NCBI RefSeq assembly: GCF_030684315.1 | Contig: NC_081369.1 | Span: 10,020,035-10,084,034, forward strand | Direction of reading: 5' to 3' | DNA from: Stegostoma tigrinum | Taxonomy: Eukaryota | DNA length: 64,000 nt | Shown here: positions 1 to 64,000 of the stretch, in pieces | Numbering within the stretch: position 1 is the first letter of the stretch | Layout: each line of letters starts with the position of its first letter | Position numbers and translations under genes: made by a program | Notes under the pieces: generated by a model | Seen by the model: only the letters and a program-made list of their open reading frames with translations | Databases searched by the model: none | What the model was told of the DNA's origin: nothing

Positions 1-202
1 TTGAGACTCATCAGAAAAATTTAAATTGCTATTTGTTTCATATGAAAATAATTTGTAATTCACAGCAGGCTTGTATATTCTCCAGTTACATGTGCAAGAT
101 TCTTAATTGTCTTTTTTGGTATTTTATTATTCCTTGCTGTACATTGATTTTTTTTCTGACGTATGCAACTTTTCTCACAGTTCTGCTTTTATTTTCTCAT
201 AG

Positions 203-507
203 CCACTGAAGTAACTTCAAACGAAGTAGATCAGTTTTCCAAACTCTTGAAGACCACTGGTGGTAATAATGTTTCCATGTTTTTCACATTTCCCATATTT
301 GAAGATGCTCCTGAAGTATTTTGGTGGAATGCAGTGCAGAATTGTTTCTGGAACTCGACAGCAGATATCTGTTTGATGGACAGAAAGCAAGGAGATCACT
401 TCATGTTCTCAATATCACTGTTGCAGACTCCGGAATATATTATTGTAATACAAAGCTTCAGTAAACTAATAACGGAGCTAGGAGTGGATTGCTGTTGAAT
501 GTGTGTG
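203..507 (+). pseudogene. Ig V-set (VJ-type) pseudo-exon of receptor paralogue 1
   Basis: Acceptor ttctgcttttattttctcatag ends at 202. Phase-1 frame reads VDQFSKLLKTTGGNNVSMF(F)TFPIFEDAPEVFWW, then after a frameshift FLELDSRYLFDGQKARRSLHVLNITVADSGIYYCNTKLQ*TNNGARSGLLLNV. DSGIYYC and the C-strand Trp are present, the B-strand Cys is Phe, there is one stop, and the donor is degraded (G|TTAAG). Confidence 0.85.
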
Positions 508-2349
508 TTAAGTTTCATGGTACTGGGGATAGGAACATTTCCAGTGTGTGAAACAAATAAAATTTGAGCATTATAACGAGAACAAAACCTCTTCGTAGCG
601 AATTGACTAAACACTGGCCGGGTTTAAATCGATTTGATGTGCAAGATCCATTGATTCTCTCCTCGTTTGAGACAATTGCAATCATTATTGAGACAAGATA
701 GTCAAACATGGCCACCAGTTAAAACCCAGACTGAGATTAAGTAACGGGAGAAGATGAACAACTTCCTCGATAATCATAACATTCGAACAGTAATAGCATC
801 TTCGAGATAATGAATTCTATGAAAGTTTAACTGAATTCATTTCACCACAAATAAGTGACTTATTGCGAACTCAGGATCGAAATCTCCTGCTACAGCCTTG
901 GAGACTTCATCAAACAGCTTGCATTTCAATCCACTGTTTTGAGTTGCCAATCCACAATTCTTCTTTTCGCGAAGTTGACTACAACTTCAATCACGTTAAG
1001 TTTTTTTTTATCATTCACATTACGACAGTAGAATTATGTCAAACAAGTAGAACTGAGCATAGATCAACTATGATTTAAATGATTGTCAGGGCACGTTCGA
1101 AGGGGCGAATGGACTATTCTGGCTCCCAGTTTTGAGCATTATACAGTACAGGTGTATCCATTGATTAAATGTTTGCGATAACAAACTAAAGAAATCCTAC
1201 CGACTTTATGCAATCCTGCAAACCACCCAGGGGACAGGTGTTGATATTGATGTCAATGCTGGTTTGCAAACATCGTCCTGAACATGCAATATTTTGGTTA
1301 TGAACATTGCTCGTTTCTGTGAATTTCTGCCGTCGATCAGTTGGGTTATGTTTTTTCATATACTCATAAATGTATTGTCCTTTGCAAATAAGCTCTCACG
1401 CTGCATTTCTCTGAATGCATTGTTTTGGGAATTATAATTCATAATATTCACTCGTAGTCCCAAACCTCATACAAACGATACAAGTCACTTCAGTATATTA
1501 TGCTCATTCGTGGACAATCAATTGCATAACATGAGAAAGCTAAAACAGATCAATGGTTAAGAAATATAATAATTAACTGAGGGATCAATCCAACCCAAGA
1601 GTTTCAATGCAGATTGAACCAGCACAGTACTTACACGAAAATTTAAATTGTTTAATTGCTGAATAACATGGCGGGCAGGTCAGAAAGGCTGAAGGAACAC
1701 GGGGGTGGTTAAAACGTTGAAAACAAAGAAAACATGCAATATAAGTTTTAATTTACAATTCAATATGCCTTCTATTTATGAATGCATCCAATTATACAAC
1801 AGCCAGAGACATGTCTTGGATAACTGCAAATTGTCTCAAGTTTTGCGGAGTGATTATCTCTTCTAGGCGGACTGATATTTTCCCCCAACACTCTTTGCTT
1901 CAATTGCTGTCTGAACACTCGCAGCCAGATTCACCCTTAAATCCTTCTCACTTTAACAAAGGCCACTACCCGAGCGACTGGCCAATCGCCAGATGCTGGA
2001 ATTCACCGGCATCTCGTGCACTGTATTTGAAATGATGCTCCGCTCCTGGGAAAGAGCTGTCAGTCCAGAGCAGCCCTGCACAGTTCCTTAATATTTGCCA
2101 CATACATGGCAGGCAGAGGAAAATCTGACACATTTCTGCCTGTGCGGCCTGCAGCTCTCACTGAATCGGCAAGCTCACAAGCAGAATTAACTCCATTCCA
2201 CGGCAAGCAGTGAAGACCATGTTACCAGGTCATGTGAGTATGGTCCTAAGTTGTCAATGCTTCTGAAGCAGTGGGTGTCTCTCTATAAGCACAAAATGTC
2301 TTTGCAGTATCAATAAACTAGTATTCGCCAATGCAGTCTTAGGTTCAGC

Positions 2350-3205
2350 ATTGAAACGCCTTGATCAATTGGACCAATGGGCTGTGAAGTTACAGATGGA
2401 ATTTAATTTAGGTATATGTGAGATGCAGCATTTTGGAAAGGCACATCAGTACAGGGCGTAAGCATTTAATCGTAATGTCCTGGGGAGTGTTACTGAACAA
2501 ACAGACCCTGGAATGTATTTGCATAGTTCCTTTAAAGTGGAGTTGCAGGTAGATAGGATAGTGACAAAGGTATTAGGTATGCTTGCATTTGTTGGTCAGT
2601 GCATTGAGTATAGGAGTTAGGAGGTCATGTTGCGGCTGTGCAGAACAGACGTTAGGCCACTATTGCAGTACTGCGTTCAATTCTGTTCTCCCTGCTATCG
2701 GAAGGACGCTGCGAAATTTGAAAGGGCACAGAAAAGATTTAGAAGGACGTTGCCAGTATTGGACGATTTAAGCTATTGGGAGTGGCTGAACAGCCCTGGG
2801 GATATTTTGCGTGGCGAGTCGAGGCCGAGGGGTGAACTTACAGATGTTTAAAAAACTGCTACGGACATGGACAGCGTAAATAAGCCAGGTCTTTTCGAAA
2901 GGTGGGAGAAGCCAAAACTAAGGGGCATAGGTTTAATGTGAGAGGGGGAAAGTTTGTAAGGGTTCTAAGGGACAACTTTTTTTCACGCAGCGGGCGGTGC
3001 GTGAACGGAATGAGCTGCCAGAGGAATAGGTGGATGCGGGTACAATTACAACATTTAACGGGGTGCCTGGATGGTTTTATGAATAGGAAGTGCTTAGAGG
3101 GTTATGAGGCAACTGATGTTAAACGGGTTGTATTTAATTTGGATATCTGTTCGGGATGGACGAGTTGGGCTGAAGGGTTTGTTTTTGTGCAGTACATCTC
3201 TCTGA
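2350..3205 (+). mobile_element. CR1-type LINE 3' fragment
   Basis: Degenerate CR1 ORF2 C-terminus (VRPLLQYCVQFCSPCYRKD..FERAQKRFRRTLP; TKGHRFNVRGGKF) plus 3'UTR. Confidence 0.85.
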
Positions 3206-3672
3206 ATCTTGAGTCTGTTTGCAGAAGCATCCTGTAAGTGGATCCGAGATGTGCCAAAGAGGGTTCATAGTGGCTGGCACATGTAGGGTGCCACTGTCTG
3301 CAGGCGTGGGACGTTTCAGCTGGTCCTGATGATGTATGCCGAAGACGTTCACGTTCAGTATCCAACTTGTGAGTTAATTGAGATCAGGCAACCAGTTATA
3401 CTCAGCAACAAGTCGTTTTGGTTTCAATGTCGAGTTTTTCAGGCGGTTAGATTATGAGTGCAATTTCGAAATATCGCAAACCTGGGGATATCAGTTGTGT
3501 CAGAATCTTCTGCGTGTTTTGGCATGATAATAAAATGTAAACGAAAGGAGAGTAATGTTAACCAATAAAACACATTACCCTGTTCGTAGTTGAGCTGTAA
3601 GACCACTACTCGAGCATACCAATGCCACTACACTGCTTTACATGAACATTTTAACTTTGTTTTCTTTCATAG

Positions 3673-3953
3673 ATCCCCAAGCAAGTTGAAATTATTCCCT
3701 TTGAAAGATTCTCAGTGGCTTCTCCACAACTCGAGTGTGGAATGAACGGGGATGTAGGAATCGCCTGACCGAGGAATGGAGTCCAATGTTTGGCCGGGAT
3801 AGAAACTGTGAAAAACAGGCGGTGGATGGGCTTTATGAAGTGGCCGTTCCTTGGAAGAAGCATACCCCGTGCAGAGTGGTGTAATTTATACCCACCAGGC
3901 ATCTCATGTCTGTTTTAATGTGCCTACCAATGTTAGCTACATCATCGGTAATG
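3673..3953 (+). pseudogene. Ig C1-set pseudo-exon of paralogue 1
   Basis: Acceptor ttttctttcatag and donor G|GTAAG. Across frameshifts it reads SPSKLKIIPFERFSVASPQLEC...GIA*PRNGVQCLAGIETVKN...DGLYEV..SLEEAYPVQSGVIYTHQASHVCFNVPTNVSYIIG, collinear with the C1 exon at 16167-16487. Confidence 0.8.
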
Positions 3954-6899
3954 GTAAGGGATGATACATTTTCAGCGGGGTACACATTATAATTTTCTGG
4001 ACAGTGGATAGTGGGTGTGTGGATTGTGTTCTCTCTCGATGAAATTATGAAATGAAGGTAAAAATATGAAGATAAACGATTGATGAAGTAAGGAAAATAT
4101 TTTCTGGAACAAATTAGAAACGTTTATGCTGGCCAAAAGGTGAATGGCTTTGCCAGATCAAATATGCCTGTTATGCTTACAAAGCATTTGCTTTAAAATA
4201 ATTTTGCCTGATACTCTGTAGAACTTTAACCGACATCTTTCAAGGGAAATCGTTCCTTCACTAATATCTTTGAACACGGTTGACCTATTTGTCTTGCATA
4301 CATGCCATCTACAAATATCTTCTATGAACTGGAAATATGTTTTTCACTGGTTTCATGCTCTTTTTGAGTTATTATAAATTGCCCAGATGTGAAGGCACCC
4401 TCCTGACTCGATTCTAGCTGCAATTAAGGTTTCAGGTCCTTTATCCCAATTGATGGGATTGTACCAATCGTTTCTTCATTCGCAGTGAGAGGATAAACTG
4501 ATAGAATGGCAGAAACTACTTCTCAAAAGTAGGTAAGTTCTTTTTGTAAGAGTGAATCAGCCTTGGGGATTATCTGCCTGGGTTAAACTCGGGAAACATC
4601 ATTCTGATAGATTTAGCGACCATGCGACATCGTAATATACAGAACACCAGATTGTCAGCCATTTTAATCGTAAAGCAGCAGGTTTGGGAAGCACAGTTGT
4701 TCAGTCCCATTTTATATTTATGGGTTTACAGGAATATTTGTGCTTTTATTACCCGGGGGAAAAGATATTGGACGTTACTCACACATTTCTATTGCTAATT
4801 ATACCGACTAAAGAGTGCATAATGTACACGGTCCTGGTCGTGGTTCACTACAGAAATACGAGTAGAACCTGAATAGAAGCCAACAGCCTCATAAAATCGA
4901 GGATGGTGTGGGTTTAGAATTTGCATTCTTAATTTCCTGCTTGAGGCGGAAAATCTTGATTCATTTGGAAGGAACGTGGTTTAGCAGCTGAAGCGGCATA
5001 AGGTTTAAGCTTGTTCCTCGGTGCTGGGAAGTTGGAATAAAATGAGTGACTAGTTTTATTTTCAATCACTGAAGACACGATAGGCCAGTTCTGAAGAGGA
5101 ATCATGCTGAACTGGAAAGGTAAACTTTATATATCTCTCCACAGACTCTGATGAGATTCTTCACCACTATTTTATTTTTGTTGCACAGACACAATCCTCC
5201 TGAATAAAAGAGTACTCTAAAAATTACAGTTGTGACAAATATAAACTTCGGAAGCTAATTTTTTGAAATGGAAAATTATGGCATATTTATTTAAGATCAA
5301 GTCTTTGTCCTAGTTCCGCAAATTTTAAGAACAATTTAATAATTATTGTCATATCAATGGAAAGTTATAATTGTTGACCGTTCCTCTAATTTAATCTTAT
5401 CTTGATATTGAGCCAGTTGAGTGTCTATCTTTGAGTCACAAACTACAGAGATAGTACCTGCTAAACTAATCATTTGAGGCATATTCTTGATGAGCAATCA
5501 GTGTGAAATGTGTGTATGTAAGATGGAATTTTAAAATTAAAGCACATCAGTTAAAAATAATGCATCCAATACTTCCTCATAGTCAGCTAAACAACTGTGA
5601 TATTCTGCGGCCCTGTGATTCATAAATACATGAGGGCAGTACCTTTTCAAAATAGAAGACAACGTGTTGTGATCCAGTACAGATGGAAAAGAAAAAGTTA
5701 AACATACGAACGGGATGAAAGTGCCTCAGTTGAGACAGATGAAGACTTTAATCAAAACTTGCTTACAATCCGCTTGCAATGCACATTGCACCATGATCCT
5801 CCCGGACTTAAAATGCATGACGATTGATTTTAGTTTTTTTTTAATCCCCTGTAAAATTTACTCAAATATTCTGAATACAAACGGTAAATAAAAGGTCGAG
5901 ATGGCTGTATCTGAATCATTTTGCTTATTTCTAGAGGCTGTTGCATACTTTGATGTTGAATGTTGATTGTTGAAATTTTAATATGTCAGGTTACTTCTTG
6001 TATTTACACATTTCTTATGTCATTGCACTAATTAAAAAAAAGACTGACAATAACATTTCTGTTCATAGCATTTAATTTTATGGTGCATTTTAGGTACAAT
6101 TCACTCTAGTTCTAGTCATGACTTTATCCAGAGTCAATATGGAGACGAGCTAGATTATACATTTTCTCTCCTTCAGGTAACCTCACAATTAGATCCCATC
6201 TCTCTCTTCCGGGTTTCAAATGGCTACAAAACGGTTCTCTTCGTTTTTGCAAATACGAATAAGAAGATTGCCCAATTAGTTAATCTCCGTCACTGACATA
6301 TTAACATTGTGTGAATCATCGAGATTTCTATTAAATTCAGTCTAGTTTTAGAGCGTTTGGCTGTCTCGTTTAATTAACTGTCTATTTGACATTTTTTGAA
6401 GAGTAAGTTCAGATAAAAGTGAACAGCATTTTTTGAATTAACTGTTAAAACTGATTCCATTAGATGCTTCAGGTGGCACATCAATTACCTTTTAGCTAAT
6501 CTCCTTTACAGTGGTCAGCAAGTAGTACGGCACAGTTTCAGATCTTAAAACATTTTCATTTGTCTGCACTTGCACAATATTTAATTTCGAATTTAGATGT
6601 TTCAATACTCATTAAAACTGTAGAAATGCTACTTAAATTAAATTCCTGCGCCCATTGGCGTAATCTATGAAACGTAATGTCTCATCTTTGATCTGGTCAT
6701 AATTTCATGGTAATCTGCCTTTGTCTATTTGCCTTGACTAAATCGAGCCACGTGGTGTAAAATATTAAAATCTATATCTAATACAGTTATGTATAACATA
6801 TCTTATTAGATTAGTCAATGAAAATCTTTGTTTGTGAGATTATCACCAAACTAATTCAGTTATGAAAGGTCAATTTGCCTGTTAAAAGCTCCATGACAG

Positions 6900-6943
6900 A
6901 ACCAACTGCGTGGAACTTCTGTCCCGATCTCATCCCAACTGAT
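6900..6943 (+). pseudogene. putative short cytoplasmic exon of paralogue 1
   Basis: 44 nt between AG and GTAAGT, phase 1 to 0. Same length and phases as the exon at 14114-14157. Polypyrimidine tract is weak. Confidence 0.4.
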
Positions 6944-7152
6944 GTAAGTGTCGCAGATTCATCTTCCCAATGGCAGTGTTAGATGGAAACATTATTTCGC
7001 AGAGCCAATGAGAGTATCTTCATCAGATTGCGTGGTACTTCAAACCGTGCTAAATAGTTTATATTCTGAACAGAGCTGGCAGATTAAACCATGAGAAGTT
7101 TTGCATCAGTACATGCATTAGATTTGTATTTAATAACTACCTGTTGCTGTAG

Positions 7153-7623
7153 CCCAGCATATCTCTGTCACTACTGTACCCATCAATTCAATCGACCAAT
7201 TATGGTGCTATGTGCAACATATGACTGTAAAACAGGAGCAGAAGCAAGCATAACTAACGGAGATTACTCACTGGGCGAGACAAAAATGCAGGACCATATG
7301 TGCATTATGCAGTGGACTCGGCAATCATAGAAAGAGTTAGCAGTCCGGTAGTGAATGAATCAGATTATAGCTTACTAGTCTTTCCAAAGACAAGAACAAT
7401 GGAACAACCAACATCAAGAGAAGGCTATGCAAACATTCTGGTCATTGATACAGAAACCGACATTCCACACCAACTCTCACATGTATTTAAAGCAAAATAC
7501 AGCCTGAAGCACCTGCTGTCAAGTCAAACCAGCCTATTCCTAAATTACAACACTAAAGCAGATGGTCTTCAGCAAAAGTATTCACGCCGCACGATGTCAA
7601 CAAATGTCAGAACACGTCGATAA
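7153..7623 (+). pseudogene. putative tyrosine-motif cytoplasmic terminal exon of paralogue 1
   Basis: Phase 0 after ctgttgctgtag and in frame with ORF 7300-7623. Contains LLYPSI, TNYGAM, VHYAV, SDYSLL and EGYANI, with three stops in the first third. Confidence 0.45.
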
Positions 7624-7805
7624 ATTTGGAGCTGGAAAGGCACAAGAGGTCAGACAGCATCCGAGGAGTAGGAAAGTCAACGTTTTGACTTTCGAAATGT
7701 TGACTTCCCTGATCATTGACTTCCCTGTTCCCTGGGTGCTCTCAGACATTTTCTGCGTTTTAAACGCCACATTTAATGTCTCTCGCTTTCAGCAGCTGCG
7801 GTACT
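7612..7805. mobile_element. degenerate palindromic Penelope pLTR remnant
   Basis: Inverted arms (ggaaagtcaacgttt...cgaaatgttgacttcc) resembling the elements at 23457 and 32504. Confidence 0.5.
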
Positions 7806-10800
7806 TACCGTCAGCAGGTTACTGGACACTTTGGTTGTTTAAAATACCTTGACAGCTTCTTAGCTATACTAATTAAACCTCTGCTCCTGGGTCAACCGAC
7901 AACTTTCAAGCAGTTCTCCTAGAACTGTACAATCACCTCCCCCGAAAACAAAATTAAGAGTACACAGGTGCAGGAGATGCCAATGAAGCCACCGAAGCAA
8001 TTCAACACAATGACTGCTCATTCTACTCTGTACACCTTTTCACTTTCTCTCCCACCCACCCCCACCCATTTATCCTTCTGTCGTGAAGAACTATATCTAA
8101 TTCCTTGTTGAAAAGTGGCTGGGCAGTTAGGGTGCTCAATGAGTGGAGTAGTATGAAACTCAATGATAGTTTGCCAGGTTGCCCGGTAATTGGGTCCCAA
8201 CTTGTTAGAGTAAATCTGGTGACAGGGGTAATCATGCAAGACTATTGAGTATCAAGAGGATATAGTGCCATCTAAGTAGGACGACAGTGTGCCATGTGCA
8301 TAGAATATCACCTGAGTACAGATTCAGCTGCCACGAGGAGTCATCCAGAGGAAATAGAGAGGGAGGCAACTTCTGGGCTGCAATGCTGAAAGAAGGCAGT
8401 TAAATTTTGCGTTATTCATTCGCAGAATGTGAGTATCTCTGGCAAGGCCAACATTTATAGCACATCACTAACTGACCAAAGGGCAGATGGGGAGCCAACC
8501 ATATGCTGGGGCTCTGGAGTAACATGTCGGCCAGATACAACTAACATCAATTGCGAAAGGCATAACAAGCATTCACAGTAGAGGATTTTAACCTTTATTA
8601 CCAAGGATGTCTTGCGAGCATTCCATTTATCCAAGCTAACTACATCGTCAGGGATAGATCTGTAAACTGAATGCAAGTTCTGTCTTGCAATTTACACACA
8701 ATCTACAAAATTAATTTGTTTACCTGTAACTTTAGCAGGAGACAGCTCAATTGATTATGTCTGGAAACATCGAAAAAACAGGAGAAAGTACTTAATTGGG
8801 CATATCAAAGCTCTTGCTTTCAGATTCAACTTAGTGCTCGGTGATGACAGTTTCAGGTCTGACTCACAGACGCCATCTTCTGTATCCAAATATACGACAG
8901 GATAACTTCAAATGAAGCGCGTCTTTGTCACTGAAAACAACTGCTTATTAACTCCGTCAAGTTTCAACCAAAACAGGATCAATAATACCATTATGTACTG
9001 ATTGATCTCGATGATGTAGGTTTTCTTTTGGTGATTTGTTTCAGAAACATATAATCAAATACTAATTTGTTCTTAAAGGATGCAATACGTTACCTTATGT
9101 CACTGTCCACTATCTCCTGATTGGTTCCTTGAGATGCTGCTTATTCATGGGCCCATCTTCCTCATTCAGCTTTGTTACTGTTTACTTCTGTTTTGGGTGA
9201 GAATAGAATAACTTCTGATAATTTCTTCCTGCAGTTGTTAAAGGAAAAGAGATGCATCCTGTCGAGACTGAATGGTTGAAACTTTTTAAACTCATAATTA
9301 ATATCATATTTAAACTCGTTTTCTCTTATTTGGCACAGCTCCTACTAAATCAGAGACCTATCACTGCTGATTTCTTTTTATTTCTCAGAAGCCGCTTCCG
9401 AGATGATAGCTCTGTCTGTTCCTCTCACGCACACACACACAGACACACAGGCACGCTCTCACTTTTTCTTTCTCTGTGCGCATTTGCTAAAAAGGAAACG
9501 GTTTTTATACAAATGTTTCAGAACACAAAACATTTCGACCTAAAAAAGTTCCTCAAGACCTCAAAACTGTACAACACTCATGCAGAGGAGATCACAATGT
9601 ACAAATCTAAACAAATTGTTACTGACAGTACAAAAAGTGCGAAGTAGTGAAATACCCTTACACGTTTCGGGCGATGCACAACCTTGCATAATGCAAGTTT
9701 AACTGATTGTATATTTTCAAATATAAACGCACAATGTCAGCTAATCAACTCATACAAAAATTGCATTTCGTCTAAATATTGAATTTAGTCACTTACAATG
9801 GCTTCACCCTCGAAAGAAACTGAAGCAAATCAGGGCACTACCGCAACTATGATTTTCAGTGACTCTTTTTGGTCTTCTTTCACCTCACCGCTGGCCTAAC
9901 AAAGTGGAATGACATTACCTCGGCCTTTCTCAACCTGGAAAGCAACATGTTCTCACCAATAAGATATGCGAAATAAACAGGAGCCTGGTGGCCTTGACTC
10001 TGCAACATTGCGTATCATATTCAATCTGTTCGGAATCTTCTGGGGTATTTCTTCAATTCTTGGCTTTTGCTAATGATATCACGTGATATTATACTCTAAA
10101 ATCGACATAGAAATAAGTATATAAGTACTTAAATAAGTGTATATTATTAAATTAATTAATGAAAATTCTTTGAGTAGGTGATTTTCAGTGAGCGAAATCA
10201 GTCAGAAAATGCTAATTCTCCTGACAATTCCCCCGATCGTGACATCATCCTCAATGATCTAAACGTCACAGGTTCTCTTCCCGCAGCAGTATTGGATGCC
10301 ACACAGCGGTCGTGGAGAGCTTGAGCAAAGGGAGGGGGGTTTGATGGCAAAGCCCAGTGGACTGTGCGGCACTAGCAGTCTTGCTGAATGGTTAGTAGAC
10401 TGAACACAGCCAGCAGCTCTAGCCTAGGCCTCAATGAGTTATTTCGGATTTGCAGATGCATTAGTGTTGTTTTTAAATGCAATCCATAACATTATGGCGC
10501 TGTATTTACTTGACTATGCAATTGCTATCAATTGGGGAAAAAAACAAATATGTTGAGGATTGCAACACTGAAGTTTTAAGTCAGGACCATAAGCCGCAAT
10601 GCAGGATCTTGTCTGCATTATACATTGGGCACATGAAAAGATTTAAGCACTCACCAATCTTTCCAAAACTATTTGTCATTGTTCATGGACAAACAACAAA
10701 TAATAGAAACAGGGGGCTGCACTCACCTCTTCTTCAATGATCCGACAACCAACATTCCACGCTAAAGCCTGTAGTTATTCAAAGCAAAATTCAGCCTCAA

Positions 10801-11044
10801 GCAAGCACCACAGCAAACTCTTGATAAAGTACAACACAAAGCCATGGAGTCTGCAGCTAATATGATTCGCTCCACACGACGTCAAGAAATAACTGTGAGT
10901 TTTGGGCACTTGAATGCCCTGATTTCTTGCGTATGGTAATAATAACCTCGGCTCTGGATCAGATGGCCATTTGATAAGCTGTTCCCTGACAGCCACAAAA
11001 ATAAATAAATTTGTAAAATCGGCTTTGTATGTCTCGATAACGAA

Positions 11045-12440
11045 AACAGGAGGACAAAGGAGCAGAAGGTGGTCATTCGGTCATTCAAGCCATTCAACAC
11101 GATCACGGATGCTCATCCAACTCAATCGCCTGTTTTCGTTTTCTCCCCACCAAATATTGTCTGCCCACCCTGCTATCCCTTTAGCCCAAAGCACTATGCC
11201 TAACTCATTCTTGAAAGCAATCAATATTTTGCCAAGTCCTCTTTCTGTGGAAGGAAATTCTACACACTCACCAATCTCCAGATAAAGATATTCCCAAATG
11301 GCCTTGCCGATGTCTTTAGGCTATGATCACTGGTCCAGCCTTGCAAATCATCGAGAACAGCCTTCCTGTACTTAGCGAGCCACGTGTTAAATTTTACAGT
11401 TTTCCACGAAACCTACACTCATTCTCGTATATATCAGTGAATATACATCTTATTCATCCAGTCTAACTACACGTCAGTTCTGCCATTCCAGGAATGAGCC
11501 ATTGGAGAAAAGGGAGGCGATTACCTCGGAGTATTATCGCTGGATTGTTAGCCCAGATACCCAGATAATGTTCTGGAGACCCGGGTTCAAATCCCGCCAC
11601 GGCAGATGGCGAAATCAGAATTCAATAAATATCTGGAATTAAGAATCTAATGATGACAATGAATGCAATGTCGATTGCCGGGGGAAAGAAATTCCTGTGG
11701 TTCACTAATGCACTTTACAGAGCCACAGTAATGTGATTTCCTCCTGACCTGACCATCGATTACCCCATCCCGTGATGAATAAAAAAAATCTGGGAAAGCT
11801 CTGCTGCGTTCTATCCTTTGCCACCAAATCATGTCTCAGAAACGGCTTCCAAAACTGCACTTAACACTCATCGTTTGGTTTCGCCAAAGCTCTGTAGAAT
11901 TGCAAAAAGACACCCTGACCTACGATTCAAATACTGTTGCTTTGAAAGTCAACATTCTCGTTGTTTCTTCACTTGCTGCCGCAAATACATGCTTACGTTC
12001 TGCGACATGACTGCAAAGACACACAGATCTCGTTTCAACAGCACTCCCTGCCGCTCCCCACCTTCCCAATATATAATTATTCAAATAACAATTTGACCTC
12101 CCATTTTTGCTGCCAACGTGGATAATCACACATTTGTCAACATTATACTTCATCTGCCACACATTTTCCCATTCACTTAGATTGTCCAGACCACACTGAA
12201 TCATCTCTGCAAACTCCTTACAGCTTACCCTTCCACCCAACTTTCCAGTCGCCTGTAGACATGGAGATATTCCGTTTCGTTCCCTTACCTAAATCATTAA
12301 CATACCTTGAGAATACCCGGTGTCCAAGCTCCGATCCCTCACTAGTCGGGATACTACAGTAGTCACGGCATGACACGTGGAAAATAACGCATGTATTGCT
12401 ACACCATGCTTCCTGTTTGCCAAACGGTCCTTTATTCATG
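11045..12440 (-). mobile_element. old CR1-type LINE fragment interrupted by a SINE
   Basis: Minus ORF LDNLSEWENVWQMKYNVDKCVIIHVG is a CR1 RT motif. 3'UTR-like sequence lies near 11045-11300. Confidence 0.75.
11513..11788 (+). mobile_element. tRNA-derived SINE
   Basis: Pol III B-box GGTTCAAATCCC near 11584 and tail ccccatcccgtgatgaataaaaaaaa. Confidence 0.75.
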
Positions 12441-13133
12441 TCAAAACTGTTTATGACATATTATTATGATGAAATTGTTACAACAGGTCACCTTATTACA
12501 AGAAATTGCGTGCTTTAAATTCATTGAAATATTTTCAAACCATTTCGGAGACACAAATGCGTTAATTAAGTTGAATTCTCTATTCACAATACGATTAGAG
12601 ACATGGCATAAAAATAGAACAATTCCGGAGTTGTGTTTCAAAGAGTATGAGACATAGCTTCCTGATGGCTTCGCACGATGTGCCTTTAGCACATAAACTA
12701 CTGGCGCATGGTGTTGAGTGAGACTGACGTGAGGCATTGCATGCATGAGATTGTATGCCCCATTGAATAAGAATAGTTCATTTGCAAAATAAAGACATAT
12801 GCCTTTGCAACAGTGCCAATAACAAGGCAAGATATGGATGCTGAGAGAATGCAGGATGACGGGAATTGAATGCACTTGAAGGGAATAAGCAAGCACACCT
12901 GACAGGCAGCTGTCCCTGCCAGCAAAGTGTCTGTGGCAGCTTTTCAATGCAAGTCACCTGTACTGTACAAATAACAATATAAAATTAATCTGGTGTAGCA
13001 TGTTAGGTACTACCTATGGCTATCTGGTATACGAGTGCAATGGCATTTTTCGCGGAGAAGGCAGATTGTACAAGCCTGAAGTTCTAAGCGAAAAAGAATG
13101 TGATCGGTACATGTTCAAGAAAATCTTCTGCAT

Positions 13134-13315
13134 CTAAATTGTTATGGCTTGCCATTTCTTGCTTGTTTGGATATCTTCTTTTACAGATTTTCGTCTTCCG
13201 ACCTTCAGCGAGGCTTACTGTGTGCCCCCTTTGGGATTCTGGTGCATCTCTGATTTCACCGATTTCGTCAAAGTTACTGTAGCATATGTCACCTGATCAC
13301 TGATCACTGTGAAAC
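13134..13315 (-). pseudogene. receptor 2 exon 7, terminal cytoplasmic exon (ITIM + ITSM-like)
   Basis: Acceptor tgttgcctttgcag. Reads FTVISDQVTYATVTLTKSVKSEMHQNPKGGTQ*ASLKVGRRKSVKEDIQTSKKWQAITI*. VTYATV fits the ITIM consensus. TAA at 13215-13217 sits where the Tyr of TxYxxL is expected. Confidence 0.7.
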
Positions 13316-13499
13316 CTGCAAAGGCAACATTTGGACATATTTTTAACGTGTCTGTTTACAAATTTCCTGAAAAGTGGTCATCAGAAGGACAAACACATAA
13401 CTTTTCATATCTCATATGGCTAATGTCAAGAGGTAAAAGACGTCATTCACAGCCTCAATGGCGATTTTGTCCTGATAAACTTAATTCGTCGTCTGTTAC

Positions 13500-13620
13500 T
13501 CAGCCGTACCTCAGAGTACATGTTTCTCTCTACTTCGAATGTATGTCTTGAAGCTCTTTTGTCTCTGCTAAATCCTACGACAGCATATTGCACACTCTGA
13601 GCCGCGGCTTCTTGCGAGGA
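13500..13620 (-). pseudogene. receptor 2 exon 6, cytoplasmic (ITIM + ITSM-like)
   Basis: Acceptor attttgtttccag, phase 0. Reads SSQEAAAQSVQYAVVGFSRDKRASRHTFEVERNMYSEVRL, with VQYAVV (ITIM) and NMYSEV (ITSM-like). Donor position is uncertain by ~15 nt. Confidence 0.72.
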
Positions 13621-14113
13621 CTGGAAACAAAATATTTCATTCGGCACTTCCTTCATGTCATCAACAATTCGTTCAACCACTTAAAAAATGGAGGTTCGAG
13701 ATTGTTTGTAGAATCGACGTTTCAGACGTATTTGTGTGAATACAAATATTAACTTAACGGTGGTCAAACTAACACTACGTTCATTCACATTCATGCTACA
13801 ACACAATATTTCAACGTCAAAAAGCGTCAACGGTGGCCAGCAAATTTATTTCCAAAATGAGAGAATGACTGAATTTCTATCGAGTTATTAGCTGGAAACA
13901 TTCTTGTAGATAAGACTGTTTTTTTTAAAAAATCCAATTAATCTTCTTTAACGATAAGAACACTGCACCAACTGCAGTTCGAATGTCTTTGGTTGAATAC
14001 GTCCTTCAATATATAAATGTACAATGTTCTGACGTGACCAACATATATTTCTTCTGATATCGTAATCGTTCCTGTCATTGAAAACGCCTATCATGATGTA
14101 ACAATGTACTTAC

Positions 14114-14157
14114 CACCTTGTCACTCCGATCAGGTTGCCTTGTGCATTCTTCTCTAT
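14114..14157 (-). pseudogene. receptor 2 exon 5, short juxtamembrane cytoplasmic exon
   Basis: tgcag|ATAGAGAA...AAGGTG|GTAAGT, 44 nt, phase 1 to 0. Links the TM exon to exon 6 in frame (NREECTRQPDRSDKV). Confidence 0.7.
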
Positions 14158-14339
14158 CTGCATATCAATGAAATATAATTACATTGAGAGACGGAATTAT
14201 TAACCCGGTTTCCATACGGAAAATGAAACGTTACGTTTCCGAATCTAATTCATACACAAATTGTGAAAATGTGCAGTTGAGGCACGACAACGATGATCCC
14301 ATTGCTAGCAGAAGAAGTAAGAGGACCGACAGTCCCTCC

Positions 14340-14680
14340 TTCCACAACCTATTCATCTTCTGACTCACCTATCCGCTCTACCCTTCCCACTGACCAAACA
14401 CCGTAATCCTGTACCTGCATCACCAGTTTCAACCCGAATCTTATCCATCTTCCTGCTCACCTAGCCGCTCCACCTTTCCCACTGACCAACGACAATAACC
14501 CCCTACCTCATCCACCTATCTCCATTTCATCTGCTCTACCGCCAGCCTCGCCCCTCCTATTTATTTCTCTGCTCCACTCCCCCTCCCCAGTTCTGACAGT
14601 GTTTTGGCCAGAAACGTTGACTATCCTGCTGCTGGGATGCTGTTTGACCTGCTGTGTTTTTCCTGCTCCGCAATTTTTGA
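14340..14680 (+). mobile_element. degenerate Penelope-like pLTR
   Basis: C-rich tract followed by ttctgac...gaaacgttgactatcctgctgctgggatgctgtttgacctgctgtg, as in the other pLTRs. Confidence 0.6.
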
Positions 14681-15029
14681 CACCTGCTCCTCATCTTCTA
14701 GTTCTTCAAGGAACAATCATTGCTCGGCAGAAAAATTAAATTGTAAATTTCTCTGTTCGTCATGATAAATTTAAATAGTTGCGTTCGAAGGTGAAATTTG
14801 CTGCTGGAATCTATTACTCCTAAGAATAATTAACATTTTGATCACATATTTGTGAACGTTGTGTTGTGAAATTGGGTTTGGGACAATCTGAGCTCATTGA
14901 TTTTTTTTAAATACCGTTTAATGCTGGAAATGTTTTTGTTTTGTGCCATCACGCTAATCGCCCATCATGTTGCTTATTGTCCTCAGACTGCAACTAGACC
15001 GAAAATCACAAGTTGACGGGAGATCTTAC

Positions 15030-15143
15030 TTTGTTTTCACTGAAGTCCATGCCATTTTCCAATAAAGGACACTAGTACAAGAAATGTCAATCCAACCATC
15101 GCACAAATTGGAGCCCAGGAGAGCAGTGATTTATTGACATTAT
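15030..15143 (-). pseudogene. receptor 2 exon 4, transmembrane
   Basis: ttctgcag|ATAAT...CAAA|GTAAG, 114 nt, phase 1-1. Reads DNVNKSLLSWAPICAMVGLTFLVLVSFIGKWHGLQ*KQ: an uncharged hydrophobic helix with a TGA stop after the TM. Confidence 0.8.
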
Positions 15144-16166
15144 CTGCAGAATTAAGTGGATATTATTTGCCGGTGATCGTAGTTTGTTGTTTAAAGTATG
15201 ATGATGTTTTCAACTGCACAGTGCCGTGAAGGGCAATGAAAAAAATTAAGGTTCACTTGTTATTTCAGTTGAATGTCGAAGTGACTTCTTTTTCCACCAA
15301 ATGATAAGTTCCGAATCAATCTCTGGAATGGATTGTAAATTCGTAGATCACAAAAGACTCTTTTGGAAAGTGGGAATACAAGACAGATCAATTACCGTGG
15401 ATCAAAATACTGTTGTTCTTGACCTTGCTTGCTTATTGACATAAGCGTTCTTGGAATTGCAGGCATGATTTCAGAAGCATTTTTTTTTACCGGTCACATC
15501 AAGTTCTGGACTGTGCAATCGGTCACGAAACGCTTGCAAATAAATGAACTGCTTTTATCACATTCGTTGTATGGGAAAGGACAACTAGAGGCTAGGTGTA
15601 ATAAATTATTATTTTGTGCCATGACAAACAATTAACAAAGTAAGCAAATTGTTAATGCATTAAATCTGACGCGCCGCAGACAAGTGAGCACACAAACTCT
15701 GATACGTGTTAGAGCGAGTCCTGTTGAATGTGTCGTCGACGAGGGAGATACAACATTTCAAAAGGGATAGGTCTGAGAATTCTGCACTGGACTAAACTGA
15801 CAGGGAATGCGGTGGTTGAAGGCAGAGCGAAACCAAGCAAAATAACATAGATCCTGGCAACAATACAGCAAAAGTGCGCACCCGAAAGGGAGTCAACTTT
15901 CTAATACGGAAACAAAAGCAGTGAGCGACGCCCGAAATGACCCAAAGAAAGAAAATTATCGACCACCTCACTTCTGAACATGATTACGGTTTCAGAAATA
16001 AAGAAATTTGAATTCCAATAAGGTTTTGCCGCTTTTGCAACACAAATATCAACTTAATATCCTGAATAAACTGTGCTATTTCCCGCGAAGGTGTTGCGGA
16101 TTAGCTCCATAAAATGCACAAATCGCAGAATGCATCTGCTTACTTATGAAACAGTCGCTAACTCGC

Positions 16167-16487
16167 CTTTTTCGACTCCAGCAAACTTGGAAACAATGTG
16201 GCTGACGACAGCAGGCGTCTTGAGGGAGACATGGGATACCGAATAGGTATATCTTGTTTTATTTGAAGGAGTTTAAAACTCAGCCAAAGAACTGCATGCT
16301 TCAGATAGTCCGTCCCCGTTCTGCACCTTACTAGTATTTATTCCGACTGTAATTTCGGCGCCGTTTTTAAACCAGGCGAGGGTGAATTTTTCCGGATAAA
16401 ATGCAGCTGTTTCACACAGAAGGGTCAAAGAGGCTGGTGGATTTTCTTCGTGTAACTTGGGCGTAATTTTCAGTGGGATTGGGGTCG
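16167..16487 (-). pseudogene. receptor 2 exon 3, Ig C1-set domain
   Basis: 321 nt, phase 1-1. Reads ATPIPLKI...LTLLCETAAFYPEKFTLAWFKNG...QNGDGLSEACSSLAEF*TPSNKTRYTYSVSHVSLKTP, with C1 motifs CxxxxFYP, WxKNG and YxCxVxH. Lesions: stop at 16273-16275, F-strand Cys is Tyr, donor GCGAGT. Confidence 0.9.
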
Positions 16488-17467
16488 CTGGATGAAGAGA
16501 ATGAGCAAAGTCAATGAGTCTGATTTTAGATCGCTCCACTTTATTATAATCACAACATTCAAAAGTAACTTTTCTTGTCCGTTTACTTTTCTGTACACGC
16601 CCCTATTTAACAAAATAAATACCTCGTATATCAGTGGTAATTATTCACTTTTACTTTCTAGTACCAAGTCCAATGCTTGATTTTCCTCAGCAGAAATAAT
16701 AAACAAACTGCTTAGCAATGATTGGATGACATATTTGAATGAATTAATTAAATTGATCCACGGCAGAGGAAGGGACGAAAAAATGTTCTTCGCCCTTTTA
16801 GCTTGTTTTTAAGCTGAAGTGCATAATGACCGCGAAGCTAATGGTCGTTGATTAAATGAAGACCGTTTGATAGGTCAAGTTTCAAAAGCAAGGCATTGCT
16901 AACGAAGTAATACATTAATTCAGTTGAACTTCAACTTCAGTTGAAACAATTCTCTGGATTGTTAGATATAATTAATCGAGTTAAGTGCTTATACTGCGTG
17001 GTAAGATTCAAACTACAATTTTTCATGATGTCGTTCATCTGAAAGTGAATTCACACTGATTTTCAAACAATGATGCATTACGTGGTGATTAATTTTAGAA
17101 ATCTTCAACCTCAGAAAGAGCAATTGGGATAGACAGGACATCGATAGCATATCACTGAATTGAAATCCTGGTTGAAAAGCATTAACATACGCGGTTTGTC
17201 GTCGGGTATATGCATTGGAAATGTACATCTCGTGTATAAGCTGTCTATGGAAATATCGTGGAAATGGTTAATATTTATTAATATTGCATTTATGCTTGTG
17301 ATATTGGTTGTCCAATTGCAAATCTTTCAAGATTACAGAAATATCAATTGTAGCTAACAGCAGAAATGATCAGTCCCGTGAATATTCTGCCAACATTGAT
17401 TAAGTAAACGATCAGAAAATATTTTGCTCTTTCGAAATATTTCAGATTGTGTCGGTCTCTCACTTAC

Positions 17468-17788
17468 CATGGACGAATAGTTGGGACCCGGTTCCATTTC
17501 TTTGACCTATTCCTTGATAAATCACTGTGCAGTGATAAACTCCAGAATCGTGGACACGAATGCTCACCAAGCTGAAGAAAGCTGATGTTTCATTTTCAAA
17601 ACCAAATCGTCTTCTGCCAATGGCATTCATCTGAACGCATTCATTTCCAACCTGCTTGCACCAAGTTACCTTTGGCTTTGAATGATGCTGAGAGATGGAG
17701 AATGGGCAGTAGAATGTAATATCGTCCCATCTGTTCACTGTTACTTCTTTGGGCGTTTGTATAACACTGATGGAATTGTGGTCTCCCG
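17468..17788 (-). pseudogene. receptor 2 exon 2, intact VJ-type Ig V domain
   Basis: Acceptor gtgtttctgacag and donor G|GTAAGT, 321 nt open frame. Reads SVIQTPKEVTV..ITFYC..KVTW..DSGVYHCTV..NGTGSQLFVH, with both canonical Cys, the Trp and a J-like GxG(T/S)xLxV G strand. Confidence 0.92.
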
Positions 17789-17954
17789 CTGTCAGAAACA
17801 CGGTAAATTACAGGCAACTGTCGTATACAGAATAAAGATAGAAGAGTTAGGTATTTAACCAGATGGAGGAATTAAGATTCTTTACATGAATAAGAGGCTG
17901 CATCAAAAACCTCAAATTTATTAGACCATTTCTATCAATAAAGTCAGCAAGTAC

Positions 17955-18009
17955 CTGACAGAATAAACTTAAGCACAATCAGACAAAGGCAATCCATCTT
18001 CCGTGACAT
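17955..18009 (-). pseudogene. receptor 2 exon 1, signal peptide
   Basis: ATG at 18009 gives MSRKMDCLCLIVLKFILS + G|GTAC, 55 nt, phase 1, matching the V exon. Confidence 0.7.
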
Positions 18010-18644
18010 TCTGAGTAACAGATTCAACTGGCAACTTTGCAGTGCGACCTGCTAACTGCTAAGACAGGTTTCCAGCTTGTTTTCGACGAGATATGTGGCA
18101 ATGACGTTGAACATCCTGTGAGTACTGCTGGTAGTTTGAGGCTCGTACGCTCAATGTCATTTCGCAATTTCTGTGTTCATTTCGCTTCTGAAATCACATA
18201 TAACGCGGGAAGCAAAAATTCATAAAAGCCATTTGATTTCAAATGTAGATTCAACTGACACTGCGAATGCCCACATTGTTTCTAAACAGGAGTAGATATG
18301 CCTCCATCACTGTCGTGGTCAGCTCACCCAGATCTCAACTACAGTTTTTTTTCGTCGGCGGCTTTTTGTTTCTCCTAACATTTGCCATATTCGGAGATTC
18401 TGGTTCTTGGAACTTCCTTTTATTGGTTCGTTAGGCCATTCCTTCATAACTCTCATGATTTGAACAGGTCCATCAAATCTCCTCTCAACTTTTTCTTTAT
18501 AAGTGGAAACGGCCCGAGAATTACGCAGCGTACGTGTCAGCTATCTCTCAGTGAGTTGAAATTTCCCGTCTGTGCTGGAATTACATGGAGCAAGTTACAC
18601 TCCGGGAAAAGAGCAAAAAAATTAAGATAGACCGTATTGGGTCA

Positions 18645-18980
18645 CACTGCAATGGCAGAGGTGTTGGATTGCCAGTCAGACCTTAAACTGAAGTCATTCT
18701 GAATGCTTGAGTTGAGTGTCAACAATCCACGACATTTTCTCAAAGAAGTGCAGTGGAATTGTCCGCGTGCTTGGCAATATTTATGCCTCAACCTACTCTA
18801 GAATACAGCTTACCTGATTCCTTTTAGCGCGGATTACCGTGTGCAGCTGTTCGCAGGACATGTTCGCGGTCGTGTTTTCTTTTAATGACAGTGGATGCAC
18901 TTGTAAAGTAATCCATTCAGTGCAACGTGATGTTAGAATTATGGTCGTCCGACAAAACACGATGAAATCTGGTTCTTTTT
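18645..18980 (+). mobile_element. Deu-domain-type (AmnSINE/SacSINE-like) SINE, degenerate
   Basis: ggcaatatttatgcctcaacc...cagcttacctg...gtgttttc...gacagtggatgcactt..aaagtaatccatt resembles the Deu domain as I recall it. A similar copy lies at 44690-44920. Confidence 0.55.
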
Positions 18981-20269
18981 ATCATTCTTTAAAATTGTTT
19001 CAGTTCTGTTCTGAAATGGATTCAAACCGTTCCTGACCTGTAGAGCCCAGAATTATCCACGATGCTCCAGTTGCACCAGTCCGAAACATGCTTGGTAAAT
19101 CTGCACCACAATTTCTTTGCTTTTGTGCAATAAAACAATACAGATAACGTCAAGAACTGAAGATATGTTATTAAGCATTAGCTGTACCTACCCTGTTACA
19201 TTCCGTGCACAAATACTCCCAGGTTCTTCAACTCGAGAAGTCAATGTGAAACTGTTTCTTTTCTTTGATATTCTCTGCTCGTCTTTTCCTCTACTTTCTG
19301 TCATTGCCGAAGTACGTCGTTTTCGCTTTAATTCCACGTGCTTTGGGTCTGCTACCTGCCCTGTTTCGTGAGACTTTAATGTTTTACAATTCTACATATT
19401 CCACAATTCCCGCCTTGTCTTCATCATCATTCTCCATTCTTTAGTAAAATTATAATCGAGTTAAATCGACAGGTTTTATCTTTTTGGAAGTCCAGATTGG
19501 CCTAGGTGGGAGCAGGAGTGAACCACTTGGTCCTTCAAGCCTGCTCTACAGTTCAATTTGATTATGGCTGATCATTCAGCTCAGCACCCTGTTTCTGCTT
19601 TCTCCCTACGCTCTTTGATCTCTTTAGTCATGACAAGGAAACATGGCAGCGAACATGCCCAGCTAAGAGCTGCATACGGTAATCCGCTAAAAAGAACCAG
19701 GTAATCTGTGTTTAGCGTAGGCTAAAGCGTAAGTATTGCCAACTAGTCGAAAGTTTGATCTCCTTAGCCTGAAGAATTTTATGTAATCGCTTCATGAACA
19801 CATGCAACCTCTTTCTGTGTCAGCGAATTTCAAATTTCATTTCACACTCTCTGATTGAATAAACTTCCCTTTGAAATGTAGTTTCCGACTGTGTTCTGAG
19901 TCTGACAATGAATGGAACCAGATAATGTTCGATAATAGAGAAGAAGCATTGGAGCTTTTTCGATTGCTTGAAATGCCTGGGACTACGGACAAGCTGAAAA
20001 AGGGGGCGGATACATTACTAGTCACTGTCACAAACGTGCACACCAACATATGAGACTATGATTGGCATTGTTTGAATTTCATGAGAGAGCATGGAAACTG
20101 AGCAGAAAGAATGAAGCCGCTTGGACACTTGCAACAAAAGCTGATGAGATAGTAGTGAACAGGAAGAACAAGATGCTGCAGCACGTTGCAAGTTCAGAGC
20201 ACAATCGATTGTACGTTTTCCGTTTTAAAAGCGCGATGAGTGCTGCATCCCCATACAGGGCGATGGTCA

Positions 20270-22905
20270 TTTTGTCATTGTTAGCCGAACCGCCCAGTTC
20301 CCCGTTCTATCAACGGGAAATTTGCGCTATAAAAAATTCACTTTCAGCAGTGTAAAAATTCTTCTGTTCAACCACTGCAGACAGCGTTGGACTAGAGAAT
20401 GATAAGTGGGTGGAATACTGAGTCTGCCAATTCTCTACATTTTGAAACTGCCGATAAAACCCACATACGAGACTGGATCAAATTCATCACAGCCCATCCT
20501 GATAATGAAGGGATAGATTTCGGGCTGGTTAGCTACAGACTATTGACCTGACTGCATTCCAGGTAGCACCAATATCACAGCCTATAATGGAAGAGATTTT
20601 ATTAAAGCTGGTTGTTGGCTTGGATAATAAATTATCGTGAACAGTGCGGATCACAACGTAAATAGCCAGTCTCACTGCTGATTCGAGCGACGTTTAAAGC
20701 TACAAGGTCGCAAAATCAGACCTTGAGTTTTCTTACCCAATTATCATCTACTCGTTTGAACTGTTCCTCTGGAGTGGGGTCAAGCTCTGAAACGCCAGTG
20801 CAAAGCGAGTGGCTGGGGGTTGAACCTTCTGAATTGTTAACAATATTGAGAGGAACAAGCACCTGACAGGAAGTTGAATGGTTAGACTTTTTCCCACTTA
20901 GATACCAAGTATTCAGTTTTGACAGCTATGTCCAGTGGCCCTTCTTCAGACCTGAAGCATTTGATACCACTTTTACATGGGGCCACTCGCCTGCTCTTAT
21001 ATGTCACTCCGGAAATAACGTCCACAGCTTCAGCACGGCTTCAAATAGTAGTTAGAACTACGTTTTGGGGAGGTTGTTCTCTTATGTACAACGTTGGAAC
21101 TTCAATGTTTGGTAATGTGATTCTTTTAATGTAAGTGTTTGTGCAGTCAGAGAGTCATAAATATGCACAGCAAGGAACAGACCCTGAGGTCAAACCTGTC
21201 CATAATAACCAGACATCCTTAATTACTCTAGTCTCATTCACCATCATTTGGCTCCTCTAAAACCCTCCTATTCATATGCCAAGCCAGATGCCTTTCAACT
21301 GGTGGAAATTACCAGCCGTCGGACTTTCCCTGGCAGGTAATTCCATACACAAACCACCCTCTGACTGAAAACGTTGTCCCTTACGTCTTTTTTTTTCAAT
21401 TTTTCCCCTCTCACTTCAACGGAGACTTGAAACGTGGCGCAGGATCCGACATGGTCCATTTTACACACAGGATAATAAATCAGTTACTGTACATACAGCC
21501 AAAATGTAATAGTTATTCTCTGTGCGCAAGTTGCTTCTCCGCCAAGTTTTATTACCGTTGAGATTATCCGTTTAATGCAACTGCACCAAGCCAGAGTCTC
21601 TTCCGGCGGCCCTTAACTGTTTTGTGAACTGTAGGAATTCTCAGAAAGGACAGGCGTGAAGAGTGCTTGTTAAATATTGAGAGATTGGAAAATGTAGGTG
21701 TTCAGCGATGCCTTGCTGTCCTTGTCAATAAATCACTGAAGGCTAACATGCAGATCAAATAAGCTTGTGGGAAGGCAGAAAGACCATTAGTCTTTGGTGC
21801 AAGAGGATGTGTGTCCTGGGTTAGAGAACCTTTGCTTTGATTATGAAAGAATTAAGTTTAGATTATCAATGAGTAAGAAATCCTCGCCCAGCCAGCGACA
21901 TACTCATCCCATGAATGAATGAAGCAGAAAAAAACACACACCTGGAGCACCATTTGCAGTTTTGATCTCTTTACCTCGGGAAAGATGATCTCTCCACAGT
22001 GGGAGTACAACAAAATGTCACCAGACTTGTTCCCAGAATGTCTGGATTGCCCAACAAAGGGAGATTGGGCAAACTGGACCCATATTCCATCGGCTTTCAC
22101 ACAAAGAGATAATCGCATTGCAAACTACAAAATACTTGAAAGGACAGACAGGATAGATGAAGGTGAGATGCTTCCCCTGGCTGGAGCGTGCCAGGAGGCA
22201 CAATTTAAAAACAAGGGGGATGCCACTCAGGTCTGAGATGAAGAGCAGCTCTTTTTGTTTTTACACAGCAGCTGATTATCTATTATCTATTAGGATTCTC
22301 TATCACAGAGGACTGTGTCGCTCAATCTTTGAGTACGTAGACGGTGATAAATTTCTGATTACACATAGACTATTACGGGTATGAGTTATAGTTATAATTC
22401 ACAATCACTGTTAAGGGTAGCGCGAAGAGATTCTGAATTGGTGCGGTTGTGTGAAACGGATAATCCCAAGGAAAATTATACAATTTGGCAGAGATGCAAA
22501 TTGCTCACACAGAATTGTTATATTTTGGGAATGAAGCCAATACAAAGGTGTCACAGGTACAGTCAATATAGTCGGTGCCTATTTTCAGGTATCGAGAAAT
22601 GACTTAGATCGGCGGTGTACTACAATCTGGCTGCATTTACTTTGAAACTCCTTCATATGCCAGAGAATACATGCGCTGAAATTGGGCAAGGAATATAGTT
22701 GTCGAGCTGAAGTTAAAAAAAGACACGATCAATCATTTCGCTCCAGATACTGCACCGGAGAGAAAGGAAAATCTCAAATTATTTCCATGGTCACGATAAG
22801 AAAAATTCTCTCCGGTATTCTATAAAGTTAAACATTTATCACCTTTCTGTGCTCAAACTACTAAGAGCCGTTAAAAAATTCACACTTAAGTAATAGCTTC
22901 AGAAC
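20270..22905 (+). repeat. segmental duplication copy A (~2.6 kb)
   Basis: Collinear with 27750-30480, including non-TE sequence (e.g. tttcttacccaattatcatctactcgtttgaactgttcctctggagt in both) and the same CR1/SINE junctions. Confidence 0.92.
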
Positions 22906-23456
22906 TCCTTCAATATAACCCTTTTCAGTATTTCACGTTTCTCGACGGAGAGATTCATTCTCTCCCTCCTGCAGTAGGTTGAAGATGCAGGACAGTGTAA
23001 TTCAACACGGGCTGAATTATCTAATCCGCCCAATACAGAAAAGGTTGCAGCTTTCCTTGCAAAAATGATTGAATGTTGGTCGGTAAGAGCGTTTTCAAAA
23101 AACAAATTCCGAAGGATCGACATCTGGCTTTGGTTTTGGCAAATCCATAATTTTCTCTTCGGAAATCTCTGACAACGGGTCAACAGTGAAAGGATTGAAC
23201 AGCATCCGAAACTCGCAGATTTCATTACCATGTAAAGGATAGTTGAGAATAACTTGGAAATTTCACTGAACGGAATGTGAGCAATAATGGGGAACTCAGT
23301 TACCGACAGTGATGCGAAATGTAACAGAGAAGGCTGTGAAATGTGTTTTTCAGAAAATGCATTTGACTTCCTGTAGTAACCGGTTTCGAAATTGCAGCTG
23401 AAAACAAAAGCGTGCTCTCGTTACTCTCAGTGACAGTAAGAATTGCCGACGCTGCA

Positions 23457-24000
23457 GTCAGAGTTAACAGTGTGAAGCTGGAGGAACACAGCAAGACAGG
23501 CAGCATCACAGGAGCGGGAAAGTTGACGTTTCGGGTCGGGACCCTTCTTCAGAAATTGGGGAGAGGGAAGGGACTTCTGAAATAAATATGGAGGAGGGTG
23601 ACTGGAAGAGCACTAATTTATATTCCGCCCTGAGAACCTAAAACCCAATGGTCTCAATGTGGATTATACTAGTTTCAAACTCTCCCCACCGCCGGCCGCA
23701 TCCCATGACCAACCTTCCGCCTCATGCCCTCCTCCTTGACCTGACGCAGCCTGTCCGTTTTCTCTTACACCTTTACGTTCCTCTCCACCTCACTGAACCA
23801 ATCCCCACCACCGCCTACCAACACTCACCTACGACCATCCCACCTACCTCCCCCAACCCCAACACTCCTCTCTTTTTATTTCAGAGCTCCCTTCCCCTTC
23901 CCAATTTCCAAAGCAGGGTCCCGACCAGAGACGTCAGCATTCCTGCTCCTTTGATGCTGCCCTGCTTTGTTCCTCCAGCGGCACGCTGTGCGGTCGCTAC
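23457..24000. mobile_element. Penelope-like element with inverted pLTRs, degenerate
   Basis: Left arm on minus carries CTGAAGA-agggtcccgaccc-GAAACGTC. The right arm is a decayed plus-strand copy preceded by the end of the GIY-YIG region. Confidence 0.75.
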
Positions 24001-24169
24001 TCGCCCCTTGTTGAATCCAGCTGACAATTGCCGAAGATTCAGCAACAAAGAGCTCTTACTTCCTGCGGCAGGTAAGTCATGTTGGTTAAAGCTGCAACCA
24101 AGTTGTTGCATTTTCGCGGGTGCAAAAGTCGGCTGCACACACGCTGTTCAATCAAACACCTGTATTAAA

Positions 24170-24312
24170 TCGTAGAATCCCTACAGTGTGGAAAAATTCC
24201 TTTTCGCACCACTGACCTTCTGAAGGGCATCGCAATCAAGACCAGCCCCGACCCTATCCTTGCAAACCTGCACTTACCATTACCAAGCCACCTAACCTGC
24301 ACGTATTTGGAT
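24170..24312 (-). mobile_element. HE1/V-SINE-like 3' fragment
   Basis: tagaatccctacagtgtggaaa...ccacctaacctgcac matches the 56176-56485 copy. Confidence 0.7.
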
Positions 24313-24384
24313 TCTAAATCTACGATAAAAGGTAGAAAGTGTCCACTATTTGCGTTATCCTTCACAGACGTCCTCTCAGTTTTC

Positions 24385-24745
24385 GTCTCCTTATCTCAGG
24401 AAAGATAATATTTCCATAGTGGGAGAACAACTGCGGATCACCGGACTTGCTTCAGAATGGCTGGGTTGTCTTAGTAAGGGAGGTTGGGCTAACTGGGCCC
24501 ATATTCCATAGCGTTTCGCACACGGAGAGGTGATTGCGTAGAAACCGACGAAATACTTAAAGGCGAGATGCAGATGATTCCCCTGACAGGGCAGTCGAGA
24601 ATCAGGAGGCAAAATTTAAAAATAAGAGGAATTCAACTTCGGTCTGAGATGAAGAGAAACTCATGTTTTTACAACAGCAGTTGAATATCCATGGAAATCA
24701 CTATCACAGAGGAATGTAGAAGATCAGTTTGTGAGTACGTAGACA
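24385..24745 (+). repeat. third partial copy of the duplicated CR1 3' segment
   Basis: Aligns to ~21970-22342 and ~29575-29938 and shares derived strings such as ttgggc.aactgg.cccatattcc and gagtacgtagac. Confidence 0.7.
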
Positions 24746-24929
24746 GGGTGGCACGGTGTCTCAGTGGTTAGCAATGCTGCTTCACACCCTTGAGTGACTG
24801 TCTGTGTGGAGTTTGCGCATTCTCCCCATGTCCACGTGGGTTTCCTCCTGGTTCTCCGGTTTCCTTCCACAGTCCAGACATGTGCAGGTTCGGTGGATTG
24901 GCCATGCTAAATTTCCCATAGTGTTCGAG
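24746..24929 (+). mobile_element. HE1/V-SINE-like 5' part, internally deleted
   Basis: A-box ggtgtctcagtggttagc and V-domain gtgtggagtttgc...ctccggtttcct. The B-box region is missing. Confidence 0.8.
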
Positions 24930-25966
24930 GATGTCCCAGATGTCCTCGTTCTTCAAGGGCTGCAACATCCCCCCTGCAGTGGTTGAGAACGCCCTCGACC
25001 GTGTCCCCCTAGTCCTCACATACCACCCCACCAACCTCCGGATACAACGCATCATCCAACGACACTTCCGCCATCTACAGTCCAACCCCACCACCAAAGA
25101 CATTTTTCCATCCCCACCCTTGTCTGCCTTCCGGAGAGACCACTCTCTCCGCTACTCCCTTGTCCGCCCCACACTCCCACCATACCCGGCACTTACCCCT
25201 GCAACCGCAGGAAGTGCTCCACCTGCCCCGACACCACCTCCCTCACCCCCATCCCAGGCCCCAAGATGACTTTCCACATCAAGTAGATGTTCACCTGCAC
25301 ATCTGCCAATGTGGTATACTGCACCCGCTGTACACGGTGTGGCTTCCTCTATATTGGGGAAACCAAGCGGAGGCTTGGGGACCGCTTTGCAGAACACCTC
25401 CGCTCAGTTCGCAGTAAAAATACTGCACCTCCCAATAGCGAAACATTTCAACTCCCTCTCCCATTCCTCAGACAACATGTCCATCCTGGGCCTCCTGCAG
25501 TGCCATAATGATGCCATCCTTCGGTTGCAGGAACAACAACTCATATTCCGCTTGGGAACCCTGCAGCTCAATGGCATCAATGTGGATTTCACCAGCTTCA
25601 AAATCTCCCCTCCTCCCACTGCATCCCAAAACCAGCTCTGCTCGTCCTAACCTGCCTAACCTGTTCTTACTCTCACCTATCCCCTCCTCCCACCTCAAGC
25701 TGCACCTCCATTTCCTACCTACTAACCTCATCCAACCCCCTTGACCTGTCCGTTCTCCCCGGACTGGCCTATCCCCTCCCTATCTCCCCACCCATACTCT
25801 CCTCTCTACCTATCTTCTCCTCTATCCAATCTGCAGTCCGCCTCCCCCCTCTCCCTATTTATTCCAGAGCCCCCTCTCTGATGAATGTTCTAGGCCCGAA
25901 ACGTCAGCTTTTGTGCTCCTGAGATGCTGCTTGACCTGCTGTGTTCGTCCAGCCCCACACTTTGTT
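24930..25966 (+). mobile_element. Penelope-like element 3' part (GIY-YIG endonuclease + pLTR)
   Basis: FTCTSANVVYCTRCTRCGFLYIGETKRRLGDRFAEH is a GIY-YIG motif. The pLTR has CTGATGA...GAAACGTC near 25878-25905. Confidence 0.9.
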
Positions 25967-26309
25967 AGCATTAGTATGTTCCACAGCCAGCTGAACTAAC
26001 CATTCCCCAAGGCGGGAATGTTTCTGCGGCAACATGAACAGAACAATGGCAGAGGGCTCCAGATTTATCTCCTTCACATGCTTGTATGTCATTTAGTTGA
26101 TCAGGGATCTCTTTCGTTGTTACTGCCTCTCATTGGTTTGTGATGCAAGGATTTATAATTTAATGTTTACACATTTAGCCATTTTATGGCTACACCTTAC
26201 TCGCCAGCAAGACATGGAGTGTAATTTGAATCTGAAGAATCTGGCTCAGATATTTGGAAGCTGCCATTGTAACACAGGTCTTCTAGAAAGGATTCAAAGA
26301 AAGTAAATA

Positions 26310-27735
26310 TTGGACTATGAAAAGGAGAAACAACTGAAAGTATAATGGAGAATGGGGAAAATAGCAGAGGCATTGAACAGATACGAGACATCTGCCTTCA
26401 CAGTGGAAGACTTCTGAAAAAAGCTGCAGAATCCGGCAACCAAATGTTTTGGAAAAATTAAGAAACTGTACGAAATCTATATAAGTAGAAAATCTAATGT
26501 GATGAAAATGACATTCGTCGTTTGTCACTGAAAATCCACATCATATGGTTTGATAGGAGGTAGAGGCAGAGATTGTTGATGCATTATTGTTTTTCTTCCA
26601 GAATTCCGTTGATTAAATATAATTCATGAGCATCAGTAGGTAGCCGACATAAATTCTGTAACTTAAGAAATGAGCAAATGTTAAAACTGAAGACTGTGGG
26701 CCAAATAATTGAGTATCCATTGGTAAAATGCTAGATGCTATTGGAAGCAGGGTAATTGAGCTTTTAGGAAATCATATGATAAAACAGACTTGACATGAAA
26801 TGAAAGAAAACAGCTTCTTGTGGGAGTTTTGTGAGTACCTAACTAGAAATATTCTTCTGGTTGTTCTTTCTTTTTATTTGAGGTTTCCAAAATGTATTCA
26901 ATTAGTTGATACACAGGTTAATATACAAAGTTAGTACTCATAAGCCTTATATGTATTAGCATGAATTGAGAATTCAATCAAGAAAAGAAAACGCGTTAGG
27001 AAAACCTGGAAATTTTTAGTTTGGCAAGCTATAGCTGAGAGGGTTCCACATGGATCAAAACTTGAGTCTCAGCCATTTAGAATACGTACTAGTCATTTGG
27101 ATGAGGGGATTGAACATAAAACGTCCAGGTTTGCTGATGATGAAAGGTTTAGGTGAGAAATTTAGAGGGTGTGTGAACACAGGGAAAACTGCAAATGAAA
27201 AGATGGACACATTGGGTGAGTGAGTAACAAGACAGTTGGTGGAAGACAATGTGAAAGTGAACTTATTCCTTTGGCAGTTATTCCTCGAGCCTAAAGTGTG
27301 GGGCAGTTTTGGTCTTCTTACTGAAGTAAGGGCACTGAAGTCCACAACAGAAAAAGAGAATTGTCCTTAAGACGTTCAATAGGCCCATCCTTTACGGCCT
27401 AGAATTAGGAAGACTTGAGACTTGATCTAATTGAAACATGCAAAATATTTTTAAGACAGTGGCCAGGGTAGAACGTGTTCCTCCTGCGTGAGGGCTCTGA
27501 ACAAACGTCAGCCACTTTGGAATTTTAGGGGCAGTGAATGCCCAGTAGTTGTATGTAGTCACGATTGAGATTAATAATCTCGGGATATCAGGGAAATAAA
27601 TGGAGATTGGGTGCAGGAGTGAACGGATAAGTGGATATTGCGTGAAGCTGACTTTGGTGTCGATCAGTTGGAGTTGTGTTGAATACTAAAGTAGGCTTGA
27701 AGCATCAACTGCTCTCGCCCAGCTTCTACTTACAT
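26310..27735 (+). mobile_element. highly degenerate CR1-type LINE
   Basis: Remnants such as aggtttgctgatga (FADD region), aaaatgctagatgctatt and a CR1-like 3' end. Confidence 0.6.
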
Positions 27736-27749
27736 CCCTTTTGTTTTAC

Positions 27750-30480
27750 ATTGTCTCCGTTAGCCAAACGGCGCACTTGCCGTTCTGTCTACGAAAAATC
27801 TACGCTGTAAACAATTCACTTTCAGCAATATAAAACATTCTTCTGTTCAAACACAACAGGCAGCTATGGACGAGAGACTCATAACTGGGTTGACTACGTA
27901 GTCGGCCAATTCTCCAGATTTTGAACCTACAGTATTGGATCAAACTCATCACATCCCACATTTACAATGAAGGGTTAGATTTCGGGCTGGAAGCGATTTT
28001 ATGAAAGCTGGTTATTGGTTTAGATAATAAATTATAGGGAACAGCGTGGATCACAACTTAAGTAGCCAGTCTCACCGCTGATTCGAACGACGTTTAAAGC
28101 TACAAGGACGCAAAATCAGATCTTGCGTTTTCTTACCCAATTATCATCTACTCGTTTGAACTGTTCCTCTGGAGTTCGGTCAAGCTTTGAAACACTGATG
28201 TAAAGCGAGTGGGGTTGAACCCTCTGAATAGTTAACGATTTTGGGAGGAACATGCATGTGACACGAAGCTGAATGGTTAAAGTTTTAACATTTAGATACC
28301 AAATATTCTGTTTTGACAGCTGCGTCCCCTTACATTTTAGGGGTTCGAAGTGCTTGCTGTCTAGATTTGAGACCAAGCAAAGATTGACAGACCACACGCA
28401 TACATGTTCAGACGCGGCAAACAAGCCTTTCGGAGAATTAAAACAACGAATTACAGTTGAACGTCTGAAACAAAAGCAGACATTGCTAGCGAACCTCTGG
28501 CAGCCTTTGTGGAGACAAAGTGTAGTTAACGTGTCTGTCTAGTGACTCTCCTTCAGGACTGAAGCTCTTCGTGCCGTTTTTATACGGGGTGATTCGCCCG
28601 CTCTTGAATATCTCTCCCGAAAAAAAATCCACTGCTTCAGCATAGTTTCAAATAGTGGTTCGAACTACGCTTTGGGAAGGCAATTATCCTATGTACAATC
28701 TTGGAACTTCAGTGTTTGGTAATGTATTTCTTTTAACACAAGGGTTTGAGAGTCAGGGAGTCGTACATAAGCACAGCACGGAACAGGCCCTTGGATTCTA
28801 CTTGTCAAAACTGATCAGATATCCTAAATTAATCCAGTCTCATTCGCCCTCATTTAGCTCGTCCAAAACCTTCCTATTTATATACCTGCCCAGACGCTTT
28901 TCAACTGCTGTAAATTCCTAGCCTCCCGACTTTCTGTGGCAGTTAATTCCACACACACACACCACACTCTCCATGAAAACGTTGGCCCTTACGTCCTTCT
29001 AAATCTTTCCCCTCTCGCTTTGACTGAGATTTGGAACCTGGCGCAGGATCCAACGTGATCCATTTTACACACAGGATAATAATTCAATTACTGTATATAC
29101 ACAGCCAAATTTATTCGCGATTCTCTCTGCGCACTTCGTATTTCCGCTAACTTTTATTACCGTTGAAATTGCCCGTTTAACACAACTGCACCAATTCAGA
29201 ATCCGTTCCAGCGGCCCTTAACTGTTTTGCGTACAGTAGGAATTCGCAGAAAGAGCAGGTGTGCAGTGTGTTTGTTAAATAGCGAGACGTTGGAAAATGT
29301 AGGTGTTCAACGGTGCCTTGCTGTCATCGTCAATAAATCACTGAAGGCTAACATGCAGATAAAATAAGCTTGCGGGAAGGCAGAAAGAACTTTAGCCTTT
29401 ATAGCAAGAGGATGTGTATACAGGGTTGTTGAATCTTTAATTTCATTACGAAAGAAATTAGTTTATATCACGGATGAATTAGAAATACTGGCTCAGCCAG
29501 CAACACACTCATCCCATGAATGAATGAAGCATAAAAAAAAAACACATCTGGAGTACCATGTGCAGTTTCGGACTGCTTAACTCTGGAAAGATGATATCTC
29601 CTCAGTGGCAGTACAACCAAGTGTCACCAGACTTGTTCCCAGGGTGGCTAGATTATCTAATGAAGAGAGATTGGGCAAACTGGACCCATATTCCTTGGCG
29701 TCATACACAAGGAGAGGTGATCGCATTCAAAACTGCAAAATACTTGAAGGGATGGACAGAATATTTGCAGATAAGATGTTTCCACTGGCTGGAGTGTCTA
29801 GAATCAGGAAACAGGACTTAAAATAAAAGGGGATGCTACTTATGTCTGAGACGAAGTGAAACTTTTTTTTAACTCAAGGGTTGATTATCCATGAAGTCTC
29901 ATGGGGGACTGTGGAAGCTCAGTCTTTAAGTACGCAGACAGAGATAAACTGCTGATTTCACAGAGTGGTATGGGTTATAATTAAAATTCGCAATAACAGT
30001 TCAGCGCCACTGGAAGAGATTCTGAATTGCTGTTATATTAAACAAATAATCTCAACGATAATACAACTCGGCAGAGATGCAAATGGCGTACACAGATTTT
30101 CTATTATATTTTGTGAATGAAATCAAGACAGAGGTGCCGCAGAAGCAGTCAATTTGGTCAGTGCCTGATGTTCAGCAATGGAGCAATGCCTTAGGTCGGT
30201 GGAATGCCAAAATCTGTAATTACTTTGAAACTCCTACATGTTGTAGACTATGCCGACACCGAATTCGGGAAAATAATGCTGTTGACCAGCTGGAATTTTA
30301 AATAAACACGATCAACCATTTCTCTCCAGATCCCTTACCGGAAAGAAAATTCCTAATTATTTCTATGGTCAGGATAAGGAAAACTCTTTACGGTAGTCTA
30401 TAAAAGGTAGTTTTTCCACCTTCCTGTGCTCATATTATTCAGACCCTTTAAAAAATCCCGCTTAAATAATAGCTTCAGAA
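27750..30480 (+). repeat. segmental duplication copy B
   Basis: Collinear with 20270-22905. Both copies end at taatagcttcagaa. Copy B has ~210 extra bp near 28330-28540. Confidence 0.92.
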
Positions 30481-32503
30481 TAAAGTTGTTTGATACAAGA
30501 GGGCGAGTTCCTTGAAATATAAACCGCGCCCTGCAGTAAGAAGCGTTAGGAAAATGCCACTGAAACTTAACCGGTAGAAAAATCTCTCAAAGACGAAGTG
30601 AGAGAGAGCTATAATAAAATGAATCAATGTTATCAATTACAGCATTTCCAACGATCAAACGTCTGCAAACAATTTTCAACTAATCTCAGTAAAACCAAGC
30701 GGTGAAATAGGAAGGCAAACATCAAACTGATCTTTTCTTTCCAGATCCTAACTGAGGTCTCCGGTATCCCCTGCAATTTCCATTCATTTCCACTATCCAG
30801 CAATTGCATTTCTCATTTTAATTTTTGCACTAATTCGAGTGTGATGTTGAGCTTGTCAGAGTCTGCTGAGTGTATGTTAGAACAGAATCTTGGAATCCCA
30901 ATCCAATGCTCCTCTATTTTTCAGCCTTCCAATATCAAAGTCTTTCTTAAACAAAGCAGTCCGCAGTCATTCTATACAACAAAAGCGTACAGAAGCGAAA
31001 TGGGAATACCTGAGAGTTCTCAATTCTCCCAAATTGCTCTGAAGTGTTGCAACTATTGAAGAATCACTTCCTGTATACTGCCAAACGTGACGGCTGAGGA
31101 GACAAAGATGTTTCTTTCCCAAGTTTCCTTATTATATTTTATATCCGTTAAAGAAATGTTGCAAAAGGGAAAAATAGGCTTTTTTAGTGGGGTGGTCGAA
31201 GATTGCATGATGACGCCTACTGGAATAGATCTAACCAAAGTTGGCAACGCTTACAATTTGAACCAATTTAAATAATGTATTTAAGGTGAAAGTATTTAAG
31301 TATGAGGGAGAAGGAAATAGAAGGATCTGGTGATAGTGAGATGAACTAATGGGAGGAGATTCAAGTGGAGCATTGACCTGTGGACGAAATGTTATGTTCC
31401 AGTGCTATAAACTGTGTTTAACACCAAGATATCCAAAATCTCTGATGGCCTATTAGCCATTGCTCAGTTAGCATGTTGCTTTCAACAGTCAACTGTAGCA
31501 GGTAGTAGTGTCTTCCGCATGGAGACAAGTGTTCATAGGGTCTATCAGTCAGAAACACGGATAATTAAACATCACTATGTTCAAATATTCCTCTTCCAAC
31601 AAAAAAAATGGTGGAGGCAAATCCAAAGAAAGGTTTGGATAATAGAATGGGACAAAAAGAACGTTGTTGTTTCCTGGACCTATGTTTTGATTATGTCTGG
31701 CTGTTGGTCAGACAGTGAAAATGGAACAAATTGTCCACATGTCTCTTATATCACAGCGTCTCAGCATAGTCCGAAGTTTAAGCCATGATAGCGGTATGGT
31801 TTCCATCAAAATTACATAGAAAGGAACAACTTTGGTGTGAAGTAGGTTCAAGAATGTAACCTTTAAGTTCTTTCTTCAAATACTATAAGTTGATGGGGTA
31901 TATGTTGAATCATGTCATTAACGATAAGAATCATTTGCGAAATTAAATTGTGCAATCGTAATTTAACTCCTAGTTGAAAGCACCGACCAAAATTTGTCAC
32001 GCATGGAACTATTGATCACACTAACAAATTGGTGATGCATTACAGTGTAAAATGGCATTCTAAGCATAAGGCATGCTGTTCACAAGGTCGATACAAATAA
32101 AAGTGATTGGTCCATCTTCGCCTACAGACATCCAGAGAGGCATAATGATCCTCCAATCAAGCTAACCAATTGAGTTCTAAATTAAATGGGTTTCAGCATA
32201 TTGTCCATAGAATGTTATGCAAAAACATCAAAAAGAAGTGTACAATGTTTAGCATCCCGAAGACATTGCAAAGCACCTCAAAAGCAATTTTATTTTGAAA
32301 TATATTTCAATCATGGAAATAAACAACACAATGATTTGGTTTTGGAGGTGTTGGATGGTTGAAGGTTAAATTTTGACCGAGATGTGGGGAAAACTCCTAC
32401 TTTAAATACTTGAACATGGTGACAGGATCCCCAAAATGCAGATGGAGCTCTGGTTTAATATTTCATTCAAAAGAAAGTGGCCACAAAATTCAGTTATGAT
32501 TCA

Positions 32504-32729
32504 GAGATAGTGGGAACTGCAGATGCTGGAGAATCCAAGATAACAAAGTGTGAAGCTGGATGAACACGGCATGCCAAGCAGCATCTCAGGAGCACAAAAG
32601 TTGACGTTTCGGGCCTAGACCCTTCATCAGAGATCTCTGATGAAGGGTCTAGGCCCGAAACGTCAGCATTTGTGCTCCTGAGATGCTGCTTGGCATGCTG
32701 TGTTCATCCAGCTTCACACTTTGTTATCT
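32504..32729. mobile_element. 226-bp non-autonomous palindromic Penelope-derived element
   Basis: 96-bp inverted arms (32538-32633 / 32634-32729) with no spacer. 13-bp TSD cagttatgattca at 32491-32503 and 32730-32742. Confidence 0.9.
32637..32664 (+). ncRNA. minimal type I hammerhead ribozyme motif (mirror copy on minus at 32603-32630)
   Basis: CTGATGA - stem II (gggtc/ggccc) - GAAA - CGTC, with palindromic ACGT in place of stem III as in Penelope-associated minimal hammerheads. Local stem I is only ~2 bp. Confidence 0.6.
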
Positions 32730-33858
32730 CAGTTATGATTCATCTTTTTTCCTGGCTATATGCGCCCTTTGGTGACACATGTGCTCTTCCAGTGCAGCCC
32801 ATACCAAACAATATTTTGGTGATGTTATTAGCAATGGCTTTCACAGATAGATAGATCATGGCATCAATCAGCAGCAAGTATCAGTTTTGACCTCAAGGCT
32901 TCATGCAATGCCCATTTTTAACCTCACACAGTTGAACATGTGTTCAGGAATAGAAAGGATCACAACAGCAGTATTAAAAGCAATCAGCTATTTTTACGTT
33001 AATTGCTGACTGAATCTTCTATTTGTTGCGGAGTTAGAAGTGGTTCATGGTTTACACAGTTACATAAAGTTGTTGAGTCCGCTGAGATGGATGTGGCACA
33101 TGGTAAAGGCCTTTCTTCTCACTTCAAGAGTTTTGTTCATGCTCCTAACATGACAGGAGAATCAGCAGAAATGGAACAGGGGAAGACTAGCTGAAGAGAC
33201 AAATGAAGGAAGAGGATAGAGAAGTCCATTTCATCTTCAGGGAACACTAATCTTAACACAATGTCACTGAGGATGTGTGTGGAAAATATCTTCATTTTCT
33301 CAAGAAAGTGCTCACAGCAATCAGGTGCCTCTTGTAAGCAGACCAGAAACTTCAGGCATGGAAGGTATTGTCAGTGGCCATGGCCATGAATGTCATACAG
33401 CAAGATCCTTCAGAATAAAGAAGGCAAAAGCTTTACCATCTCCTCATTTGTCTTCAATTATTGTGCAAGAGTGGTGATTGATACCCATAATGCCTGGTGA
33501 AGGTGATAAATAACATTATTTTGTACCAGATCAGAGCAGCTTCAACATTTAAGCCAAAATACCAAACCAAAGGATCACTCCTGGCAAAAGAGAAAAATCT
33601 ACTGATGGCCTGTCTTTTGGTTCTGGAATGCAATGCAACCAGGTGATAATGGTATTGAACAACACTTTTAGAAGAAAAATGGCTGAATAAACCACAAGAT
33701 GCCTCAAGCAATACATTACTGTACCAACACTACTCTGTAGGAACCCTGCAGTACTCGCCTGAACACATCATGATTCGCCCACTCACATCCACGCCTCCTG
33801 TGACACTTTACACCAGCCTGAGAATTATCAAATTGTCGGCTCCAACTGCCTTCTTTTT

Positions 33859-35544
33859 GGATGTGCTCGCTGAGCTGGAAGGTTAGTTTTCAGACGTTTC
33901 ATCACCATTCTAGGTAACATCATCAGTGAGCCTCCGACGAAGCACTGGTGTTATGTCCCACTTTCTATTGATATGTTTAGGTTTCCTTGGGTTGGTGATG
34001 TCATTTCCTGTGTTGGTGATGTCATTTCCTGTTCTTTTTCTCAGGGGATGGTAGATTGGCTCCAAATCAATGTGTTTGTTGATGGAGTTCCGGTTGGAAT
34101 GCCATGCTTCTAGGAATTCCGTGCATGTCTCTGTTTGGCTTGTCCTAGGATGGATGTGTTGTCCCAATCAAAGTGGTCTCCTTCCTCATCTGTATGTAAG
34201 GATATGAGTGATAGTGGGTCATGTCGTTTTGTGGCTAGTTGATGTCCATGTATCCTGGTGGCTAGCTTTCTGCCTGTTTGTCCAATGTAGTGTTTGTCAC
34301 AGTTCTTGCAAGATATTTTGTAGATGACGTTCCTTTTGCTTGTTGTCTGCAGAGGGTCTTTTAAGTTCATTAGCTGCTGTTTTAGTGTGTTGGTGGGTTT
34401 GTGGGCTACCCTGATGCCAAGAGGTCAGAGTAGTCTGGCAGTCATTTTGGAAATGTCTTTGATGTAGGGGAGAGTGGTTATGGTTTCTGGGCTCGTTTTG
34501 TCTGTTTGTTTGGGTTTGTTGCTGAGAAATCGGCGGACTGTGTTCATAGGGCACCCATTCTTTTTGAATACGCTGTATAGGTGATTTTCTTCTGCTGTTC
34601 GTAGTTCTTCTGTGCTGCAGTGTGTGGTGGCTCGTTGGAACAATGTTCTAATGCAGCTTCGTTTGTGGGTGTTGGGATGGTTGCTCCTGTAGTTTCCATC
34701 CCAACACCCACAAACGAAGCTGCATTAGAACATTATTCCAATGAGCCACCACACACTGCAGCACAGAAGAACTATGAACAGCAGAAGAAAATCACCTATA
34801 CAGCGTATTCAAAAAGAATGGGTACTCAATGAACACAGTCCGCCGATTTCTCAGCAACAAACCCAAACAAACAGACAAAACGAGCCCAGAAACCATAACC
34901 ACTCTCCCCTATATCAAAGACATTTCCAAAATGACTGCCAGACTACTCTGACCTCTTGGCATCAGGGTAGCCCACAAACCCACCAACACACTAAAACAGC
35001 AGCTAATGAACTTAAAAGACCCTCTGCAGACAACAAGCAAAATGAACGTCATCTACAAAATACCTTGCAAGAACTGTAACAAACACTACATTGGATAAAC
35101 AGGCAGAAAGCTAGCCACCAGGATACATGAACATCAACTAGCCACAAAATGACATGACCCACTATCACTCATATCCTTACATACAGATGAGGAAGGAGAC
35201 CACTTTGATTGGGACAACACATCCATCCTAGGACAAGCCAAACAGAGACATGCACGAGAATTCCTAGAAGCATGACATTCCAACCGGAACTCCATCAACA
35301 AACACATTGATTTGGAGCCAATCTACCATCCCCTGAGAAAAAGAACAGGAATGACATCACCAACGCAGGAAATGACACCACCAACCCAAGGAAACCTAAA
35401 CATATAAATAGAAAGTGGGACATAACACCAGCGCTTTGTTGGAGGCTCACTGATGATGTTACCTGGAATGGTGACAAAACGTCTGAAAACTAACCTTCCA
35501 GCTCAGCGAGCAAACTCACATCCAGAACCTCAACCTGAGCTTCA
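33859..35544. mobile_element. Penelope-like element (second family) as a 1.7-kb palindrome
   Basis: Arms ~33859-34680 (minus) and ~34696-35524 (plus) with a 15-nt spacer. Each arm encodes NVIYKIxCKNCxKHYIGxTGRKLATRI (GIY-YIG). 12-bp TSD tgccttcttttt at 33847-33858 and 35545-35556. Confidence 0.92.
33890..33929 (-). ncRNA. minimal type I hammerhead ribozyme motif
   Basis: Minus strand reads tca-CTGATGA-tgttacc-tagaat-ggtgat-GAAA-CGTC-tga: 3-bp stem I, stem II and a palindromic ACGT stem III. Confidence 0.65.
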
Positions 35545-35580
35545 TGCCTTCTTTTTATCATGGAACTGCAATTCCTTTCC

Positions 35581-37177
35581 ATAGAGCATAGAACATTACA
35601 GCGCAGTACAGGCCCTTTTGCCCTCGATGTTGCGCAGACCTGCGAAATCAAACTGAAGTCCATCTAACCTACACTATTCCATTATTATCCATATTGTCAT
35701 CCAATGACCATTTAAATGCCCTTAAACTTGGTGAGTCTATTATTGTTGCAGGCAGGGCATTCCACATCCTTACTACTGTCTGACTAAAGAACCTACTTCT
35801 GGCATCTGTCCTATATCTATCACCCCTCAATTTAAAGCTATGTCCCCTCATGCTAGCCATCTGCATCTCATTGTCCACCCTATCTAATCTTCTGATCATC
35901 TTGTGTCTCTCCTGGTCACCTCTTAACCTTTTTCTCTCTAATGAACACAGCCTTAGGTCCCTCAGCCTTTCCTCATAAGGCCCTTCCTCCATACCAGGCA
36001 ACGTCCTGGTAAATCATCTCTGCACCTTTTCCAATGCATCCACATCCTTCCTATAATGCGGCATCCAGAACAGTATGCAATAGTCCAAGTGCTAATGCAC
36101 CAGAGTTTTGTACAGCTGCAACATGACCTCATGGCTTAGAAACTCAATCTCTCTTGCAATAAAACCTAACACACTGTACGCCTTCTCAACAACCCTATCA
36201 ACTTGGATGGCAACTTTCAGGGATCTATTAACATGGACATCAAGATCTCTCTGCTCATCCACACTACTAAGAATCTTACCATTAGCCCAGTACTCTGTAT
36301 TCCTGTTACTCCTTCCAAAGTGAATCACCTCACACTTTTCTGCATTAAACTCCATTTGCCACCTCTCAGCCCATTTCTGCAGCTTAACTATGTCCCTCTG
36401 AACCAGCAACATCCTTCTGCACTATCCACAAATCCACCAACTTTAGTGTCACCTGCAAATTTACTCACCCATCCTTCTATGCCCTCATCCAGGTAATTTA
36501 TAAAAATGACAAAGAGCAGTGGCTCCAAAACAGATCCTTGTGGTACACCACTAGTAACTGAACTCCAGGATGAACATTTCCCATCAACCACCACCCCGTC
36601 TTCTTCCAACTAGTCAATTTTTGATCCTAACTGCGAAATCACCCTCCATCCCATTACTCCATATTTTATGCAAAGGCCTACCCTATGGAGCCTTATCGAA
36701 TGCTTTACCGAACTCCATATACATCACATCAACTGCTTTACCCTCATCCACCTGTTTAGTCACCTTCTCAAAGAACTCAATATGGTTTGTGAGGCACGAC
36801 CTACCCTTCACAAAACTGTGTTGACTATCCCTAATCAAATTATTCCTTTCTTGCTGATTATAAATCCTATCTCTTATAATCCTTTCCAACACTTTGCCCA
36901 CAACTGAAGTAAGGCTCACTGGTCTGTAATTACCGGATTGCCCCTCCTCCCCTTCTTGAACAAGAAGACAACAATTGCTATCCTCCAGTTTTCTGGCACT
37001 ATTCCTGAAGATAATGACAACATAAAGATCAAAGCCAAAGACTCTATAATTGCCTCCGTGGCTTCCCAGATAATGCTAGGATACATCCCATCCGGCCCAG
37101 GGGACTTATCTATTTTCACATCTTCCAGAATTGCCAACACCTCCTCTTTGTGAACCTCAATCCCGTCTAGTCTAATA
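35581..37177 (-). mobile_element. CR1-type LINE, 5'-truncated
   Basis: [61 protein letters not shown], with a (catagaa)-type tail. Confidence 0.93.
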
Positions 37178-38885
37178 ATGCCTTACGCATCCATCCCCTA
37201 CCAGGATGGTTTCAGGGTTCTCCACGTCTTCCTGGAACAAAGGCCTGAACCATTCCTATCCATCACCAGTCTCCTCTGCCCAGCCAAGCTCGCCCTCACC
37301 CTGAACAAAGTTTCTTATAACTCTACTCACTTTCTTCACGTAAGAGGGTTGGCCATGGGTACCTGCATACCCCAATTTTGCCAATCTTTTTGTGGGATAC
37401 ATGGAACATTCCTTGTTCCAGTTCTATTCCACACCCATCCACAACTATTTTATTTTTTCCCCAGTGTATCAATGATATCATTGGTGCTGCTTCCCTCTCT
37501 CATACAAAACTGGAAAACTTTTATCAATTTTGCCTTTAATTTTCACCCCACTCACCCCTTCATCTGGTCAATCTCTGACCGCTCCATTCCCTTTCTTGAT
37601 TTCTCTGTTTCCATTTCTAGGATAGCCTGGCCACTTATATCCACTAGAAACACATGAACTCACACAGTTAACTTGACTACATCTCTCCATACCCCGATTT
37701 CTGTGAAGACTGAGTTCCATTCTCACAGTTCTTCCATCTCCATCGCATCTATTCTGATGATGCCAACTTCAACAAATGAGCCTCTGAACTTAATTCCTCA
37801 AGTGAGGATTCCCCAGCTCTATTGTTGACAGGGCCCTCAGTCGGATCCAACCCATCTCCCACACTTTGGCCCTAAACCCCTCTCTTCCCTCCTGCAACAG
37901 TGAGAGAGACCCCCTTGTCCTCATCTACCATCCCACCAGCATCCACATCCAGAGGATCATTAGTTGCCATTTCCGCCACTGCCAGTGAGATGCGACCACC
38001 AGACATACACTCCTTTCCCCTCCATTATCAGCCTTCTGCAGAATTGCTCTACCCAGGACACCCTGGTCCACTCTTACATCAAACTCTCGCACCACCGCAG
38101 CCTCATGGTACCTTTCCCTGTAATTGCAGGTGCAACCCTTGCCTGTTCACTTCTTCCCTCCTCAATATCTAAGGGCCCAAACATATTTCACAGATGATGC
38201 AGCACTTCACTTGCACTCCACACAACCCCTAGTTTGCTACATTCACTGTTCACAATGTGGTCTGTTCTATGTTGGGGAGATGAAGTGTAGACTTTGTAAC
38301 CACTTTGCAGAACCAATGTTCTACGCGCAAAATAGAACCTGAGCTTCCAGTTGCCTGGCACTTCAACATGCCACTCTATGCCCCAGGCAACATCTCTGTC
38401 TCAGGCTTGCTGCAGTGCTTCACCAAAGCTCAGCATAAGCTGGAAGAACAGCACCCCTTTTTTTGTTGTCTATGGAGCCTGTAACCTTCTGGGTTCAATG
38501 TGGAGTTCAATAACTATGGCTTGAGCTGTCCCGTGTCCTTAACCCAATCCAACACACTAGGCCTTCTTATCACATGGTCTGCTATTACACACAATCCATT
38601 GTTAGCCACTAATAGTCACCATTAATAGCTATTCACACTCCTATCCAGGTTGCTGTCTAGTTCCTTGTCTGTCCAACTGTTGTTTTCCCTCTTTGGGCTC
38701 TGTCCCTATCTATCGTCTATTCTGTCCACCCTCCCCACACCATATTCTGCATAAAAACTAACAGTTTCCTAGCTACCAGCAGTTCTGAGGAAGGATCAAT
38801 CAACCTGAAACATTAACTCTGATTTCTTTCCACAGATGCTGCCAGACCTGCTGAGCTTTTCCAGCAACTTTTGTGTTTGGTTATC
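37178..38885 (+). mobile_element. degenerate Penelope-like element (RT + GIY-YIG + pLTR)
   Basis: YASIPYQDG, GLAMGT, decayed YIDD (atcaatgatatcattggt), IPFLD, CYIHCSQCGLFYVGEMKCRL, and a pLTR at ~38780-38880. Confidence 0.85.
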
Positions 38886-41419
38886 TTTTGCAGTGATCTG
38901 TGGTATCCTACCCAAGCTCTCACCATGGTAAGAGATGGTATAACACTCATCTGGAGCTGGTAGTAAACTTGTGTCTCCTGGTTCAGAAACAGCAATACTA
39001 CAATTATGCCACAAGAATCCCAGAAGGAAACAATATATATCCCGTCTGTACACGCTGTGAATCATTGTCTCATCAGACTGCAGCTCAAATGAACACAACC
39101 TAAATTTAACATTCAACAAACTTCCCATAGCTGTTTTTTTTCCATCATTGATCCATTACAACATCTTCCTAGCCATAATGGTAGAATAAAAGCGATAACA
39201 AAGGCATGATTGCAAACCTTTTTATCCAATTATCCATCCAATATTTCATACAAAAAAATTGCCTTGCGCATTGCCACTCAAAAACAGTTTCACTAACTTG
39301 GACTTGGGTCTGTAATTTTAGGAATTTCTGGATTTGAAAAAAAAATCCTGTTGAATATCTCACTTTTTTCCTTGATTAAATAAATTAGCCCTTTTTTGTT
39401 GATTTGTTAACGAGATGACTGAGAGAATCTAAGGCAATAATGGACCATTTATCTTTCCTCACCTTTGACTCAGAGACTCCCATGTACAAATCCCAGTGTT
39501 CATCCAATTTTGCCTTCCATCCAACATTGGCAAATAGTCAAAAAATCATCTGACTGTCCTCAACTTACTAATATTACAGAAGGTGTCAAGCCTCAAGGTA
39601 AAAAAAACAGCCAAAGCTGTCAGTAAAACTATTTTGTTGAGCAAGGATCTCTCAACGTGTACAATAATTAGAAGAGTAGATTATGCAGCTTCTTGACAGT
39701 GACAGCCTTGTCAGTTACAGTCTTAAGACAATGACTCTTCGATGCCATTCAGAAAGTTCATGGCTGAGCTTTCGCACAAAATCCGTGTTCCCATTCTACT
39801 CCCAGAGTAACTGATTTCCTTAGAATTCAAACATTTTTTTTATTTTCAGTCTTGAATGTATTCAACAATTGAACATCCAGAGGCCTCTAATAATTATGCA
39901 AAGCTTATCAATGGTTTCAGATGCTACAGCAAATATGTCAATACCCTTCAAAATAACCTAACAAAATTCAGGAGAAAGAAAGTAATTTCATTGTGGCAGG
40001 CAACTGCCAAGAGAAAAACATTTCTCATTTCAACTCTCATTGGCTGACTTCTTCCTTCTCTGACTATGAGTTTAGAAGAGGAAGAGACAACTTGATTGAA
40101 TCACACAAGATCCTGGCAGGCTTGATCAGGTGCATGTGAAAAGAACGTTGCCATTCTGGAAGTAGTGGTCACTTTCAAAATAAGGGCACATCCCCACTTA
40201 AAATATAGGTAAGGAGAATATTTTCTCAGAGTCTTGCGTCTTCAGAATTCTTTTCCCCAAAATGCAAGTGCAGCAGAGTTGAGGAAAGTGAAGATAGGTG
40301 AGAATTTAGAGTAATCACATCAATCTTCATTTTATTCAATGGCAGAGTAGGCTAGACGAGTCAATTGCCTTACCCCAGTTCTTAATTTATGTTGACATAA
40401 CCAAGAATTTCAAAAGTTTCAACGAAAACACCCGCATTTTTTAAAACTTGAGAATATAGGACAAGTTTACACACATTGGCTCATGGAATTAACTCTCATC
40501 TCAGGAATCAATCCAGTGAACCTTTAAGACAAGTATTTCCTTCAATGGGTCACCAAACACTTCAGGTGTGGTCACACCAATGACATGTAAGAAGGCAACA
40601 AAATGTCTTTACTGTTGCAATATTATAATCCCTCTTGAAATGCTTATTCTGTCTCTTGTTATGTAGATGCTTCTATTCCTTCAAGAATCATAACTATTTG
40701 GCAAAAGTGTTTTTTTTTTACTAAACTTGACCAACACAGCAAAATTACTTTCTTCTTCCTTAATAAGTGATTTTGTTAGTTTATTTTGAAGGGTATTTAT
40801 TTATTGTCACATCTCAAACCATCAGTAAGCTTTGCATCTTAATTGAATAAATCCTGTTTAATGAAGAACAAATAAATAAAAGAAAGCTAGATCATGCATC
40901 TGCTTTCTAAAACAAATAGATTAATATGTACAACTGGCTTTATCAAAAATTGGGCAAAATATTTTCTCACATATGTTGTGATCAACTGAGTAGTGGGACT
41001 AATCAGACAGCAGTCCTCCCAGCTCAGTTGTAACACTGTATGTCTTGTGCTCACTCTTGGACTGTAACAATCTCGACTCAGAAAGCTACACTCTCAATCA
41101 CGAGCTACGTATCAACTTGGTTTTCAGTGTGTATCAATAGTTAATTTGATAATTCATTTTTGCAAAGGGCGAAAGCGAGAAAGGAGTAGAACACCTTTAC
41201 TTTTTTTGAATCACGCAGCAACATCAAGACTCCTTGAACAGGCAATTATCTTTCTTTTCTACAGCCTAGTTAGATGCAAAGAAATTATTTGAATTCCCAA
41301 CCTCAGAATTGTCAATCTTCTCACACATTGTTGAGATTTTTATTACACAGGCCAATTATTTTTTCTGCTTCTTGAATGAGACCACCATCTTATATTTAAT
41401 GAATACCTAATATTTGATG

Positions 41420-41650
41420 TGGAAAAAGTAAAGCTGTCATAGTCCCAGAATACCACAGGTCTGCTCTTTCATTTAAGAGATGATGGATGGTGGATGGTGG
41501 ATTTAGCCTGAAGATCACCATATGTCAAGTGAGGGAGAGGTCGAAAAGTCAAGATCCTCATGGTCAACTCAGCCAGTATGAGAATTGAACCTGCAATGTT
41601 GCTGTCACTCATCATCACAAGCCAACCATTCAACCAACTGAACTAACCAA
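41420..41650 (-). mobile_element. tRNA-derived SINE
   Basis: Minus strand begins ggttagttcagttggttg (A-box) and has ggttcaattc (B-box). Confidence 0.6.
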
Positions 41651-42387
41651 CCTGCATACTAGAATGCAGAATAAAACAAAGAAGCACTCTTGCCTTCCTA
41701 CTCACATGCCTTCCAGCAACCTGCTTCCAAGCAAAAGTGGCAAAGGATTAGCAATAAATGGCTTATCCCCTGTCTCAGCTAAGGGGCATGGAAGAAATTC
41801 AGAACAAAGAAATATTAACTGAAGGAAACACCAGAGAATGTACCAGAATAACTTTCAGGATTATTCCACAATTACATATGCAAGCATACACTAAAATCTA
41901 CACCTGTCAATCCAAGGAATTACTCTACTGTCACATTCAGTCTCCAAAGTGTTTGAAATTTAGAGGACACCACCACAAGAAGCTTCCAGCTGGCAGAATG
42001 TAGATGGGTGATCATGAACAGAAGCTATTAACAGAGAGACAAGGGAAATTTAAGGCTTAAGTCAAGATGACTATAGAAATGTTTTCAATTTAGCAAATTA
42101 CAACTAGTCCAAGAATATTTTAATTACTGTTACAGTAGATTGATAAAGCAACTGAGACTCAAACAATTTCTGACAAGCCAAGTAAGTCTTTTAATGAATG
42201 AACAAAGCCACTGTCAGCCCATGAGAAGTGCAGTCATGATCTTACTGCCACCATCACATGTCTGATCTCAGAAGGTACTGGTACACATCTCAGAAAAGGC
42301 TCAAACAGTACGGGTATATCATTTATCATTTTGATACTTTATTTCATATTAGACTCAAAGGATTGGGTAGCAAATGCAGATGTGTCA

Positions 42388-42549
42388 TCATTCATAATAC
42401 ACAAAGGAAAAGTCCCAGAATCCCCTTGTCTCATGTGCCTTCTTGCACTGACTGATGCTTCGCTGGTTAACGTGTTTCACAAACTTGAGTGTTTCTTTAT
42501 CTCGGTAGATCAAGGCCAAGGAATTGTCTTCTGGGCAAAGGGTAAGTAA
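42388..42549 (-). CDS. OGFOD1: OGFOD1 prolyl 3-hydroxylase, last coding exon
   Basis: tttcag|[31 protein letters not shown]...[11 protein letters not shown] matches the vertebrate OGFOD1 C-terminus. Confidence 0.96.
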
Positions 42550-43189
42550 CTGAAATGCAACAGAAACAATTAACAAGGTTTTTAAATTGAGTCACCACTT
42601 AATTTCTTCTTTTCCTCTTCTCTTCACTACCTTCTTATACCTCTTCTCTGGTTAATATGAGAGGCATATGACAACTTACAGCCTTTGATATTTTGCTATT
42701 AGTTAGTAACTTGCTGGTATGGGCACTGAGACAGTCTCGGATGTTCCACGTTTTGCATCTTCACCTCACTGGAGTATTAAACGTTCATTTTCTATATCTG
42801 TCGGTGGCATGGTTCCATTCTCAGCCATTTAGCTAAAACTAGAAATCTAATGTACAGATAATAACATTTCGAATCTTGCAGCACAGCACAGGGATGAGTT
42901 TGGTGTACTTCAGGGCACCCACTCATCCAACCCAAATGTACCACCGATGTTGTAAGGTCCTTCATGTAAGTCCACATTGTCCACTTGAAGGGACGGGTAA
43001 CATCACCACCAATTGTTTGTGTTACGCATTCGTTAGTTGCATTGCAGTTGCCATCGCAAATGGAAAAATGCAGAAAAACTTGGCTCACAGAGGTCTGTCT
43101 TTAGCTAAAACTGAGTGTTACTTGGGCAACCAGTCTATTTAGGCTTTTTAAAATTGTGTGTCAAATACAATGTATTATTTGTGATAGAG

Positions 43190-44435
43190 GGCATGGTTTT
43201 TAATGTCAGGGAGTTCACGCCTCAATAACTCGATTGAGATTTTGAGGAGGTGATGAAGATGAATGATGAGTGAAAAGCTGTTGTATTGCTGACATGGACT
43301 TCAGTAAATCTTTGACAAGGTCCCATGGCAGACCGGTACAAAAGGTGAAGTCACATGGTATCGCAATGAACTGGCAAGATGGATACAGAACTGGCTTAGT
43401 CAGAGGACACAGGGTAGCGGGTAAGCATGTTTTTCAGAATGGAAGGTTGTGACGAGTAGTGTAGGGGGCCTCTACTGTTCGTGGTCTACATAAATGATTT
43501 GGAGGAAAACGTGGACGATCTAATTAGTAAGTTTGTGATGATGCAAAGACTGGCGGAGTTGTGTACAGTGAGGAGAATTGTCAGAGGATACAGCAGGATA
43601 CAGATCAATTGGAGGCATGGGCAGAAAAGTGGCAGATGGAATATAATCCAGGCAAATGTGAGGTGATCCATTTTGGAAGGTCAAGTACAGATGGGAATTA
43701 TACAGGTGAATGGTAGAACCCTTAGGAGTATTGATATGCAGAGTACTGTGTGCAGGTCCACAGACGGTGGCAGCGCAGGTAGATATGGTCGAAAAAATGT
43801 CTACAGCATGCTTGCCCTCATTGGAAAGGGCACTGAGTATAAGGACAGAAAAATTATGCTGCAGCTTTAAAGAACTTTAGTTGGGCCACACTTAGAATAT
43901 TGCACACAGTTCTGGTTACCATACTACCAGAAGGATGTGGAGGCTCTGGAGAGGGTACAGAAAAGGTTTACCTGGATGTTGCCCGGTATGGGAGATTTTA
44001 GCTGTGAACAAAGGTTGGCTAGACTAGGTTTGTTTTCCCTGGAATGCAGGAAATTGAGGGATAACCTCATAGAAGTTCATAAGATTACTAAAGGCATGGA
44101 TAGAGCGGAAAGTGTGAGGCTTTTTACCAGGATGGAGGGGTCAATTACTGGGGGCAACAGGACCAAGGTGCGAGGAGGGGGTGAGTTTAAAAGAGATGTG
44201 CAAGGCCAGTTTTTCACACGAATGGTGCTGGGTGTCTGGAACACGCCACCAGAGGTGGTGGTCGAGGCAGACACAATAGCAGCATTCAAGAATCACCTGG
44301 TCAAATACATGAATAGGAAGGGAATAGAGGGATATAGATCCTTTGAGTGAAGATAGTTTTAATATAGTTGGGCAAAATATATTCACACAAGCTTGAATAG
44401 CTGAAGGGTCTGTTTCTGTGCTGTACTGTGCTTTG
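43190..44435 (+). mobile_element. CR1-type LINE fragment in OGFOD1 intron
   Basis: VYINDLEE, ALERVQKRFTWMLPG, and a 3'UTR. Confidence 0.88.
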
Positions 44436-44689
44436 TTCTCAAGCAAGTGCACAGAGAAAGGTAACAAAATAATCTATTTTGGGTGTCCAATCACCTAGGT
44501 TAGCATTTGCCTTGGATTACTATTAGATTATTTTATAACTTCATCAATTTCACCATTTCACCATCACCTCCCACGTGAGATGTAGGGTACTCCAGGCAAG
44601 AATCCATGCAATACTAAAGGTCTACTGCTCATTACAGGAGCTGTTTTCTGACTATCTTCCCAGGTACATATAAAATACGTCATTGTAAT

Positions 44690-44920
44690 ATTATGAAAAA
44701 CAGCAGGAGAGTTCTCCATGAAGTTCTGACAAATATTTACCCCTCAATGAAAATTGCTAAATCTGGCTGTAGTCACTGCCATTTTTAGAAGCTGCTGTGC
44801 ACAGATAGGTTGCAAAATTTTCCTACATTATAATAGTCAATTCCACTAAAAATCACGTCATTGATTGTAAAGGGCTACAGGGCATCCAGAGATCATAAAC
44901 TTATTTAATTACAAAGTTAC
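44690..44920 (+). mobile_element. Deu-domain-type SINE fragment
   Basis: aatatttacccctcaa...gctgtgcacagataggttgc...cctacattataatagt...cattgattgtaaag. Confidence 0.55.
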
Positions 44921-44965
44921 TACTTTTTCTTCACTGATTTGAAATTCAATAAACATACAGCATAC

Positions 44966-45024
44966 CTCCTCATCTTCTTCCTTAGCGATATATGAAGTAA
45001 CACCACCAAATTCCTCATTCCAGC
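44966..45024 (-). CDS. OGFOD1: OGFOD1 exon
   Basis: 59 nt, AG/GT, GWNEEFGGVTSYIAKEEDEE. Confidence 0.95.
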
Positions 45025-45094
45025 CTGAAACAAAGAAAAAGATGCATGGTGACCTTCCTAATCAGCTTCCTTTTTGATACCTTGTTTACCTCCA

Positions 45095-46205
45095 AGGACA
45101 TAGGAAGAAGCATCGAACCTGCCACACCATTCAATAAAATGACAGTGAATCAAATATTTCAGTACCTCTTACCATTCCATCCCTATGGGTAATTAGAAAT
45201 CGAAGGAACCCTATGTTAAACATGCTCAAACACTGAGCTTCCACAATGATCTGTGGTAAAGAATTCCAAAGATTCACAGTTCTTTGGGTCCACATCTTGG
45301 ACCCAAGTAGCATTCCTCTTTTTTTAAAATCGTGCTTACTGGTTCTGAACTCCCCAGCCAAATGAAACATCTTAACTGCATCTACCTTGTCCATTTGTTT
45401 AAGTATTTTGTAGGCTTCAATGAGATCATCGCTTGTTCTGCAAAACACTTGAGAATATAGACCCATCTTGACCAATCCTTCTTCACAGGACAGTTCTTTC
45501 CTGTGAACAACTGACCTTTTGTTGCATTCCCTCTGTGGCAATGATACGTCTCCTGGCATATGGAGACCAAACATTGTTGGAGTCTCACCAAGCTCCTCCA
45601 GAATTGAAGCAAGACTTCATTACTCCCATATACAAACTGTCTTTGCAAGCTTGGCTAACATTCTATTAGTCTTCCTAACAGATTGCTGCAGCTCCAAGTT
45701 AGCCTTCGGTAATTTACGGACAGGATACCTTGATCCCGTTGTATGTCTACACCTTCCAACCTTTTACCATTTAAATGACACTGTAAATCTGTCTCTCCAA
45801 CCAAAGTGGATAACCTCACATTTTTCCACATTATATTCCACCTGCCATTGTCTTGCCCATTCACTAAACCTATCCAAGTCCTCTTGTAGCTGATTTACAT
45901 CTTCTTCACAACACACATTCCCTCTTAGTTTTGTATCCGCCCCAAATTGGGAAATATTACATTTGGTCCTAACCTCCAAATCATTAATACATGAGAACAG
46001 CTGATTCAAGTCCTGACCCTTGTTGTACTTACAAGTCACAGCATGCCATTGCAAGAATGATTCATTAATTCTGATTCTGTTTTCTGCCTGTTAATCAGTT
46101 TCTAATCCAGGCGGGTCCATTAGCTCCAAAGTCATTCTGAAAATCTATGTATACTATGTCCACCAACTCTCCTTTATCCATTTTGTTAGTAACATCTTCA
46201 AAAAC
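45095..46205 (-). mobile_element. old CR1-type LINE fragment
   Basis: INDLE..FGADTKL..WQVEYNVEKCEVIHFG, and DLIEAYKILK. Confidence 0.85.
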
Positions 46206-46356
46206 AAAACGACAACATTGAACCAATCCTATGTAAGAAATAATTTTATGTCATTGAGAGAGACAGAGAAATTGGCTGTCCCAGTCATCTGTGTTACAGT
46301 GAGCACCAACTATCCTAAAAAGGTACCACAGCATTTCTAGCTAAGAGACCTCACAG

Positions 46357-46816
46357 AAGTAGAACAGAACATAGAACAGTACAGCACAGGCACTTCAGCC
46401 CACCGTGTTGTGCCAACCTATTATCTACTCTAAGATCAAACTAAACTGCCTACTCTTCATTTTACTATCACCCATCCAATCCTATCCAAGAGTGGCTTAA
46501 ATGTCCCTAATGTATCCAACTCTACCACAACTACTGACAGTGCATTTCCTCCACGCACCACTATCTGTGTAAAGAACCTACCTCTTTAAACTCCCCTATA
46601 TCTTCCTCCAATCATGTTAAAATTATGCCCACTCGTGATAGTCTTTTCCGCCATGGGAAAATTGTCTCTGGCTATCCACTCTATCCATGCCCCTCACCAT
46701 CTTGTACACCTTTATCAAGTCACCTCTCATCCTTCTTCGTTCCAATGAGAAAAGACCTAGCTCCCTCACCTTTGCTCATAACACCTGCCCTCCATTCCAG
46801 GCATCATCCTGGTAAA
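46357..46816 (-). mobile_element. CR1 3' end, split by a younger CR1 (continues 49477-49530)
   Basis: (agaacat)-type tail. atcctggtaaa resumes as aaatctcctgtgc...ccttcctgtaatgagg after the insertion. Confidence 0.82.
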
Positions 46817-49476
46817 CGGCACTAAATGACATAGGGTCAGAAGATGTGGAGTCTGTGTGGGTGGAATTCAGGAACCACAAAGGCAAATAAACTATAATGG
46901 GAGTTATGTACAGACCTCCTAACAGTGATCAGGACCAGGGGCACAAGATGCACCGAGAAATAAGTAGGGCATGTCAGAAAGGCAAGGTCACGGTGATCAT
47001 GGGGGACTCAATACGCAGGTGGATTGGGTGAATAATGTTGCTGGTGGATCCAAAGAAACAGAATTCATGGAATGTTTGCAGGATGGCTTTTTTGGAACAG
47101 CTTGTGATGAAGCCCACAGGGGAGCAGGCTATTCTGGACTTAGTGCTATGTAATGAGCCAGACTTTATAAAAGACCTTAAAGTAAGGGAACACTTGGGAG
47201 GCAGCGATCATAATATGGTAGAGTTCAGTCTGCAGTTTGAAAGAGAGAAGGCAAAATCGGATGTAATGGTGTTACAGTTAAATAAAGGTAATTACAGGGG
47301 CATGAGAGAGAAATTGACGAAAATCGACTGGAAGCAGAGCCGAGAGGGGAAAACAGTAGAGCAACAATGGCAGGAGTTTCTGGGTGTAATTGAGGACACA
47401 GTACAGAGGTTCATCCCACAGAAAAGAAAGATTATCCGGGGTGGGATTAGACAGCCATGGCTGACAAAGGAAGTCAGGAACTATATCAAAGAAAAAGTGA
47501 CAGTCTATAAAGTGGCCAAGCGCACTGGGAAATCAGAAGATTGGGAAGGCTACAAAAACAGACAGAGGATAACAAAGAGAGCAATAAGGAAGGAGAGGAT
47601 CAAATATGAAGGTAGGCTAGCTAGTAATATTAGAAATGATAGTAAAAGTTTCTTTCAATACATAAGAAACAAACAAAAAGCAAAAGTAGATGTTGGGCCG
47701 CTCCAAATTGATGCTGGAAGGCTAGTGATGGGAGATAAGGAAATAGCTGAAGAACTTAAGTACTTTGCGTCAGTCTTCACTGTGGAAGACATGAGTAGTA
47801 TGCCAACAATTAGGGAGAGCCAGGGGGCAGAGTTGAGTACGGTAGGCATTACAAAAGAGAAAATGCTAGAAAAGCTAAAAGGTCTAAAAATTGATAAATC
47901 TCCTGGCCCCGATGGGCTATATCCTAGAGTTCTGAGGGAGGTGGCTGAGGAAATAGCGGAGGCTTTGGTTGTGATCTTTCAAAAGTCACTGGAGTCAGGG
48001 AAAGTCCCAGATGATTGGAAAATTGCTGTTGTAACTCCCTTGTTTAAGAAAGGATCAAGGCAAAAGATGGAAAATTATAGGCCGATTAGCCTAACCTCGG
48101 TAGTTGGTAAAATTCTAGAATCCATTGTCAAGAATGAGATTTCTAAATTCCTGGAAGTGCAGGCTCAGATTAAAACAAGTCAGCATGGTTTTAGTAAGGG
48201 GAGGTCATGCCTGACAAACCTGTTAGAATTCTTTGAAGAGGTAACAAGTATGTTAGACCAGGGAAACCCAGTAGACGTTATCTATCTAGACTTGCAAAAG
48301 GCCTTTGATACAGTGCCTCACGGGAGGCTGCTGAGCAAGGTGAGGGCCCATGGTGTTCAAGGTGAGCTACTGGCTTGAATTGAGGATTGGCAGTCTGACA
48401 GAAGGCAGAGAGTTGGGATAAAAGGCTCTTTTTCAGAATGGCAACCGGTAACGAGTGGTGTCCCGCAGGGTTCAGTGTTGGGGCCACAGCTGTTCACCTT
48501 ATATATTAATGATCTGGACGAAGTGACATTCTGGCGAAATTTGCCGATGATACAAAGATAGGTGGACAGGCAGGTAGTACTGAGGAGGTGGGGAAGCTGC
48601 AGAAAGATTTAGACAGTATAGGAGAGTGGTCCAGGAAATGGCTGATGAAATTCAATGTGAGTAAATGTGAGGTTTTGCACTTTGGAAAAAAGAATACCGG
48701 CATGGACTATTTTCTAAACGGTGAGAAAATTCACAAATCAGAAGTGCAAAGGGATCTGGGAGCGTTGGTCCAGGATTCTCTAAAGGTTAACTTGCAGGTA
48801 GAGTCCGTAATTAAGAAAGCGAATGTAATGTTGTCGTTTAGCTCAAGAGGTTTGAAATATTAAAGCAGCGATGTGCTTCTGAGGCTTTATAAGGCTCTAG
48901 TTAGGCCCCATTTAGAATACTGTCCAATTTTGGGCCCCACACCTCAGGAAGGACATACTAGCCCTGGAGCCTGTCCAGCGGAGATTCACACGGATGATCC
49001 CTGGAATAGTAGGTTTAACGTATGATGAACGGCTAAGGATCCTGGGATTGTACTCATTAGAGTTTAGAAGGTTGAGGGGAGATCTAATAGAAACTTACAA
49101 GATAATGTATGGTTTAGAAGGGGTGGACGCTAGGAAGTTGTTTCCGCTAGGTGGGGAGACTAGGACCCGTGGGCACAGCCTTAAAATTAGAGGGGGTAAA
49201 TTTAAAACTGAAATGAGACGACATTTCTTCAGCCAGAGAGTGGTGGGCTTGTGGAATTCATTGCTGCAGAGTGCAGTGGAGGCCGTGACGTTGGATGCCT
49301 TCAAGGCAGAGATCGACAAATTCTTGATCTCAGAAGGAATCAAGGGCTATGGGGAGAGTGCAGGGAAGTGGTGTTGAAATGCCCATTGGCCATGATTTAA
49401 ATGGCGGAGTGGACTTGATGCGCCAAATGGCCTTACTTCCACTCCTATGTCTTATGGTCTTACGGTCTTATGGTCT
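46817..49476 (+). mobile_element. young 5'-truncated CR1 LINE (APE endonuclease C-part + RT)
   Basis: [53 protein letters not shown], with few stops or frameshifts and a (tatggtct)n tail. Confidence 0.96.
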
Positions 49477-49585
49477 TAAATCTCCTGTGCAGCCGCTATA
49501 GCTTCCATATCCTTCCTGTAATGAGGTGACGTAATTCTGAAGTAATCACAGAGTAAATCATACCTGGCAGCAGAAGAAATGTGTT

Positions 49586-50032
49586 TGTAGCATAACCAAG
49601 AAGGCACAGCATTCCAGAAGAGACAATGTGTGTGAATTTAGAGAAATTAAGTTTTAATTTATTGTTGTCTTATTAATTAGGTATATATCAGTGGGACTTG
49701 TGTTTGTTTGAACAGCACACGACTAGAATTGTGTTTTCTTCGGGATTAGGTCAGTTAAAAGAACAATTAGCATTTTGGGAAGAATTGTTCGGTTTGATAG
49801 TAATTCTAGTTGTTCACTGTTAGTGCTAGATGAAATAAATTGTTAATTTTACTCAAAGTCAAGATCAGGCGTTTTCTTTCTTTAACCAATCTTTAGATTA
49901 CAAGGGGAAAGGCTTCTCTCTGTGTTTTGGGGGTAATTATTCAAAGGGAACCTCCACTCCCATCATAAAACAGATTGGGGCTTATGTTTTGGTCTAATTA
50001 TCAGAGGGGCTGAGCTAATCCTTCTCTGTAAC
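49586..50032 (+). mobile_element. possible LTR-retroelement remnant
   Basis: TGT...ACA termini and a PBS-like ttgggggct after an internal LTR-end-like string. No coding sequence. Confidence 0.25.
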
Positions 50033-51595
50033 ACTATTCTTGAGTATTAGCCTTTAAATTCTTTGACTGTGCAGGGAACGTCAGCGAAATGTAGTGGATG
50101 TAGGCAAGAATTTCAGTCTTGAATGAATTGTATGCCTGCTGTTAATCTTAACAAAACAGTGTGAATTGTAATGTTTTAAAGTTAGTGGCAATTGATGCAG
50201 ATTGGACTCTTTTCGTCTTTGCGCACAGCCAATAACTATTGTCAAGGGAGGTAACCTGCCAAAAATATCTGGTAGTCTTATTCCGCAAGGACAAATGATT
50301 GCCTTGTAGAAAGTTGTGTTTTTCAAACACAGACAATGCCAAATGTGACAAGGAACAGGGAAGCTACTTCTGATAAGACGAGAAGCTGCACACTGGTGGC
50401 TTGAATAGTAGTCAACATTGAGGATAAAAGGATCTGAAGGATTGTCAAGATGTCACACCATAAACTTGAAGAGCAGAAAATACTATAAAAATACAACTCC
50501 AGGATTCTTCAGCAGCAAAACTCCAGGGAACAACACCACATACGACTGAACCCTGGATATATCCAGAGACAAATGTGGTTGGTTGGAATTTTAGCTAAAT
50601 TCCACCATTATTTGGATATTAGCCAATTGGGTTGTAAAGATGAATTTGCTCACTTGAGGGATCTTATTTTGGTTGCGACCTGCAATAAAATTGAATGTGT
50701 TTCAATATTAGATTGTCTGTAAAATTTCTTAACAAATAGCCAAATTAATTAGTTTGTGGTAATTTACCCACAATATCAATCTGTTAAAAGTCTTTCACTC
50801 CACAGATCAAATTGACATTTTTTTTGCGTTTTGTTTCAGATTTTCAGTGTGTGTTTTTTAATACAATCGTACAATCAGTTGTCCTTCCATCAATTCTTTA
50901 GTGATGAAGGCCATTTCACCCATTTTCATTCATCTTTACAGAGATGCTAAATTACTCCTGATTCAGCATTCAATTCTTTCATAAATGATTCTAAAGTTTT
51001 CAACTCCAATTGTCCATGACATATATTGTTTACTCTGTATAAAGGAAGTTTTCCTGACATCAGTCCTAAATTTACGCTATGTCTATTTTTCATGCAATGA
51101 TTGGTTCTTTGATTGTGAAACAGTAAGAATGATAATTACATAAAATATACTGCTAGAAAGAATGGCCAACACCAACAATCTGCTATACTCTCCCTTCCAT
51201 CAAGTCATCAGTATTATTCAGCACATATTCAGTATGGGGTACATTGATGAGGGCTTCTGATTCAACACAGGTTCACTATGCTAACTAAGAAAGGGAATAT
51301 ATACAAATGCATCTCGCAAAAGTTTTCACACAGTAACAATTAATCAGTCGCATGCAATCCAAGATAAATATGCAGTTTAGAGCAAATGAAAATGCAACTC
51401 ATCAGAATGAGTCCACTGAAACATTAAATCGACATGGATCAGCAAGACCTCAACAAAAGTGGAATAAATTATTGTTTTTTTTTATCCTGTATTTCGATTT
51501 ATCTTTTTTGCCTCTCACATTGACAAGATGTTTCTTCACAAATCAACAAGAGAGTTAGTAATGGATTTTGGGAGAATGAAACCATCAGTTCCTAC

Positions 51596-51724
51596 CATCA
51601 CATCCACAGTACAACAGTAAATCAAGAGCAAACTCTGAATTTTCCACATTTGTATCATGGATAAGTGTGTAGTATCCATTTCTCCAATATCGTAATTCCC
51701 CTCGGCAAACAGGAACACTGGGAT
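51596..51724 (-). CDS. OGFOD1: OGFOD1 exon
   Basis: 129 nt, phase 1-1, [42 protein letters not shown]. Confidence 0.95.
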
Positions 51725-51741
51725 CTGAAAAGGACAAACAC

Positions 51742-51825
51742 GGCTTAGATTAGTTCACAGGTCGGCGCAACATCGAGGGCCAAAAGGCCTGTTCTGTGCT
51801 GTATTGTTCTATGTTCTATGTTCTA
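51742..51825 (+). mobile_element. ~85-bp CR1 3' terminus abutting an OGFOD1 splice acceptor
   Basis: ggtcggcgcaacatcgagggccaaaaggcctgttctgtgctgtattg(ttctatg)n matches the 3' end of the CR1 at 35581-35660. Confidence 0.88.
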
Positions 51826-52963
51826 TACATCAAGTTCCTTCACAAGTTTTAATTCTTTGTTTCTAAGATAGTGAAAAACCATACATTAATTTGACTTAGA
51901 GATAACAAGGTGTAGAGCTGGATGAACACAGCAGGCCAAGCAGCATCATAGGAGCAGGAAGGCTGATGTTTCAGGCTAGGCCTTTACCATGTTTTGTATG
52001 TTTAGTTTCCCTATGCACCCCAAGTCCTCCTTCCCCTGCCTGCCCTAAACAGACAACGAAACGTGGCCAAAGAACATGGCTTTCTCACAGATACAGACTC
52101 CCAAGATGTTGCTAGGCTATTAAAACCATGTGATATTCCCAGCTGCTCAACATCATGATTGATTTTATCTTGGTAGGTTCTCACCAGCATCTGGACACCT
52201 CTGACACTATTATCTTTCCTCATCAGCTCCCTTTTTGATGCCTTCCGTTTTCCTCCTCAGAATATAGGAGGAGGAGCAGGCCATTCAGGCCACTGAGCCA
52301 GCCATTCACACTGTCTGCAAATTGAGATCAAACCAAGTGTACGTAATCTCAAAGTGTCACTAATTCTCACTTCTGTCAGAGGCCACCACCAAAGAATGCA
52401 AAGGCTGTTTAAAACTTATTTCATTGTCTGCAAGCAACACTGGCAAGGCCAATATTTGATCTGTAATTACCTTTGAGAATCAGGAGGTGAGCCACCTTCC
52501 TGAACTGGCGCAATCCATCCAGTGTAACTACACCCACAATGCTATTAGAAAGACTTCCAGGAACGGTGTCAGATACATAAGTCAGTGGTGACTAACACAG
52601 GGCATGAATGGAAAATTACTGTTGTGCCCATTTTTGTCTGCTTCCTGAAAGACAGGTCAGCTTAACATTTTCCTCAATGTCCAGAACAGCCTCACCAGCT
52701 TTATAAACACCTGCATACAGGTCTAAGGACTGATCTTTACCATTCGATGCTGCACCAAGACGTGGCATTTAGGTCACTGGAACACCTTATCAAATGTATA
52801 CTAAACCATCCAGTGTCACATTCAGACTTCGACTTGCGCAAGCAGAAATTTAATTTGATGATTTTATTAATGTCATTTACAAATGGCTTCATATTTTAAT
52901 TGTGATCCTCTAATATCAATCATTCACCCAGTAGATTTTAGAACGTTTTTCAGTGAAGCTTAC

Positions 52964-53271
52964 TTTTGGAACTCTCCGCCAGAACATCAATTTCCTTCGG
53001 CTTCGCCTTTTCTCCTTCATCTTTCCCACCTTTACATTCTGTTGAATCACATTTGCATCTTTTCTCAGTGCTGGAACATGCGTGCGCATGGTTGTCATGC
53101 TCCTTCACATCACCCTCCTGCTCATCTGCATCATTATCGGAAGCTGCGAGGAAATGCAGTTTTAAGCCAGTAAAATTGGACAGAAGCAGGAACATGGCCT
53201 CAGAACAGAACAGCTCCATACACTTGGCCAGAATGTCAGGGAGGCCATCTTCCTCTGCTTGATCATAGCAT
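52964..53271 (-). CDS. OGFOD1: OGFOD1 exon
   Basis: 308 nt, phase 2-1, [42 protein letters not shown] followed by a variable acidic linker. Confidence 0.95.
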
Positions 53272-53336
53272 CTGTAAAACAAAGAGGTAATACCACAGTA
53301 CGTGTCATATACAGAACCAGATAGCAATATTTCAAT

Positions 53337-53498
53337 AGAGATAATGGGAACTGCAGATGCTGGAGAATCCAAGAAAACATATGTGAAGCTGGATGAACAC
53401 AGCAGGGCAATAAAGGGTCTAGGCCCGAAACGTCAGCTTTTGTGCTGCTGAGATGCCGCTTGGCCTGTTGTGTTCATCCAGCTTCACACTTTGTTATC
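53337..53498. mobile_element. short palindromic Penelope-derived element
   Basis: Same family as 32504. 15-bp TSD tagca(a/g)tatttcaat. The CTGATGA half of the hammerhead is lost. Confidence 0.82.
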
Positions 53499-53814
53499 TA
53501 GCAGTATTTCAATGCGAAGTTTGTCATTTATTTTAGTAGTACAGTGGTATCTTTCATTATTCTGAGATCAGTAACACACCTCAGTATTGTTCAGGCTTCT
53601 CATAATACCTATGCATAAAAAGATCTGGTTACGTAATTCAACATTAGAAGGACATTTCATTTACATCAGGGCAGAGATGCAAGCTGAGGCTAAGCTTTCA
53701 GTTCAAATTCAATGAAAATGGGCAGAAATTAATGGACAGACCATGCACATGTCAGATGATGGCAAACAAAGAGGCAGAATCAGGAGACAGAGAGAAAGGG
53801 GAAGACTTTCTCCA

Positions 53815-54095
53815 CAGCCAGGTTCAAGATGAGGGGCCACAGGTTTAGGGGAGATGTGAGGAAAACCGTTTTTACCCAGAGGTTGACGATGATCAGGAAC
53901 ACGCTGCCTGGGAAGGATGCAGAGGCAAATTGGCTCACACCCTTTACAAAGCACCTGGATGAGCACTTGGCACATCGAAGCATTCAAGGCTATGGGCCGA
54001 GTGCTGATAAATGAAATTAAGTTGAAGGTCAGGTGTTTCTCACTTGTCAATGCTGACTCAATGGCCAAAGGGCCTCTTCTGCAGAATGTGATTCC
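53815..54095 (+). mobile_element. CR1 3' fragment
   Basis: RGHRFRGDVRKTVFTQR...FTKHLDEHL...QGYGPSA. Confidence 0.75.
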
Positions 54096-54829
54096 ATGAG
54101 CCCAAAGGGAGCAAGTCCAAGGTCAAAACTGGAAGCTTAATTTTCACAGAGATCAATGTGATTCTTCTCTGTTTCACAAATAATCCAGAATACCACATTG
54201 TCATAACAGACCAAATGGAAAGATAAAAGGTTTCTCAATCATGATATGAACAACTATGCAGTAATAGGATTTTTCTTTTAAAAGACACACGGAGAGATAT
54301 ATCTAATTTCCCCAGGACAACCCAGTTGTGTAAGCAAATGCTTGAGCCTTCTTCCCATCAGATCTGTTAATGATACAAAATAATTCAGAGCAAGGTAGTG
54401 TGTAACAACAACAACATCATAAAAATAGTGCTCAATTGTACATCTATGTAGAACTCCTCACTCATACTGTGGTGAGGAATGAAAGGATCAAAAGCAAGCC
54501 CATCATTCAATATTACAAATCTGCCAGCAAGGCCTGTGAATCTCATTTACTTTACATGTGTAAAAAAAAAGTTTGATATTGAAATTACATAAACGTTTAA
54601 TGCTTTAGTACTTACATACTGTCATGCAAACAATAATGTTTTGCTCTCTCTTGTTCCAGGTTTGGATCACCAGGGTTTGTTAGTGAAGTGAAAGGTTGCA
54701 GAAATTTACCGTTGCATCTGCTCCACCGACACTTTTTCTCAACATGAACTACTGGTTAACTGGGCCTTCGATCACTTTACAGCTCTAAATTCATTAGTGC
54801 TAATGCTCTCAGACTTTTGATTCACTCAC

Positions 54830-54909
54830 CTCTTGTTGGCAGGTCCTCTTCTCTTCCACTTAATCTGTGAGCTTTGCAAAGCCTCACAAACCATCTGAAA
54901 CTTTTCTTT
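54830..54909 (-). CDS. OGFOD1: OGFOD1 exon
   Basis: 80 nt, KEKFQMVCEALQSSQIKWKRRGPANKR, donor GTGAGT. Confidence 0.95.
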
Positions 54910-56175
54910 CTGCATAAGTGGAGGAAAATGCAGCTGTTACAGGGTGCCGACATGGTCATGGCAGTTCAAATGTATGGTGCGTTACTGTAGAAAATAAACT
55001 ATTTACTCCATTGAATAGCACAGCAAGGAGGTCATGTGGTACTATGTTTAGAGTCACTGCCCCTAAGACAGAAGTTTCAGATTCAAAAGATCCACTCTAG
55101 GACTCGATGGCCACTGAAGCTAAGTTCATAATGGAGACAACAAGTTGAACAGCAGCTTGTTAATTCTTGTAATACACACTAATTGCAAACAGTAAAACAA
55201 TAATGACATTTCTGGCCAGGCATTTGATCCGAAGAAATTTGATCCTCCACAACCGTTATCCATTGGTCCTGGGTTCAATATGCATGTAAAGGTATATTTT
55301 GTCACAGCAACTCTTTGAGGGCCAGGTGGCTAGCCACTCAGTGTGGATTCAGAACCTGCCTCCTTACTCTCCCATAAAGGAGGCTGTGGCAACACCGTGA
55401 CACAGCCTCCTTTTTGACACAAAGCTGAAACAACAAGTGTGTGGTTCATATCTATGGTACCGACTGAATATAGTTCATTAGCAGGAGATATTTTGGGTCA
55501 TTCTATGATCATGAAAGGTTCCGTGTAAATGCAAATTCTTTCTAAATAAACTGATGTACAGAAGCAGAAAAACAGGCAAGATCACAACCAGCACATTTAA
55601 TAATTTGCAACTCTGACTCTATGGTGGCAATTTAAAGAATGACAACTGTTTGTTGAGCTTCTTACCAAATTGACACCGCAACAGTCCCTTTGTCAGGTCT
55701 TATTCCTATAACTGATCTGAACACATTACTTTTCACATTTTTCACGCTATCAAATAATCAGTTCTATGGTGCAAGAATATGTATTGCAACAATAGAATAC
55801 ATTTCACGAGTGTTTCTTCAATTTCTCTGAAAATGTACCAAGATAATCTGGCTGAGGCAAAAATTGCTTTAAATACCTTAGCTACGCTGTGCAATTCCGT
55901 AAAGTTGAAAGACGTTTGCTTACTCTAAAATCATACCATACAGCTTCAAATCATAATACCGACAAATAAACCCAATAGTCTGTCAGTGGGTGTTCATGCT
56001 TAGCTTGAACAAAAGAATCCTCCTGCATTCGGTTCAACAACTCTGGGATAAGACTCTTCTCCCTTCAGTATCATGTTTACTACAGCCTTCTTGACGGGAC
56101 AGTTAGTTTCCAAATGCCAGATAGTCTTCCGTATCTGTATTCTTATCAAATGTTGGCACTGAAATTGGAGAAGTT

Positions 56176-56485
56176 TATTAGATTCCCTACAGTGTGGAAA
56201 CAGGCCCTTCGGCCCCACAGGTCCACACCACCCCTTGAAGCATCCAACCCAGACCCATCCCCCTATCACCCACACACCCCTGAACACTATGGGCAATTTA
56301 GCATGGCCGATCCACCTAGCCTTTCATCTTTGGACTGTGGGAGGAAACCGGAGCACCCGGAGGAAACCCACGCAGGCACGGGGAGAATGTGCAAACTCCA
56401 CACAGACAGTCGCCCGAGGCTAGAATCGAACCCGGGTCCCGGGCACCGTGAGGCTGCAGTGCTAACCACTGAGCCACCGTGCCCC
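56176..56485 (-). mobile_element. full-length HE1/V-SINE-like tRNA-derived SINE
   Basis: A-box GGCTCAGTGG, B-box GGTTCGATTC, V-domain and CR1-like tail ccacactgtagggaatc. Confidence 0.92.
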
Positions 56486-56736
56486 ACTAAAAACATCCTC
56501 ACCTTCCCGTCTGGAGATGATTACTTTAAATTAAACTATGACATCTATACAGGACAAACATTATTAAAAAAAAATGAAAACAACTCAACACCTCTTACTT
56601 ATACCTGAACAAAGAAATTAATTCACCTCAGTACAAACATCACTAAAACACGTCCATTTTCCTATCCAGGCTGCACGAATATTTTTTAATGAGTTCTTGT
56701 TTTATAAAAAAATTCAATCCTGGACTGAATTTTCAC

Positions 56737-56850
56737 CTTTAAAAAATTCTTTAGAAGGATCTCTGATTCTTCCTCAAACTCCTCCTGGATGTGGGCTTGA
56801 GTTGAAACACTGAGGTAAATTGGATTGATCCAGTCATAAAGATTTTTTTC
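56737..56850 (-). CDS. OGFOD1: OGFOD1 exon
   Basis: 114 nt, [38 protein letters not shown]. Confidence 0.96.
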
Positions 56851-56979
56851 CTGAAACACAATAAAAAGAAGCACTTCTTAAAACCTAATACTTTGACGAT
56901 CAGTTATGTTATGTGTCCTAACAGTGTATTGTAATGCTCCTGAGAAGCCTCTTGGCATTTTTATAATGTTAAACGTAAG

Positions 56980-57255
56980 GAACAGCACAGTGGGTCAGCA
57001 GTTAGCACTGCTGCTTCACAGTGCTAGAGTCCTGGGTTCAACTCCACCCTTGGGCAACTGTCTGCGTGGAGTTTTCTCATTCTCCCCATATCTGCATGGG
57101 TTTCCTCCAGGTTTTCCAGAGATGTGCAGGTTAGGTAGATTGGCCATGGGAAATGCAGGGTTTGAGACAGGCAGACCTGGGTAGGATGCTCTTCAGATGG
57201 GGTCAACCCAGACTCAATGGGCCAAATAGCCTGCTTCCAGAGTGTAGGGATTCTA
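56980..57255 (+). mobile_element. HE1/V-SINE-like SINE, older copy
   Basis: Inverted homologue of 56176-56485. Confidence 0.85.
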
Positions 57256-57485
57256 TCATTTTAACATGATATCCCAGAATAAAATGTTGCTGTTGGTGCT
57301 CTTTCTGCACCATAACAGCCTACTTGTGAGATGTTCCAGAGCTTTTCACAAATTAATAAGACACTCATACGAGATCACAGTGCAAGTGTTTTAATTATTG
57401 AATAATGAGATCATTTCTTGTTATTGATAAATGTTTCAAAGATTTCTCGTAATTGAAGTCTGGCATTGCACTAGGTTGTAACCAG

Positions 57486-58839
57486 TGATAATGGGAACTG
57501 CAGGTGCCGGAGAATCCAAGATAACAAAGTGTGAAGCTAGATAAACACAGCAGGCCAAGCAGCATCTTAGGAGCACAAACGCTGATGTTTCGGGCATAGG
57601 CCCTTCTTCAGAGAGGGGGATGGGGAGAGGGAACTCGAATAAATAGGGAGAGAGGGGGAGGCGGACTGAAGATGGAGAGAAAAGAAGATAGGTAGAGAGG
57701 AGATTATAGGTGAGTTCAGAGGTAGGGAGGGGACAGGTCAGTCCAGGGAAGACGGACAGGTCAAGGAGGCAGGATGAGGTGGTAGGTAGGAAATGGAGGT
57801 GCGGCTTGAGGTGGGAGGAAGGGATGGGTGAGAGGAAGAACAGGTTAGGGAAGCGGAGATAGGCTTAGACAGATTTTTCCATCCCCACCTTTGTCTGCCT
57901 TCCGGAGAGACCACTCTCTCCACGACTCCCTTGTCTGCTCCACACTCCCCTCCAACCCCACCACTCCCGGCACCTTCCCCTGCAACCGCAGGAAATGCTA
58001 CACTTGCCCCCACACCTACTCCCTCAGCCCCATCCCAGGCCCCAAGATGACTTTCCATATCAAGCAGATGTTCACCTGCACATCTGCCAATGTGGTATAT
58101 TGTATCCACTGTACCCGGTGTGGCTTCCTCTACATTGGGGAAACCAAGCGGAGGCTTGGGGACCGCTTTGCAGAACACCTCCGCTCAGTTCGCAACAAAC
58201 TACTGCACCTCCCAGTCGCAAACCATTTTAACTCCCCCCTCCCATTCCCCAGACGACATGTCCATTATGGGCCTCCTGCAGTGCCACAATGATGCCACCC
58301 GAAGGTTGCCAGAGCAGCAACTCATATTCTGCTTGGGAACCCTGCAGCCCAATGGTATCAATGTGGACTTCACAAGCTTCAAAATCACCCCTTCCCCCAC
58401 TGCATCCCCAAACCAGCCCAGTTCTTCACCACCCCCCACTGTATCCCAAAACCAGCCCAGCTCGTCCCCACCCCAACTGCATCCCAAAACCAGCCCAGCC
58501 TGTCTCCGCTTCCCTAACCTGTTCTTCCTCTCACCTATCCCTTCCTCCCACCTCAAGCCGCACCTCCATTTCCTACCTACCACCTCATCCTGCCTCCTTG
58601 ACCTGTCCGTCTTCCCTGGACTGACCTATCCCCTCCCTACCTCCTCACCTATACTCTCCTCTCTACCTATCTTCTTTTCTCTCCATCTTCGGTCCGCCTC
58701 CCCCTCTCTCCCTATTTATTCGAGTTCCCTCTCCCCAGCTCCCTCTCTGAAGAAGGGTCTAGGCCCGAAACGTCAGCGTTTGTGCTCCTGAGATGCTACT
58801 TAGCCTGCTGTGTTGATCCAGCTCCACACTTTGTTATCT
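57486..58839 (+). mobile_element. Penelope-like element: inverted 5' pLTR + GIY-YIG + pLTR
   Basis: NVVYCIHCTRCGFLYIGETKRRLGDRFAEH. Hammerhead motif CTGAAGA..GAAACGTC at ~58747-58774. 14-bp TSD taggttgtaaccag at 57472-57485 and 58840-58853. Confidence 0.93.
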
Positions 58840-59262
58840 TAGGTTGTAACCAGGAACTGGTTCCTACTCATGATGCCTGAGGCCCAAGTGAGATAATGTT
58901 AAGTATGCAACAATTAAAGGAACTCAAATAAGCAATGATCACTAGCATACAGATCCCATGTTGTTGGTTAACAAAGAGGGCTACAAAGAGAATTTGCACC
59001 ATTAGTAGGTGTGTACATCTCGCATTTTTACTACTGCAGGAGCCAGGCCTCAAGCTTGAATAATTCAGAACATGAAAACAGTTTGATAAGATGCATAGAT
59101 TTCCAGTTTCCTCACAGCTTTTCACTATACCAGGCCATTATGGGGTCACAGGTCCCTCCTTGGAAAGCACTGAGGCGGAGGTTCTTCAATGAATCTTCAA
59201 ATTCTAAATTAAAATGCAAGATCCAACAAGCTGTACTGAGGCAAAGCTCAAAAATTGGAATA

Positions 59263-59481
59263 CAGTTGGTTCTGATATAATGCGATAGTTCCATTCTTGA
59301 GCAACCTCACGTTATAAGAAAATCATGCAACAGCCATGCCATTTAAAATAATGGGGCCGCAATTGCGTTACAGCCAATACAGGTAAGAAAAGTTTGCTTT
59401 CTACAAATAGAGGTCTAAATTCTTCAATCGCATTAAAACCAATTCACGCTGAGGAAACCCACATTATATCAGAACCAAATG
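59263..59481. mobile_element. MITE (Tc1/mariner-pogo/Tigger-like)
   Basis: ~22-bp TIRs cagttggttctgatataatgcg / cacattatatcagaaccaaatg, with a 5' flanking TA. Confidence 0.75.
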
Positions 59482-59996
59482 CATGTATTACAATTTACCA
59501 GGAGATCACTGGCTTTATCGGATTATATTTTGAGGACAGTTGCATAAAGATGATGTGGATTCCCTGAAGCATAGAAGACTGAAAGGTGATCTGATTGAGA
59601 CGCCTGAAAAGGTGAAATGGATTTGTAAAGAAAAACTATTTCCTCTTGTGAAGGAAGTCAAGAATGGAGTCATAATCTTAAAATTAAAGCAAATCTATTT
59701 AGGAGGAAAATTAGGAAATAGTTTTTCATACAAGGGATAGCAGAATTATACAAGTCTCTCCACCAAAGGATGTGGATGACGGCTAAATGGGAATTTTAGA
59801 CACAATGCTACAGGGATTTTGCATCTCATCTCATCTCATCTGCCTTGTATGGAATTGAAATCCCCTCGTCTTGGATTTGAAATAACAATATATTTCACAG
59901 CAGCATTCAGCTCCTATTCCCCAAAAGCATGTTATTTTAATCAGACTGAAACTTAAGTATGCTGGTTGTGACCAGGATAGGCAAATCTGCACTTAC

Positions 59997-60125
59997 ATCA
60001 CTTGCAACATGTGGATATCGATTAGAAAGAGGTTCAATGTAACGAGCTGGCCTCTCCAACGATGGGCCATGGAACCAGCCACTAACAGAGAGGCGACACT
60101 TCTGCTCCGACAGAACTTCAGATAC
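59997..60125 (-). CDS. OGFOD1: OGFOD1 exon (2OG-binding Arg region)
   Basis: 129 nt, VSEVLSEQKCRLSVSGWFHGPSLERPARYIEPLSNRYPHVASD. Confidence 0.96.
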
Positions 60126-60409
60126 CTGATTAGGTAAAATTTGCAGCACATTATCAAATTATAAAACTTGGCCAAATATTCTAAGCACTGCACTAAGAAA
60201 ACAATGTATGATGCCTAATTGTCACGACAACAATGAATGTTCTTGCCAATTGCAAACCCTCCCACACAAGAAATAAAACAGTGGCAATATCTAAAATACC
60301 TTGCTATTAGACACAGTAACCAAACCAATACAAAAGCTACAAATCACACTTATAGTGTCAAGTGGCAGTATATATTGCTATTCAAACCCAACAAAGTTGT
60401 CATCACAGA

Positions 60410-62078
60410 AAATCTAAAGATAGTTTATTGGCACATTTAGAGAAAGGACAGCAAAGGAAAGACTTGGGCTCATCAGAAATGCATATGATAACTTTTGTGT
60501 CAATGAAGAAGATGTGGGCATCGTTCTTCATGAGTATTTTGTCCCTGTCTTCATTAAGGAGAGAAAGGATGCAGAAATTCAAGATAAGTAGACAAATTAC
60601 CAGGATTAAAAGGAACTCCTGGTGTTAAAGGGAACAGGGAGGAATTACCAGATGCTTGGAAGATCATTTACTAAACTTCATTACATACAGGCAAGATATC
60701 AGAGGATTAGAGGTCTGTGAACGTCGCTCTATTATTCTTCATTGAGAACAAATAATTATTGATCAGGTAATCTGACCTTAGTGACAGGCAAATTATTATA
60801 ATGCACATTGTGAGATAGCACTAACTGTAACTTGGAAAGGCACATATTAATCAGTAATAGTCAGCATGATTTTGTTAACAGAAAATTGCTTCTTACTAAC
60901 TTAATTGAATTTTTTGAAGACGTAACAAGGAGGTTGGATGAGGATAGTGCAGTGAGTGAATCTGAGCATGGTATTTGACAGTCCTAAATAGCACATAGGT
61001 CAGAAAAATTCAATTCCATCAGAAACAGAGGAATGTGGTGATTTGGATCCAAAATTAACACAGTGGTAGAAAACAACGATTAGCAGATGTATTGGGAATG
61101 TAAAACAATTTCCAATTGTGTTCCATAGGCTTCAGCGTCACTGTTTGTGACATACGTTAATGACAGATACAAAGAAGGGAGACATGATGGGAAAATGCAG
61201 ACAACATAATAGCTGCTGGTAGTGAAGAGGACAATTGTCAACTAAACAGTGATATCAAGAGTTTGGTCAAGTGGCGGGAAATGTGGAAAATAGAATTCAT
61301 TCCACAGGACTATGAGTGCATGCATTTTGCGAAGGCAAACACAGCAAGTAAATGAATGGGAAGGTGTTGCGAGGGGAACAGGAAGTGTAAGATGTTGGAA
61401 TGCATGTCAACTGAGCCCCAAACGTGGCAGGGCAGATAGACAAGGTGGTAAAGAAAGCATAAGGAAGGCTTTCCTTTATTGCACAAGGTACTGAATACAA
61501 AAGCAGGGATGTAATGCTGGTACTATTTAAGACACTGATCAGGCCACATCTGGAGATTTGTGGACAGCTCTTACAGGAAGAACATATTTGCTCTGTTGAC
61601 AGCACAGAGGAAATTAACGAAAATGCTGTCAGAGTTTACATTTATGAGAAAAGTTTGGATTGACAAGCATTATTTCCCTAAAAACGGAGAAAGCTGAAGG
61701 CTGGCATAAATGGGATAAATAAAATATTGAGGGGTTCTGTTAACGTGGACAAGAAAGGCGCGAATCCCTGAGCAGAGAGGGAAATTACCAGCTAACACAG
61801 TCCTAAAGTGATTGTTAGAAGGATAAAAGTGTACATTAGGAAATAAGTGATAACTTGATTATAGGTGTCTGGAATTTGCTGCCCAGTTCCAGTAGTTGAA
61901 GCTGAAAACCTCAGTTCATTTACAAGGAACGTCAATCTGCACAAGAAGCACTGTAACCTGCAAGACTATGGACCATGTGCTGGAAAGAGGGATTAGATTG
62001 GATGACTAGTTTATTTTGCTGATATGTAAACTATGGGCTGAATAGATCTTTCGGTGCTGCAATGTTTATCTAGTTCTA
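60410..62078 (+). mobile_element. highly degenerate CR1-type LINE
   Basis: agtcagcatg...cttactaacttaattgaattttttgaaga (SQH..LTNLIEFFE), aggccacatctggag, and a CR1 3'UTR. Confidence 0.8.
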
Positions 62079-62217
62079 TCCATAAGGGCATAGATCCAAC
62101 CAAATTTTAATTTACATTTTCCATTTACAGAGTCACAGAGTTCCACTGAGCTGGATTTTGGATATCTAACCTTGATTAATGGGTGGTCAAGTAGAAGTGG
62201 GACAAAAAGGAGCCAAC

Positions 62218-62310
62218 AGTGAGAAGTCACACAACACCAGGTTATAGTCCAACAGGTTTATCTGAAATCACAAGATCTTGAAGTGCTCCTTCATCAGGTG
62301 AAGTGAGAAG
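62218..62310 (-). mobile_element. Penelope-like pLTR remnant (third family)
   Basis: Minus strand reads cacctgatgaaggagc...aaacctgttggactataacctggtgttgtgtga. The GAAA half of the hammerhead motif is decayed. Confidence 0.5.
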
Positions 62311-62763
62311 GGAAAGCATGCTTTCTACTTCAGGGCACGTTTCCCCAGATGAGAACTGCAACATGTCTTGAATGGGTAAAAACATTCAAGGGGACAATTA
62401 ACCGCTGACACACTTAACTGGTGCAACATTTGGTATAACTTTATTCTAGATGTCTATGGACCCAGAATGCATGTAGTCAGTCCAACACAATCACTGCATG
62501 CAAAGAATGTGCTTCTGCCGACTGCTCCATTAACTCCCTGACATTCCTTTATCCCCATTCTTCTCACTTAAAGGAATTCACATTGGGAAACCCACTTTCA
62601 TAACATTACAGGCACTCAAGAAGTATTCCAAAATGAAAACACTTTGTAGAAACATCCTTCAATGTAACTGTACACAAGAAACAAATAGTCTCCATATTAT
62701 GATGGACAACATGACCACAAATTGTCATCACACAGATTATCATAAATATTGTTAGACCCATAC

Positions 62764-62855
62764 CTGATGGTGAGATAGAGGGGAAACCTCAAAGAAAACT
62801 AATGTGTTCCATGAAGGAGTTAGAGATTTGACAATCTGTTGAGGCTGATAATGAT
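62764..62855 (-). CDS. OGFOD1: OGFOD1 exon (distal iron-binding His); upstream exons are outside the window
   Basis: 92 nt, [30 protein letters not shown]. All eight exons join in frame. Confidence 0.96.
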
Positions 62856-64000
62856 CTGTAAAAGACAATTAATTCAGTTGCTTGATCATAAGGCTAATAC
62901 TCAGACTCATAAACACAGGGTAAATTTATTTCGATGCTATTTATAAAATGTAAAGCAATTTTATGTCCATCTCACAATAGAGTCATGAGACAAAAATTTC
63001 TGCCCTCCACCACCACCAATTCTGCACTAACCTTGAATTTGACACTGCAAGAGAAATAAAGACAAATCGATCTATGCATCATCTATATCTGCAATAGGTG
63101 CTGGAAATGTTCAACCTTAATGTAGAATTGAGATTTTAGTTGGATTTCAGGCGATTTGACAGAATTCTATTCTAGTTTTTCAATCATAAATCGCCCCTCA
63201 GTTAGTGGCAGAAGGCCAGAACTACAGACAAAAAAAGTTTCTGACAGAATCTCTTGTGCACAGACAGTGGCATTCTGGGCACATTGCATGTGATTCCCCT
63301 GTTTATGTAATGCAAACATTTTGCATTGTCTAAATCTAATTCTTTCTATCATAAAAGTCATACTGGCCCAGGTATTCTCCACATGGTCAGAAAATTTACT
63401 TCTACTCCTGGTTGGATTTGACCTCATTAAGATATGTTTAGATGGTTTCCAAGCTGGAAATTCCTGGACAGGACCTCCAGTCTAATCAGAAATCCATGAC
63501 TCAATGAACAAAGTAAAACTTTATAAAAGCCATGTCCCACTTGCAATAATTAGTGCATAGTATTCTGTCCAGCCACTGAGACAACTGCCGTTAAAGACAG
63601 AGAATGTAAAGCAAACGTGGGGTTAAAGGGGCAGTCGGCTCATGGTAGGATACCATGCAGACAATGGAATGCTTAGGTTAGGTTGGTGTTAGTGGTTGTG
63701 GTGTCAGAAACAAGGGGTGGGGGGGGGGGGGGAGATGGTAGAAAAAAGAATAGTGAGGTCCAGTGGCAGGAGGATGGGTTAGATCAGAGAGTGAGCAAGT
63801 GTTTGGTCCAGTAGCAGGGGAGCACAGAGTGACATCTGAAGGCAGGGAAGGAGGGTCAGATCCTAGCAGTCATCAGAGGCAGATGCTGGGTGTCAGGTCC
63901 TGAAGGGTTCTGACCACCATAGGGAAGGGCTATTGGGTCTGGGGTATCAGTCAGGAGTGGGTGTCGGGTCCAAGAGCTTCAGATCAGGTCCTAGAGGTGC

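Follow-up and report, generated by a model that had tools for sequence, protein, structure and literature searches.

The window, by which we mean the whole 64,000-nucleotide stretch of Stegostoma tigrinum DNA analysed here, contains a genuine gene on its minus strand (18009-13134), with a seven-exon chain encoding a leader, a J-joined V domain, one C1-set domain, a transmembrane segment (TM) and a tyrosine-bearing tail (Table 1). The J-like strand closes the V exon with no intron in between, and this exon is open and retains both cysteines. All seven exons and all six introns align with the paralogues L021 and L028 (exons 64-84%, introns 70-74%); V and C1 stand out at 77-80%, while the identity of the leader, TM and last exon is not above that of the introns, leaving a modest exon signal overall. 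The 55-nt leader and its GT donor recur in L022 and L024-L028, and the GC donor of the C1 exon in seven of the eight closest paralogues, L021 having GT. The J-joined V, single C1, uncharged TM and tyrosine motifs that a sequence-only reading had proposed were confirmed by the exon chain, Pfam and the paralogues. The window also holds remnants of a second family member and exons, including those at 45022 and 60080, which we take to be OGFOD1.

Table 1. Features located in the window
Feature	Position	Strand	Details
Exon 1, leader	17955..18009	-	55 nt, phase 1, GT donor
Exon 2, V domain with joined J-like G strand NGTGSQLFV	17468..17788	-	321 nt, Pfam V-set E 1e-8
Exon 3, C1-set domain	16167..16487	-	321 nt, GC donor, Pfam C1-set E 3e-7
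Exon 4, uncharged TM	15030..15143	-	114 nt
Exon 5, cytoplasmic linker	14114..14157	-	44 nt, 73-84% to L021/L028
Exon 6, ITIM (VQYAVV) and first part of ITSM-like motif (NMYSE)	13510..13611	-	102 nt, phase 0-0
Exon 7, ITIM (VTYATV) and dead fourth motif	13134..13315	-	
Lesion, in-frame TAA in C1	16273..16275	-	
Lesion, Tyr for second C1 cysteine	16243..16245	-	Cys in 49/49 aligned members
Lesion, in-frame TGA in exon 4	15039-15037	-	
Lesion, TAA for Tyr of fourth motif, exon 7	13217-13215	-	
Second, more distant family member, frameshifted V exon	187..513	+	77-79% to L040/L108 (L040/L108 subfamily); family V HMM matches
Second family member, broken C1 exon	3750..3941	+	72-74% to L040/L109 C1
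OGFOD1 exons, unrelated gene surrounded by the cluster (synteny marker)	44915..60080	-	exon near 53273-53052 matches PDB 4nhx, E 3e-16

This copy is a pseudogene, disrupted as had been supposed: it has three in-frame stops and a frameshift, and a C1 cysteine and a splice acceptor have been lost. The compatible phases reported earlier held only in part: the seven-exon chain is real, but exon 6 has AA at the ancestral acceptor AG (a cryptic in-frame AG 9 nt upstream, at 13622-13621, is not conserved), the fourth tyrosine is a stop, and the TAG at 13134 lies past the position of the paralogue stop, where the window has TCT (13187-13185). Relative to the paralogues, exon 7 lacks 4 nt near its acceptor, so that use of the conserved acceptor shifts the frame, and the motif frame is kept only via an AG 23 nt past it. 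In the V domain, a cysteine replaces the second tryptophan of the family WW motif (Trp in 43 of 49 aligned members), a change that explains why BTLA was the top PDB match; BTLA disappeared as closest relative when an intact paralogue was used as query.

A tandem family with two tail types

The window gene is one of a family arrayed in tandem along a single chromosome. Among 73 scored V candidates 28 matched the family, all of them on contig C19, as did 45 of 138 scored C1 candidates, 43 of them on C19. The intact relatives expected nearby were found, since the eight closest paralogues are all open through the same seven-exon chain, and the chain of RefSeq model XP_059507523.1 (P0008) equals the one reconstructed for L028. 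Each of these copies, like that in the window, has a single C1 exon, which is duplicated in one relative, P0020. Three loci, L025-L027, which share 99.8-99.9% identity across 10 kb, could be duplicates introduced by the assembly. Between distant paralogues V dN/dS was 0.4-0.7, with no clear positive selection.

Two of the eight closest paralogues carry 3-4 ITIM/ITSM-type motifs in the tail, and the other six have an arginine in the TM and no ITIM. These two tail types sit on near-identical ectodomains (L028 versus L024-L027): the ITIM-type L028 and the Arg-TM L025 show 96.7% identity across the 3.0 kb that runs through C1 and 66-71% thereafter, with a V dN of 0, and the V protein of three Arg-TM paralogues is exactly identical to that of an inhibitory-type copy. 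By sequence, this is the layout of paired receptors. An intact ITIM-type member combines an uncharged TM with a tyrosine tail of ~100 residues, and two ITIM-ITSM pairs are present in L021 and many relatives. The Arg-TM copies derive from the inhibitory tail through frameshifts; a single juxtamembrane tyrosine survives in five of the six and in three of these lies in TxYxxI. They could be decaying or decoy genes, and the RefSeq models of several (P0001, P0002) stop at the C1 exon. The sequence-only reading had placed the gene in a poorly characterised family of shark inhibitory receptors, which is right for a chondrichthyan VJ-C1 family with ITIM members, but it missed the paired layout that the Arg-TM copies without ITIM reveal.

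The family is already in the databases as RefSeq chondrichthyan models (e.g. XP_059507523.1, XP_067853518.1, XP_007902824.2). The 13 representatives whose names were looked up all come from chondrichthyans, three of them from Callorhinchus, so that sharks, rays and a chimaera are covered. A TM was found in 56 of 84 database relatives (at least two motifs in 24, one in 6, none in 19, flagged Arg in 7), class counts that are rough because many models are truncated (28/84 lack a TM). Many members are automatically named SIRP-alpha-like and others MHC II, tapasin, IgL or NCR3LG1-like; these names are therefore best-hit labels, and the MHC class II beta identity that some imply was rejected as a best hit of C1 only. 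An ESM Atlas search returned generic Ig clusters only. No description of the family was found in the literature searched, though one may exist in Ohta 2019, Fu 2019, Flajnik 2023, or Dornburg and Yoder 2022.

Position relative to antigen receptors and SIRPs

By sequence comparison, the family forms its own clade in V, C1 and V+C1 trees (C1 support 100/96), which were run without any NITR sequence or PRARP reference sequence. The clade lies outside SIRP, IgL, TCR, UrIg and NKp30, thus nesting neither in SIRP nor in germline-joined IgL, the two placements against which the sequence-only reading had set its proposal. A sister relationship of the family V to NKp30 V was not rejected (AU p 0.24), and the family V is separate from the NKp30-like V on C44. 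Another VJ cluster, located at C11:96.14 Mb, falls with IgL-sigma-like V; as a guess, it could be the PRARP counterpart.

The germline-joined VJ-C1 layout had suggested a link to the pre-RAG ancestor of antigen receptors, and this link found no support. Either a near relic of the pre-RAG antigen-receptor gene or a derived IgL or TCR chain with germline joining would share the single-exon VJ and C1 seen here, including the GxG present in 46-47 of 49 aligned members, but Phe/Trp precedes this GxG in none of the 49, where Asn stands in 36 and an N-glycan sequon in 33. Right after the second V cysteine CACAGTG is encoded, a heptamer-like sequence that was rejected as an RSS at the V-J join, as no heptamer-nonamer pair turned up in a scan of 16000-18400. 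Grouping with UrIg was rejected (AU p 0.028), and that with IgL only at the borderline (0.048 for C1, 0.087 for V+C1). In fold, the family resembles V-C1 chains of TCR and IgL, the Foldseek matches being all Fab/TCR chains with a TM-score of about 0.4, a list that did not discriminate among them; among the 50 VIA matches listed, which did not include SIRP, extended B7-H6 was the best two-domain structure at Z 16.8, a score shared by a VNAR domain and others. The uncharged TM and inhibitory-type tail and a locus separate from the MHC- and Ig-bearing contigs also argue against this descent, and a joined VJ is common to CD79, NITR, SIRP, CD8, NKp30, PRARP and some CD28 members (PMC11599192). We regard it as very unlikely.

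The family tail resembles that of SIRP-alpha, and the ectodomain appears to have no special affinity to SIRP. On family V the SIRP V profile scored a mean of 26 bits, below IgL (41), IgNAR (44) and NKp30 (50), and SIRP V grouped with NKp30-like V (91/90). The cluster on C19 adjoins OGFOD1-NUDT21-AMFR-BBS2-NDRG, which we take to be a neighbourhood of human 16q type, and lies at neither the SIRP, the MHC nor the Ig/TCR loci. That the members are true SIRP orthologues, relocated and with V-C1 instead of V-C1-C1, is thus improbable given this neighbourhood, the single C1 of most members and the weak profile scores; SIRP-alpha did come 2nd and 4th in PDB sequence searches, and a stricter first look with a lizard SIRP query gave no strong match in the genome and hence no better SIRP candidate, but the many SIRP-alpha-like names carry the weight of best-hit labels only.

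Somewhat more credible, though still tentative, is that the family is a whole-genome-duplication ohnologue sister of SIRP, a descent compatible with the paired-receptor explanation: a single VJ-C1 receptor with ITIM/ITSM would have been duplicated, after which sharks retained and expanded the 16q-type copy, and lobe-finned fishes and tetrapods retained the chromosome-20-type copy. Ndr-family genes are found on C19 (0.2 Mb from the cluster), C23, C5 and the unplaced C255, and BRK-domain genes on C19, C23, C5, C334 and C45. SEP and syntaphilin genes (NSFL1C/SNPH type), which mark the SIRP region in humans, are located on C23 and C5 and not beside the cluster on C19; the lizard query had no match on C23, and 200 kb at the C23 SEP gene contained no Ig exon. 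Grouping of the family with SIRP was not rejected (AU p 0.12 for V, 0.27-0.32 for C1, 0.38 for V+C1), but no tree joined them freely. Both have two ITIM-ITSM pairs, but such pairs recur in unrelated receptors and BLASTP found no alignment between family and SIRP tails. Fast-evolving clusters frequently relocate, and CD47 Pfam searches, run without a positive control, gave no match. It is doubtful that the family is both the missing shark SIRP sister and a sign that the human 16q/20/8q/14q11 segments, of which 14q11 holds TCR alpha/delta, were a second VJ-C1 cradle outside the proto-MHC. If so, an inhibitory VJ-C1 self-sensor on the ancestral chromosome would be older than RAG and related to the invaded gene, and sharks, rays and chimaeras would have in this family their main KIR/LILR/SIRP-like system.

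A probable paired-receptor family and its known counterparts

We consider it likely that the window pseudogene stems from a probably inhibitory member of a large chondrichthyan paired-receptor family working like SIRP-alpha/beta. The likeness concerns the presumed mode of action, and we do not claim SIRP identity for the family, which probably works like SIRP or LILR receptors rather than as an ancestor of antibodies. The ligand of the single V domain in intact members would be a cell-surface molecule. Where the TM is uncharged and the tail has two ITIM-ITSM pairs, the receptor would recruit SHP-1/SHP-2 and restrain the leukocyte, and Arg-TM members without ITIM would signal via an ITAM adaptor such as FcR-gamma. 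Duplication and exchange of the leader-V-C1 block between tail types may have produced activating counterparts of an inhibitory receptor, a route also suggested for SIRP and LILR, and the window copy, an ordinary pseudogene, would be a remnant of this turnover.

With dozens of paired receptors retained since the shark-chimaera split and concealed by misleading automatic names, the family offers good candidates for leukocyte self/non-self discrimination in cartilaginous fishes. One source gives the origin of SIRPs as unknown (PMC9652883), and in another the SIRP family is dated to tetrapods (PMC13262535); the shark family is a concrete candidate SIRP sister with a testable position. Furthermore, a pair of inhibitory and activating-type members with identical V lends itself directly to ligand searches.

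Germline-joined IgL or TCR chains differ from the family by their F/W-G-x-G J motif and by their C domains, with which the family clade does not nest; IgL has no TM and TCR a charged TM with a short tail, unlike the ITIM-type members described above. NITRs consist of a V and an I-type second domain, whereas the second domain here is C1-set. PRARP/VJC1 genes (attributed to Fu 2019 and Ohta 2019) reportedly resemble the family as non-rearranging V-C1 genes with possible ITIM/ITSM. UrIg/UrIg2 of elasmobranchs share the non-rearranging single-exon VJ followed by C1, but have at least three C1 domains and are MHC- or Ig/TCR-linked (PMC12227049). The CD28 family has a single V with a CDR3 proline motif (PMC11599192), unlike the shark family with its C1 and no PPP/EIP motif, and NKp30, MHC-linked, is a single V without C1. 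As in LILR/PIR, ITIM members stand beside short-tailed Arg-TM members, one source describing LILRA/LILRB as Arg-TM with FcR-gamma versus ITIM (PMC10679719), but LILR domains are C2-type. With SIRPs, known as paired decoy receptors (PMC5413580), the family shares a VJ-like V joined in one exon, a C1-set domain, clustered paired genes and a tail whose two ITIM-ITSM pairs are similarly spaced (22-23/14/23 in family relatives versus 24-25/17/26 in amniote SIRP-alpha); it differs in having one C1 instead of two, in its separate clade, weak cross-profile scores and gene neighbourhood, and in the arginine of its putative activating type, which lies near the outer end of the TM.

The disrupted copy and its contig

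The leader-V-C1-TM-tail gene proposed in the sequence-only reading proved real, with Pfam V-set and C1-set domains. All seven exons and all six introns align collinearly with paralogues, and RefSeq model XP_059507523.1 matches our reconstruction of paralogue L028, indicating that the exon chain is not due to chance. The copy is also disrupted, as that reading held: it carries three in-frame stops (TAA at 16275, TGA at 15039 and, where the fourth tail tyrosine should stand, TAA at 13217), a Tyr at the second C1 cysteine (Cys in 49/49 aligned members), an AA acceptor at exon 6 and an exon 7 that is 4 nt short. Its exons were said to join with compatible phases; the proposed frame requires non-ancestral acceptors at exons 6 and 7. 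The copy is a real pseudogene. At dS of 0.3-0.5, its dN/dS against paralogues (0.41-0.71) lies near that of distant intact paralogues among themselves (0.29-0.58), suggesting that it functioned over a large part of its existence before it was inactivated.

Features of the window copy and its surroundings (window positions unless C19, the contig bearing the family cluster, is named)
Feature	Position	Strand	Remark
Exon 1, leader	18009-17955	minus	
Exon 2, V	17788-17468	minus	Pfam V-set
Exon 3, C1	16487-16167	minus	Pfam C1-set
Exon 4, TM	15143-15030	minus	
Exon 5	14157-14114	minus	
Exon 6	13611-13510	minus	
Exon 7, last	from 13315	minus	
Second family member	187-513 and 3750-3941	plus	other subfamily, more decayed than window copy
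OGFOD1 exons	inside window		
NUDT21	C19 10.27 Mb		beyond cluster
AMFR	C19 10.31-10.35 Mb		beyond cluster
BBS2	C19 10.36-10.43 Mb		beyond cluster
Ndr gene	C19 10.46-10.49 Mb		beyond cluster

Within the genome (G000), 28 of 73 scored V-exon candidates matched the family, all 28 on C19, as did 45 of 138 C1-exon candidates (43 of them on C19, where they fall within 2.1-3.0 Mb and 9.18-10.26 Mb), both counts being lower bounds; one further V lies on C19 at 13.68 Mb. Full reconstruction covered the eight closest paralogues (L021-L028), and the intact relatives expected nearby were indeed found, all eight being open, with AG and GT/GC splice sites, on the same contig. The tail has four tyrosine motifs in L021 and three in L028, while L022-L027 carry an Arg at the outer TM end and no ITIM, five of them keeping one juxtamembrane Tyr. 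L028 and L025 share 96.7% identity over 3.0 kb through C1 and 66-71% thereafter, with identical V proteins, so that one ectodomain is joined to an inhibitory tail in L028 and to an Arg-TM tail in L025. L025-L027 are 99.8-99.9% identical to one another and may be assembly duplicates. Several RefSeq models of family genes end at C1.

At G000:C19:9.22-9.61 Mb we observed periodic repeat units of ~78 kb with one family gene each, three of them >99.8% identical. Furthermore, long collinear similarity between window 20280-39000 and locus L037 (G000:C19:9.78-9.79 Mb), together with a second OGFOD1 exon (66% identical) at G000:C19:9814404-9814562, suggests that a segment of ~260 kb within the cluster was duplicated long ago.

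Range and descent of the family

At least 150 matches were found among 1.84 billion representative proteins, and a single clade of the first tree holds 54 of its 62 rows. Among the clade members, the 13 whose names were retrieved (three from Callorhinchus) are all chondrichthyan, as are the six matches of a separate search; bony-vertebrate members may exist among the others. We found no description of the family in the article texts and passages searched; it is real and apparently unnamed.

The outgroups were amniote SIRPs, a lungfish SIRP-like protein and exons that we take to be Ig, TCR, UrIg, NKp30-like and B7-H6-like, cut from the Stegostoma tigrinum genome or search matches; tapasin, NITR, PRARP and TCR V were left out. 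Under LG+G4, without a mixture model, the family formed its own clade in separate V (100/99) and C1 (100/96) phylogenies and in V+C1 (100/99). AU tests rejected a grouping with UrIg (p 0.028), were borderline for IgL (p 0.078, 0.048, 0.087) and did not reject NKp30 V (p 0.24), the V-C1 genes on contig C14 (p 0.14) or SIRP (p 0.12, 0.27-0.32, 0.38). Against SIRP kinship, the SIRP V profile ranks the family V lower than NKp30, IgNAR and IgL, and the tails were not aligned by BLASTP. Tail motif spacing is 22-23/14/23 in the family versus 24-25/17/26 in amniote SIRP-alpha. Lungfish protein P0137 has C1 domains that join SIRP C1-1 (99/99) and an Arg in its TM, which suggests that SIRPs are older than tetrapods. 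Neither Pfam model for CD47 gave a genome-wide match, in a search without a positive control.

The J-like strand keeps GxG, Leu and Val in 45-47 of 49 aligned members. The antigen-receptor Phe/Trp occurs in 0/49 and an N-glycan sequon stands there in 33/49, from which we infer that the family V would lack Fab-like pairing. The AlphaFold model of database protein P0002 (pLDDT 88) is a two-domain V-C1 chain of uncertain interdomain angle. Foldseek listed Fab and TCR chains at TM-score ~0.4. In the VIA ranking B7-H6 (Z 16.8, rmsd 3.5, 193 aligned) comes top, a place that it shares with a VNAR domain, Rst and PD-L2.

Turtle proteins P0125, P0206 and P0207, with five tandem VJ-like V, a family-like TM and three tail tyrosines, are a possible tetrapod relative; on the family V profile their V reaches 50 bits, more than that of any other outgroup. 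At G000:C11:96.14-96.15 Mb (L089), a 10-kb stretch holds three tandem V exons, of which two or more have a J-like end joined on; they group with IgL-sigma-like V and are possibly the PRARP/VJC1 cluster. A UrIg-like VJ-C1-C1-C1 gene (L080, G000:C15:76.97-76.98 Mb) lies apart from IgNAR-bearing C55 and the UrIg on C44. At G000:C14:31.99-32.14 Mb (L131, L132, L135, L136), two genes combine a C1-set exon with a V whose CDR3 carries an EIPPP motif, and on the family C1 profile their C1 outscores every other outgroup. In excerpts from PMC11599192 this motif is of CD28H type and CD28-family members are defined as single-V.

Genomic neighbourhood

The OGFOD1-NUDT21-AMFR-BBS2-Ndr neighbourhood corresponds to the human 16q12-21 block. 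SEP and syntaphilin genes lie on C23 and C5, and a 200-kb stretch at the SEP gene of C23 contains no Ig exon. The Ndr and BRK families each have copies on C19, C23 and C5, plus a copy on an unplaced contig, indicating paralogy between the segment that holds the cluster and the SIRP-marker chromosome. The fourth such segment may be human 14q11 (TCR alpha/delta). Excerpts from PMC12227049 derive it instead from the chromosome-9 MHC paralogue, and chromosomes 16 and 20 are never mentioned in them.

Proposed function

The family C1 profile is matched by 84 proteins, of which 56 have a TM and 28 lack one. The 56 comprise 24 with two or more ITIM/ITSM-type motifs, six with one, 19 with none and seven flagged for a TM Arg; by eye, six of the 56 share a distinct Arg-TM type with a short tail. 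Exon 6 is phase 0-0 and holds one motif pair, a layout that would permit tails with 5-6 tyrosines, as found in some members.

The family is most likely a leukocyte paired-receptor system. ITIM-ITSM members would recruit SHP-1/2, Arg-TM members would signal via an ITAM adaptor, and ectodomain exchange would keep the two matched. Receptor architecture and pairing are read directly from the sequence, and the putative ligand, cell type and signalling are modelled on LILR (PMC10679719) and SIRP (PMC5413580).
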